From NCBI RefSeq assembly GCF_964194155.1, contig NC_135886.1:119350001-119414000 (forward strand): DNA of 64,000 bases, written 5' to 3'. The position numbers and the translations under genes are program-made. The notes beneath the pieces were generated by a model that saw only the letters and a list, made by a program, of their open reading frames with translations, ran no database searches and was not told the DNA's origin. Source of the DNA: Cetorhinus maximus (lineage: Eukaryota). Shown piece by piece: positions 1 to 64,000 of this stretch (the stretch's first letter is position 1; the number at the start of each line of letters is the position of its first letter).

Positions 1-455
1 ACAACTTTCCCACCACAGATGTCAAGCTAACTGGCCTATAATTTCCTATTTTCTGCCTCCCTCCCTACTTGAATAGAAGGGTTATATATGCTAGTTTCCA
101 GTATGATGGAACCTTTCCAGAATCTAGTGAAATATGGAAAATTAACCCCAGCGCATCTACTGCCTCATTAGCCACCTCTTTTAAGTCCCTAGGATGAAGT
201 CCATCAGGACCCGCAGACTTGTCAGCCCGCAGCTCCATCACTTTGCTCAGTACCATTTCCCTAGTGATTTCAATTTCACCAAGTTCCTCTCTCCCTTTCA
301 CCTCCTGATTTGCAGCCATTACTGGAATGTTTTTTGTATCCTCTATAGTGAACACAGAAGCAAAATATTTGTTCAATTCTTCCACCATTTCCTTATTATC
401 TACTATTAACTCCATTCTGTCATTCTCTAGAGGACCAACACTATACTTTTTACCT
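1..455 (-). mobile_element. CR1-type LINE ORF2 fragment (family A, HER1-like)
   Basis: ORF 65..541 translates to ELNKYFASVFT...KSAGPDGLHPRDLKEVA...SLDSGKVPSYWKLAYITLLFK, the typical CR1 pre-RT/RT-start region. Confidence 0.9.
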
Positions 456-569
456 TTTCTTCTCCTAACTCGTATGTACGTACAAGCAGATGATCTTAGT
501 GTGTGTAAGTGTGTGATAATCAGATGACTTTTGGGTTTCACGCAGTTGGATATAAATATCCCTCTGCTC

Positions 570-1765
570 TGACAGCCAAGCTTTCAGCTATCTAGGCCCT
601 ACTCTCTATATTTCCTTCCCCAAATCTTTCTCCCCTTTTCCTTTAAGACCCTTCTTAAAACACAACATGTTGATCAAGCAATTAAAAACTTGATCAAAGA
701 GGTGGATTTAAGGAGGGTATTAAAAAAGGAGAGGGAAGTGGCGAGATGGGGGAGTGGGGGAAGGGTTGGAATTTTGGTGATGGTATGGTGATGGTATGAG
801 GTTTGTGACAAGGGCCAGAGCCAATGGCTTTGGACTACAAGAAATTGAACTCATTCAGCACTGGATATTGTACAAGCAGTCTGAAAACACAGAATTAACA
901 GACAAATTGAGAAAGGTCAATGTACATCTGGAGCATATATATGGAGGCTGAGGAAGCCAAAGGTAGATCCTTATGGGATTTCAGTGGGAACAGACTGGAG
1001 GTGATAGGAAATGGAGATGCTCAGGCAATGACTGAACAGGCAAGAGTGGAACTGTGCAAAGGTAGTCCCATTGAGCTCAACAATTGAAGGGAGGTATTGG
1101 TGGAACATGGTGTAATTGGCCGTGTCAAAGGCTGCAGACAAGTCAAGAAAGACAAGGAAAGAAAATACACCATTGGCACACTTAGAGAGGATGCAATTAG
1201 CGATTGATTTTTATGATGGTCATTTCAATGCTGTAGCAGGGTGACAAATCTGATTGGGAGATTTAAACGTGGGTTTGTGGAAAGGATTTTAGGGATTTGA
1301 CAAGTCCAAAAACTTTAATGATGGAAGGTTTAGTAGTTTCCAAGTCAGAGGGGTTGAAGGTTATTTTTGAGGTGGGAAATGATGATGGTGGTTTTGAGAA
1401 AGAAGGAGACAGTACTCTTGGAGAGGAAAACACATTTTCAGCTAGCCTGTGGTCCAGGAAGAGACATTTGGTGGTCAACAGTTTGGTGGGAAAGGGGTTA
1501 AGGAAGAATTTCATGAACAATTATGAGCTTGGTATGAGGGGAGATAGGAGAAAATTTAGAGAAAGATGTGGATTCACAAGGGTGAACCTTGGGGGAGGTT
1601 GGGCCTTGTCAAGGGAAAGGAGGGATGTGGAAAAGGTAGCTGAACAGTTAGTTTCAATCTTAGTGACAGACTCACCATGGGGTGAGGGTGGAGTGAGCAG
1701 AGGAAAGGAGTTTATAAAAAGGGTTGGTAGCGGAGAAAAGAACCTTGCTCTCCAGGATGATCCTT
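570..1765 (-). mobile_element. Degraded L2-type LINE fragment(s)
   Basis: Minus-strand pyrimidine-rich ORF2-like peptide (FFSPLPTL...VTKIET) and L2-like 3' tail motifs (ctttaagacccttcttaaaac; aaagaggtggatttaagg). Confidence 0.6.
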
Positions 1766-1771
1766 GAGTAG

Positions 1772-2112
1772 TGAGCAATTTTGCAGAGAAGGCTCCTTCG
1801 ACAGCACCTTCCAAACCCACAGCCATTACCATCTAGAAGGACAAGGGCAACAGATAGATGGGAACTCCACCACCTGGAAGTTCCTGTCCAAGTCACTCAC
1901 CATCCTGACTTGGAAATATATCGCCGTTCCTTCACTGTTGCTGGGTCAAAACCCTGGAACTCCCTTCCTAATAGCACTGTGGGTGCACCTACACCACATG
2001 GACTGCTGCAGTTCAAGAAGGCAGCTCACCACCACCTTCTCAAGGGCAACTAGGGATGGGCAATAAATGCTGACCCAGCCAGCGAAGCCCATATCCCAAT
2101 AAAAAAAAGAAA
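1772..2112 (+). mobile_element. 3' end of CR1-superfamily LINE (family B) with A-rich tail
   Basis: HHPDLEIYRRSFTVAGSKPWNSLP peptide; 3' tail caagggcaactagggatgggcaataaatgc followed by poly(A); the same tail recurs many times in the window. Confidence 0.85.
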
Positions 2113-2265
2113 CAAAAATCCTTCCTCAGTCAAGTATGTTCCTTAGTAAAGGTAACAGAAGATACATTTATCGCAAGTTATCTATGAATTCAAATACTCA
2201 TTAAAAGCATTTTTCTATAATTTAGCTCCTCAGTTATTCAAAAGCTGATAAGTTACAGTTCTTAC

Positions 2266-2498
2266 CTGTAGCTCATGGCTGACCACAATGTTGACTTTTG
2301 GAAGAGAGATACCAATAGCACGTTTCTTCAGCTTGCTAAACCAAGTGTTGAGTTGTTCCTTTGTTAATAACTTCTCTACCCTCTCCAGAGGTTCTACATG
2401 ACGTGACATTATGAAAATCATACTGGAATATTTGTGTGCCAGGGGCATCTCAACAATTTGAACCTTATTAACCTCATCTTCATAGTAATTATACAGTC
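2266..2498 (-). CDS. SERPINH1: HSP47/serpin H collagen chaperone, coding exon 3 (233 nt)
   Basis: Acceptor tttttcag|, donor CAG|gtaag; translates to [50 protein letters not shown]...[15 protein letters not shown], colinear with HSP47; the final RDEL exon is outside the window. Confidence 0.95.
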
Positions 2499-3125
2499 CT
2501 GAAAAAGTAATTTGTAGTCACATATCAGAAATGACAAGCACTTCAATGCAGGTTTCTGAATTCTCATTGTGATTAAAGACCCCAGTAGATGACTATTATA
2601 AGATCTACAAATCCAATAAAGTTTTAATGATAATTAGATAAAACATTTTGTATTAATACTTTATTTTCATTGCACTTTAGAGAATCTTAGTGGAGAAAAT
2701 TTAATGGAAAATACAATTCTTTTCTCCAAAAACATATATTTCTCTATTTTTGAAAGTCTTCTTCCCTCCCCTACTGAAAGCAGTAACTTCATCACTGGCG
2801 TCTGGTTTTAAGGTTGTCTAGTGTCCTTTGCTCAAGTAGCCATCATCAGATGTGAGCACTGACCATCACTGTACCAAGACTAACTATGAAGAGCATCACT
2901 GTCAAGCCTAACCCTTCCCTCATTTGTTGTCCATCCACACTTCCAGTTGAAGTCACTCTACAGCAATCTGTGGCATGACCTTTGAAAATGTCCCCATAAC
3001 GCAGAGCACTGAAGCCAAACATAGCACCCCTCAAGTTACTCAGGCTATTAATTCATCAAGGATCAAACCTAGGACTTTCCTTGTCTGCATGACTTAAAAA
3101 CATGCTACAAATTTCTAATACTTGC

Positions 3126-3224
3126 CTGTACGGTGCATCATAGGTACAGAAACAGAATGGGTTCTAGTCACCATAAAACCTCTTTTATCAACCAGGGTAT
3201 CATGGAATTTTTCTTCCCAGTGTG
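3126..3224 (-). CDS. SERPINH1: HSP47/serpin H, coding exon 2 (99 nt), followed by a GC-AG intron
   Basis: Acceptor ctttcacag|; translates to [34 protein letters not shown]; donor CAG|GCAAGT; phases (1/1) fit both neighbouring exons. Confidence 0.95.
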
Positions 3225-3334
3225 CTGTGAAAGCAAATTAAGAATTAAGTTTGTGGTCAAATGCATGCTCACCGAATATTTGCGTATGAAAACTGTGACC
3301 ATTTAATATCAAACCCTTTATCACTGATACTCAC

Positions 3335-3917
3335 GTTTGAAATACATGGCATTAACAAAAAAGGCACCATCAACACTAGACACATCTTTTGTGATTTCTC
3401 CCAGTTTTCCATCTGTTGTCTGAGAGGCCCATTCATTGATGGATTGGATTGTACTCCTCTTGTCCCTGAAGTTAATCTTGGAATGATCATGCTTGTAGTG
3501 CGTTTTGCTTTTCTGAACAAAGTCATCCTTGAATTTGACTGAACTTGGTCCATACAGGCGGCTGCCAATCTTCCAAGTGGTGTTGCGGGTTGTTTCATTG
3601 CTGACCTCATTAAACAATTCTGAGAAAGTAGGATGAAAAACATCATCATGCAAGTTGATGTTGAGGAGGGACTTCACCTGTTTGGCTGTTTTATCTTTGG
3701 CCCCCAGAGACATCACTCCCAAGGAGGAAGCCACCACCACAGGTGAGAAGAGGAGGTTCTCAGATGACAATTTCTGGTCTTTGACCATGGTCTTGTAGAG
3801 ATTGAGGGCCAGGTTTATTGTGCTGTCTGCTAGCATGGAGCCATGTTGCTTCAACATCATAGGATCTGCTGTTACCACAGCAAGTAGCAGGCTGAAGACT
3901 ACTAATTTCATCTCCAT
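3335..3917 (-). CDS. SERPINH1: HSP47/serpin H, coding exon 1 (signal peptide plus N-terminal serpin domain); exon starts at 3948
   Basis: [17 protein letters not shown] signal peptide; HSP47 signatures [58 protein letters not shown]; donor C|gtgagt; acceptor tttgtccaacag| at 3949. Orthologue versus paralogue status is not resolved. Confidence 0.93.
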
Positions 3918-4639
3918 GGATTTGTCCAGTAAATACAAGCCAAGAGAACTGTTGGACAAAGAATGGAATACAATTATTTCGAAGAACTCAATTTAGAGAT
4001 CCATACAGCCTATCTTAAAGTATTAGAGTATTTACAATTTGGAAAAAGAAATGCTTTCTCAGAAAGGCCTAGATTTTAACTGCCAGTAGATTTCCAGCAG
4101 GAAACCACACCATCAAGGTTAATTTCACAACACCCATGGCAGAATGAGATCTAGCCAAATTTTATGGCTTTACCTCATCCCACCACCAACTTCCCACCTG
4201 CTCTGGACAAGACATGACAGAAAATGGCAGTCTGGAGGATGCCCTCAAACAGCAGCTACATTGCGGGAAGAGTTGCATCCTGACATATGTTGGGGGCGGG
4301 TGTGGGGGACAAGGGCAGTGAGGCCGTGGCAGCTGAGGCCTATACTTTTTGTGAGCCTGGCCCCACAAAATAAGTTAAAAATAATTAAATGTTGCCTTTT
4401 TGGATTTCTTCTCGCATTAATATGCTTCTTTGCTGGGTTGGCCTGATAAAAAATCACTTGTCGTTTCCTGCTCAGGCTGCCTAGTAAAGGTTGTAGTCGG
4501 GGCCCATGACATCATTGGCACCTCACATCATTTGGCACCTGACACACGTATGAGAAAAGACTCTTGTCAGCTACAAACTGATTAAGTAGATTAAAATCGT
4601 GATTCATCAATTCTCAGCAGCTTTAGAGCATGTAAGAAA

Positions 4640-4915
4640 GGGGAGATGGTGTAGTGTAATGTCATTGAACTAGTAATCCAAAGGCCCAGGCTAATGCCAA
4701 GGGGACATGGGTTCAAATCCCAACATGGTAGAATTTAAATTCAACTAATAAAATCTGGAATTGAAAGCTAGTTTTAGTAATGATGACCATGAGAACCACC
4801 ATTAATTGTTGTAAAAACCCATCTGGTTCACTAATGTCCTTTAGGGAAGGAAATCTGCCATCCACATCCCATGAAAGCAATTTTAATTGCTCATCCAATG
4901 TCCTTTAGGGAAGAA
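4640..4915 (+). mobile_element. tRNA-derived SINE (3'-truncated)
   Basis: A-box-like tggtgtagtg and B-box ggttcaaatccc; body matches the copies at 17972, 22357 and 43780. Confidence 0.85.
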
Positions 4916-4917
4916 AT

Positions 4918-5062
4918 AAAAACAAAAAGCTAAAAGCTACTGCGGATGCTGGAAATCCAAAACAAAAACAGAATTACCTGGAAAAACTCAGCAGGTCTGG
5001 CAGCATCGGTGGAGAAGAAAACAGTTGACGTTTCGAGTCCTCATGACCCTTTGGCAGAACTC
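4918..5062. mobile_element. Penelope-like element terminal fragment
   Basis: actgcggatgctggaaat...aaaactcagcaggtctggcagcatc...gttgacgtttcgagtcc motif, repeated at 12558, 14295, 15795, 36860 and 62250. Confidence 0.7.
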
Positions 5063-5697
5063 AGTTAAACTGTTACCTGTTATAACTAGATCTACTGGTG
5101 CACTCAACATTTACTCACCTATTACGGGGGGAAAGGAACTAATAAACACTAAAGTACAGTGGTTAAGTTAAAATAGTATGAGATATTTTTGGGTGGGGAG
5201 GTTGTTGTCACGATTCCTTCATGAAGTTTTGGCTTTTTTTTACACTTTATTTAGTACAATATCTAGCAATTGTGAGTGAACAATAATTTTGCCTTTCAGG
5301 CCAAAAATACATTTATTCCTAAAAGTAATAAATATTTTAAATACAAAAATGAAGTATTTATATTTATACAGAATGCAATGCAACTTAATAGGAATCACTT
5401 CCAATTAATAGGAATCTGATATACCCATGTTCATGTGTGAGTTGAAACCTACAATAATCCTGGACAGCAGCATATGTTACATTCACCAGGAAAATGCCTC
5501 ACTATCACAACTGTCTCTGTACTGGACACCATAGAGGACGTGGACGATTATTCAGAATTTGCTAATTTACCTACCTCAAATAAATAACCTTATTGTTAAG
5601 TAATTGCAAAAAAGAGTTGAAATTAACTTAATGAAGGATCACAGCAAAACATTAACATATGGAGCTTCTCAAAGTTATGAGAGATTTTAAGGAGGAT

Positions 5698-6608
5698 TGT
5701 TATAACATGGCAGATGATGTGTGTCAGGTGGATCAAATCCACGAGGGAAACTTGATCATGTGGTCACAACTGGTTTACAATTTGTATTTTATTTTGAGAT
5801 GCATGCCCTGAACTCAGAAATAATAAGACTACCACGATTTCAGAGGTTTTTAGAAAACTAAATTAAACATTTATTAACAAAAGAAAAGATTTCAAGTGCA
5901 TGCATAGTTCTACAAATTACTATTATAATAACACCTAAAACCCCTAATTAATCTGACTTCCAGTTACACCTCCGTTAAGGCAATAGTAAAAAACAAATAG
6001 ATTTAAACAGATCCAGGCAAAGCCACAGAGTACCCTGGTCAGTTGAATTCAAAGTGAGTTTTCTCAGCTTCAGTTCCTGTAGACAGCAACTTGATGCACA
6101 GAGGCTGGAGGCTTTTCACACTTGTGTTAGATCTTAGAATGCCTTCTCCTCTTACACATAGCCTCATCTCCTTTATACATGTTTCTCCCTTTTTAATACA
6201 AATTCCATTGTTCTGACATGTCTTTGCAACTTTACTTTTCTCACAACATAAATCTCTCATAGTACCAATATTATCAGTAACCGTTGGGGAAAATAAACAC
6301 ACTGTTTGGCTTGGCTTCTTCTGGCTAGATGTAACATCCTACCATCTCTTTGAAATTCAAACTAACCTAATTTATCTATAAATGCAAATTTTCCTTACAC
6401 CTCACATCCTAAAACTTTAGCTATGTTTACATATTTAGCATTTCAAACCTAGCATCTTGTTGATGACTGAAAACCTCCAGACCAGCTGTCTCCAATCAAT
6501 TAAATCACACACATACACACACACACACAAACTATCCAAACCCCACTATTAACCTACCTTTACAATCAATCGCAATAATATTATGAGAATTATTATATTT
6601 TCATGACA
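5698..6608. mobile_element. Solo LTR with 5-bp TSD (AGGAT)
   Basis: Begins TGTTATAA, ends TCATGACA; AGGAT at 5693-5697 and 6609-6613. Confidence 0.8.
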
Positions 6609-7895
6609 AGGATAAACTGTGAAAGATGTTTCCACTGGCTGGCAACTCAGAAACAAGGGAGCATAAACTATTAGAATAATGAAATAGAGCATTAGAAGAT
6701 TTTTCACTCAAGAGGGACATTAGGACAATGGTTGTTGTGACAGGATACTAAAATATTATTAAAAAGGAATTAGATAAATGTATGAAATGGAAAAACATAA
6801 ATGATTATGGAAAAATCAAAGAAACAGCATTCCAACAGGTAGTTCCAGTTGAAGATCTAACATTTGCACTGGTATGAACTGTGAACTGGCCTTCTTCTCT
6901 ATTGTAATTGCAATAATTAATCTGTCTCTTTCTCTTTCAGATGCCGATCAAACTGCTGTGCATTTCAAATGGCTTCTGACTTTAAAACTTTAAAGCGTGT
7001 ACACTGTTAATGACAATACTGAGCGGGTACTTCACATGCTCACATTAATGAATGCGCTGGACTTTTTTAGTGAATGGTGCTCACCACTAACAACAGAAAG
7101 CTGCCCACTAAGATTAAGCAAACCATGAGCCACAGATTTCCCCTTTCCTGACATCCGTTTGAACCTGGTGCCAAGTTTAGTGATCTCCAGGCATCCAGCA
7201 ACTATGAGGGCATCAGCAGGGTAAGCAGCCAATCACAATGAAGTATTCTCACAGACGGAAAACCAGGAAGTAAAAACCATTGAAACCCTTCACTTATAAT
7301 TTTTAAGCTTTACAGGTAGTGAAATAAATGACTGGAACATATGCATGGAATAAATGTAGAAGCTAAAATATCATAAACTTTTGTTGAACTATGGAATTTA
7401 TTTTTCATAATGGAAAAATCTGATATTAGACCAATATAAAAATACTCTATTTAAAGGGCAGTGAGGCTGTTTAGTAGTATTTATGAATTAAGTATATTGT
7501 TAAAAACAGTTACAACTAATTTAGCAAGGTGCAACTTTTTCAAACGTTATTACAACTAGACCATCAACATAACAGTAGAAATTCATGTCAGTTAAGTCAA
7601 AGGGAACCTCAATACCTTCTGGAGATGCATAGAATCAGACAGCAAATTCCGGATTTCTGCACTTAATTGTGCACGTGTGTAATCCAGAATTTGCTGTCAG
7701 TTGCAGAGGTCAGCTGAAATTTGTGTTCTCCGGTGGATGTGAATGACTGCCTCCTTCATTTTGAAGTTTGTCATCTATTGTATAAGGTTTAATCCCCTTA
7801 TTTTATGTGGACATTGACAACCATAATAAGGGCATTCAGAGTATTCAGAGAGTGAATGATTACAGTCAGTACCATTGCAAAATCCGGGCTAGTAT

Positions 7896-8689
7896 TGTGA
7901 TGGAATCCATGCTTTCAAGGTTTTATTATTTTCAGGCAGACCCGAACTGAAAAGGGAAACAGAGAAAGGAAACTGACTCTTTCAGTTTCTAAGGAAACTA
8001 AAATTGAAACTGCAATTTGAAACCAAAAATTAGAGGAAGACTGAACCTGGTTGAAAGATATAAAAAGATACAGATCCAAGCTTGGTAGTAGCAGTTGAAG
8101 AGTCCAGTGGTGCAGTACAGGCAAACTGAAGAAGACAAAGTCCAGATCCAGAAGCTAAGTTGCTGCAGCTATTTTTGTTACTTGAAAATAACATTCGTGG
8201 ATCTATGCCATCCAGACCAAATTGAGGAGGCTCTTCAAACATTGGCCATTTGTGGTGAAGACTGTGCCTTTGGGTCGGTTGTGCACTGTGGTCGGCTCTG
8301 GATCAGGCTAAATCCCAGAAGGAGAGGAGCTGAAATTCTCCATGAACGGAGAGTTTTGAAGGATCTTGTACTGTGTCTGATGACCTATATACTGTGTGGA
8401 CTGCTGAGCCAATTCATAAGATCTGACTTAGTTGTATCTGCCATTTAATGTGTAAGTTATAGCTTATTATCAACCAAAATTTGCTTGTTAATAAGTTAAT
8501 TTATGTCCATTCTGGATGTTAAAGTATTGGAGGTTATCTAAGATAGTATTCAGTGTTTGCTTTGTTTGACTCTTGTCTAGTAAAAAATCTTCTGTTTAAA
8601 ACTGTGGAATCTTATGACTTCAGTCTTTTAGTTAATAACTGGGATTTCAGATTTCTTCTATTTAAAAAACAGTTACCGAGGTCATAACA
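7896..8689. mobile_element. Solo LTR with 4-bp TSD (GTAT)
   Basis: Begins TGTGATG, ends CATAACA; GTAT at 7892-7895 and 8690-8693. Confidence 0.75.
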
Positions 8690-9142
8690 GTATGTGCACA
8701 CCTCCACTAAAAGAGCAGAGGGATGCATCAAGCATGCATTATTATTGTCAACAGTAATTTTTAGCTTTTATTGCTCTTACCAGTCAAGTTTGTTTTTTAA
8801 TAAAGGAAATAAAAACCATTACATTAGCAATAAAAAATATAAAGTACAGAAAAATATGGTTTATAGGTCCATGCAGAAGTCACCTTAATTTTCTGCTCAT
8901 GTGGATCTGACTGCCTGTTTCCTTCCATTTTGGGGTTTGCAATTCATTCTATGCTTGCTGATCATCATTATTTAGTCCCTGCATTTTATCTCGATGTTGT
9001 CAGCTCTAGTAAGAGCAGTGCACATTGTTTTCCAGATTACTGCACAGTTGACAAAATAAATCTCCATGAGCATGCAAATAAATTGAAAATAGCTTTTGTA
9101 GTTAAAGATAACTGAAAACTATATCTCCTCCACAAACACTTG

Positions 9143-9837
9143 GGGGAGAATTTTCTCCTTGTTGGGTGGGCTGGGTGGAAGTGGGCGCAGTCGGGCGTGC
9201 AGCTGATCACCGCCTGCGATCGGCTGCGCGCCACTATTTTACGTGGGTGGGCCAATTAAGGCCCGCCCAGCGTGACGCACATTTGGAAGCTCTCAGCACT
9301 ACCTGTGCGGGCGGGGGAAGGAGGGAGATTCGGGGCCTGCGCTCTTTCACGTGCACGGAAATCTCCCTGAGGCACAGAGCTGCCTCAGGGAGATTAATTT
9401 CATTCTCAAAAATTGAAAGAAAGGATAAATAAAATTATTCAGACATGTCCCTTCATGTGACATTGTCACATGAGCTGGGACATGTTTACGAATTTTGTTG
9501 AAACATTTTATTGAAGTTATAAATCCTTCATGAAACCTCATCCCGCCCATGGATGAGGTTCCATGAAAAATGCAAAGGCCGCATGGGCTCTTCGCCTGCC
9601 CGCCAACCTTAAGATTGGATGGGCAGCCCTGACAATTAGTTCAATTAGATTACTAACGGCCTTAACAGGCTTTTAACAGTTCAGCAGACGCACAGCCGAT
9701 TCTGGTGTGCGCCCGCCAAACTGAAGATTGGAATGACGGGCAGTGAAGTCGGGACGCACGCCCAAAGTCACCACATGTCATGTTACGCGTCGGTGTGCAG
9801 GGCCTGCCCCCGCATGCCAAACAGAAGATTCTAGCCC
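9143..9837. mobile_element. Non-autonomous TIR element (Harbinger-type MITE)
   Basis: GC-rich; ends ggggagaattttc...gaagattctagccc; homologous, in inverted orientation, to 46485-47094. Confidence 0.8.
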
Positions 9838-10074
9838 ATATCTCCTCCACAAACTGGCCAGTGCAGATCACAATAGTGTGCTGGAATAAAATTCAAAATT
9901 TATCTATTCAAATTTTCAAATTCCCCAAATGTAATGACAGAATTGTTCAAAAAATGTTTTCACACCCAAATATGTCTGTATAATCTTGAAGAAAACAGAC
10001 CTTTATAGAAGACAACAACAAACTAACATCACAGCTGTAACTATAACTTTCAGAAAGCAACAGCTCTTTGGAAA

Positions 10075-10420
10075 AGAAAAAAGCTGATATTAATATTGTG
10101 CTCTTCTCAACCTCAGGATGTTCCAAACACCTTATCACCAATAAAGTACTTTTGAGTTGTAGTTTTAGTATACAAAATGCAAAAAAAAATGTGCACACAT
10201 CAAGCTCCTTCAAACAGCAAAGCGACAATGACCAGATAATCTATTTTTAGGTGCTTTATCGAAACAGTATCACAAGACCTTTTACATCTATCTGAAAAGG
10301 AAGATGGGGCCTCAGTTTAACATCTATCTGAAACACAACATTCCCTCAGAACTGTGCTAGGGTATTTGTACTCAAGTGGAACTTTAACCCACAGCCTTCT
10401 CAGTGAGTGCTAGTCTTGAA
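10075..10420 (-). mobile_element. Degraded Deu-domain SINE (SacSINE1/AmnSINE-like)
   Basis: Minus strand reads ttaaactgaggccccatcttccttttcagatagatgtaaaag, resembling the DeuSINE core. Confidence 0.55.
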
Positions 10421-11089
10421 GCACAGCTAACCCACAAAAGCTTTTATGCTTCCAGTTCATGTTCACTGAACAATGGAAGCAATTAAAGTACGATAGATTG
10501 GGATTAACAGCCTGCTTACAGCTGATCCACCTGGTTGTTGTTGACAAGCTCCAGGCTAGTGAAACAGATGCCCTTTTTGTAAAACTAGTAAAGTGACACA
10601 CGGATTATAACACCATCAAGTTAAAAAAACTGATGGTTGACATTTATGACACTGGCACTGCTTAAAATGTTAACAATCAAACCCGTACATAGGGTAACCG
10701 AAAGTTTGCAGCCTCGAAATCTTTTCAAAGGGATGTACATCTTTGCCAAGTTCATTCTGAAAGATATAACAAATACAAATGAAGGCTATACAGTTCATTC
10801 AGTTATTCTCTATCATAACAATGCATTATACTGCATGGAGGGGGAGAAGTACGGACTCAAACTCCTAATTTTAATTTTCTGCAATTGCATTTTAAGCAAT
10901 TTGGATTCCAGTTAAATTAGATTGCAATCATCACATAATTGTCTGATGTTGTGCTGAATGCACTAATTATTGGCAAAGCTAATCAGACAATTTATAAGGC
11001 TATATTATTAGAAACATGGTAACATTGCTAATTCATAATTAAAATAGATGCATGCCTTACTAAATACAAGATCTGCCAAGGTTTAAAAA

Positions 11090-11370
11090 TAAGAGACCTC
11101 CCTTTTAAGACAGAGATGAAGAGAAAATATTTCTCCCAAAGGGTCATTGGTGTGTGAAATGCTCTTCCTCAGAAAGTAGCAGAGGCTGGGTCTTTGGATT
11201 TATTCAAAGCAGAGTTAGACAGATTTTTGTTAGGCAAGGGAGTCAAGGGTTATGGGGTGGCAGACAGGAATTTGGAGCTGATACCACAACCAGTTCAATT
11301 ATGATCTTATTGAATGGTGGAGCAGGCCCGAAGGGCCAAATGGCCTACTCCTGCTCCTATGTTCCTAAGA
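11090..11370 (+). mobile_element. CR1 family A 3' end
   Basis: FKTEMKRKYFSQRV-like peptide and tail gggccaaatggcctactcctgctcctatgttcc. Confidence 0.8.
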
Positions 11371-11904
11371 TTCAAACAATTGCTCATCCAAATCACTTAC
11401 AAAATATTTTTAGGGGCCTTAACTAAAATAGTTCTACATCAGGATTGTCCAACATAAATTGCTAACGACCTTAGCCACATGCACTGTTTTTAGTGAAAGC
11501 ACCTTATGTACAGGTTCCACCATTCAATAATGCTCCACCATTCAATAAGATCATACATACTTCACATTACTATAACAAATGCCTACCATCACATCAACAA
11601 GGTTAAAGGAAGCAAAGTACTCAACAATCATAGAACAATTCAAACACTTTGCTTTTCGTCTTACCATTGTAGCAACAATATACAAAATGTTAAAGTGCAC
11701 ATGCAAATGCCAAGTGAATATAAGTATTGAGATCACACCCCCAATGACAGTGACAATGTACTAATCAGAAATGCAATTAGCTACATCTGGATTCCTGTTT
11801 TACCACATATGGCCAGTGGCAATGTATCTAACAATATACATCAAGCATCTTGCAGAATTACCAGAAATGGCTTGGTTTTGGCAAACTCCATTCATGTCTC
11901 TCAC

Positions 11905-12150
11905 ACAAAGAGAGGCACCAGCTTACTAAGCAAGCTCAAAGTATACAGAGCCGGTGTTCTGACAATCCAGCATTATGCTCGAGAAACTTGGACAACATAT
12001 TTATGTCACATTAAGAAACAAGGCTGCTTGGGATGCATAATGAAGATCAGATGGTAAGGCAAGACCTCTGACAAGGAAGATCTTAAAAATGCTGACATGA
12101 AAGCTTGGCTATGCTGATCAAGTCCTGTGGTGCAAACATCTGATGAATGA
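11905..12150 (+). mobile_element. RTE-type LINE fragment
   Basis: KLKVYRAGVLTIQHYARETWTTY...IMKIRW peptide, typical of RTE ORF C-terminal region. Confidence 0.7.
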
Positions 12151-12557
12151 ATCTCCTGCTCCTATGTTCCTATTTTCGTAGTATCATCTCAGTGATTTAG
12201 ACTTATATGTAGGGGATATAATGAAAAAGTTTTCTGATGATATTTAAAATGGCTCTGTGATTAAGAGTGAGGAAAATAGCTACAGACTGCAGGAAGGTAC
12301 CAATAAACTGGTCAGATAGAAAAGTGGCAAATGGAATTAAATTTAGAGAATTGTGAGGTAATGCATTTGGAGAAGGTAAACAAGGCAGAAATTACACAAT
12401 AAATGGTAAAATACTGAGAAATGTAGAGAAGCAGAGGGACATGGAGTGCATGTCCACAGATCCTTGAAGCTGGTGAGACAGGTAGGGTAAGGTGGTCAAG
12501 ATAGCATAGGAAATACTTCATTTTATTAGCCAAGGCACAGAACATGAGCGCAAGGAG

Positions 12558-12732
12558 TAAAAACAGAAAGTGCTGTAAAAACTTGTCAGGTCTGGCAGCA
12601 TCTGCAGACAGAGTAACAGAGTTAACATTTAATTCTGTTTCTGTCCACAGATGCTGCCAGACCTGCTGAGTTTTTTCAGCACTTTGTTTTTATTTCAGGT
12701 TTCCAACATCTTCAGTATTTTACTTTTATTTT
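12558..12732. repeat. Palindromic (fold-back) Penelope-like terminal fragment
   Basis: caggtctggcagcatctg...cagatgctgccagacctg inverted arms around a short AT-rich centre. Confidence 0.75.
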
Positions 12733-12992
12733 AATGAGAGGAAGGAGGTTATGCTAGAAATATATGAAACACCAGTTAGGTTACAGTGAGTACTGAAAGT
12801 GCTGTGTACCATTCTGGTCACCATATTAGAAAGGATGTAATTTCACTAGAGAAAATACAAAGGAGATTTACGAGGTTGTTTCCAGGAGTGGAAAATCTTA
12901 GCTATGGGAAAGGTTGGCTAGGTCAGATTGTTTTCCTTGAAACAGAGGAAGCTGGAGAATGATTTAATTGAAGTGCATTAGGAAGGGCTTAG

Positions 12993-14016
12993 TGTTATGA
13001 CCACGGCCAATGTTAATTACTGCACAGACCAAATCCCAGAGGGAAACTTGACTTATGGACCATATCTTTTTTCGTATTCTGAAAACGAGAAGAAAATGCA
13101 CTGAGCTCAGTAGTAAGAAGTCCTGTAACACTTTTGGGATTTTACAAATTAAAAGTAAAAGTTTTATTAACAAGAATAAAAGAAAGTTTAAGCACACAAG
13201 ATTACAATTGCACAGTTAAAAATTAGTCTTACAAAACATTCCCCCAAAAGGCTCTCTAGTTGCTCAGACCCACAAGTAAATACCTTCCAGGCAACACTCC
13301 CATATAGATGTTTAACTATAAAAATCCAGTAATATTACCCAAGGCAAACTGCTGTTGCTTTAATGAAGGCATACCACATAACCTCTTAAACTCACTTCCA
13401 TTCTACTGTGGAAATCCAAAACTTCAGAACAAAACTGTTTTTTGCAGCTCAAGACTTTTCTGGCTTGATTGGATGGCTGATTCAAACTGCATCTTCTCTC
13501 AGCTTACAGCTGTTTCCAGAAGATTTTCCTCACACAGCCAGCAGACAACCGCTACAAGCTTCCCTAAGCTTTCCACAGTAACTCAATAATACCTTTTCCC
13601 CCCTTTCATCTCAGGTTCCATTGTTCTCAAACTTCTTTGAAACTCAAAGCCTTCCAACTACAAAACCTTTCATGTTTCTATTTTGTCTCTGCTTTTGGGT
13701 CAATAAAATGTAATATACCCTTTTCCATTTACTTATGGAACTCTTGCAAGATGCAAACATGTTTCTTGTGACCTCTGACTTCCCTTTGATATTCAAACAA
13801 ACTCTCAACTTATCTGAAAATGCAAATATTAGATCCAACCTATTCACTTGTACCTCAAACCTAATGCCTCTATCCATTCACGTTTTAAACCCCCAGACAA
13901 CCTGCCTTCTAGTAACCTTCCCCTAACATAATTAAATCATTTATACACACACACCGTTTGCTTCACAGAATAACACAATATTCCCCTAAAATATAAAACA
14001 AAATCCATTCTTAATA
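12993..14016. mobile_element. Solo LTR with 5-bp TSD (CTTAG) nested in a CR1
   Basis: Begins TGTTATGA, ends with decayed cttaata; CTTAG at 12988-12992 and 14017-14021; the host CR1 is continuous across it. Confidence 0.8.
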
Positions 14017-15274
14017 CTTAGATAGAGTGAGTGGTAAGGGCCTATTACTCTTCACAGAAGGTTAATAACCAGGGCCCATAGATTTAATTAGTAAAAGAAT
14101 TTGGAAAGTGTTGGGGAAAAGTTTCTTTTTACCTGAAGGAAAGGTCTGGAGTTCAGTGGTAGAGTGGTAGAGGCAGAAACCAGGCAGAAACCCTCATCGC
14201 ATGTAGAAAGTATATGGATTTGCACTTGAAGTGCTGTGACCAACAAGGCTATGGATGAAGAGCTGGAAAGTGGGATTTGACTGGATAGAGATAAAAACAA
14301 AAAAACTACTGCGGATGCTGCCAGATCTACTGAGTTTTTCCAGGTAATTCTGTTTTTGTTTTGACTGGATAGATCTTATTTGCCTGAAACAGACACGATG
14401 GGCCGAATGGCCTCCTTCTATGCTAAGAAAACATGGCAAAATCCCTCCATTCAAATGCCTCCTATCACGAGCCCTCTCAAATTGCCGATGCTTAAAGTAA
14501 ACTCCAGCTGAGAAAATCTTTAAAATCAATCCCATATATCGAGGATACACTGTGCACACCCGGGCAAAAATTACCTAAACAATAATCTAAAAACTGGCTG
14601 CAAACAATGAGATATTTTGGCTGTCTTCTTCAACAATCAAGCCACATTTTACATGCATTCGTTTTATAAACCGCTTATGATTTCACTACAAATGGGAAAC
14701 AAAGGAAATCTTGATTTTTACTTTTTCTTGGCGTCATGCCCATCAACCACGCAATCTGTCTACGCTGGCAGTATGAGCACCTCTCCCTGAATTCAAGCAC
14801 AGTATATGACAATCCAGTCACACCCCAGTTTTCTCTGCTTCTCGTGGGTAAAACTTCCTTTCTCGCAGTTAGACTGCCTGCCTGGCAGTTTCTCCTCGTC
14901 TTTTTTGTTCAATGCATGTCTGTACTTTTCAATGGCTCTACTTTGGAGTTGCCACATTATCTGATGCCTCTCGCTGTCCTTAACGGCTCTCTCTCTCTCA
15001 TTCCCATATATTAAGCAATGTTTCAAATATTCCCATGTTTAATGTGTCGAATACATTAGTGCAATGTATTTCAAGTGGATGAGACATTAGAACTCTGGAA
15101 CCGATTTTCTTTTGTCTCCAGGGCCAGCGATTCTCTAGTGACGTCTTTTCGAAAAATTGCCTCCCATCTAATAGTTGAATTTACAATGGAGCTGCATTTA
15201 GAGAACCCTCATTAGCATCCACGGTTAGTAAGGTTCTCTAAAAGTTGAAGCCAAAGTGAGTGAGGAATTCTTAC

Positions 15275-15372
15275 CTTTGCTTCCCAGCTTGGCTCAGGTC
15301 AGACTCCGGATCAGGGCTCACCCACACCGCACGCCGCAGCTCCACTTCTATCTCTCCACTCAAATCAGTGCA
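15275..15372 (-). other. SERPINH1: Probable non-coding exon 1 of the HSP47 gene (TSS approximate)
   Basis: CpG-enriched unique DNA about 30 nt downstream of a TATA box; strong donor AAG|gtaaga at 15274; vertebrate HSP47 genes have a non-coding first exon. Confidence 0.75.
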
Positions 15373-15395
15373 AGCAGACAAAAGACCACTCTCCC

Positions 15396-15403
15396 TTTTT
15401 ATA
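15396..15403 (-). promoter_or_regulatory. TATA box (TATAAAAA)
   Basis: Plus strand tttttata; sits between the HSE and the inferred exon 1. Confidence 0.8.
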
Positions 15404-15413
15404 ACCAAGCCGA

Positions 15414-15428
15414 GGAAAGTTCCAGAAC
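15414..15428. promoter_or_regulatory. Heat-shock element, perfect 3-unit nGAAnnTTCnnGAAn
   Basis: gGAAagTTCcaGAAc, 10 bp upstream of the TATA box; HSP47 is an established HSF1 target. Confidence 0.85.
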
Positions 15429-16779
15429 GAATTCGCTCAACGTCTGTGAAACCCGAGACGACAGCACCGCCTACATAGAAAGCAGTACAGTATATATTCC
15501 TCATGATGTCGCTTAAAAGAGATTTCAAAAATATCGTCTTAATTGAGGAACTAAATAAATTACATTCAACTTCTATTCACTTGAATAGAAGGTTTTGTAT
15601 TTTCAATTCTAGCTTCAAGTTTTAGCATTTACTTAGATAAAAGGTGTGAAAAAACTGAAAACTTTCTGAAAATCTACATGAAATCTAAAGCAATAACTAA
15701 AGTGTGAAGAGGCGGAATCACTGCAATAAGAAGTAATTCAATATCTGTTTTCGTTTTATTCTAGCACTGAAAACAATAGCATTATAGCATTATTGTTTTG
15801 GATTTCCAGCATCCGCAGTAGTTTTTTGTTTTTATAGCATTACCAACGCTACATTTTCAGTTTTAACAAGTATGTTTAAATGCAAGGTTTTATTTTTAAA
15901 GTGAGTGATTCATATCAGTTCCTGCAGAGATGAATCGATTTATTACACTAGTCGGAATGGTGTTTCAAGTCAAGGTTAGCGACATTTATGTGTTATTTTT
16001 CCTTTGAAATCTATTACTCTTCAGCATCGCTTTAAGCAAATCAACATTTGGAACAATATAAAAAGAAAACAACTCTTAGATAGATGAAATACAAATAAAC
16101 GTGGCGCAAGCATTCAAATTAAGAGCACAATTTGGTAGTGAACTTCTGTCTCGATGGGTTATTTGAAAAATAATCTAATAATGTTTTTGCATCTATCTGA
16201 GTTCCCACTAAAGCAGCGGGGCAGAGATACACGTACCCCAACCCCACGCCTGGAGCTGCCACGTTGGCAGTTAAGAAAGATACATTCTAAGTTTTCACAT
16301 CTGCACTGAGTTATTTTAGATTGACTCTTTACGTTCCAGAGTATAAATGTTCTTTTCCTCTACAACCTGCCCTGCCGACCAACACAATGCAACAATTCTA
16401 GGTTACATTTTAAGCATCATGTACGATGAAAAAAAATTGGAAGTGGTATCCATGAGTACCGGAACAAACAAAAATGTGGCGTTTCAAAAAAGAGAAATCA
16501 TTTATCCATAAAAAGGCAGCTCCAGGTCTTCAAGCATTAAAAAATGTGGGTCTGTGAATGTTCTGTCCGGTTAAGTGGTAGTGTGAGGCACCACAAACAT
16601 GATCTTCACTGCATGGCAAATCCAAGAAAAATGCAAAGAATAGCACCAACTGCTGCATATGGCCTGTTTTGACCTCTGCATTAGGATTAGGGTCAGGGCC
16701 AAAGCCTTTGACTCTGTCAAACATGAAGGTTTAAGGAATATCCCCTTCAGATTTGGCTGCCTTCCACCTACTCCACCAT

Positions 16780-17965
16780 GACAGCTGTGATCCTCACCTT
16801 ATCTCAGTGAAGACTCAGTGAAGACAACAAGGCTGTGTCATTGCAGCAACCCTCTTGTCCATATTCCTCACTGCAATACTGCACTTCTAGCAACAACCCA
16901 CAGGGCTGGAGATAATTTGCAGAACAAATGGGAAACTGTACCTTCAATCCAACACGGAAATCACTCCAACTTCAGTCATTGAGCTTCATTGTGCAGATGA
17001 CGCTTGTGTGTGCACTCACTCAGAAACTGAGCTCCTGGTCATTCTTGACACATTCTCTGAAGCATATGAGAAAATGGGCCTTTCGCTAAACATCTGGAAA
17101 ACTAAGGTCCTATTGCAACCAGTTCCAACAGCAAAACATCTCCCCCCTCAGATTCAGATCAATGATATTCTGGAAAAAGCGGACCATTTTCTGTATCTTG
17201 GGAACTTCTTCGCAACAAAGGCAGACATAGACAATGAAATACATCATCGCCTCCAATGTACCAGCTTAGCCTTTGGCTGACTGAGGCAAATAGTATTTGA
17301 GGACTAGGATCTCAAACCCAAGCTAAGGTCATGATTTAACAGGCAGCAGTGATCCTTACGCTTGTGTATGCTTTGGAGACTTGGACAGCTTACAGCAGAT
17401 ACCTTAAAGCCCTGAAGAAGCACAACCTGCAGTGCCCCTTGTAAGATCATCCAAATCCAGAGGCAAGAAAGATAGTCCAACAATAGCATCCTCTCCCAAG
17501 CCAATTTATCCAGAATCGAGGTGCTAATCACTCAAAACCAGCTCTGCTGGGCAGGACAAGTCGTTCATATACCTGGCTCCAGACCCCTGAAGCAACTGCT
17601 CAACTTGGAACTTTTTTGTAGTAGGAAACTTCCAGGAGGACAGCGGAAATGCTTTAGGGATGACCTCAAAGCATCCCAAAGTAGTCAAACATTCCCACCG
17701 ACTCATGGGAGTCCCTGGCTTGTGACTGACCAAAATGGAGAAGGTTCATTTGAGAAGGCACCGAACACATTGAGGGACTTAGTTGGGAAATACTCAGAGG
17801 TGAAGCTGAGGTGTCAGAGAGAGCACACAAACCTCCAAACAACTTATCTACCCGATCCTTTAAGCACCACATGCCCTGCATGTTGCAGAGTCTGCAGATC
17901 ATGCATCGGATTTATCAGCCATTTCAGACCCCATTGAATCGGAGTGTAAGCAAGTCACCCTCATC
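16780..17965 (+). mobile_element. Degraded RTE-type LINE (RT to 3' end)
   Basis: CADD..VCTHSE...MGLSLNIWKTKV, FLYLG, QLCWAGQV...GGQRKCFRDDLK and a C-terminal C2H2-like CPACCRVC...ISH. Confidence 0.85.
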
Positions 17966-17971
17966 CTCCAG

Positions 17972-18270
17972 GGATATGGTGGCATTGTGGTATTGGCACT
18001 GACTACTATTCCAGCAACCCAGGGTAATTCTCTGGAGACCTGGGTTCAAATCCCACCATGGCAGATGGTGAAATTTGAATTCAGTGAAAATCTGGAATTA
18101 AAAGTGTGATGATGACCATAAAATCATTGCCCATCCATCTGGTTCATTAATGTTAATAAGGAAATCTGCTGATCTGGCCTACATGTGACTCAATGCCCAC
18201 AGCAATGTGGTTGACTCTTAAATGTTGGCCTAGCTAGTGGTGCACATCCAATTAACAAATTTTTAAAAAT
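17972..18270 (+). mobile_element. tRNA-derived SINE
   Basis: B-box gggttcaaatccc; same family as 4640 and 43780. Confidence 0.85.
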
Positions 18271-18600
18271 CATGAGGGACCGCCTAATGGTATCTGCTTA
18301 AGGGAGTCAGTTTCACTGAAGGAAGCAGTTCCTTGCATCTACATTTTAGTAAGGGATTGGACCTCCTCATTACATTGTAGTGGAATTGACATCAATGGAA
18401 AAATAAAAGGATAAATGGCACACAGACAGAAACTCAGGAATCAGCAATGCAAAAGCTATTTGAAGGCTCAGTTAATAATGGCACATTTCAGACTAGGATA
18501 TTTCCTGGTTTTGGATATTTCTGGTGCTTGCTGCATTCAACAATCTAAGCAGTACAGACACCAGCCACATTGTTGCTAGATTAGGTCAGCAGCAAGATAT

Positions 18601-19359
18601 TGTAAGGGGGGAATTAAATGTATGTGTTAAAAAGAGAACACAGTAAGAATTTGTTGAACATACTTAAAATCTCCAGGCAGCCATTGATGCTAAGTATATT
18701 AACAGTTGAGGATAACCAGATGGACAGTGCACACAAAGAGGCTTTGAGTTTTTGTGTGATTTACACAGAAGTTAAGAGATGAGCTAATGTCCAGTAACAG
18801 GGAGGACAGCCTCTGTCACGCAGGGCAATTCAAGTGGTGCAATGATGCGGTGAAGTCTTGAGAAGTCTTGAGAGCTAGACTGGAGATAAAACATGGCATA
18901 AAATTAGATTAAGTATGCTCATCCCTCAGACAAGGGGAGGACAAATGATTTTAGCTTAGATATGGGAAGATGAACAATGGACAAAGAGGGGGCTTTGATG
19001 AAACACAAACAGTCTTGAGTTGTAAGAACCAAGGTCCTTGTGTACGTGTTTTAATTTTGATTGGATAATATAATTATGTATACATCCTTTAGAATAATTG
19101 GTTAGCAAAATCATATATTTATGTACTCAATAGGATAGAGATAGTATGGAACCGGTGTGTCGGTTACCGATTGGATGTTTCAAATGTGTGTGATAAGAAA
19201 AAGTACAAAAGTAGTGAAATGTAATCAATCAGGGAGCTGGGTCTTCGTTCTTAGGAATGATTGCGGCTTCCTTGCATATGCTTGAATAAAACCGGTTGAA
19301 AGGAAGCCTGAGTCTCGTGTGGTCATTGCGGGATCGGAGAGTATAACTTCTCCTCTTCA
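18601..19359 (+). mobile_element. Solo ERV-like LTR with 4-bp TSD (ATAT)
   Basis: Begins TGTAAGGGGG, ends CTCCTCTTCA; ATAT at 18597-18600 and 19360-19363; AATAAA near 19286. Confidence 0.7.
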
Positions 19360-20089
19360 ATATCAACCCATGATTCTTATTCCTCACTGCTGTCCAGTGA
19401 CTTCTGTTGAAAAGTGCATGCATGTGGAGGAGATCTGATATAGCCAAGATGCCCTTCACCCAAGGTCTATTTACATTCATTGTCTAGATTCACACTTCAA
19501 GAATGGCCATTTAGCTGATGTTTATATGGCAAATGATACCTGTAAGAAACTATGGGTTGGATTTTAGTTCCTAGCTCCCAATTCCACTGTTGGAATGAGA
19601 TTTGGGTGAGGAACGTGAAAATGCTGGCTAAGGGCCCCTGAGGGACATTTTGGAGCAGGTGGCCCCTTAATTCACCAATTAAGGATGGCAGGCAGGCTCC
19701 ACTGCAGGGAGAGCCAAAAGGCTCTCACCGGCTGCCAGTACAGGTGGGAAAATGAGAGGCACCTCAAGATGCAGGTGCCCTCTGAAGACTTTAGGAAGTT
19801 TAAAAATCAGAAGGTTACAGACTATAAGAAGTTGTGAGGCTGCCATTGTGGAGGGGTCCTTCTGACAATCACGGCTGTGGGGGACAGGGACAGGAAATGA
19901 AATAAGGGATCACTGGGTTCCAGTCTGCTGCTGAGTGGCAACTTCCTCCATCAGTTGGGCTTCAGCCTGAGTGGGTGGCTAGTATGCTGTTTGGAAAATT
20001 TCAGATAGCATCTGATGAGTGCGCTCAATAGGCACTTTAAATGGCCTAAACAACTACCGGTATCTGGCCAGCACACTCACTTTTCAGCC

Positions 20090-21140
20090 CCAGAGGGAAA
20101 GCTCTCTGGTTAGAGTCATACCTGGCACAAAGGAAGATGCTTGTGGCTGTTGGACGTCAGTCATCTCAGTCCTTGTAGAGGCACCACTGCAGAATTTCCT
20201 CAGGGTAGTGTTCTAGGCCCAACCAACTTCAGCTGCTTCAGCAATGGCCTTCCTTCCAAAATGGAAGGTCAGAAGCAGGGACGTTTGCTAATGATTGCAC
20301 AGTGTTCAGCACCATTCATGACTCTCCAGATAATGAAGCAGTCCGTGCCAATATGCAGCAAGGCCTGGACAACATTCAGGTTTGAGTTGTAAAGTGGCAA
20401 GTAACATTCATGCCACACAAATGCCAGGCAATGACCATATTCAACAAGAGAGAATCTAACCATCTCCCTTTCATTCAGTGGAATTACCAATGCTCAACAT
20501 CCCGCTATCAACTATCCTGAGGGTAACCATTGACCAGAAACTGAACTGGACTAGCCATATATATACTGTAGCTACAAGAGCAGGTCAGATGCTGGGAAAT
20601 CTGAGGCAAGTAACTCACTAAAGCATGTCCACCATCCACTCTTCATTTGCCTGGATGAGTGCAGTTCAAAGAATACTTAAGAAGCTTGACACCATTCAGG
20701 ATAAAGCAACCCGCTTGATCAACAACCCATCCACCAACTTAAACATTCACTCCCTCCACCACCAATGAACGGTGGCAGCAATGCGTACTAGATGCACTAC
20801 AGCAACTCACCAAAACGCCTTCAACAGCACCTTCCAAACCTGAAACCTCTACCACCTAGAAGGACAAGGGCAGCAGACAGATGGGGACACCATCACCTGC
20901 AAGCTCCCCTCCAAGCCACACACCATCCTGATTTGGAAATATATTGCCTGTTCCTTCACTGTCACTGGGCCAAAATCCTGGAGCACCCTTCCTAACAGCA
21001 CTTTGGGTGTACCTGCACCAGATGGACTACAACAGTTCAAAAAAGTGGCTCACCACCACCTTCTCATGGCCAGTTAGAGACCGGCGACAAATGCTGGCCT
21101 TGCCATTGATGCTCACATCACATAAAAGAATTAATTAAAT
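20090..21140 (+). mobile_element. CR1-superfamily LINE family B, 3' part
   Basis: PQGSVLGPT RT motif, then the family 3' tail. Confidence 0.85.
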
Positions 21141-21249
21141 TAATAAATCCCAGAATGATCCTGAAATAGTGAGCAATTTTAGCAGATGAGATCAGGATCT
21201 GATGGAGCTTTATGCCCAGGTAGATCCCGCAGTGAATAACATTATTCAT

Positions 21250-21663
21250 GGCAGATGCAGTATAATGCGAATAAGTGTGAAGTTATTCACTTTGGTAGGA
21301 AAAACAGAATGGCAGAGTATTATTTAAATGGTGATAGATTGGGAAATGTTGATGTGCAAAGGGACCTGGATGTCCTTTTACACCAATCACTGAAAGCAAG
21401 CATGCAGGTGCAGCAAGCAGTTAAGAAGGCAAATGGTATGTTGGCCTTCATTGCGAGAGGACTTCAGTACAGGAGCAAGGATGTCTTACTGCAGCTGTAC
21501 AGGGCCTTGGTGAGACCACACCAGGAGTATTATATGCAGTTTTGGTCCCCTTACCTAGGAAAGGATATACTTGCCATAGAGGAAGTGCAGCGAAGGTTCA
21601 CCAGATTGATTCCTGGGATGGCAGGATTGTCGTATGAGAAGAGATTGGGCCGCCTAGGCCTGT
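21250..21663 (+). mobile_element. CR1 family A fragment
   Basis: WQMQYNANKCEVIHFG...LYRALVRPH.EY..QFWSPY peptide. Confidence 0.9.
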
Positions 21664-21664
21664 A

Positions 21665-24410
21665 TTTGTTTTATTTTATTGTCCATTCATGGGATGTGGG
21701 CTTCGCTGGCTGGGCCAGCATTTATTGCCCATCCCTAGTTGCCCTTGAGAAGATAGTGGTGAGCTGCATTCTTGAACTGCTGCAGTCTATGTGGTGTAGG
21801 TACACCCACAGTGTTGTTAGAAAGGGAGTTCCAGGATTTTGACCCAGAGACAGTGAAGGAATGGCATTATATTTCCAAGTCAGAATGGTGTGTGGCTTGG
21901 AGGGGAACTTCCAGGTGGTGTTCCCATCTACCTGCTGCCCTTGTCCTTCTAGATAGTAGTGGTCATGGGTTTGAAAGGTGCTGTCAAAGGAGCCTTGGTG
22001 AACTCCTGCAGTGCATCTTGTAAATGGTACACACTGCGGCCACTGTGCGTCAGTGGCAGAGGGAGTGAATGTTTGTGGATGTGGTGCCAATCAAGCAGGC
22101 TGCTTTGTCCTGGACAGTGTCAAGCTTCTTGAGTATTGTGGGAGGCACACTCACCCAGGCAATCGGGGAGAATTCCATCACACTCCTGACTTGTGCCTTG
22201 TAGATGGTAGACAGGCTTTGGGGAATCAGGATGTGAGTTACCCATCGCAAGATTCCTAGCCTCTGACCTGCTCTTGTAGTCACAGTATATATATGGCTAG
22301 TCCATTTCAGTTTCTGGTCAATGGTAAACCCCCAGGATGTTGATTGTGGGGGATTCTTTTTTTTAATTTGTTCATGGGATGTGGGCGTCACTGGCTAGGC
22401 CAGCATTTATTGCCCATCCCTAATTGCCTTTATTCAGTGAGCATTTAAGAATCAACCACATTGCTGTGGGTCTGGAGTCACATCTAGGTAAGACCAGGTA
22501 AGGACGGCAGATTTCCTTCCCAAAAGGACATTAGTGAACCAGATGGGTTTTTATGACAATCGGCAATGGTTTTGTAGTCATCATTAGACTTTTAATTCCA
22601 GATTTTTATTGCATTCAAAGTTCACCATCTGCCATGGTGGGATTTGAACCCAGGTCCCTAGAGCATTACCCTGGTCTCTGGAATAGTAGTCCAGTGACAA
22701 TAAAACTATACCACCACCTTCCCATTCAGTGATAACAATGCCATTGAATGTCAAGGGGCGATGGTTAGATCCCTGTTGTTGGACACGGTCATTGCCTGGC
22801 ACTTGTGTGAAACAAATGTTACTTCCCACTTGTCAGCCCAAACTTGGATATTGTCCAGGTCCTGCTGCATTTGGACATGGACTTCTTCAGTAACTGAGGA
22901 GTCACGAATGGTGAACATTGTGCAATCATCAGTGAACATCGCTACCTCTGACCTTATGATGGAAAGAGGTCATTAATGAAGCAGCTGAAGATGGTTGGAC
23001 CTTGGACACTACCCTGAGGAATTCCTGCAGTGATGTCCTGGAGCTGAGATGATTGACCTCCAACAACCACATCCATCTTCCTTTGTGCTAGGTATGACTC
23101 CAACCAGCAGAGAGTTTTCCCCCTGATTCCCATTGACTCCAGTTTTGCTAGGGCTCCTTGATGCCACACTCGGTTAAATGAGGCCTTGATGTCAAGGGCA
23201 ATTACTCTCACCTCACCTCAGGAGTTCAATTCTTTTGTCCATGTTTGAACCAAGGTTGTAATGAGGTCAGTAACTTAGTGGCCCTGGCGGAACCCAAACT
23301 GGGCGTCTTTGAGCAGGCTATTGCTAAGCAAGTGCCGCTTGATAGCACTGTTGATGACTCCTTCTATCACTTTATTGATGATCGAGAGTAGACTGATGGG
23401 TTGGTAATTGGCTGGGTTGGATTTGTCCTGTTTTTTGTGTACAGGACATACCTGGGCAATTTTCCACATTGCCAGGTAGATGCCAGTGTTGTAGCTGTAC
23501 TGGAACAGCTTGGCTAAGGTTCCGGCAAGTCTTGGAGCACAAGTTTTCAGTATTATTGCCAGAATATTGTCAGGGACCATAGCCTTTGCAGTATCCAGTG
23601 CCTTCAGCAGTTTCTTGATGTCATGTGGAGTGAATCGAAGTGGCTTAAAACTGTGACGCTAGGGACTTCCGGAGGAGGCTGAGATGAATCATTCAGTCAG
23701 GACTTCTAGCTGAAGATTGTTGCAAATGCCTCAGCCTTATCTTTTGCACTAATGTGCTGGTCTCCCCTATCATTGAGGATGGGGATATTTGTGGAGCCTC
23801 CTCCTCCAGTGAGTTGCTTAATTGCCCACCACCATTCATGACTGGATGTGGCAGGGCTGCAGAGCTTAGATCTGATCCGTTAGTTGTGGAATCATTTAGC
23901 TCTGTCTATCACTTGCTGCTTATGCTGTTTGGCATGCAAGTAGTCCGGTGCTCTAGCTTCACCAGGTTGACACCTCATTTTTAGGTATGCCTGGTGCTGC
24001 TCCTGGCATGCCCTCCTGTACTCTTCATTGAAAAAGGGTTGATCCCCTGGCTTGATGGTAATGGTAGAGTGGGGGATATGCCGGGCCATGAGGTTGCAGA
24101 TTGTGGTTGAGTATAATTCAGCTACTGCTGGATTGGATGCCCAGTCCTAAGCTGCTAGGTCTGTTCAAAATCTATCCCACTTAGTACAGTGGTAGTGCCA
24201 CAGAACATGATGGAGGGTATCCTCACTGTGAAAACAGGACTTCGTCTCCATAAGGACTGTGCTGTGGTCACTCCTACCGATACTGTCATAGACATCTGCA
24301 GCAGGCAGGTTAGGGAGGCTGAGGTCAAGTATGTTTTTCCCTCTAGTTGGTTCCCTCACCACCTGCTACAGACCCAGTCTAGCAGCTATGTCCTTTAGGA
24401 CTCGGCCAGC
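21665..24410 (-). mobile_element. CR1-superfamily LINE family B (endonuclease end, RT and 3' tail), frameshifted
   Basis: PTRGKNILDL, KSNPANYQPISLLS, QFGFRQGH, ALDIKASFNRVWH, PQGSVQGP and FTDD motifs across several ORFs. Confidence 0.9.
22357..22720 (-). mobile_element. Full-length tRNA-derived SINE nested in the LINE
   Basis: Poly(T) at left, B-box gggatttgaaccc; ATTC on both flanks; 3' tail shared with LINE family B. Confidence 0.85.
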
Positions 24411-24411
24411 T

Positions 24412-25535
24412 TGGTGCAGTGATGTCCTGGGACTCAGATGATTGACTTCCAACAACCACAATCATCTTCCTTTGTGCTAGGACTCCAATCAGTGGACAGT
24501 TTTCCCCCCGATTCCCATCGACTCCAGTTTTGCTGGAGCTCCTTGATGCCACATTAACGTCATGGGCAGTCACTCTCGCCTCGCCTCTTGAGTTAAGCTC
24601 TTTTGTCCATGTTAGGACGAAGGCTGTAATGAGTTCAGGAGCTGAGTGGCCCTGTAGAACCAAACTAAGTGTCCGTGAGTAAGTTATTGCTGAGTAAGTG
24701 CAGCTTGATAGTACTGTCAACGATCCCTTCCATCACTTTGCTGATGATCAAGAGTAGAATAATGGGGTGGTGAATAGATATCATAGAAGTTCCAACATTT
24801 TTCACTAACACTTGGAATACTGAGTCATCCCTCACCATCTAACTGAGCATAAACACAGCCCATCTACCACCAGCCATTAAACAGAAGTAAACCTATCTCA
24901 CTCAGCATCAAATATACAAGTCGTCTTCCCCACTGCCCCACTCCTCCACTGAATAGAATCATTAACTGAACTGGTCCATTCCCACTCTCTATTGAAGGCA
25001 TGTCTTAAAACATCACAACCCTACAGAGAATAAACTAGGCCATTTCTTTTGCACTGATCACAAATTTGACCACCCCCTTGCTCTCACTAAGACCAATTAC
25101 CCACTGAGATGAAGTTTGGTCCCCTCATCCCCGCTTAGAACAATTAAAAAAATTAATTCATTCATGGGATATAGGCATCACTCCTGGCCCAGCATTTATT
25201 GCCCATCCCCAATTGGTAGTGAGCTACCTTCTTGAACCATTGTAGTCCATATGTTGTAGTAACACCCACAGTGCTGTTAGGAAGGGAGTTCCAAGATTTT
25301 GTCCCAGTGACAAGTGAAGGAATGGTGATATTGTTCCAAATCAGGATGGTGTGTGACTTGAAAGGGAACTTGAAGGTACAGTTGTTTCCATGCACCTGCT
25401 GCCCTTGTCCCTCTAGGTGGTAGAGGTTGTGAGTTTAAAAGATGCTGTGGAAGAGGGCTTGGGGAATTGCTGCAGTGCATCTTGTAGGTGGTACACACTG
25501 CTACCACTGCGTGCTGGCGGTGGAGAGAGTGAAAG
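24412..25535 (-). mobile_element. Further family B LINE fragments (24412-24772 and 25150-25535)
   Basis: Sequence homologous to 23030-23400 and 21690-22070. Confidence 0.75.
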
Positions 25536-25539
25536 TAGT

Positions 25540-25830
25540 AACGCAACTTGCTGACCGATGATCCACTGTACATGGGATATAAGCCTCCAGCTGCTGCAAG
25601 AAATAACCAACTCATTGACCAGTGACCCATTGCACACTGGCTGTAAACCTTAAGCTGCTTTAGGAAATAACCAACTTGCTGACCAGTGACCCACTGTACA
25701 CTATATATAAACCTCCAGCTGCTGCAAGAAATAACCAACTCATTGCCCAGTGACCCAGTGCACACTGGATGTAAACCTCCAACTACTACACGCAACAACT
25801 AACTTGCTGACCAGTGACCCACTGCACCCT
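25540..25830. repeat. 64-bp tandem repeat, about 4.5 units (continues at 27205-27290)
   Basis: Unit starts at 25581, 25645, 25709 and 25773; consensus aaacctccagctgctgcaagaaataaccaactcattgaccagtgacccactgcacactggatat. Confidence 0.9.
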
Positions 25831-25831
25831 A

Positions 25832-27204
25832 TTTTTTTTTTGAAAAATATACTTTATTCATAAAATATCTGGAAGAACATTACAAAATATTTCTAAATCG
25901 CCGTCACAAAAAGTGCAATCAGATTCAACTTTTACACATGGATCACGAGGTGCTTCAATACAATCAATGAATATTACAATCATTTCAATATGGTCATTAC
26001 AGACAGTCAGACAGTGCAATGGCATTGGAGTTATCAACATACATCATGTTGCACTCTGAGGTGCTTCAATACAATTATAATACAATTTGTATTCAAAGCA
26101 TACATTCATTGTGAGCTGTACAGCCCAAGGGGCTCTAAACAATTCCCAGACCCTCGGTACACTATGGCAGAAAGGTCTTAGACAGTGACCCTTCCCCATT
26201 GCGCCTTTGCGGCAGCTGCCCCAAGCTTTAGTGCATCCCTCAGCACGTTGTCCTGGACCTTGGAATGTGCCAGTCTGCAACACTTGGTCAGGGACAACTC
26301 TTTGCACTGGAAGACCAACAAGTTTCGGGCAGACCAAAGAGCGTCTTTCACCGAGTTGATGATCCTCCAGCTGCAGTTGATGTTTGTCTCTGTGTGTGTC
26401 CCTGGGAACAGCCCATAGAGCACAGAGTCCTGTGTCACAGAACTGCTCGGGTTGAACCTCGACGGAAAGCACTGCATCTCTCTCCAGACCTTCTTTGCAA
26501 AGGCACAATCCACAAGGAGGTGAACAACGGTCTCGTCCCCACCACAGCCATCTCGAGGGCAACGTGCAGAGGGAGTGAGATTCTTGGCATGTTGGAAGGA
26601 TCTGACGGGGAGGGCCTTTCTCACCACCAGTCAAGCTGGTGATGAGGCATTCTGCCAAATGACTTTGACAGTCTGCTTGGGGAACCATCCGACAGGATCC
26701 ACCATCTCCTTTTCCCACAGGGCATCTAAGACGTTACGTGCTGACCACTGCCTGATAGACTTGTGGTCAAAAATGTTAAACTGGGTATGTGGGAGCGCCG
26801 CTCCCTCGTCATTGCGGGTAAGAACCTGGTCATCAGGTGTGAGGCACTCTCGCTGTTGCTGTACGTGGCGCAGGTCTGGCCCATTCCACACTCCTGCGCG
26901 ATGGAGAGCCATCTTTCGCTTTATCTGGAGGTCGAAAATGGATCGTGTCCACTGGGACACGATGTACAAGCCTCTAGATATGGGGGGGGGGGAAAAAACG
27001 TGCCCAACATCACCCTCATACTGATGGCGGCTGCATCAAGCTGTGCGTAGACCCTCGGTACGCAAACACCAAGTGTCACTACGTGCCGAGGTTCTACCTG
27101 TCCCCGGTGTTGCGAAGGATGGGTCTGGCCACGCTGCCGTGGAACGCTCCAAGTAGTTGGACCGTGCCGTACCACCCGTCCCTGGTGGAAAAATTTATGC
27201 AGAC
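25832..27204 (-). mobile_element. Tx1/L1-clade LINE, 5'-truncated with 5' inversion (25832-26777 minus, 26778-27204 plus)
   Basis: Poly(T) tail at 25832; zinc knuckle CPRDGCGGDETVVHLLVDC on minus; upstream ORF2 part (WERRSLVIAGKNLVI...FYLSPVLRR) on plus. Confidence 0.9.
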
Positions 27205-27290
27205 AAACCTCCAGCTGCTGCAGGAAATAACCCACCCATTGACCAGTGACCCACTTGCACACTGGATATAAACCCCCAGCCGCCGCAGGC
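27205..27290. repeat. Continuation of the 64-bp tandem array
   Basis: aaacctccagctgctgcaggaaataacccacccattgaccagtgacccac followed by a partial unit. Confidence 0.85.
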
Positions 27291-28264
27291 AGCGGACGAC
27301 ATCTGTCAATCATTCTCCAGGGTGAGCGTTGATTGGTGGCTTGAGAAGTGGGCGGTGCTTGGAGTCGTACTGCCGCTCGAAGTGATGGAGGTAAAATGGA
27401 CGGCGCAGGGAAGGTGGGGAGTTCCCTGGTGAATGGCGGAGATCCGAGAGGGAGCACATGATCGCATTGGGCGCTCCGACTTCTTTGTTGAAAGCAAAAG
27501 GTGTTGCGAGGGAACCTGGATCCCCCTCGATAGGGCGGTGGGTGTGGAGGAGCCGCCATTAGATGGCCCTCCCTCTGCAGGTTTTATACCAGACGGCCCA
27601 GGGCATCCAGGAGAGAAATTGTGAAAAAGTCACTCTGACACCCAAAATGTATTCTCTTATTGAAGCATGGGTGGTTCACTGATGCTTTTACCTACATCAC
27701 TGGGAATTTTCCTTCCGGCCTCTGTGCCTTGTGATAAATGTAAAGTTCAGTGGTTTGCCTGTCACTTATGGCAACCATTCCTCGAGAGACGAAGACCACA
27801 TTGTCTTGTTTTCTTCGACGCCAGGCTTTTCGGTCCAAAATGGTGTCCTCGCGGCGCATACGTGCACTTCTGGTGCAAGCCACGCCGGATGTCATTTTGG
27901 TGAGGGTGTTAATGTACTGGAGGCAGATAGTGACACCAGTCAGTGTGCAACATTGATTTGGCACAAGTGTTGCACTTTTGGAGCACAACGCTTCAGCTAA
28001 TGGTTCCCCCCTTCAACATAGGCAGCTAAACATAAATTCAGCAGCAGGAAGACCACCCCACCCGCACTCCAGTACTATTTAATGGGATCATCAACAGCTT
28101 ACAGGTTAGTTGCTTGTTGATTTCTATTAGCAGGTGCTACAATAATAGATGTTCTGGTGACTTCTAGAGTTCCTTAAAGTTGCTAAAGTCTACAGAGAGT
28201 GGTGTGACATATGCTGAAGGAGTTTGTCCTGACTTCAAGGATTCTGCACAAACAACTTGCTCCC

Positions 28265-29150
28265 AGTCATGGGTGCACTAGTTTGCATCCAGCTTGGCCT
28301 ACAGCATTACAGGGACAGTTGAGCAGAGGTGACACATGGCAGGACAAGCTCCTGGAAGAGGGAGGGGAAGAAGGGTTGTCAGCAGGAGACCATAACCGTG
28401 CAGGGTTTTCAGAGAGCAGTTTTCCTATTTGAAGCTCAGTGAGGAAAAATATCTGTCCTTCAGAAAGATTGTCCTCACTGAAATCTACTGCAGCCTCAGA
28501 GCAGGGCCAATATGACATTGCCACTGGCAGTGAAGATGATTGTGACCATGAGGCTAGAACAGGAGATATTTGCAATACCCCTCAATTTCCCACTTGCATA
28601 AGGGAATTCACTGAAGCTCTGTATTCCAAGAGATCTGAATTTCTCTTCAGCCAGAGAGAAGCAAACGGAGTGGGCACTTGGATTGATGGAGATCGCAGGC
28701 TTCCCTGTGGCTCAGGGTGCCATTTGACTGCATGCACATCACTTTATGGATGCTATATGTCAACTCTGAGATTTACTACAGCTGAAAGGGATTCCACTCT
28801 CTAAATACCCAGCTGGTGTACATATGTTGGAGATGAATGCCTAGTATCTTGGTAGCAGTCATAATGGCTTTGTTCAATGGCAGTTTGCAATGCCATCTGC
28901 ATTTGAGCCACCACTACAAACCCAAAGGTTTGTGGGCAGCCAAAGTTTTATGATGGCGACATGGCTTATGAATGAATCCACAACCCATGCAAGTATGGTT
29001 GGCTTGCATACAATGAAACCCATACTGCGCCACGAAATATGATAGAGCAGACCATTGAAGTGTTGAAACAATGGTTCTGTTGCATAGTAGCAAGCTGGCC
29101 TTGCATGACTTCAGTTTGAGCTGCTGCTTGTGGTACAATGGAAACTGAGT
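28265..29150 (+). mobile_element. PIF/Harbinger transposase remnant (HARBI1-like DDE), pseudogenised
   Basis: Broken frames give RVFREQFSYL, GDICN..QF..CIREFTEALY, IAGFPVAQGAI.CMH, KGFHSLNTQLV and YNETH..RNMIEQTIEVLKQWF. Confidence 0.8.
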
Positions 29151-29453
29151 CATGAGCCATCAGATGCTCGATTGTGGTTGGATCTGCAAGTGTGCTAATG
29201 GAATTGTTTATTAGTTCCTAGACATCGCACGCGGGCCAATGTACCAAGCATTTCATTGTGCATACCCATCAACCATCTCCTGTAACCTACCACTTCGAAG
29301 TGCTCACTTGAGTCTTCTGCAGTAGAATTTGTCTTCTAGCGAACTGCCATCTGAGCCACCCTTACCTCCTCCTATGGCTGCAGGCCATTCACACGTGGGG
29401 TCTCACCACATGAGATCCCATTACCATGCTGTCCTATAAAATACACACTCTTG

Positions 29454-32400
29454 CAGTGGTCAGAATTTTGAGATTTTCTTGAGATCTTTTTTGATTTTCA
29501 AAGGCCCCTTTTGCATTCACACTAACTCCTTTATTAGGTGATGCAGTCACATGTTGAATTTTTTTCAGAGTTTCTGTCTTCAGACAAAATAGCATGAAAA
29601 CCAAATGGAAAGGCTGTCTATTATAAACCAGTTCGTATCTCCAGCCAAGGATTAATTAGATCAAATAGTACGCTAACCATCTGTCAATGCTGGATTTTAA
29701 TACTTATTTTGCAAAATAATGCCTTTATTTAGCAGCACATGGCTTGCGCAGTAGTAGTTCAACAAAACCAGAACAGAGAAAACATATGGAAAGTGGGTAA
29801 CAGCAGCTTTGACTAAAATGGAAATTTCTGTTGTAAGCATAAGTAGAAATGCTTACTTAAGTCTGTATATTTTATTAAATATGTTATTTGTCATGAAAAA
29901 TTCAAATTGTTCTCAGTAATTGTGCAAAGTGCAAACTGTTTGTAAGATTAAACAAAAACTTGGTTTTCTGAAATTTTTGAGTCTGTCACATTCTCCGTGT
30001 CCATCATTGCGTCATTTCTTGTTCCTCAATCTCCATGTCTTTTTCAAAGCCATATTATTGTTCTGTTTCTTCATCTTCGTCTTCTTGTTCGTGTTGCAGG
30101 ATGTGCAACCTGAGAAGTTGGTGATTCTTCAGATGAGATAGCTGATGATTGCCTGTGCATACTGTATGTTGAACATATCATCTTCTCACTTGTTTACCTG
30201 CTTTGTACCACCTAGTTACAGCTGATTCCACACTGAAGTCATTCTCAGAGTGGCCCTCCAGGGAGATTATCATGACATTTTCAATGGTTTGGGTTTCAAG
30301 ATTGACTTGCAAGTTACTCTTGATACTGTTCATGAGAAAGAAGGCCTTCTCCCTTTTTGGCTGTGGCCAATTATATTGGAAGAAGTTAGAGAACTGTTCT
30401 GCCTCTTTGAAGAGCCTGCTCCTCAAAGTGTGCCGTGGCATTGCGCTATCATATTTCTGGACTATCTTCTCTAGTGGAACTCACTCGGCCATAGCTCCAT
30501 TAACCTTGCATCGGATGCAAGGATATCTTTTTGAAGTGTTCCAGCAGTATTTTCAAATTGGTGTCTCCATAGTCTTTCTACTCCCATGACCAGTTCTTGG
30601 GATCAAGTTTTGTCACCGCTGCAAAGCTATTGTTGGTTGACAATGAGCCAAATCACTCTTGTAAGCAGTGGACCAATGGTTCAATATGGTTTCTGTGAGA
30701 ATGTGAGAAGCCAGCTTCACCTTCTGTAACCCCTTTCAATTCAGTACATCTGTAGGTCTCCTCACAACACTCTTCTTTGATGGATCGCTGCTTGGGACCA
30801 TCTCATTCCTATGTCATGCCACGCAGGACTTCTTGAGGTGTGATAACACTGTCAACTACTTCAGGTAAACTTACATTGTCTCTCTGGAAGAAAAGAGAGA
30901 GGTGAGATAGTTCCTTCAAAACATCCTTATGGAGTGCCATATGGAGAAGGAACTTGTAGGAGGTGAGCTTCTTTACTGTTCCCCTTGCTTTAGAAGCATC
31001 TTCTTTCTTGACTGTAGCCCACTGCTCACTTAAGTTGTTTAGATGGTCAACAAACTGGGGTAGTTCCTTTCCAGTGTCGCCAGTGCTTGTCGCATGTGAT
31101 CACCCCAATGAGAGTCCTCTACCCATGTAGGTGTGAGGATGGTTTCCTCTAATAAGCCTGCCATTTCACTGAGCTCCATAAGAGGCTTAGGTGACTTTCT
31201 GTAGAATGATGTGTATGAGGTTGAGCCTTCAATATATGTGGTGAAGTATGTGTCTCTGTATGCATCCTTTTGAATGGTTTGATTTATCCGTTATAAGCTG
31301 CTTGTGACTTAGGCTCTGCCTGTGTCATAATGCCAAATATTGCTTTTATGTTGGTTGTGTCAGATTTGATTGTTTCCCCAACTGCTCTTTGAGTCAGCAC
31401 AAACCAGTGCACCATGGCAGACCACACAGTGTATTTGCAGCCTCCTGCCACTGGTTTGTTGCATTCTAGTCCCGCTTCCAGGTGTTTTCAGTGCTTTCAT
31501 TGGAAACGGGCTTCTTCTTCTAGGTAGAGATGGTAGATGTAACGGTCTTCATTTCAGCTGATGAGCTTGAAGCCACCTTTTAAAGTTTCCATAGTGCTGG
31601 TGGGCTGTGCAGATTTTGGTCAAATCAGAAAGTGCTCCATACTGATTCCAGCATGCTATAATTTAAAGTTAACTTCAATGTTATGTTAACTTAACAATAA
31701 CATTCGTTTTCTCATTTGGTTTGCCTTCTATTACTATCAAGGCTGTGGTGGACCAATACATTTGTATAAAATCACCAAAGTGATCTCAGTATTTCAATAT
31801 TTCAGCTTTTCGTGCAGTTGATATATTACAGAATGAAGTCCAGACTCATAACAGAACATGACCTTACTGGATTATGTACAGTGTGCTTCAGCAAAAGGAG
31901 GCAAGGTGTCACCAGCCATGAGCTAAGGTTGCCTGCCCTGATATCTGAAAAGTCTTTGTTCATCAACTAAATACAATTCCCAGTTTGCAATAATGAACTA
32001 ATATCAGATTTATCTAAAAGTTTTGCAATGAAACAGAAATCAGATAGGCATGAGCAGTTTAGGTAAATTATTAAAAGGCCAAATGAATCTGAATGGTTCC
32101 CGCTTCTCATTTCTCATAGCTGCACCAGTCCCCACCATCATCACCATACAAAATTAAAATATAATTGACCTTCTCCCCGCTGGCTGCTGCCTCTGTTCTC
32201 AGTAGATGGGGGTCCTTTGAGCCTGCTCCTCGCCTCCTTTCTGTGGTTTTTTTCTCCTAGGCCTCATGCTGGTCCCAGAAGATGTTGAAAGTTTGACTTG
32301 AACTGGTCGTCGTGGTCCTGGAGAATTTGCATTGTTTGTGTGGAACAGGTCATTGTCTAAGATAATTATTCCAGTTCCCCCAATGACGCGTTCCCTACCT

Positions 32401-32739
32401 CCTGGCCTTGCTTCTCCTCCAATCATAGCTTCTGTCTCTGGAGGAGCAGCAAAAGAGCAAGATAGGAACCTGTCATTGGAGGAGCTGGAACTGCAGCACA
32501 AGAGTCAGAATCTGTGATTGGAGGAGCAGCTCCTCACAGGTTCTGTCTCATTCTTGTTCGCTGCTCCCCCAATTAAACTGTATGTTGTTTTCTCATTACC
32601 TGCACCTTCAATTCTTCATACCTGGATTGGAGGAACCAGGATTAACGGAACGGGGATGACCTTTTTCGAATTTGTCACCCCCTTTACTTTTCGGCGGGTA
32701 TTGGTGACATTTTGAGGGTGAATTCGTCTGCCAACCCTG
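29454..32739 (-). mobile_element. hAT DNA transposon remnant (ZNF862-like transposase), left boundary uncertain
   Basis: MNSIKSNLQVNLETQTIENVMIISLEG..F.VESAVTRWY...RR resembles the hAT C-terminal dimerisation region; CAGGGTTGGCAG terminus at 32739; many stops and frameshifts. Confidence 0.65.
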
Positions 32740-32749
32740 TGTACTTTGA

Positions 32750-33720
32750 ACCCTGAACAGAGGAAAATTCTCCACTGGTTGGTGTCATACCTAGCACAAA
32801 GGTGGCCAATCATCCCAGCTCCAGGACATTGCTGCTATCCTCAGGATAGTGCCCTAAGCCCAACTATCTTCAGTTTCTCCATCAATTACCTTTCCTCCAT
32901 CGTATGGTCAGAAGGGGGGATGTTTGCTGACTGGGTAGTGTTCAGCACCGTTCTCAGCTCCTCAGATACTGAAATGGTCCGTGCCCGCATGCACAAGACC
33001 TGAACAACATTGAGGCTTGGGCTGATAAGTGACAAGTGCCAGGCAGTGACCATCTTCAACAAGCAAGAATCTGACCATCTCTCTTGATGTTCACTGAATT
33101 CCCCCACTATCAACATCTTAGGGGTTACCATTGACCAGAAACTGAACTGGACCACCCATATAAATACTCTGACTTAAAGAGCAGGTCAGAGGCTGGGAAT
33201 TCTGCAGCAGTTAACTCATATCCTGGCTCCCCAAAGCCTGCCCACAATCTATAAGGCACAAGTCAGGAGTGTGATGGAATACTCTCCACTTGCCTGGATG
33301 AGTGCAACTCCAACAACATTCAAGAAGTTCCACACCATCTAGGACAAAGCAGCCTGCTTTTTGGGCATTCCATCCACCACATTAAGCATTCAGCCCCTCC
33401 ACCACCAGTGCATAGTGACAGCAGTATTTACCATTTACAAGGTGCACTGCAGCAACTCTCCAAGGTGCCTTAACAGCATCTTTCAACCCCCTGACCTTCA
33501 TCATCTAGAAGAACAAGGGCAGCACAATCTTGACTTGGAACTATATTGCCGTTCCTTCACTGTAACTGGGTCAAAAACCTGGAACACCCTTCCAAATAGC
33601 ACTAATGGACTGCAGCAGTTCAAGAAGGTGGTTCATTACCCCTTTCTCAAGCAATTAGGGATGGCCAATAAATGCTGGCTTTGCCAGCAATGCTAACATT
33701 CCAGCAATTAATTATAACAA
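32750..33720 (+). mobile_element. CR1-superfamily LINE family B, 3' part
   Basis: PQDSALSPT RT motif and the family 3' tail. Confidence 0.85.
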
Positions 33721-34019
33721 ATACTTTATGATGTTTTGGGATGTCTTGAGGTCATGAAAGGTGCTATGTAAATCTTATCTTTCTTGACCTCCTCTCCCTT
33801 GTGAAATTTGGCTCTGCTCCATTCTATTCCTATTTATAACCAAGATTAGGTTCTTTGTTTCAACCTTTTCCATTCCCTTCTCCACGGTTGCAAAAGGAGC
33901 TCATCAATGTGATGGTAATTCATGCCTATTTTGCCCTTCAGGTGCCCTATACAGGGACTTGTTAGCTAGTGAATAGCAATCATACAAAATTTGATAGGTA
34001 TTGAAAATTATCATTCCAA

Positions 34020-34960
34020 GCTTAAGATCCCACACGTACGTTGATGACATCCCGCTCTGCCTCACTGCCACCTCTCATGGTGAGGAGATCCAGCTCTATC
34101 TTATCACCACCATCCGATAATTCCTCTGATTCATCATGCAACTTGCCCGACATCCAGTATTAGATGAGCAAAAATTTCCTCCATTCAAATGTTGGGAAGA
34201 CCTTGGACTCTGCCACAAACTCAGCTCCCCAGCCACTACCTCCATATCCCTCTCCCTGGCCAATGTCTGAGGCTGGACCAGATTGTTATGAATCTTGATG
34301 CCCGATTTGACTCCAAGCTGAGCTTCTAATCACATATCCTTTCCATCATTATGACTGCCTACTTCCACCAATATAACATCTTTGCCCTGCCTCAGTTAAT
34401 CTGCTGATGAAACCCTAATTGATTCCTTTATTCCCTCTAGATTTGACTATTCACATGCTCTCCTAACCAATTTCCAGACTTCCACCCTTCATAAACTTAA
34501 GCTTCTACCCATGTCCCATTCACCCATCATCCTTGTACTTGCTAACCTACATTGAGGTGTTTGCCAGACCAGGAGACTATTTTAAAGTCCTCATCTTTAT
34601 TTCAGATCCCTTCATTGCCTGATCTTTCCCAATCTTAGTCACCTCTTGCAGCCCTAGAATCCTTTGAGATCTTTGCTCTCCACAAATTCTAACCACTTTC
34701 ACATCCCTGATTTTCATTGCTCCAGTTTTGTCGATTGTGCCTTCAACTGCATAGACCCTAACCTCTGAAGTTCCCTCGTAAACTTCTCCGCCTCTTTCTT
34801 TTAAGGCACTCTAAAACTTACCTCTGACTAATCTTTTGGTCACCTGTCCTAATATTGCTTTATGGGGTTCAGTGCCATACTTAGTTTGGTAATTGCTCCT
34901 ATGAAGCACCTTGGGATGTTTTACTATGTTAAAGGCACTATATGCTTCAAAGTTGTTAGA
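34020..34960 (+). mobile_element. L2-type LINE 3' part
   Basis: Y.DD motif (tacgttgatgac), SRFDYS-like motif and L2-type tail (gtgaagcaccttgggatgttttactatgttaaagg-like); a shorter copy lies at 36375-36670. Confidence 0.7.
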
Positions 34961-35043
34961 TATTTGAATCTAGGTGCACAGTTTTAAAAGTACATGTAAT
35001 GCCACATATATATAATACTTTATTTTGCTAGAGAAATGCGCTT

Positions 35044-35163
35044 ATGGAGCAGAAGCATGCTACCACAGTAGAAAAAATGAAACGGTCTCTCTACTACCAG
35101 CTGATGATAATTGAAAATTACCAGAAGGCCATTAGCAAAGAGCTGGGACCGCTAGTTGAATGG
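35044..35163 (+). CDS. Tudor-domain gene, first identified coding exon (exon starts at 35032; true start codon uncertain)
   Basis: Acceptor ttattttgctag|, donor TGG|gtatgt; MEQKHATTVEKMKRSLYYQLMIIENYQKAISKELGPLVEW; phase 0 joins the next exon. Confidence 0.65.
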
Positions 35164-36703
35164 GTATGTTACTGCAATCTTCAATTAACTATAGATCCCC
35201 AAGGAATAGAATGTTTTAACTTATAGCAGTAAAAGTTTTTTATTTGTTTCTAAAGTAAAGGTTCTTTGCATTGTCAAGACACTGTGTTACAATAGTTACT
35301 GGAAATTCAAATGAAAATGCACCAACAGGGCATTGAATATTGCATTCAGCCCAAATTAATGAGATCCAAGCCTTCCCTCTTCAAAGGCTAGAACAATCAT
35401 CAGTAAAGTTAATTATGCGCAACACTCCTAAAGAAACAGCCAGAAATATAAGGAGCTTGCTAATAATATCCTTTTGATATTCTGGAATTTTTGATCAGTG
35501 CATCGATTACAGGGAACTTAGTTGACTCCTCAGTCACAATCTTCTCTGTGATTAAATGTTGCCAAGTTTTGCCACTCATGGCAGGCATGCACACACTGTT
35601 GCATAGGTATCATGATAGATCTGCCCTGCTTCCTCTATCATTGGTGATATCTTTGTGCAGGTTCTTCTCCCAGAGTATCAAAAAACCTTTCTTCATTGTT
35701 TGGAGTCCACCACAGATGTTGCACCAATCAATTGATCAGATAAAGCGCAGAAAGCAATATGCTGTCTTTATTACTTAGTCCTGGACTGTTTGTAGTCTTA
35801 ATCTGTGCCTGACTCACTATCCACCAGTCTGAGCTGCAATTTCAAGAATTATAAAGATGTAGGTATTACACAGTTTGAGGGCAGTTCTGTGCATACTTCC
35901 ACAGACCCACCCCAGCTGCTGCCCTGGTAGTGATATGGTCAATGTGCTATGTCCAAGCCATACTCCTCTTGATTGTTATATCCAGGATCTTCTACTTTTT
36001 GCTGGTCTTGCTTGGCTTTGAAAGTAGCTCCACCCTAGCATCCCAGTAGTTTAGAATGGGCTGAAGATTTTAATTTACTCTAGGCTGAAATAATTACATA
36101 CTCCACAGAACCTAAATATACTTGTGATGTTAGAGGTTGTGGGGGATAGCCAGTCGGAGTTAAGCAGTGATATGAATCGATACTCTGGAGCTGTACTTAA
36201 TTACTTTTGAGACTTGGAAAATGTGTGCAAATTTTAACTGGCATAGGCATTTAGCATTAAATCTATTGAGGAAATAAGCTTGATGGAAAGGAAGGTGTAT
36301 TTTCATTCCATGGTGCTTTGACTTTGGAGAGCTGCAAAATGTATTTTTATTTTACAGACTACAAGATGATCCTCAGCGAATAACGCCCAAGAACTAACAT
36401 AGCTGCATTCCTGCAATCCTGGCCTTTTGTGCATCCCTGATTTCCTTTACCCCTCTGGCAGTCATGCCTTCAGCTGTCTAGGCATTAAGTTCTGGAATTC
36501 CTAAACCTTTACGCCTCCCTACCTGTATCATCCTTAAGATGCTGCTTAAAACCTACCTCTTTGCTCTGTAATATCTGCTCATGTGACTGTGACAGTTTTT
36601 GTCTGACAATGTTGCTGAGAAGCATCTTGGAACATTTGCACCTTTAACATCATAAAATGCAAGTTGTTGGTTAAAATTAACACATCAAAATGTATCCTTA
36701 CAG

Positions 36704-36842
36704 GTCAGATTGAATATTCAGAAGATTACCATTATGGCCGAAGAGGATTTCTGCAAGAATTACGAAATTGTCCAACATCAACTATGTCAACTGTGTAGTT
36801 CAAGTAAAGAATTGTACAAAATGCTTCTAGAAGCTAAAACAG
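36704..36842 (+). CDS. Tudor-domain gene, coding exon 2
   Basis: Acceptor tccttacag|, donor CAG|gtaact; VRLNIQKITIMAEEDFCKNYEIVQHQLCQLCSSSKELYKMLLEAKT; phase 0 to 1. Confidence 0.7.
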
Positions 36843-37821
36843 GTAACTCATCATCTGTAATAAAAACAGAAAATGCTGGAAAAACTCAGCAGGCCTGGCA
36901 GCATTTGTGGAGAGAGAAATAGAATTAATGTTTTGAGTCCATATGATTCTTCTTCTGTAACTACCTCATCACTTGTAACTAAATCTCTAAAATCTGAAAT
37001 GTTAAGATATGTCAGAAGAAACTTAAGTAATTTGCTTTTTTCCTGATTTTTAAGGAGTATGTGCTGGAACTTTCTGAATGTAAAATTCTAGAGACTAGTA
37101 GTTGATTTTTCACAATTGTATTTATGTATGTTACAAATCATATTTCCAACGGAGCAAGGATGAAAACTGTAGGGAAAGATCTGACTTTGTTTAGGTTTGT
37201 GGTACTGCTCGTTTGTCAATATTAGCTTTGAAAAAATTGAGTTGATTGCCTGATTTTTTTTTCTTCACCCCCTCCCCGCCCTCCCACTGTTTCATTACTT
37301 TTGATTCTTTTGGATTTAGCTGTTGATAACTTAGCAAATAGGTTATTATTTGGATTACTCCCAATTTACTTGCTTCACAAATTTGATGCTCTATGGTGTA
37401 ACACCTCTGAAACCTTTGAAAAGTGTAATGCTACGGACAGATGCTAGAAATAGGACTTTCAATTATATGGGGCATTGCAGATGAAAATTCAGCTATAAAG
37501 CACATTCTTGTCTTGTTCTTCTTGGTCCTTTGGTACTGACTTTGGCCCAACTCCTTAGGTTGTAATTTCACATCCTGTGTAGGGTCATTATAAGAGTTTT
37601 AAATTCAAGATCAATTATACCAAGTTACTATGTAAGCAAAGGTGCTCTCAGGAAATTAAAGGAACATTATTTTCCAGCGTTTTAAATTTAAATTGTCAAA
37701 GCATATTGCTACAGGTTAATTGTTTAAAGATCATACCTAAATTTAGCAAAGATTAGATGTTTTATTTTTCCATTCCTCATTAAGGCTTTGTCTGCCATCA
37801 CAGGCATCTTGTTTCAACTAG

Positions 37822-38770
37822 GAATTCTGACGACTGGACAACAGACTCGAACTGAGAAACTTCTTCCTATTGGAGTTCCTGCATCTGGTTCCAAAAGTTC
37901 CGTTGATGGTTTAGCTCCAGAAGATTTTATAACAGGTGTTAAGAAGAATCTAAGCACATGTATTTGTGAGGATTCTGGCATCCGTAGTCCCAAGTTTGAC
38001 CTTTCCAAAATAAATGTTTCCAGGGTAATTGGTGTGTCTTGTGAGAACTTAACATCAGAATCTAAATTGCAAAAGGAAGAACAATTTGTGAAACATTCCA
38101 CTGGTGGTTACCCTTTTTTTCACAGTCTTTCTTCAGAGGCTGACCAACCTCCAGAAGACGTTGTATCATCAAATCTACACAATGAGCTCATTGTAACAAA
38201 AGTAGAGGACAGGTTATCTACTGAAATCTCTAGCTACGCAAGCCTGTGCTTGAGGAAAGAAGATCCACATATCCTTTCTGACAGAAGAAAGTCTTCAAAT
38301 GACAATCAAACATATATAGTTCGATCGGAATGGGAAGTTTGGGACACTTTTGAATTTACTACATCGAACAGTGATACTAATGGCTGTGTTGAACCTGAAG
38401 AAGAAAAGACATGTAATGGACAAGCTGTGGTCTCAGCTCTTGATGCCACTTCATCTCAGGAATCCTTGAGCCTGAATGATGCATTGTGCCAACCAAATCC
38501 AATAGAACATATGTTGACCTCCAAAAATTGTATATTTTCTCCCCAACAACACTTGAACTCAAACAGTATATTGGAACCACTAACTGAGAGTCATTTTCCA
38601 GATTCATCAGTTGAAAGGGATATGAAACTGCCTGTAGCTAGTGATATCCCAGAATTCCAGTTTTGTCGGTGGCAGGAGGTGGAGATAAGGGTCAGCTATG
38701 CAGTTGACCCGCACTATTTTTATATACAGCACTCTAGCCAGGAGCTACCAGAACTAATGAGGCAATTAAA
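37822..38770 (+). CDS. Tudor-domain gene, large coding exon 3 (alternative in-phase acceptor at 37804)
   Basis: Within the 328-aa ORF; Ser/Glu-rich linker ending EVEIRVSYAVDPHYFYIQ...LPELMRQL, the classic extended-Tudor N-terminal strands and helix; donor AA|gtaagt. Confidence 0.85.
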
Positions 38771-40541
38771 GTAAGTGCATGAAAGAATTTTCCTACCTTA
38801 TGTTTTAAAATAATCCTGTCTTTCTAGAGTGAGTGAACAAAATTCCATAAGAACAAAACAGTAGGATGTGGAGAGTTTAATGGGGCAACAATGACATTAA
38901 TTTGGTAGTTATATATAACTTAGACATGCAATGTGCATTATAGGTGCAATATTGCTTGTTTTCTCCCCTCCCTGACTAAAAGTATAGAGCAAGACTCCAT
39001 CTCAGACTGTGATATCTGATTTTTAAATTTGGAATAAACAGTCTCCTGTGGTGTTGCATACAGGGACTCAAGACCAAGTGTAGCATTCAGGTAAAGATGG
39101 CAAGAGGCAGGACCAGGGTACACAGGCATAATTCATTTTAAAATCATACTTCTGTCCTTATTTTTGATATTATCATTATAAATTCTGATGTTCACATTTC
39201 TAATGAAAGCTACTAATAAATGCTTGTCATAATTACACCCTTCTGTCAATGGTGAAGTTGCCATGTTTCCATTGGTAAAATAGTGTAATTACAGCTTGTC
39301 AAGGTTCTGTAGGGAGTGTCCATTATAAATTTGGGCATTGAAATTCGTGATGTGAAAAGTTGCTCAGGAACATGCACCGGTGTCTTAATATTTTTAATAT
39401 ATTCCCAGTTGGTATGCATGGGCATGGTAAGTCAGAGTTAAAGATCTCAATCTTATCTGTCCCTTTTTATTTTTGTGTTTCTGTTTCTCTCTGCTTTTCT
39501 GTCATTTTCTTCTTTTGGCTTTTTATGTGAGAAGTGGTGTGTGGAATTGCATGGTGTCATGGGAAAAGGAGCCACCAGAGGCTGCCCGCAGCACTAGGAT
39601 GGATTTACAGGGAAGATATAACCCCACAAAGCACCCTTCCAAATCATTTGTGCTTCTCCCCAGCCCCTCACTCCATTCCTGTTTCCTGCCCCTTCACTTT
39701 CCCACTATCTCTTGCTTTTCCTATTATCACCTAATTCTCATCACTACGCTTTATAAGCTATAAAGCCTTAAATATAGCATAAAAATACAGCAATATTAAC
39801 TTTCTGGAGACTTTTTTGTTACTTTATTGTGATGCCTATCTCTCACTTACACTTCGAGGTACAGAATATAATTGGCTGGCTGTTTTGTGGAACTCCTGCC
39901 GTAACTGTGGCAGGAATCCAGTGGCACACCCATTACCAAATACATCAATCTTCAGCCTTGTCTGGAAGCACAATATCCATCTGACATAAACAAGATCACT
40001 TACGTGGAGGTGTGGAAAGGTTGGAGGTTATTCTAGAATTACTGGTTCCCATTCCTAATGGGAGTTAATGCATTTGCTTGCAAACATACACAAAGTTACA
40101 AGAGGGATAATGGCCTCCAGAAGAACATAAATTGGTCCTTGGTTTGTGTTGGGGCTTCAAGCCTTGGATGTGACCTGGATCCCCGAAGAAAATTAGTTTT
40201 TAAGTTATTACTGGCCCCTATTACAAAGGATGCCAAATAGTAATTGTTTCACCCAGGCTGACTAAACAACCTGCCTCAACCCAAAGATAGCAGTCAGTCA
40301 CTGGACTTTCCAATAGTGTAGAGCTGGCAGGTGCCTGAGTATACTTCTCCCATTTACAGAAGTGAATCCAGAAATCTGATGTATTAATCCATAACTTAGG
40401 ATATTTCTAGTCCCAAAAATAATCAATGCTGTGGACTCTCCATGTTGTGCATCTTCTCCAAAGACTGTGTTGGTAACCTGTTCCTAGGCCTCAGCTGAGC
40501 CAACTGCCAAAATTAACATTAGATTACCTTTTTTTTTGCAG

Positions 40542-40684
40542 CATCGAGTGCTCGAAGAACTCTGCTACGTTGTGTTGCACCCCTTTGATCAGCTCCTATG
40601 TGTGTGCTTGGCTTCCTGAAAGCAAGCAGTGGTACCGGTCTTGTGTCATCAGGATTGTGGGAAATGAAACAACTATGACACGTG
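40542..40684 (+). CDS. Tudor-domain gene, coding exon 4 (Tudor core)
   Basis: Acceptor tttttttgcag|, donor G|gtatgg; phase 2 to 1; PLISSYVCAWLPESKQWYRSCVIRI. Confidence 0.85.
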
Positions 40685-41129
40685 GTATGGGCACAGGCTG
40701 TATGGAGAGTAAGCAAGAAAATATATACTAAAAGCAGATGTAGATAATAATAGTGAATGGAATGACATTTGAGGGAAAAAAATACTAATGATATACTTGC
40801 AGGTTTTCGTAACCTGCAAATCCGTATTTTTCATTGGAGTACTAGGATTGCACAAGTAGTCGTTCTTCATGTGAGAGTGGAGTCAGTGACTGTCGACAGA
40901 GCTGGTCACCCACAGCGGGCACTAAAGCCAGTCCTAAGCCTGGCCTTGACCAACGTCTGTACATGTGCAGTGCTATATCCTAACCCATATAACATCCAAA
41001 CTGGTGCCCTGCTGAAATCAGCCAATTTGCCACATAGCAGGGAACTGAACCTATGATCTTCTGTTCTGTTTTTTGTTGCTGTTATTATAATAATTAGTTC
41101 TACATGCAGTATATCAATAACCAGGGCAT

Positions 41130-41830
41130 TATTATGATCTTGGTAGAGACCAGTAACTTTTTAGTTTTGTTCTAGAATTTGAAATCGCAGATAATTACTA
41201 AAGGAATGAAGCCACAAGGTTCACAGTTTAAAACAAAAGAATTTTATTACACAAAAATCAAAGAACATGAATGCTGTTAACTACACCCTAACTAAGATAG
41301 TCAGTTATGTTAAAGATATTAAGAATGAACACAGTTACTTATACTCTAAATCAAACTTCTTTACTTAATTTTCCTTCGCCATCCATTTGACTTACACCCT
41401 CAATAAACTCAAGTCAGATACTTACCAGAAATTGGAAGATTAACTACTTGGTCTGAGTACTGTTTCAAAGATTAGTATAAGAACTGACATTTCTTAGTCC
41501 TTCTACTTCTAGCAAGGTTGTCCCTTCAAATCTCCTCCGACCGTCCTACGGTTTAGGCTCCCCAATCAACACAGACGTCACTGACATCTTAAGTATAGCT
41601 ACCTTGGGTCAGAACTCTCCTGGTTGTAATATTCGTTAACTCTGTAGTCTTGCATCTAAAACTCTCTCTCTTTTCTTCCCTCCGCCACCCCCCGAAAACA
41701 GCAATTGGCTATTTACAATAAATCACTTGCAGAGAAATTTAGTTCTTAAAGGGGCCATCATCCCAACACAAAGCACAGATTTTTCCCAAAAGCACATAGG
41801 CCATCACATAGTGAAATTTCACCATGACTA
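41130..41830. mobile_element. Probable decayed solo LTR
   Basis: tattatga...catgacta ends with gcat/gtat flanks; internal similarity to the LTR at 7896 in reverse orientation. Confidence 0.5.
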
Positions 41831-43213
41831 GTATAGAATCATTCATGAGGGATTATTGTTGATTTTTAAAAAATTTATACTTGGGATGTGAGCATCTCTG
41901 ACAAGGCCTAGTAATTTGAGCTGTAGTTGCAAGCCCTACTGTTTAACCGTTTAATTGTCTCACTCAGGCAGGAATTCAAACTAGACCATTTAAAAAGATG
42001 GCTAAGCTAAAATCCTAAAATGTTACTTCAAACCGATATAGAACCCTCAAACTTAGAAGCATTATCAAAATCTTACAGGTGGTAAGTCTTACACACTGAG
42101 TGCCAGTGGTGGAGAGATTGAATGATCAACATGGGATGTTGATCAACCAGGCTACACTGTCTTTCATGGTATCAAGCTTCTTGAGTGTTGTTGTTGGAGT
42201 TGCCCTCATCCAGGCAAGTGGAGAGCATTCCATCACCACCTGACTGTTGCCTTGTAGATTGTGGAAAGGCTTTGGGAAGTCAGGAGGTGAGTTACACGCT
42301 GCAGAATTCCCAACCTTTGACTTGCTGTTGTAACCATAGTATTGATTTAAAACATCTGATTTTAGAGAGTGCTTTAGCAGATTTATATTTCTCTTGCAGA
42401 TTGACATCAATGTATTGTTTCATAATGAGGCAATAGTAGGTAGTTCCTTTTCATAATGCAGGGAGTCAATTTTGATAGTTAGGTTCTGGCAATGTGGAAC
42501 ATTGAGTCAGCTTGTTGTCGTAGGTTTTGTGCTCAAGGAACCCTGGTACAATGGGCCACAACTTCCAAGCTCCAGGGCTGTGAAACCCCCACCCCCCTGG
42601 AAATTCCCAAGTAAGGATTACACAGCAATTGCCTGGGAAGTGCAAACCTCTGATGAGCAATTGCCCTCCACTAGGAACCATCCAAAAATGCTATTTAAAT
42701 CACACATTTCGGATGGTTCTGACTGTTACATCAATGGTTACCCAGAAAATGTTAGAAGAAATAAACTACTTCTAGCCCCTGGGTAACTATTGTACAGATC
42801 CACTCCACTACCCCCCCCGCCCCCTCCACAGCACTCTTTTTCACCCCACAGGAACTCCCCCCTTTCCGGGTCCGACTCTTGACCCCCCCCCCACCCCCCA
42901 GCCAGGCCCAACTCCTGGATTTCCAGGGAAGTGCTTTCGAGCAGAATGGCAATCTAACTCAGTTACCACTCCATCGGAAGTTACAGCGCAATCTATTACA
43001 TACCTTTGATCACCCAGTTGGACATACTCTTCGCAAATAATAAATGAGCTTAGTCATTTAGATTTTATGATACACCAGGGTTTTTTTGCTAATCAGGTTG
43101 CAGCATATTATTGATGAAGTTATTTTTCCTCTGCACTGAGCAGTCTGTTTGAATTCATTTTCTAAAAGATGAATTTGCATTGAAGAGATAAATCTTTGAC
43201 TTTATTTTTGCAG

Positions 43214-43353
43214 ATGACTACCAACACCTTCTAGTAGAAGTCTTATGTGTGGATTATGGATTCTCTGCTTGCCTTTCATTAAGTTGTTTAAAATCTCTGC
43301 CTCCAACATATTGTGCTCTTCCCCAGCAAGCTTTATGTGTGTCTTTAGCAAAT
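43214..43353 (+). CDS. Tudor-domain gene, coding exon 5
   Basis: Acceptor tttttgcag|, donor AAT|gtaagt; phase 1 to 0; LVEVLCVDYGFSACLSLSCLKSLPPTYCALPQQALCVSLAN (DYG...LP..LPxQA Tudor signature). Confidence 0.9.
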
Positions 43354-43779
43354 GTAAGTACATAGGGATGCGAGTTTAAGAAAATTCAGCATTTGGAATT
43401 TCAGGGGGTTTTATTATATCTAATGCCAAATTAGGAACAAATAAACAAAGGTTAGGGAGGATTACTCTCTTAGTCTGATGCTGTTTATAATTACAGCTAA
43501 ACCAAAGATATTGAATGATGCCACATATGAACCATTTTTTTGGTTTTAATGTTCATCGATTGAAAAAAAAAATGGCATTTTTAAATACTGAGTTAGAAGT
43601 GATGCAAGTGTGCCACAACACCAGCGCTCAGTGCCTTAATAAGTAATGATGTTCAGATTCTGTAAGTTTTAGTAATGGAACTTCCATATCATGTAATGAT
43701 TTTTAACTGAAATATTAAGCTAATCAGTCACTGACAATGATTTACCGACATTACACCCTAAAAGGTTATTTTTACAATG

Positions 43780-44140
43780 AGATGGTGACATAGTGGTAAT
43801 GTCACTATACTAGTAATCCAGAGGCCCAGGCTAAAGTTCTGGAGACAAGGGTTCAAATCCGACCATGGCAGCTATTGGAATTTAAGTTCAATTAATAAAA
43901 TCTGGAATTGAAAGCTAGTCTCAGTAATGGTGACCATGAAACCATTGTTGATTGTCGTAAAAACCCATCTGTTTCACTAATGTCCTTTAAGGAAGGAAAT
44001 CCGCCATCCCTACGTGATCTGGCCTACATGTGACTCCAGACCCTCAGCAATGTGGCTGACTCTAAACTGCCCTCTGAAATGGTGTGGAAAGCCACTCAGT
44101 TCCAGGGCAGTCAGGGATGGGCAACAAATGCTGGCCTTGA
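43780..44140 (+). mobile_element. Near full-length tRNA-derived SINE
   Basis: A and B boxes plus the 3' tail agggatgggcaacaaatgctggcc shared with LINE family B. Confidence 0.85.
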
Positions 44141-44410
44141 AAGAGTTTTTTTTAAATGAGTGTGTGATATATTTAAGGCTGAGACAGATTTTTGGGGTCT
44201 CAGGGAAACGAGGGATATGGTGAGTGGGTGGGAAATTGGAGTTGAAGCAGAAGATTAGCCATGATCATATTGAACAGTGGGGCAAGCTTGACGGACCACC
44301 GGAGTGGTCTACTCCTATTTCTGTGTCCTTAAGTTGGGGCTTGGTTGAGGGTCAGGGTGGTGAGGTTGGAATGCTAACAAAACAATATCATATCAAATCA
44401 TCTTCTGCAG

Positions 44411-44565
44411 GTTTCTCCAATGTATGGTGTTACCTGGTCCAGGTCAGAGATCAACTGGTTCAAGAAGTCAGTGAAAAACAAAACATTCTTTGCAAGACTT
44501 TACCAAAAATCCAACATCATGACAGTGGCACTTTTCAGTGAAAGAGGGAAAATAGGGATCATGAG
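44411..44565 (+). CDS. Tudor-domain gene, coding exon 6 (SN-like subdomain)
   Basis: Acceptor tcttctgcag|, donor AG|gtatgt; phase 0 to 2; VSPMYGVTWSRSEINWFKKSVKNKTFFARL (P...WS...F motif). Confidence 0.85.
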
Positions 44566-45404
44566 GTATGTAGGCAAGACTTCCCTGTCCTTTTTGAGTT
44601 GTGATGCCCTTATTTTGATTAGTGTATGCTTTGTTTTTAATTAATGTTTACTGTAGCAGGTAAAAATCTTAATCCTTACGCATGGGCCCCTTTCACCTGA
44701 TGCACTTTATTCAAACAGGTAGTGATGGTGACAGGTATAGAATTGTCACTGTGATAGTACTTGGCAGGAGGAAATTGACTGCTTTAAGCTTGTTATTTAA
44801 GCACATCCACAGGTGGAGAGGAGAGTTCAGGCAGAAGAATATTTTATCCCTGGTTAAACTATGCGAGCCTTGCAACTTATTGTTGCCATTAGATATTTGT
44901 TGAACATCTAAATAGTTGACAGATTTTTTCAAAAGTGATTTGATTAGTTCAAACCTTCCCTTAAATGTTGCAAGGCTTCCCCTCTCTTTCACCACCACCC
45001 CTAAATTGCTACAATGCCTGTCAAGGGACCATAGACACTCTTTATGCTTTCAGGTTCCATGGTTGCCTCAGCACTAGTAAATCAATATGAATGGTAATGC
45101 CCATGTTCTTAGCAAACATCTGACTCACCATGACCACAGGAGACCTGCTAGTACGAATAATATATAAAGAAGTTTGCCCCTCAGTCATTTCACTGCTGGC
45201 TAGAATCGCGATTTCAGTAATCAAAATCTTGTTCTATATTAGTTAATACATGGGGAATAAACAGCCAGCGTCTAATCTCTCTCTTTTGCAGTGCTGTATA
45301 ATTTAGCCCAGTTTAACAATCAAAGTTACAAAGCCTGTATCAGCTTAATTTCACTTTTTTTCTTTAATTATCTTTAACTTTGATTTAACTTTGTTTTTCT
45401 TTAG

Positions 45405-45463
45405 GAGAGGGTCTAAGCTTTCCCAAAAGATGGCAGCAGCTGGGCTTGCAAGATATTCAGAAG
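45405..45463 (+). CDS. Tudor-domain gene, coding exon 7 (alternative in-frame donor after 45472)
   Basis: Long polypyrimidine acceptor ttttctttag|; phase 2 to 1; RGSKLSQKMAAAGLARYSE (terminal GLA helix of extended Tudor domains). Confidence 0.8.
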
Positions 45464-45537
45464 GTAATTGTGGTAAGTATTACAGTCAGTGCGTTATTGA
45501 ATGTTAAATTTGTTTCTTCTGTGCAATTTCAAAATAA

Positions 45538-46405
45538 TGTTATGACCAGGTGAGAAGGGGTGAACTGGCCCACCTCTGGCTCCTTGGTTGGTCACAATAA
45601 AGGTTTAAGTTTCTTTTTCACGAGGATATGCCTTTTCCAAATTCAAATGTATTTAACCGTTTATGCTGTGAGCAATAAGGAGCCAATCAAACAAGGTTTT
45701 CTTGAGTTAAAGAAGAGCAAATTTATTAACCACTAAATCCAAGAAAAAAATAATAATCATGTGATGCCACACATACAGGTATTAGAAATAAGAGTAGTTG
45801 GAGTCCAATAAAAAAAATAAAAGAATATACGGTTAACTTTCCTTGAGGCGTAGATTTTAAATGTTGCAGCCAGTTTAGGTTAGCTGGTTTCTTGGATGCG
45901 GTCCGATGTAGAAGATGTTGCAATTATTGCGAGATCTCTGTCCGCCGGTAGGTTTCTGATTGTTGACTTCTCTAACTCAAAAGAGGGAGATAGCAGCTTT
46001 TCAGCCTGTTTCGTCTGCTAAAAACTCCCTTGACACTACCTGTATCACTTGCAATCTCTTTGCAGTGGCTGGTAGTCTGGTCTTCTATACTTTGCCCATT
46101 GTGTTTTTCAAAAGGGTTTTGAGCAGGTCTCTCTGTGGCAGCCAGTGTTTCAGTATCCAGTACTTTGCATTTTAATGTCTCTTCCTTAGACAGTGACGGG
46201 CTTTGATGCATCTTTGAATTATAGGAAATGTCCCTCTCTTCACATTCCCCTGAGGATGTCTTGTTTGCTTTTTCACCTTCACCTTGGAAGATGACCTTGC
46301 ATTTTTGGGTAGTTTCTTCTATCTCATTTCAAACTGAAAGATTTTCTGTTAGTTGAAGATTGAAAAGTCATATATTTAAAAATAAAGGGGCATAGCCTCC
46401 TGACA
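45538..46405. mobile_element. Probable solo LTR
   Basis: Begins TGTTATGA, ends CCTGACA; flanks ataa/agaa (imperfect TSD). Confidence 0.6.
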
Positions 46406-46484
46406 AGAATAACAGTTTCACTTCCTAAAGTTAACTTTTAGCCTCCATAGTTTTCACAATTGTAAGTATACAAAAAAGCACCAT

Positions 46485-47094
46485 GGGCAGAATTTTCTCG
46501 TCGATGTGCAGGGGCGTCCCCCGCATGCCGACGCATAAAATGACTTGCGGTGACGGCAGGCGCGCATCCAGATGTCATCGCGCGTCATTCCAATCTTCCG
46601 TTCAGCAGGCGCCGAAAATTGGGCAGGCAAAGAGCCCAAGCAGCCTTTGCATTTTTCATGAAACCTCATCCACGGACGGGATGAGGTTTCACGAAGGGTT
46701 TGTTAAATTAATAAATATTTTTCAAACATTTGATAAACATGTCCCAAGCTCATGTTATGCTGTCACATGAGGGGACATATGTAAATGATTTATCATTTTC
46801 TTTATTTTGAACTTTGAAACTTACCTTAATCTCCCTGAGGCAGCTCTGTGCCTCGGGGAGATTTCTGCGCCCTTTCGCGTGCATGCGTGAAAGAGCACAG
46901 GCCCTGACTCTCCCTCCTCCCCCTGCCTACACAGGTAGCGCTGAGCACTACTGGCTATGCATCACGCTGGGCGGGCCTTAATTGGCCCGCCTACATAAAA
47001 TGGCAGCACACAGCTGATCGTGGGCGGCAATCGGCTCCGCACCCGCCCTCGCCCACTCCCAAACAGCCCACCCGACAGGAAGAGGATTCTGCCC
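46485..47094. mobile_element. Harbinger-type MITE with TIRs and 3-bp TSD (CAT)
   Basis: GGGCAGAATTTTC...GAGGATTCTGCCC; CAT at 46482-46484 and 47095-47097. Confidence 0.85.
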
Positions 47095-47429
47095 CATGTG
47101 TACTCTTGGCTCAATATCATGTGCTGTACACCAGTACTAGTTACCCAATTAATCACACTTTACTGTATAATATTTTCACCTGATCACATATTCAAATGCA
47201 GTTTTTTCTGTTTTTTCTGCTCTTCACAAAGGGCTACTGTTAATGTAAGTGAAGCACACTTTTTCCTTCAGAGATTTTTGTATAATGACCTGGAACACTT
47301 TCCCATCCCTAATTACAAGAGCACTGACGCCCATTGTAATACCTCTCCTATTTGTAGCTAACTGCAAAGATCAGGGTTTGAACCTGGGAGCTCCTTGTTC
47401 AGTGTGGCTCAGCTATTTTCTATATGAAC

Positions 47430-48130
47430 AAGAACTTGGATTTAAATAGGACCTTTAACATAGTAAAACATCCCAAGGCATTCCGCAGGAGTGTTATCAA
47501 ACAGTACGTGACACGGAGCAATGAGCCACATAATGAGATAGTAGGACAAATGAGCAGAAGTTTAGTTTTACGAAGCATCACAAAGGAGGAAAGAGAGGTA
47601 TGGGGGGAAATTCCAGAGCTTAGAAGCTTGACAGTTGAAGGCATGGCAGCAAATGGTGGAGTAGTTAAAATTGGGGACGCACAAGATGTCAGAATTGCAA
47701 GAGTGCAGAGATCTTTGAGGGTTGTAGGGCTGGAGCAGGTTACAGAGAGAAGGAAAGTCTTGGCCATGGAAGGATTTGAAAATAAGAATAAAAATTATAA
47801 AATGGTGGCATTGCTGGACTGAGAGCCAGCGTAGATCAGCGAGCATGGGGTGATAAGTGAACAGGACTTGTTGTGATTTAGGATATGTGCAGCAGTATCT
47901 TGATGAGCTCAATTTTATGGAAAGCAGAAAATGGGAGGCTGGCCACGAGAGCATTGAAATAATTAAGTCTAGAATAACAGACATGGATGAGAATTTCAGC
48001 GGTAGGTGAGCAAAGTTGGGCGATGTTACAGAGGTAAAAGTAGGCGGTCTTAGTGATGGAGCGGGTAAGTGGTTGGAAGATCATCTCAAGTCCAACACGA
48101 TATTGAGGTGTGAACAATCTGGTTCAGCAA
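47430..48130 (-). mobile_element. L2-type LINE 3' part
   Basis: ITKTAYFYLCNIAQL...EILIH...SRLNYFNAL peptide and L2 tail. Confidence 0.8.
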
Positions 48131-48299
48131 TTAAATCTCCTGAATATCAGAGGAAACTGTAATTCAAATCTGTACCTGCAAAGAAATATTGCACTTCCTT
48201 ATCATTAATATACCTTCTTAAATATTAATATTGTTTTGAATGGTTCTAAACACTGGTGGCTAAAAAACTTCTGGGTGAGAGATTTTTTTTTACTTAAAG

Positions 48300-48388
48300 C
48301 TTCACCCAAAACTGGAGCAAGTATTCCGCTTTACTGGAAACAACGCCTTGTAAAGTTACTGTCAGAACCAACCAACTTAAGAAAATGA
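48300..48388 (+). CDS. Tudor-domain gene, candidate last coding exon
   Basis: Acceptor ttttttttacttaaag|; phase 1 gives ASPKTGASIPLYWKQRLVKLLSEPTNLRK*; donor CAG|gtatgt 4 nt after the stop; no homology support. Confidence 0.45.
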
Positions 48389-48629
48389 CCAGGTATGTTC
48401 CAATGTGTAATAATTATGTAGGTAAGAGGAAGCTGGGTATGCTACAAGCAGCAACGCGTCAAGGGTCCAGATAGTACTGAAGGCTTTTGTAGCTAATGAA
48501 CAGCACCAGAATCCAAAGCTCTTATCGGTGGCTTCAGTTGTATTCAATGTTACCTATAAAGGAAGAAACTTGTATTTTCTTGAAACAAAAGAATGCAGCA
48601 ACAAATTCTTGGATGATAAATCCTAACAC

Positions 48630-50020
48630 AGGAACTGGAGTAAGCCATTCAGCCTATTGAGCTTGCTTCCCCCACTCAATTAGATCATGGTTGATCAGCT
48701 ACCTCAATACCACTTTCCTGCACTATTTCCATATCTCTTGGTGTTATTAGTCTCCAGAAATTTGTTGATTTCTGTCTTGAACATAATCAATGATTGAGCT
48801 TCCACAGCCCTCTAGGGTAGAGAATTCCAAAGATTCACCACCCTCTGAGTGAAGAAATTCTTCCTCATCTCAGTCTTAAATGGCCTACACCTTACCCTGC
48901 GATTAAGTCCCCTGGTTTTAGACTCACTAGCCAGGGGAAACATCTTATCTACATTCACCCTGTCACACCCTGTAAGAATTTTGTAAGTTTCAATGAGGTC
49001 ACCCCTTATTCTTCAAAACTAGGGAATACAGACTCAGTCTCCTCAATCCCTCCTCATAAGACAATCCTGCCATCCCAGGCATTAATCTTGTGATCCCCTG
49101 TGGCACTCCCTGTATGACAAGTAAATTCCTCATTAGATAAGGTGACCAAAACTGTACACAGTTCTCCAGGTGAGGTCTCCCCAAGGCTCTGTACAACTGC
49201 AGCAAGACAGCTTTACTCCTGTACTCAAATCCCCTTGCAATGAAGGCCAACATACCATTTGCCTTCCTAATTATTTGCTGCACCTGCATGCTAACTTTTA
49301 GTGACTCATGAACAAGGACACCCAGGTACCTTTGGACACCCACACTTCCCAACCTCTCACCATTTAAGAAATATTCTGCCTTTCTGTTTTTTTTCTACCA
49401 AAGTGCATAACTTCACACTTATTCACATTATATTCAATGTTCCATGTTCTAGCCCATTCACTTAGCCTGCCTAAGACCTCTTGAAGCCTCCTTGATCCTC
49501 CTCACAATTTACATTCCCACCCAGTTTGGTGTCATCAGCAATTTGGAAATATTACAATTGGTCCTCTCATCCATATCATTTATATAAATTATGAATAGCT
49601 TTTGACATAACACTAATACTTGCAGTACCCCACTAGTAAAAGCCTCCCATCCTGAGAGTGATCCATTTATTCCTACTCTCTGCTTTCTATCTGTTAACCA
49701 ATTCTCAATCCATTCTAGTATATTTTTCCCCCAATCCCAAGTGCTCTCATTTTATTAACTTACCTCCTGTTTGGGACCTTCTCAAAAGCCTTCTGAAAAT
49801 CCAAATACACCACATCCACTAGTTCTCCTTTATCAATGCTGCAAGTAATATCCTCAAAAAAAACATTCCAACAAGTTTGTCAAACATGATTTCCCTTTCA
49901 TAAATTCATGTTGACTCTGCCCAATTTTACTATTCTTTTCTTAATATCACACCCTTTGTAATAGTTCTAACATTTTCCTTTCTTCTGACGCCAAACTAAC
50001 AGGTCTGTAGTTCTCCCTCC
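48630..50020 (-). mobile_element. CR1 family A, RT to 3' end
   Basis: LGVLVHESLKVSMQVQQ...LYRALGRPHLENCVQFWSPY; YLDFQKAFEKVP-type RT motif near 49780. Confidence 0.9.
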
Positions 50021-52613
50021 TTTCTATCACCATGCTAGCAGAAGTGATTATTCTCATTGTAAACATATTGTACTATTTTGTACAAATTGCAAAAAAATAC
50101 TGTACAACTATATGTTTAAGGTAGTTGTAGAGAAGTTTGAAGGATCTGCTTTTGTTTTCTAAATGATTTTTTTTTTCCCTTATGCAGACTGGATATTGTT
50201 GAGTTCTGATTTGGTGTCAAGGCCAATACATATGGGTAAAAAAGCTGGACTGCTCAGCCTTTCCTCATTTCCAGCTTGGAATTTGGTTTAATTTGGCAGC
50301 ACGCCAGTCAGTGGATTTTCATAAAATTCCTTTCTGTATTATTGGAACACATTTGTCAATCTGTTCATTTTAAAGGATTAATCCATGTATTAAAATGTCA
50401 TGCAAAGATGAAAAGCACATTAGTTAGTGACCATCTTCTCAACAGTTAGGGATGGGCAACAAATGGCTCACATCCCATGAACGAATAAGAAAAATCAAAG
50501 AATGTTGGAGGCCTTTATGTTTTAGAGTGCTTGATGCCATAAACCATTTCACTGATTGCTATAATTATTGTTTTAGTGTAGTTATGATGACTGTCTTGAT
50601 GTTACTTTAACTTTTTAAAGTCAGTTGGGTTATTTATGGTAGCAACCGCTCACTGTTGGACACTTACAGGGTGTGTTCACTTTGTTTTCTTCATGATTAC
50701 ATTGAATTCCACAGAAACCACAACATGGAAACAGACCTAGCATGTCTTTGTTGGTATTTATCCCCCAGGCATCAGACTTTATAATACCATATGCCTGTTC
50801 CGTTTTTATATCCCATTTATTCTTCAGCCTCATTATGTTTTTTTTAAAACAAAGCTTTCACCCTGTCCTAAATTGCTTGAATTTACTCTTTTATCGATGT
50901 TCCCTCATTTTAGACCCCAGCTGGTAACCATATTTTTCTATCTATTCTGTCCTATAATCTCCTGTGTTCTTAAAAAAAAATTTTTTTCAAGTTTTCAGAT
51001 TTATGTTTCCTAATACTAGAAGAATCCTAGCAGATTGGTAATGTAGCCCTTTTCTTGTGTCTCATTGCTCCCATAATTTGGAGTTCAACAGTACTCTTAA
51101 ATGTGGTCTTATTAAGATTTTTATTTAGATCCACATCTGAATCTCAACTTGAGCATTCTATACATCTTACCATAAAATGCAGTATTCCATTAGCTTTTTT
51201 TATAGCCTTGTGTAATTGAGCTGCTGCTTTTGGTGTCTTACGAACCTGAATCCCCAAATCTTTCTAGTCCTACCCATCATCCAGCAATCTGCCAATAAAA
51301 GTATAATTATTCTTTATTTTTTTCCAAAATGTACCACATTTTATCAATATCTCCTTCCTTTGGTCCCCAGAATTATTTGTAGTGCCTCCTATTGTAGTCT
51401 GATTTGCAAATTTGGACGCCACCTCTTGAGCCATATATTCAAATCATTGCTATACATGGTGCACAGAATCAGTCCCAGAAGAGAATTCAATGCTCTAATT
51501 ATGCTGGAAAAACTACCGTTAAGTCCTACTCACTGTTTCCTTTCTAGCCAAATTGTAATCCAATTTGCAACCCTTCTGCTACTTTCATATCTGTTGATCT
51601 TCTCCATTAGTCTCCTTTTGTAATACTTTATCAAAGGTTTTCTGAAAGTCCACATCCACTGAATTTCCACCATTTCTTCCTGACACCACCACTTTAACTA
51701 TATGTTGAATTCGTTAATCTCCCTCTTTATTCCAGTATGTGGCTAAAATCAACATGATCTGTGGGGTTTCCCTGGCCTCATTGAGCATTCATTCATTGGT
51801 ATTTTCAGAGGAGGTTCAAGTAGGAGTCTTTTGTCTGATGTCCAGCAATACTGAAGCTAATAGTAGATTTCTCCCAGTCACCACATTGTAAAATTAGCCA
51901 TATTCATCACAGACCACAGATCAAATCTAGAAGTTTCTTGGTGTGTGTGGCTCTGTATCTCAACTCATGATGTATTTATTGACTGAGATAATTATTAATA
52001 AACTTTTATGAGAAGGGGAATGCCATGTGGGTTTATTTTGTATAATGCTGATCTAAGGCATTTATCCTACATGCACCAATTCATAGTCCAACCTTGGATT
52101 TATTATATCACCTACAATGGCTTCTCTTCCCACTCATGCACCATTTATCTTTCCTTGGGCGCATCCTATGCTGCCCCTTGCAACGTCACCCAAAAGCGTA
52201 ACATTCATTTTCATCCGTACACTGATGGCACTTGGCTCTACCTTACCACTCTTTTGCTGTTGCTAATTTGTCAGATTGCTTATCTGACATTTAGAACTGG
52301 ATGAAGACATTTAGTACTTGGGAATACTGAAGCCAATGGCCTGAATCTTCCAACGTCCAAAGCAGCGAAATGTGGACTTAAGTCTGTGCTGCGCATCAGG
52401 ACCCTGCAGAAGTCCAGGTGCACACACATGCGCTGTAATTGTCCAGAAAATTTAAACTTCCAATGGGCTGATTTGCGCTGCCTGGGACTCTCCGCATAAG
52501 TCTCAGACACTGAGCTCAGTGTTGGAAACTTGGGCTAGATAAGTGGGACTTAGCTTGATACTTACCCTGGAAATGTTACACAATTTAATCTCTGGTGTAA
52601 CACGGAGATTAGC

Positions 52614-53130
52614 CTGCAAAACTGAACTGAGCACCACAACGGACCCCGACCCGGCGCTGAATCCTGAGACAACTATCCCCCCCCCCACCCGATCCCACCC
52701 ATCTCCACCAACCCCAGACCTGACCCCTTCATTCGTGCCTTCGTTTTTTTTTATTATTCATTCACGGGATGTGGGCTTTGCTGGCTGGGCCAGCATTTAT
52801 TGCCCATCCCTAGTTTCCCTTGAAAAGGTGGTGGTGAGCTTCCTTGAACCGCTGCAGCCCATGTGGTGTAGGTACACCCACAGTGCTGTTAGGAAGTGAG
52901 TTCCAGGATTTTGACCTAGTGACAGTGAAGGAGTGGCAAAGCCCACATCCCATGAATGAATAATAAAAAAAAACAAAGGCACGAATGAAGGGGTCGGGTC
53001 TGGGGGGTGAGGGGGGGATAGTTGTCTCAGGTTAGGTCTGGGAGGGAGGGGGGAGGGGTTAGTTGGATTGGGTGGTTTGGTGGGATTCAGCGCCGGGTCG
53101 GGGTCCGTTGCGCTCAGTTCAGTTTTGCAG
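52614..53130. repeat. Local inverted duplication (arms 52614-52781 and 52936-53130)
   Basis: ctgcaaaactgaactgagc...gggatgtgggctttgc reappears as its reverse complement about 155 bp downstream. Confidence 0.9.
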
Positions 53131-53968
53131 TCAGGATGGTGAGTGACTTGGAGGGGAACTTCCAGGTGTTGGTGTTCCAATCTATCTGCTGCCTTTGACC
53201 TTCTAGATAGCTGTGGTCGTCGGTTTGGAAGGTGCTGTCTAAGGAACCTTGGTGAATTCCTGCAGTGCATCTTGTAGATGGTACAGACTGTTGCTGCTGT
53301 GCATTGATGGTGGAGGGAGTGAATGTTTGTGGATGTGATGCCAATCAAGCGGGCTGCTTTGTCCTGCAAGGTGTCAAGCTTCTAGAGTGTTGTGGGAGCT
53401 GCACTCATCCAGGCAAGTGGAGAGTATTCCATCACACTCCTGATTTGTGCCCTGTAGATGGTGGACAGACACTGGGGAGTCAGGAGGTGAGTTCCTCGTC
53501 ACACGATTCCTAGCCTCTGACCTGCTCTTGTAGCCATAGTATTTATATGGCTAGTCCAGTTCAGTTTCTGGTCAATGGTAACTCCCAGAATGTTGATGGT
53601 GGGGCATTCAGTGATGGTAATGCCATTGAATGTCACGGGGTGATGGTTAGATTCTCCCTTGTTGGAGATGGTCATTGCCTGGCACTTATATGGCGTGAAC
53701 ATTACTTGCCACTTGTCAGCCCAAGCATGGATATTGACCATGCTGCATTTGGACCTGGACTGCTTCAGTATCTGAGGAGTCATGAATGGTGCTGAACATT
53801 GTGCAATTATCGGCGAACATCCCCACTTCTGACCTTTATGATGGAAGGAAGGTCATTGATAAAGCAGCTGATGATGATTGGGCTAAGGACACTACCCTGA
53901 GGAACTCTGCAGTGATGTCCTGGAGCTGAGATGACTGACCTCCAACAACCACAACCATATTCCTTTGT
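52745..53968 (-). mobile_element. CR1-superfamily LINE family B, 3' part
   Basis: Poly(T) tail at 52744; WADKWQV, ILGVTIDQKLNW and PQGSVLSP motifs. Confidence 0.88.
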
Positions 53969-53969
53969 G

Positions 53970-56200
53970 GAGTTGGCATCCTTCCATCTGAGAGATGATG
54001 AGAATGCAGCCTCAGAACTTTGGTGAGATCGTCTGCTGCACTTTTCATGGTTAAACAAGGTGATTCTGGAAAGGCAAAGTCTGCCACAAGTGCCACACAA
54101 GAAGTTGTTCCTTGCTGTTGGTGCGGGATGACCTCTGCTGACGCCTTGTTTGCAGGGCTCGCATCTGCTTTGGAGCTTCTGAAACCACACGTCATGGTGG
54201 TGAGCGCCTGCCCATAGCTGGTATCGCCATTTGCATCGATCGTCAGCTAGACTTTCCCACTTTTCATGACTGATGTTGAGAGCTTTCATGTCTCTTTTGA
54301 CAGCATCCTTGAATCAGAACTTTGGGCACCTTACTGTTCAATTGGGGTGGGCTACCTCCCCATATAGCATATCCTTGGGATGTGGCCATGTTCATTCTTA
54401 TGCACAAGCTCAAACCAGCAAAACCTTTTTTGCTTTATTTTGCTAGCATGCTTGGCATAGAAAAGTGTGCTTCATTGGTGATTTTCTCTTTCTACATGAT
54501 GTCAAGAATGTGTTGTAGACACGCAGTTAAAGTTATTAGCCTTTTTTTCTTGGTAGGTGTAAGTTATCCAGGCTCCACTGTCATACAGCAGTGTGCTGGG
54601 CGATACAGACCTTGTAGATAAGCACTTTGGTCCCGTGGGTCAATTTGTTGTTTTTCCATCTCTGTATTGTTGGTCGGACAAAGTTGGTGGCTGCCATTCC
54701 AATGCATGTGCTGAGCTCTTCATCAAGAGACAGGTTGTCTGTCACTGTAGATTCAAGGTAGCAGAGTTTGCCGACTGCTTCCAGTTGTGTGTTGTTGAGT
54801 CTGATTGCAGGCAAAGAGATAACCCCTTATCCCATAACTACAGTTTTGTTGATACTGATGTTAAGGAAAAACATTACACAGGCATGGGACAGAAACCATG
54901 AGCTTTTGGAGTCGGTCTTCTGTCTGTGCAACTAGTACAGCACACACAAGTTCTGTGATCAGGACATGCCTCACTTCTGCCTTTGCTTTCAATCTTAATT
55001 GATTGATGAGTTTCCCCCACCTGATCATGTGGAGGTATACTCCTTCCATGTCAATAGGAAAAGCATAGGTCAGTAGTACAGAGAAAAAGATACCAAACAG
55101 AATAAGGGCTAAGATGCAGTCCTGTTTCACACCATTGCTAATCTCAAAACTGTCAGAGGTGGAGCCATCAAATTTAATGGTGCCGTGTATGTTTTCACAG
55201 AAGGAACATATGAGACTGCGAAGCTTGGGAGGATCTTCTCTACTATCTGGTAGAGGCCTGTCCTGCTCACAGTGTCAAATGCTTTTCTAAGATCCACAAA
55301 AGCAAGGTAGGGTGACGTTTGCTGCTCTCTGCAGTTCTCTTGAAGCTGATGTAGAGAGAATATCACGTAATGTAAACTGTGGATCTGCCTGCCCTGAAGC
55401 CACATTGAGCCTCCGGGTATGTTTTGTTGGTCAATGGAGCCTCGTTGGAATGACTCTGGCAAAGGCCTTCCCAGTGACGCTGAGTGAGATGCCCCATTAT
55501 TGTTGAAATCCTCACAATCGCCTTTATTCTTATATAACGTGATGATGTTTGTGTCACACACATCCTGTGGGACAGACCCTTCTCTCCAGCAGCGAAGGAG
55601 GTCGTGATGGTATGGCAGCAGGTGGGGTTTTCCATACTTGAATAGCTCATCCGGTATTCCATCCTTTCTAGCTGTTTTCCTTGCTGCTAGAGAGTCAATG
55701 GCCTTTTCAAGCTCTAGTAGTGAGGGTTCAGCATCAAGCTAATTCATGACGGGTAACTGCAGAAGATCGTCAAGTACGGGCAGAGAGATATCCATGTCAC
55801 AGAAGTATAGCTCAGAGTAGGGCTCCACTCAATGGGCCATTTGCTTATTCCTGTCAGTGAGTACTTCCCCATCTGCAGATTTCAAAGGGGAAACTTTGGA
55901 GATGATGGGGCTGAATGCTCTTTTGTTACCGTCATGCATAGTGCAAATATTACCACCGTCACTGGCAGTTTGTATTTCTTCGCATCAGTTGATCTAATAT
56001 TTGTTGGCACAGTACCCTTCTGTCTTTTGCACAACTGGCTTGGCTGGCATGAGATTGTCACATGCTTTAAGCTTTTGAGACAGATTGTAAACCAATTGAA
56101 CTGTGTTCTTCGCTTAAATGACAGGAGTCATTTCTGCAAGGGTGGTCTCGAACCAGTCTTTGTTCCTGTTTCTTCCCTTGCTAAACATGGTTGCTGCAGC
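53970..56200 (-). mobile_element. Degraded RTE-type LINE
   Basis: ITLYKNKGD, PEAQCGFRAGRST, AFVDLRKAFDTVSR, KQDCILA and CGTCGRLCLSRI motifs in broken frames. Confidence 0.9.
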
Positions 56201-57824
56201 TTTGTAAAAGATTGACCATTAAAGGCATTATATAAATATATATATTTTTTACAATCTGTGGTAAACCTTAAAATGCCTCAATAAAGGTAAACTAAATCTG
56301 CAAACGCTGAAAATCTGAACTAAAAACAGGAAATACATAGTGGATCATTTAGTTTCTGAGAAGCTAAAATGGGCTCATGCTGTTGGGTGGAATCATAATT
56401 TTAACATCTCTAGCCAGCAATGGAGGCAAGGATTTTTTTTTGGAAAAGCTAATGTCCACTTATAGATTCTCTATAATGTTTAAGGCTGCAAACCAAAATT
56501 AGCTGTTGCTACATTGTCTGGCTGAAGATTCAGAGGTGGTAGTGGAGAATTGTCGTGTCCACATCTGATTGGAGGATTCAGCTTCTAGGAATGAAAAGCA
56601 GCTTTGATTCTGCCTGAGTTGTTCCAGATGTTTAAAACTGAGCCCTTTGCCAAAGTTAAGTAACTCTTAACTTGCTTATATTAACCATTAATGTTTGAAC
56701 TACTCATTGCACCAAAAAAAAATCACCTTTTTGACTGGAAAACACTAACTGACTAGTGCTTGGTAATGTTGTTCAACTTTCATCATTTAATCCTACATTT
56801 AGCAAGCATTGTGCGAATCCGAACTTGAATGAAAGCTTTCAGTCATTGTTATTATATTTCTAATTTCTTTCATTTTTTAATGAAGGTTTTCCATCAATAC
56901 GGTCAAAATACAAAAAATTAACCACATGTTCATGTTTTGTTATTTTTTTGCTGAGAGAGCAAACAATTAAATGTTGCTGTTGCAGACACCTAAATCAAGT
57001 GCTGAACCCTTGATATCACAATTTATGATATCTGAAGAGAACAAGCTAATGTATTCATACAAAATTCCTCTGCGGAATATCCTCTTGAATGTGTTAATTC
57101 ATTTAAATGCTGGTTAATACCTTTGTTAAATAGCAGAGCAAGGAATTTTATCTGAACTAGTTAATGTAATACCAATATCACAGGACAATTTCAACCCAAT
57201 TTCATCATCTTCCTGTCTGTTTAGACTCTCCAGTGTACAGTTCTAAAGGAAGGCTGAGGCGAATCAGTTTTTACCAATTGAATCTAGGGGTGTATTTTTA
57301 TTTGTTCGTGAACTTTAACAAAAAAGTAAACGTAATCATAAAACAGCACCGTAGCTCTTTTAATTCAAAGTCACTTAGTTTGTATTTTCTGATACTTAAA
57401 CACTAAATTACCACTTTGCTCTGTTACTTAGATTGTTTAATTTGAATTATTGGATAATTCATTGTCAAAAGTAACTGATCTGGGGTAGACTATGTCTACT
57501 TCATGCTCAAGTTAGCAAATGAGGGAAAATAGAGTCATTGACCTCTAAGATTTTTGAGTTATAATGTTATTTTTGGTTTTTATCCATTATATTCCATTAT
57601 AAAATTACCTGGTAACAAGTATGTGGATTGGAGAAGAATTCATGAAACACTTGACAGTCTAAGAAGTAAAGAAACTACACATCAGCGATGCAACTTAAAA
57701 AATATCAAGTTATGACATCAAGGTATTTTTAAGGCCACTGAAGTCTACTTCAGTTTATAGCCCCAAAATGTTATCAAATGAGCTCCAATAGATTTGCCAC
57801 AAATAGTATTCTTTTGTTTCACAG

Positions 57825-58043
57825 ATGACACCTTTCATCACTTTACTGATGATTAAGAGTGGGTTGATGGGATGGTAATTGGTTGGACTTGTCTTGCTGC
57901 TTGTGGACAGGGCATTATAGGGCAATTTTGCACATTGTCAGGTAGATGCCAGTGTTGTATCTGTACTGGGACAGTTTGGCTGGGGGCATGGTTAGTTCTG
58001 GAGCACAAGTCTTTAGTACTACAGTCAGAGTGTTTTTAGGGCT
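57825..58043 (-). repeat. Inverted copy of 59296-59515 (family B LINE-derived)
   Basis: Shares variants with the copy 1.25 kb away that are absent from the copy at about 23400. Confidence 0.75.
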
Positions 58044-58879
58044 TTTAGTCTTTTGTTTTACAGTAATTTTGTTGGTTTTTGTTTTATTGGGGAATGTCAA
58101 TGAATTTTGCTTGCAGTGTAAGGGATTCTTCTGCTGGGAAACAGAACATTTTTTGCAAACTGTCTCAGTATCAACTTACATCCCTCCTCCCCTTCCATAA
58201 GCCTGGATATGACACTGAGGAAATCTGAGATAATATTGCATCAGCTACTGCAGGGAATTCCAACTCGGTTATTTAGGTCCTCCAATAAATTCCAAGCAAG
58301 TTGAATTTTGTTCTTTCTAGAAAGATCCTTTACTCTTTTTACATTTGCATAGGCACACACATGATTGATGCAATTTCATACATTTTACAATATTCGTTTT
58401 TAACAGTGTAGTAAAGGAAGGAAAGAATATTTGTTCTGCTATGGAAAGAAAATTGTTCAGCTTAGTTTGTTGCTGCAAGATAATAGATGTGAAACTCAGA
58501 TTTGTAACATAGTGGGAGCTGGTGCCAAGGCAGCCGGGGGCACTGCCCATCCGACTGCTCACTGTCTGGCATATCATGATTGGAAGGGCCTCGTGCTGGC
58601 TTGCAGTCCGTGCACTGGAAGTCTCCCAGCTGACCAGATCATGACATCATACAACCTTACCAGCTGATTCGACGCATAATTTACAAACTTGGACCATATA
58701 GGTCCATTCAACTATTTGCTTGTCACTCACCAAAGAACATGTACAAAGCTGGAAAATGGACCCACCACTCGTGTTATTTAAAGGGCCAGGCAACCAACTT
58801 GCAGATAAGTTGATTTACAATAACATCTGCTATTGCAGTCGCTGGAAGTACTGTAGTGTATTTTTGGAGGTATTGTGGA

Positions 58880-60990
58880 GGTTCAGTGAGGAGTGTAGGA
58901 AAGCATGCCAGGAGAAGGACCAGACATACCGAACAATCAGGTGCCAACCTGGTGAAGCGACAGCACAGGACTACATGCATGCTAAACAGTGGAAGCAGCA
59001 TGCAATAGAGCTAAGCAGACCCACAATTAACGATCAAAATTCTGCAGCTCTGCAGCCGCATCCAGTTGTGAATGACGCTGGACAATTAACTAATGTTAGG
59101 AAGAGGATTGAAAAACAACCCCATCCTCAACAATGGGGGAGCCCCAGAGCATGAGTGTAACCTTCTTCAGCCAAAAGTGCTGAGTGGGTGATCCATCTTG
59201 TCGTCTTCCTCACAGATGCCAGTCTTCAACCAACTTGATTCATTCCACATTTTATCAAGAAATGGTTGTGTGTTCTGGATGTACCAAAGACTGTGAGCCC
59301 CAAAAACATTCTGGCTGTAGCACTAAAGACTTGTGCTCCAGAATTAACCATGCCCCCAGCCAAACTGTCCCAGTACAGATACAACACTGGCATCTACCTG
59401 ACAATGTGCAAAATTGTCCAGTAATGCCCTGTCCACAAGCAGCAACACAAATCCAACCAAATTACCACCCCATCAGCCTACTCTGAATTATCAGTAAAGA
59501 GCTGAAAGGTGTCATTGACAGTGCTATGGAGCGGCACTTATCAATAACCTGCTACTGATATTCAGTATGAGTTCAGCCAGGGCCACTCTGTTCCAGATCT
59601 TGTTACACTTTAATAATTAAATCTTGCGTGTTATTATCCTGCTATTTTGTTTTATTTTGGCGATTGGGGTCATGCTCAGCATCCGAAGGCAACTGCCCCC
59701 AGTTCAACAACTGAAGGCTGCCACTCCCCCTGCCTGCCCAACCCCCACTTAACAACTCTTGTACCTCCCACACTCCCCAAATTTTCACTCTGGGGGTCAC
59801 ACAAATTCTTAGGCACTAAAATGGGGTCACACTGGGAAAAAGGTTTGGGAAGCACTGCATTACAGCCTTTGTCCAAACATGGACAGAGGAGATGAATTCT
59901 AGAGGCGAGGTGGGAGAAACTGGTATTGACATCAAGGCAACATTTTACCAAATTTGGCAAGAAGAAGCCCAATAAAGTGAAGTCGGTGAGAATTGGGGAG
60001 AATTCACCATTGACTGGAGTTGTGGTTGTTGGAGGACAATCATCTCAGCCCCAGGACATCATTGCAGGAGTTCCTCAGGGCAGTGACCCAGGCCCAACCA
60101 TCTTTGTATGCTTCATCAGTGACCTTCCCGACATCATGAGGTCAAAAGTGAGGATATTCATTGATGATTCCACAGTGCTCAGTCCTATTCACAACTCCTC
60201 AGATAATGAAGCAGTCTCTACTGCATGCAGCAAAACTTAGAAAACTTTCAGCCTTGGTTCACAAGTGGCAAATAGCATTCACTCCAGGCAATGACAATCT
60301 CGAGTAAGAATCTAAGTCTTTTCCCCATAACATCCAACAGGATTATGATTGCTGTATCTCCCACCAGCTGCATCTTGGGGGGGTCACCATTGACTAGAAA
60401 CATAACTGGACCAGCCATATAAATACTGTGGCTACAAAAGCAGGTCAGAGGCTGGGAATTCCAGACAGTAACCCACCTCCTGATTCTCCAGAACGTGTTC
60501 ACCATCTATAAGACGCAGGTCAGGAGTGTGATGTAATACTGTCCATTTGTCTGATGAGTGTAGCTCCAACAACACACAAGAAGTTCAACACCATCCAGGA
60601 TAAAGCCACCTGCTTGATTGCCATCCCATCCATAACCTTAAACGTTCACTCCCTCCACCACCGGTGCACCATGACAGCAGCGTGTAACATTATCTACAAG
60701 ATGTACTGCAGCAATTTGGTATGGATCCTTCCATACCCACGAGCTCTGCCAGCTAGAAGAACAATCCACCACCTGCAAGATCCCCTCCAAGCTACAACTT
60801 ACTGACTTGGGAAATGTATCGCCTTTCCTCCACTGTCGCTCGGTCAAAAGCCTGGATCTCCATCCTTGTCAGATACCTACACTAAATTGATTGCAACTGT
60901 TCAAGAATGGTGCACAACCACTCTCTCAAGGGCAACTAGGGATGGGCAATAAAAGTTGGCCTTGTCAGCGATGCATAATTTGCACAAGTG
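58880..60990 (+). mobile_element. Degraded CR1-superfamily LINE family B
   Basis: FSEECRKACQE..., GVPQGSDPGP, FIDD motifs and the 3' tail. Confidence 0.85.
59606..59857. mobile_element. hAT-type MITE fragment nested in the LINE
   Basis: Ends aaaaggtttgggaagcactg (CAGTGCTTCCCAAAC on minus), a Charlie-type terminus; repeated ggggtcac subterminal motifs. Confidence 0.55.
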
Positions 60991-62249
60991 ATTAAAAAAA
61001 AAGTTCACAATTTAAGCTGGTAACTCAGTGCATTATTTAAGAAGTAGTGCAATGATCTGAGCTCCCGAACACTATTGTGACAATATATCACCTAATCACA
61101 TCTTGGTTTTCCATCCCCTCAGCCTATCGTCCTCTCCTTTGAACACCTCAACTCGCCTTTAAATTGTTTATTTTCTACTGTCAAATTCCATCCTGAGTTT
61201 CTCACCAAGCCATTCTAATTCCGTTTCTCTCCCAACCGCTACATTCAATCAGTGTCATCAGTCTCCATATCTCCATTTCAATTCACCTTGTCCCATTGAC
61301 TCTGATTTTGTTGTCCACCTATCTTCCCTTAACATCTCCCCCAATATAAATTATCTTAGCGATACCCCCGGTCATCCCATCAGCCCCAAATTTTCCATCT
61401 CACATGGCCTCTTTGCTCCCATTGTTTTCATGACTGACAAAAACATTTCCACCCACGTCTAGCCCTACTTTCTTACATCCACCCTAGAAAAATATCTCAC
61501 CCAAATCACTTATAATTGCACTTTCAAGCTGCCTTTGGCATCTGTCGATCTGTTAAAGACTCTCTCTGCTCCACTTTTGATGCAGTTGTTCCCATTAAAA
61601 GTTTTATTTTCTCCCATGTTGGTTGATTGCCTTACTTTGACTTCCTTCTTCACTTCCTCAAGTCCAAGGGTGTTTGTTTATTCCTGTTCTTTTCTTTTCT
61701 CAGCCTGGTAACTTGTAATCTTAGATGTGTCTTCAACAATGAAGTTGTCTTTTCCCAGAGATTATCCATTTAGTCCCATGCTAGGTGACTCTTCCAGCCT
61801 CGTTTTAACTCCCCGTGAATTTGATCTTTTCAATCTAAACATGAGCTTCCACCCACACTCCTGTGTGCCGAATCAAAGGGCCTTTAACTATTAGCTCTCT
61901 CCTAGATTCAGGCAGACAAAACACTGCCTGTAATATTCAGTGAATATAAAACCTGTAACATGATCTTTACAATGGCTTCCTCTGCCTCCTTCGCCATGGC
62001 AATCACTTCGACCTTGTATCTAGATAGAAATGCTAAATAGCTATCCTTGATAGCCAAACTCTGATCTTGGAATTAAATGGACAGTTTAAAACACAACCTT
62101 GTACAACCAGACATTCTCAACACTTTACTGGGACTTTGGAGACTCACAGACTCCACTGTTAACACACAGGCTGCCGCAATTGACTCCATGCGCAAATACC
62201 TTGCACCTTCTTCCCAGTAAAACAATCTAAGCCTTCCTTTGGCTTGACT

Positions 62250-62380
62250 CTCTAGAAGAGCCATATGGACTCGAAACGTTAACTCTTTCTCTCTCCACAG
62301 ATGCTGTCAGACCTGCTGAGTTTTTCCAGCGTTTTCTGTTTTATTTCAGATTTCTAGCATCCGCAGTATTTTCTTTTTCT
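62250..62380. mobile_element. Penelope-like terminal fragment
   Basis: gagccatatggactcgaaacgttaac...cagacctgctgagtttttccagc...agcatccgcagta. Confidence 0.7.
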
Positions 62381-62994
62381 AAGCCTTTCTTTAATCTCTA
62401 ACAATCAAATTACTCAGGCTTACTATCAGGCAGACTGCAGAACAGTTCACATGACCACCTTAATTTTACTTTAAATTTAAAGACACATCCCAAAACAAAA
62501 CAATTTTATAAACCTCATAGTAACATATGTAACACTCCCCTGCCTACCCATTATCCAGCAAATTATACTTTCTCTGTTACTTTGCCCATGTGACTGTGCT
62601 ATATAACTTTATAACAGTTGGTTGCTACAGTAACTGAAGTTAGTGGGGACATAATTATGTAACTTAAACTGATACTTAATGCCACCATGTGGCATTGTAT
62701 TGATACTACACACATTCTTGTTGAATTTTGATAATTTCCTAGCTACTTCCTGGATCAGTGTGTCCAAAGTCTGGCTGCAAACAAAATCCATTAGAAAGCC
62801 CAGAACAAGAAGTAGTTCGATAAAACTGAATAATGTGGGGTCTGCTTTGATAGCAGAGCAAATTCACCCAGTCAGTTGGTCAGCCATATTGATTATGCAG
62901 GTAGTTTGTTTGGTTCCTCATCTATGTTGAGTTAGCTGATTTCAGTTTGATGCAACAACGGGAGGCGAGGGCGGGGAGGCGTACTACAGTTAGG

Positions 62995-63795
62995 CTCAGT
63001 ACTGGGCACGCTCCCTCTCCATTGCAAGTAAGAACCTGGTCATCTGGTGTTGCTGTACATGGCACAAATCTGGCCCACTACTCACTAATGCACCATGGTG
63101 GTTACCCAAGCCATCTTGCTTTTTAGCTAGAGGTCAAACAGAGACCATGTTCGCAGGGACACAATGTACAAACTTCTAGATAAAGGGGAAAAAGACATAT
63201 CCAACATCACCCTGAAGCTGATACCACCCTTGTGTGCGGCTGCATTAAGCTGTGCGAGCACCAAGTGTCAGTATGTGCTGAGGTTCTACCTGTCCCCGGT
63301 GTTGCAAAGGATAGGTCTGATCACATCGCCACGGAACTCTCCATTCAGTTAACATTCGTAGAAAAGTTTATGCAGAAATACATCTTTGACCATAAATTCG
63401 TCAGGCAGTGGTCTGCGCGTAATGTTCTAGGGCCCTGCAGGAAAAGCAGAAGGTAGATCTTGTTAGATGGTTCCCTGAGCAGACAGTCAAAGTCATTTTA
63501 CATAATACCTCATCAACAGAACTTTCAAACAAGCACTAAAATGTAGCTTGGCTGGTGGTGAGAAATGCACACCCCATTAGATCCTTCCTGCATGCCAGGA
63601 GCCTCACAACCTCCACGATGCCATCGAGGTGGCTGTGGTGCGGGAGAGACCATTGTCCACCTCTTTCTGGAATGTGCCTTTGCAAAGAATGTCTGGAGAG
63701 TGATGCAGTGGTTTGTATCAAGGTTCATTACAAGCAGTTCTGCGATGCAGGACTCTGTGCTCTAAAGGTTGTTCCCAGGGATTCACACATAGAAA
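62995..63795 (+). mobile_element. Second Tx1-type LINE fragment (older, colinear)
   Basis: MYKLLDKGEK...FYLSPVLQR, FDHKFVRQWSARNVL and CHRGGCGAGETIVHLFLEC in normal order. Confidence 0.85.
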
Positions 63796-63799
63796 CATT

Positions 63800-64000
63800 G
63801 AAAATAGGAGCAGGAGTAGGTCATTCAGCCTTCGAGCCTGCTCCTCCATTCATTATGACCATGGCTGATCCTTTATCTCAAAGCCTTACTCCTACGCTCT
63901 CCCCACACCCCTTGGCGCCTTTAGAGTCCAGAAATCTATCTATTTCCTTCTTAAATATATTCAGTGACTTGGCCTCCACAGCCTCCTGTGGCAGAGAATT
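63800..64000 (-). mobile_element. CR1 family A 3' end
   Basis: ataggagcaggagtaggtcattcagcc tail in reverse orientation. Confidence 0.85.

Follow-up and report, generated by a model that had tools for sequence, protein, structure and literature searches.

A conserved single-Tudor gene of jawed fish that has lost the canonical methyl-arginine cage

Drosophila Krimper contains an N-terminal coiled coil, a cage-less first extended Tudor domain (eTud1) with a latch helix, a zinc finger, and a second extended Tudor domain (eTud2), as described in two papers (PMC8249470, PMC12526068). Krimper is listed without a mouse or human counterpart in two reviews (PMC12147562, PMC12138184). We analyzed a gene in a stretch of 64,000 nucleotides of Cetorhinus maximus DNA (hereafter the window). 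The encoded protein of 612 aa consists, in this order, of an N-terminal helical domain, a long linker, one extended Tudor domain and a C-terminal helix. It is like Krimper in its N-terminal helical domain, its long linker, its cage-less extended Tudor domain and its extra C-terminal helix; when compared with the description in PMC8249470, the extended Tudor domain shows the non-canonical cage by which Krimper is characterized. Unlike Krimper, the fish protein has neither a CCCH finger nor a second canonical extended Tudor domain; therefore, a monomer would not bridge two PIWI proteins. Relatives from lamprey and starfish resemble Krimper further, in that they have a CCCH finger and an additional Tudor domain.

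Other described Tudor proteins are built differently. TDRD1, unlike the fish protein, has an intact cage, a MYND domain and four Tudor domains, and TDRD2/Papi, for which structures with an unmethylated PIWI peptide exist, contains KH domains. RNF17/TDRD4 (Qin/Kumo) is similar in having a helical region before the extended Tudor domains and a long loop preceding the final helix of the first one; however, it carries RING and B-box domains and several further Tudor domains, whereas the fish gene encodes a single one.

Gene structure and conservation

The original prediction assembled one reading frame from eight coding stretches (35044-35163, 36704-36842, 37822-38770, 40542-40684, 43214-43353, 44411-44565, 45405-45463, and 48300-48388). 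All eight are present with the lengths given earlier, and the frame was confirmed: 1794 nt encode 597 aa with one stop, seven of the seven introns have GT-AG borders, and the phases agree. Some edges were corrected using relatives. The start of the large exon was moved from 37822 to 37804, and the six added residues are present in orthologues; the end of the 59-nt exon was moved from 45463 to 45472, and the three added residues match orthologues. The exon first read as exon 1, with its methionine at 35044, is internal and has its acceptor at 35032. An upstream first exon likely ends with ATG GAG/gtaaaa at 27390, and a donor at 48392, 4 nt past the stop, is likely joined to a last, non-coding exon at 50188. 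With the corrected edges and the likely first and last exons added, the frame comprises 1839 nt and encodes the 612 aa used for numbering below. The features are as follows.

27267..27272, + strand: TATA box (TATAAA), likely promoter, in a CpG-rich stretch (about 26500-28000)
27300..27390, + strand: likely first exon, 5' edge approximate; start codon at 27385 plus Glu, phase-0 donor
35032..35163, + strand: coding exon, beginning of the N-terminal helical domain (orthologues; single copy in assembly G000)
36704..36842, + strand: coding exon, remainder of the helical domain (splice sites, orthologues)
37804..38770, + strand: 967-nt exon, linker with the conserved E-x-W-D motif, followed by the opening strands and helix of the extended Tudor domain
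40542..40684, + strand: first half of the Tudor core, with cage positions Leu439 and Tyr446
43214..43353, + strand: second half of the Tudor core, with cage positions Cys474, Tyr477 and Phe479 (PF00567, 29.7 bits)
44411..44565, + strand: SN-like part with the family loop LF.EKGK.G.MRRG (consensus; orthologues; single copy)
45405..45472, + strand: SN-like part, last helix (donor at 45472, orthologues)
48300..48392, + strand: final coding exon with the conserved C-terminal helix; stop at 48386-48388, donor after 48392
50188..50394, + strand: likely non-coding last exon, 3' end approximate, strong acceptor

The CpG observed/expected ratio in the promoter region is 0.48-0.75, compared to 0.27 across the window. 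From the TATA box to the donor at 27390 there is a single ATG, the start codon of the likely first exon. Orthologues have Met-Glu at the first-exon joint, and isoform P0011 splices the first exon to the exon after next; the direct match of the likely first exon to P0016 is weak (E 4). At the other end, poly(A) signals at 50389, 51294, and 51997 lie near the likely last exon, and translation of this exon past the stop gives a sequence resembling the C-terminal extension of the sawfish protein P0024. A scan of 15.5-35 kb for upstream RING or B-box exons yielded nothing but candidates that look like repeats. At 31833, a Cys-x2-Cys frame was also rejected, having neither Pfam support nor a counterpart in orthologues.

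The gene is real, single-copy, and spliced. It is not a product of chance, because its frame is intact across jawed fish and three of its junctions are found in processed copies. Processed fragments at C10:76.16 Mb and C25:38.70 Mb of G000 match the spliced model at 84-86% across these three junctions, which include both junctions of exon 40542..40684; a third fragment, at C1:196.04 Mb, spans one junction. The other junctions are supported by orthologues only. The full-length relatives P0003, P0022, and P0053 are located on assembled contigs of 2156-2762 nt, as fits spliced transcripts, and X3 contigs, whose RNA origin is a guess, end at 37803 and 38770 with extra letters, a weak hint of the large exon's borders. 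No exon joint of the gene was present among the 15 of 854 joints listed in a repeat-swamped search of 20 kb against four contig sets likewise guessed to be RNA.

Eight synonymous and eight non-synonymous changes fall on the branch leading to the gene (omega 0.29; binomial test, p 0.015), which indicates purifying selection and not the dN/dS near 1 against which the original prediction was to be checked. The contrast between the gene and its processed copies was non-significant (Fisher p 0.21, 95 codons). Among 6 elasmobranchs, the Tudor domain and tail are 66-89% identical and the linkers 30-72%. Orthologues, all without names, are found in rays, coelacanth, bichir, sturgeon, gar, and teleosts, and the family occurs in carp-family fish, so that a knockout in a model fish is probably feasible. 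The predicted lineage restriction thus applies at the level of jawed fish; it does not apply at the level of sharks, as rays, bony fish, and coelacanth carry orthologues. As predicted, no mammalian counterpart was found among the best 150 of 1127 matches; none of the 34 family matches within these 150, and none of the 15 named matches, is from a tetrapod. Vertebrate divergence times make the Tudor family more than 400 million years old. We found no paper that describes it or names any of five elasmobranch accessions, and the locus reveals an unnamed family outside the TDRD1-15 list.

The extended Tudor domain and its cage

The linker, predicted to be Ser-rich and acidic and about 280 aa long, measures 274 aa with 15% Ser and 15% Asp plus Glu; its E-x-W-D motif and the C-terminal helix are retained across the jawed-fish proteins. 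The domain is an extended Tudor domain, as had been proposed: the core lies above the Pfam cut-off for PF00567, which one exon passes alone and which five of five full orthologues scanned also pass (49-65 bits), and SN-like elements flank the core. The alignment of the family profile with TDRD1 (5M9N, E 8e-21) spans positions 15-182 of 246. TDRD1, Papi, and TDRD2 are among the nearest matches of known structure (Z 14.3, rmsd 1.7, 87 aligned); SND1, a somatic extended-Tudor protein, ties as the top structural match. The structural model, of weak confidence (pLDDT 29.6 at full length; 58.8 when confined to the Tudor part, where residues 170-206 fall below 50), backs mainly the Tudor core. Helices are predicted at 15-103 in the conserved N-terminal domain (pLDDT up to 60), and the conserved C-terminal helix is predicted at 210-226 of the model, where its placement is unreliable. 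The jawed-fish members begin at the helical domain, and zinc-finger families, RING and B-box included, were found in none of those scanned. Family-specific conservation is strongest in the SN-side loop and the last helix rather than in the cleft.

The first reading of the gene had overlooked the broken methyl-arginine cage. The cage positions are occupied by Leu/Tyr/Cys/Tyr/Phe, with Phe479 replacing the Asn of canonical domains. In 15 of 15 jawed-fish proteins, the cage has at most two of four aromatics and the Asn is absent. The cage of the corresponding domain (Tudor A) is intact in the lamprey and starfish relatives. The canonical sDMA-reading cage has been lost in the jawed-fish family.

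Ancestry of the family

The nearest relative is a lamprey protein of 1458 aa, LOC116938743 (P0118), annotated as 'uncharacterized', with the layout N-helix, Tudor, Tudor, CCCH finger, Tudor. This protein and starfish LOC110974069 (P0206) share with the fish protein the order N-helix, linker, Tudor A; unlike it, they retain the Tudor A cage and have about 950-1100 more residues, comprising two Tudor domains and the CCCH finger. Both unnamed proteins, brought to light here, have the Tudor-CCCH-Tudor layout of Krimper. In exon-by-exon searches, the back half of the lamprey protein (WDP-CCCH) had no match in G000, nor in the next 80 kb downstream. Between the N-helix and the lamprey and starfish N-termini there is a weak alignment (67 columns, E 0.003), compared to E 0.09 for the RNF17 coiled coil and E 0.23 for a reversed control.

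The gene had been described as a shortened RNF17-like paralogue, and these comparisons do not favor that description. The family Tudor profile scores 149 bits against the lamprey Tudor-CCCH protein and 100 against the starfish protein, versus at most 75 against RNF17/Qin-like domains; the alignments cover 202 columns at 33% for lamprey and starfish versus 161 at 24% for RNF17. In both trees, which took in no full vertebrate RNF17, the family groups with lamprey Tudor A (support 100/97 and 95/91) and the RNF17 first Tudor domains form their own clade; the link to starfish has support of 98/81 in one tree and is unresolved in the other. Nor is the gene part of RNF17 itself, since it has one Tudor domain and the RNF17-like exons are located on a separate contig (C7:50.74 Mb). 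A duplicate of the RNF17/TDRD4 front in which the coiled coil and the first Tudor domain were retained and the RING, B-box, and later Tudor domains were lost, and which would tune ping-pong as an RNF17-like competitor, nevertheless finds some agreement in the data: AU tests do not reject a grouping of the family with the RNF17 first Tudor domains (p 0.17; 0.32 with lamprey Tudor A included), a comparably long loop precedes the last helix in the shark RNF17 exon on C7, and an 'RNF17-like' atlas cluster scores 0.92 at rank 10. Given the profile scores, the alignments, the separate RNF17 clade, and a C7 exon without an intron matching the one after 44565, we regard such a duplicate as improbable.

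The fish gene is likely the shortened front half of a longer, lamprey-type Tudor protein. In this view, an older gene with the order Tudor-Tudor-CCCH-Tudor survives intact in lamprey and starfish; in the jawed-fish ancestor, it would have lost its back half and retained the N-helix and first Tudor domain. The remaining domain would later have lost its methyl-arginine cage, and the gene would subsequently have been lost in tetrapods.

Possible roles

The reading to which we give an even chance is that of a conserved 612-aa broken-cage protein, originating by truncation of a Tudor-CCCH gene, which would act as a methylation-independent adaptor in the piRNA granules (nuage) of germ cells. We infer the piRNA role. 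The processed copies are fixed in the genome, and the mRNA would therefore have been present in the germ line or early embryo; however, broadly expressed genes also leave fixed retro-fragments. The tie of somatic SND1 for top structural match also speaks against this reading, as does the sequence comparison with Krimper: no specific match to eTud1 was found, and eTud2 (7CFD) matches the lamprey/starfish profile weakly (E 0.009-0.05), ranked below other extended Tudor domains. No specific fold match to eTud1 was seen either; its absence from the listed fold matches speaks neither for nor against this reading.

A more specific possibility, which we hold only tentatively, is that Krimper is not restricted to insects: the full-length type would persist in lamprey and starfish, and a jawed-fish half-Krimper, with a putative dimerising helix, a methylation-blind Tudor domain and a putative latch helix, would pass unloaded PIWI into ping-pong. 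The domain retained in fish corresponds to Tudor A, whereas the position of Krimper eTud1, just before the CCCH finger, is that of Tudor B. As leads only, the top atlas matches of the lamprey protein are unnamed arthropod clusters (766 and 654 aa) ahead of RNF17, and another match above RNF17 is a Tudor cluster of which 14% of the members carry CCCH. Activity in ping-pong would make the pairing of two vertebrate PIWI proteins directly testable. If the half-Krimper is real, the gene would be an overlooked piRNA factor that can be tested in zebrafish, and its loss in tetrapods would have helped to reshape the mammalian pathway. Even without a ping-pong role, it fills a gap among the vertebrate Tudor families and puts a date on the loss of methyl-arginine reading.

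The neighbors of the gene, an HSP47-like serpin and a GJB1-like connexin, are both somatic genes, and eight database records join the Tudor gene to the adjacent connexin. Together with the structural match to SND1, this would fit a somatic RNA-granule or scaffold protein, possibly co-expressed with the connexin through read-through transcription. We consider this unlikely: the joining points differ among the records, the genome carries three processed fragments as fixed copies, and the multi-Tudor relatives belong to a class tied to Piwi number in PMC12147562. A genuine Tudor-connexin fusion was rejected at this locus, where the reading frame is not kept across the joint and stops flank it on both sides.

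Less likely still is a germline adaptor that binds a non-PIWI partner (Tdrd9, Tdrd12, Vasa, Maelstrom, or a trimming nuclease) through its SN-like surface and has no latch; cage-less extended Tudor domains are reported to use varied surfaces (PMC12526068), with Tejas and Vreteno as analogies for partner binding by the SN-like surface, and conservation of the family peaks on the SN side, but the N-helix plus C-terminal helix suits the layout of Krimper. The gene model also corrects annotations in which the gene is split (P0029, P0013) or fused to connexin.

Gene model and neighborhood

The eight exons that the original prediction placed at 35032..48392 (+) are present at the predicted lengths; joined across canonical introns, they form a single frame of 1794 nt that encodes 597 aa. 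The search with the large exon kept 4 matches of 2779 candidates, every one a shark or ray single-Tudor protein; that with the Tudor part kept 10 of 255, from elasmobranchs only. The orthologues move the large-exon acceptor from 37822 to 37804 and a donor from 45463 to 45472, an acceptor at 35032 was added, and the revised protein has 612 aa. Splicing likely continues from a donor 4 bases past the stop codon to a further, non-coding exon (50188), and this exon is similar to what sawfish record P0024 carries as a read-through tail. Two records, P0029 and P0013, divide the gene in two (their match to the window exons was judged by eye). The first exon likely ends as follows:

27390: Met-Glu end of the putative first exon, preceded by a TATA box at 27267 that lies within a CpG-rich stretch

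A 64-bp tandem repeat (4.5 copies, 25539-25827) has a unit resembling the TATA-containing stretch at ~27200-27290, the gene's likely promoter; between the two lies a 1.4-kb retroelement fragment, presumably Tx1-like. The Tudor gene lies head to head with an HSP47/SERPINH-type serpin with an HDEL end (3321-3992 (-), 15395-15430, locus L012). A TATA box and a putative three-unit heat-shock element stand in the serpin's likely promoter. A 229-aa frame at L010:1809 (+) resembles a PIF/Harbinger transposase.

A connexin lies downstream, and the Tudor protein is fused to a connexin, with joints at differing places, in eight database records (sharks, rays, sturgeon, gar, eel, and other teleosts):

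L005:7288-8148, same strand as the Tudor gene: GJB1-like connexin, 33 kb downstream
Fusion records: P0004, P0020, P0026, P0098, P0099, P0181, P0184, P0221

These records indicate a conserved adjacency of the two genes. In Cetorhinus maximus itself, a fusion was rejected, the joint being out of frame. In the skate fragment P0033 and two ray fusions, Trp replaces the Cetorhinus maximus stop, so read-through into the connexin may be real in some rays.

Evidence for a working gene

The gene is single copy in the genome. Three intronless fragments of it were found on other contigs, with unrelated flanks:

C10:76.16 Mb (L048): processed fragment; three joints, spliced 23/30, 22/30, and 25/25 vs exon-intron 17, 19, and 20
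C25:38.70 Mb (L047): processed fragment; three joints, spliced 25/30, 22/30, and 22/25 vs exon-intron 18, 17, and 18
C1:196.04 Mb (L049): processed fragment; middle joint only, spliced 20/30 vs exon-intron 17

The C10 and C25 fragments match the spliced model at 84-86%, and at their joints they agree with it more closely than with the exon-intron sequence. When changes were polarized by these two copies (95 codons, with 6 three-way sites excluded), the gene branch carried 8 synonymous and 8 non-synonymous changes, giving an omega of 0.29 (binomial p 0.015). Omega for the copies was 0.55 and 1.03, and the contrast between gene and copies gave a Fisher p of 0.21. Identity to six elasmobranch orthologues was 66-89% for the Tudor domain and tail and 30-72% for the linkers; for the N-helix, present in five of the six, it was 58-82%. 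Contigs from sequencing runs gave a weak hint only of a working gene. Despite their unrelated flanks, all three fragments terminate no more than ~13 nt from where exon 44411 starts, which could reflect breakage or priming favored at one site of the mRNA, or one early copy dispersed later.

Species range and ancestry

The family profile was searched against 1.84 billion representatives and gave 1127 matches. Among the best 150 of these 1127, the domain scored >95 bits in 36, of which 34 belong to the family and the other two are a lamprey and a starfish protein. Members were identified in coelacanth, sturgeon, gar, bichir, eel, arapaima, pike, pipefish, swordtail, a characin, crucian carp, flounder, and arowana, and none of these carries a gene name. 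In a quick tree (two short rows left out), the unnamed members all fall among elasmobranchs or ray-finned fish, so the coelacanth is the sole lobe-finned member among the best 150 of 1127.

The first Tudor (Tudor A) of the lamprey protein LOC116938743 scored 149 bits against the profile, and starfish LOC110974069 scored 100; no other domain compared exceeded 78. Both proteins have the order N-helix, Tudor A, long linker, Tudor B, WDP motif, CCCH finger, Tudor C; the CCCH half left no trace in a search of the Cetorhinus maximus genome. The 73-domain tree recovers the family as a single clade (100/95); lamprey Tudor A attaches to it first (100/97), followed by starfish A and B (98/81), with bootstrap not fully settled. 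The 28-domain tree recovered the lamprey link (95/91) and no resolved starfish link. The N-helix aligned weakly with the lamprey and starfish N-termini (E 0.003).

RNF17 is a separate gene on contig C7. The proposal of an RNF17-like paralogue is the less favored reading: RNF17/Qin-like domains scored at most 75 bits vs 149 for lamprey Tudor A. The N-helix did not align with the RNF17 coiled coil (E 0.09; reversed control, E 0.23). Placing the family with the first Tudors of RNF17 was not rejected by AU tests (p 0.17 and 0.32), in trees that contained no full vertebrate RNF17. Elsewhere in the genome, single open frames with many Tudor domains (C5:18.95 Mb and C2554; 2220 and 1728 aa) are presumably TDRD6- and TDRD15-like, and further Tudor loci lie on C2, C6, C7, C9, C15, C21, and C37.

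Methyl-arginine cage and comparison with Krimper

The encoded protein is an extended Tudor protein and not a canonical methyl-arginine reader. Structurally, the predicted Tudor part (pLDDT 58.8) is similar to extended Tudors generally, with Z 14.3 to TDRD1 and Tudor-SN. Where the TDRD1 cage has Phe, Tyr, Tyr, Tyr, and Asn, the equivalents are Leu, Tyr, Cys, Tyr, and Phe. None of the 15 jawed-fish proteins checked has the Asn or more than two cage aromatics, and the cage is whole in lamprey and starfish Tudor A; from this distribution, we infer that it was likely lost together with the truncation or afterwards. The linker motif E-[LIV]-W-D was found in 24/24 jawed-fish members checked and is invariant in the 21-row alignment, in which a loop and the C-terminal helix are also conserved. 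Two more linker motifs, KFGP.L.N and QHQKQTSSQL by consensus (columns 200-245 and 400-415 of alignment A6), are conserved in ray-finned members and missing from elasmobranchs.

Two papers report that fly Krimper comprises an N-terminal self-interacting coiled coil and two extended Tudors with a zinc finger between them: eTud1, which lacks a cage, binds unmethylated Ago3, and carries a latch helix, and eTud2, which is canonical (PMC8249470, PMC12526068). The fish protein resembles the front part of this layout. It lacks Krimper's defining finger and second Tudor and by that definition is not Krimper, although it may function as the front half of Krimper does. A methylation-independent nuage adaptor is the role that this layout favors, and we consider the chances of it evenly balanced. 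Against this role, sequence and fold comparisons gave no direct match to Krimper eTud1, and an atlas link to arthropod Tudor clusters is a lead only. Our literature search turned up no account of the family; the supplements of two papers possibly bearing on novelty or testis expression were outside its reach. The lamprey and starfish proteins (P0118 and P0206), both unnamed deuterostome proteins, resemble the whole Krimper layout with one additional Tudor and are candidate Krimper-type proteins outside insects.
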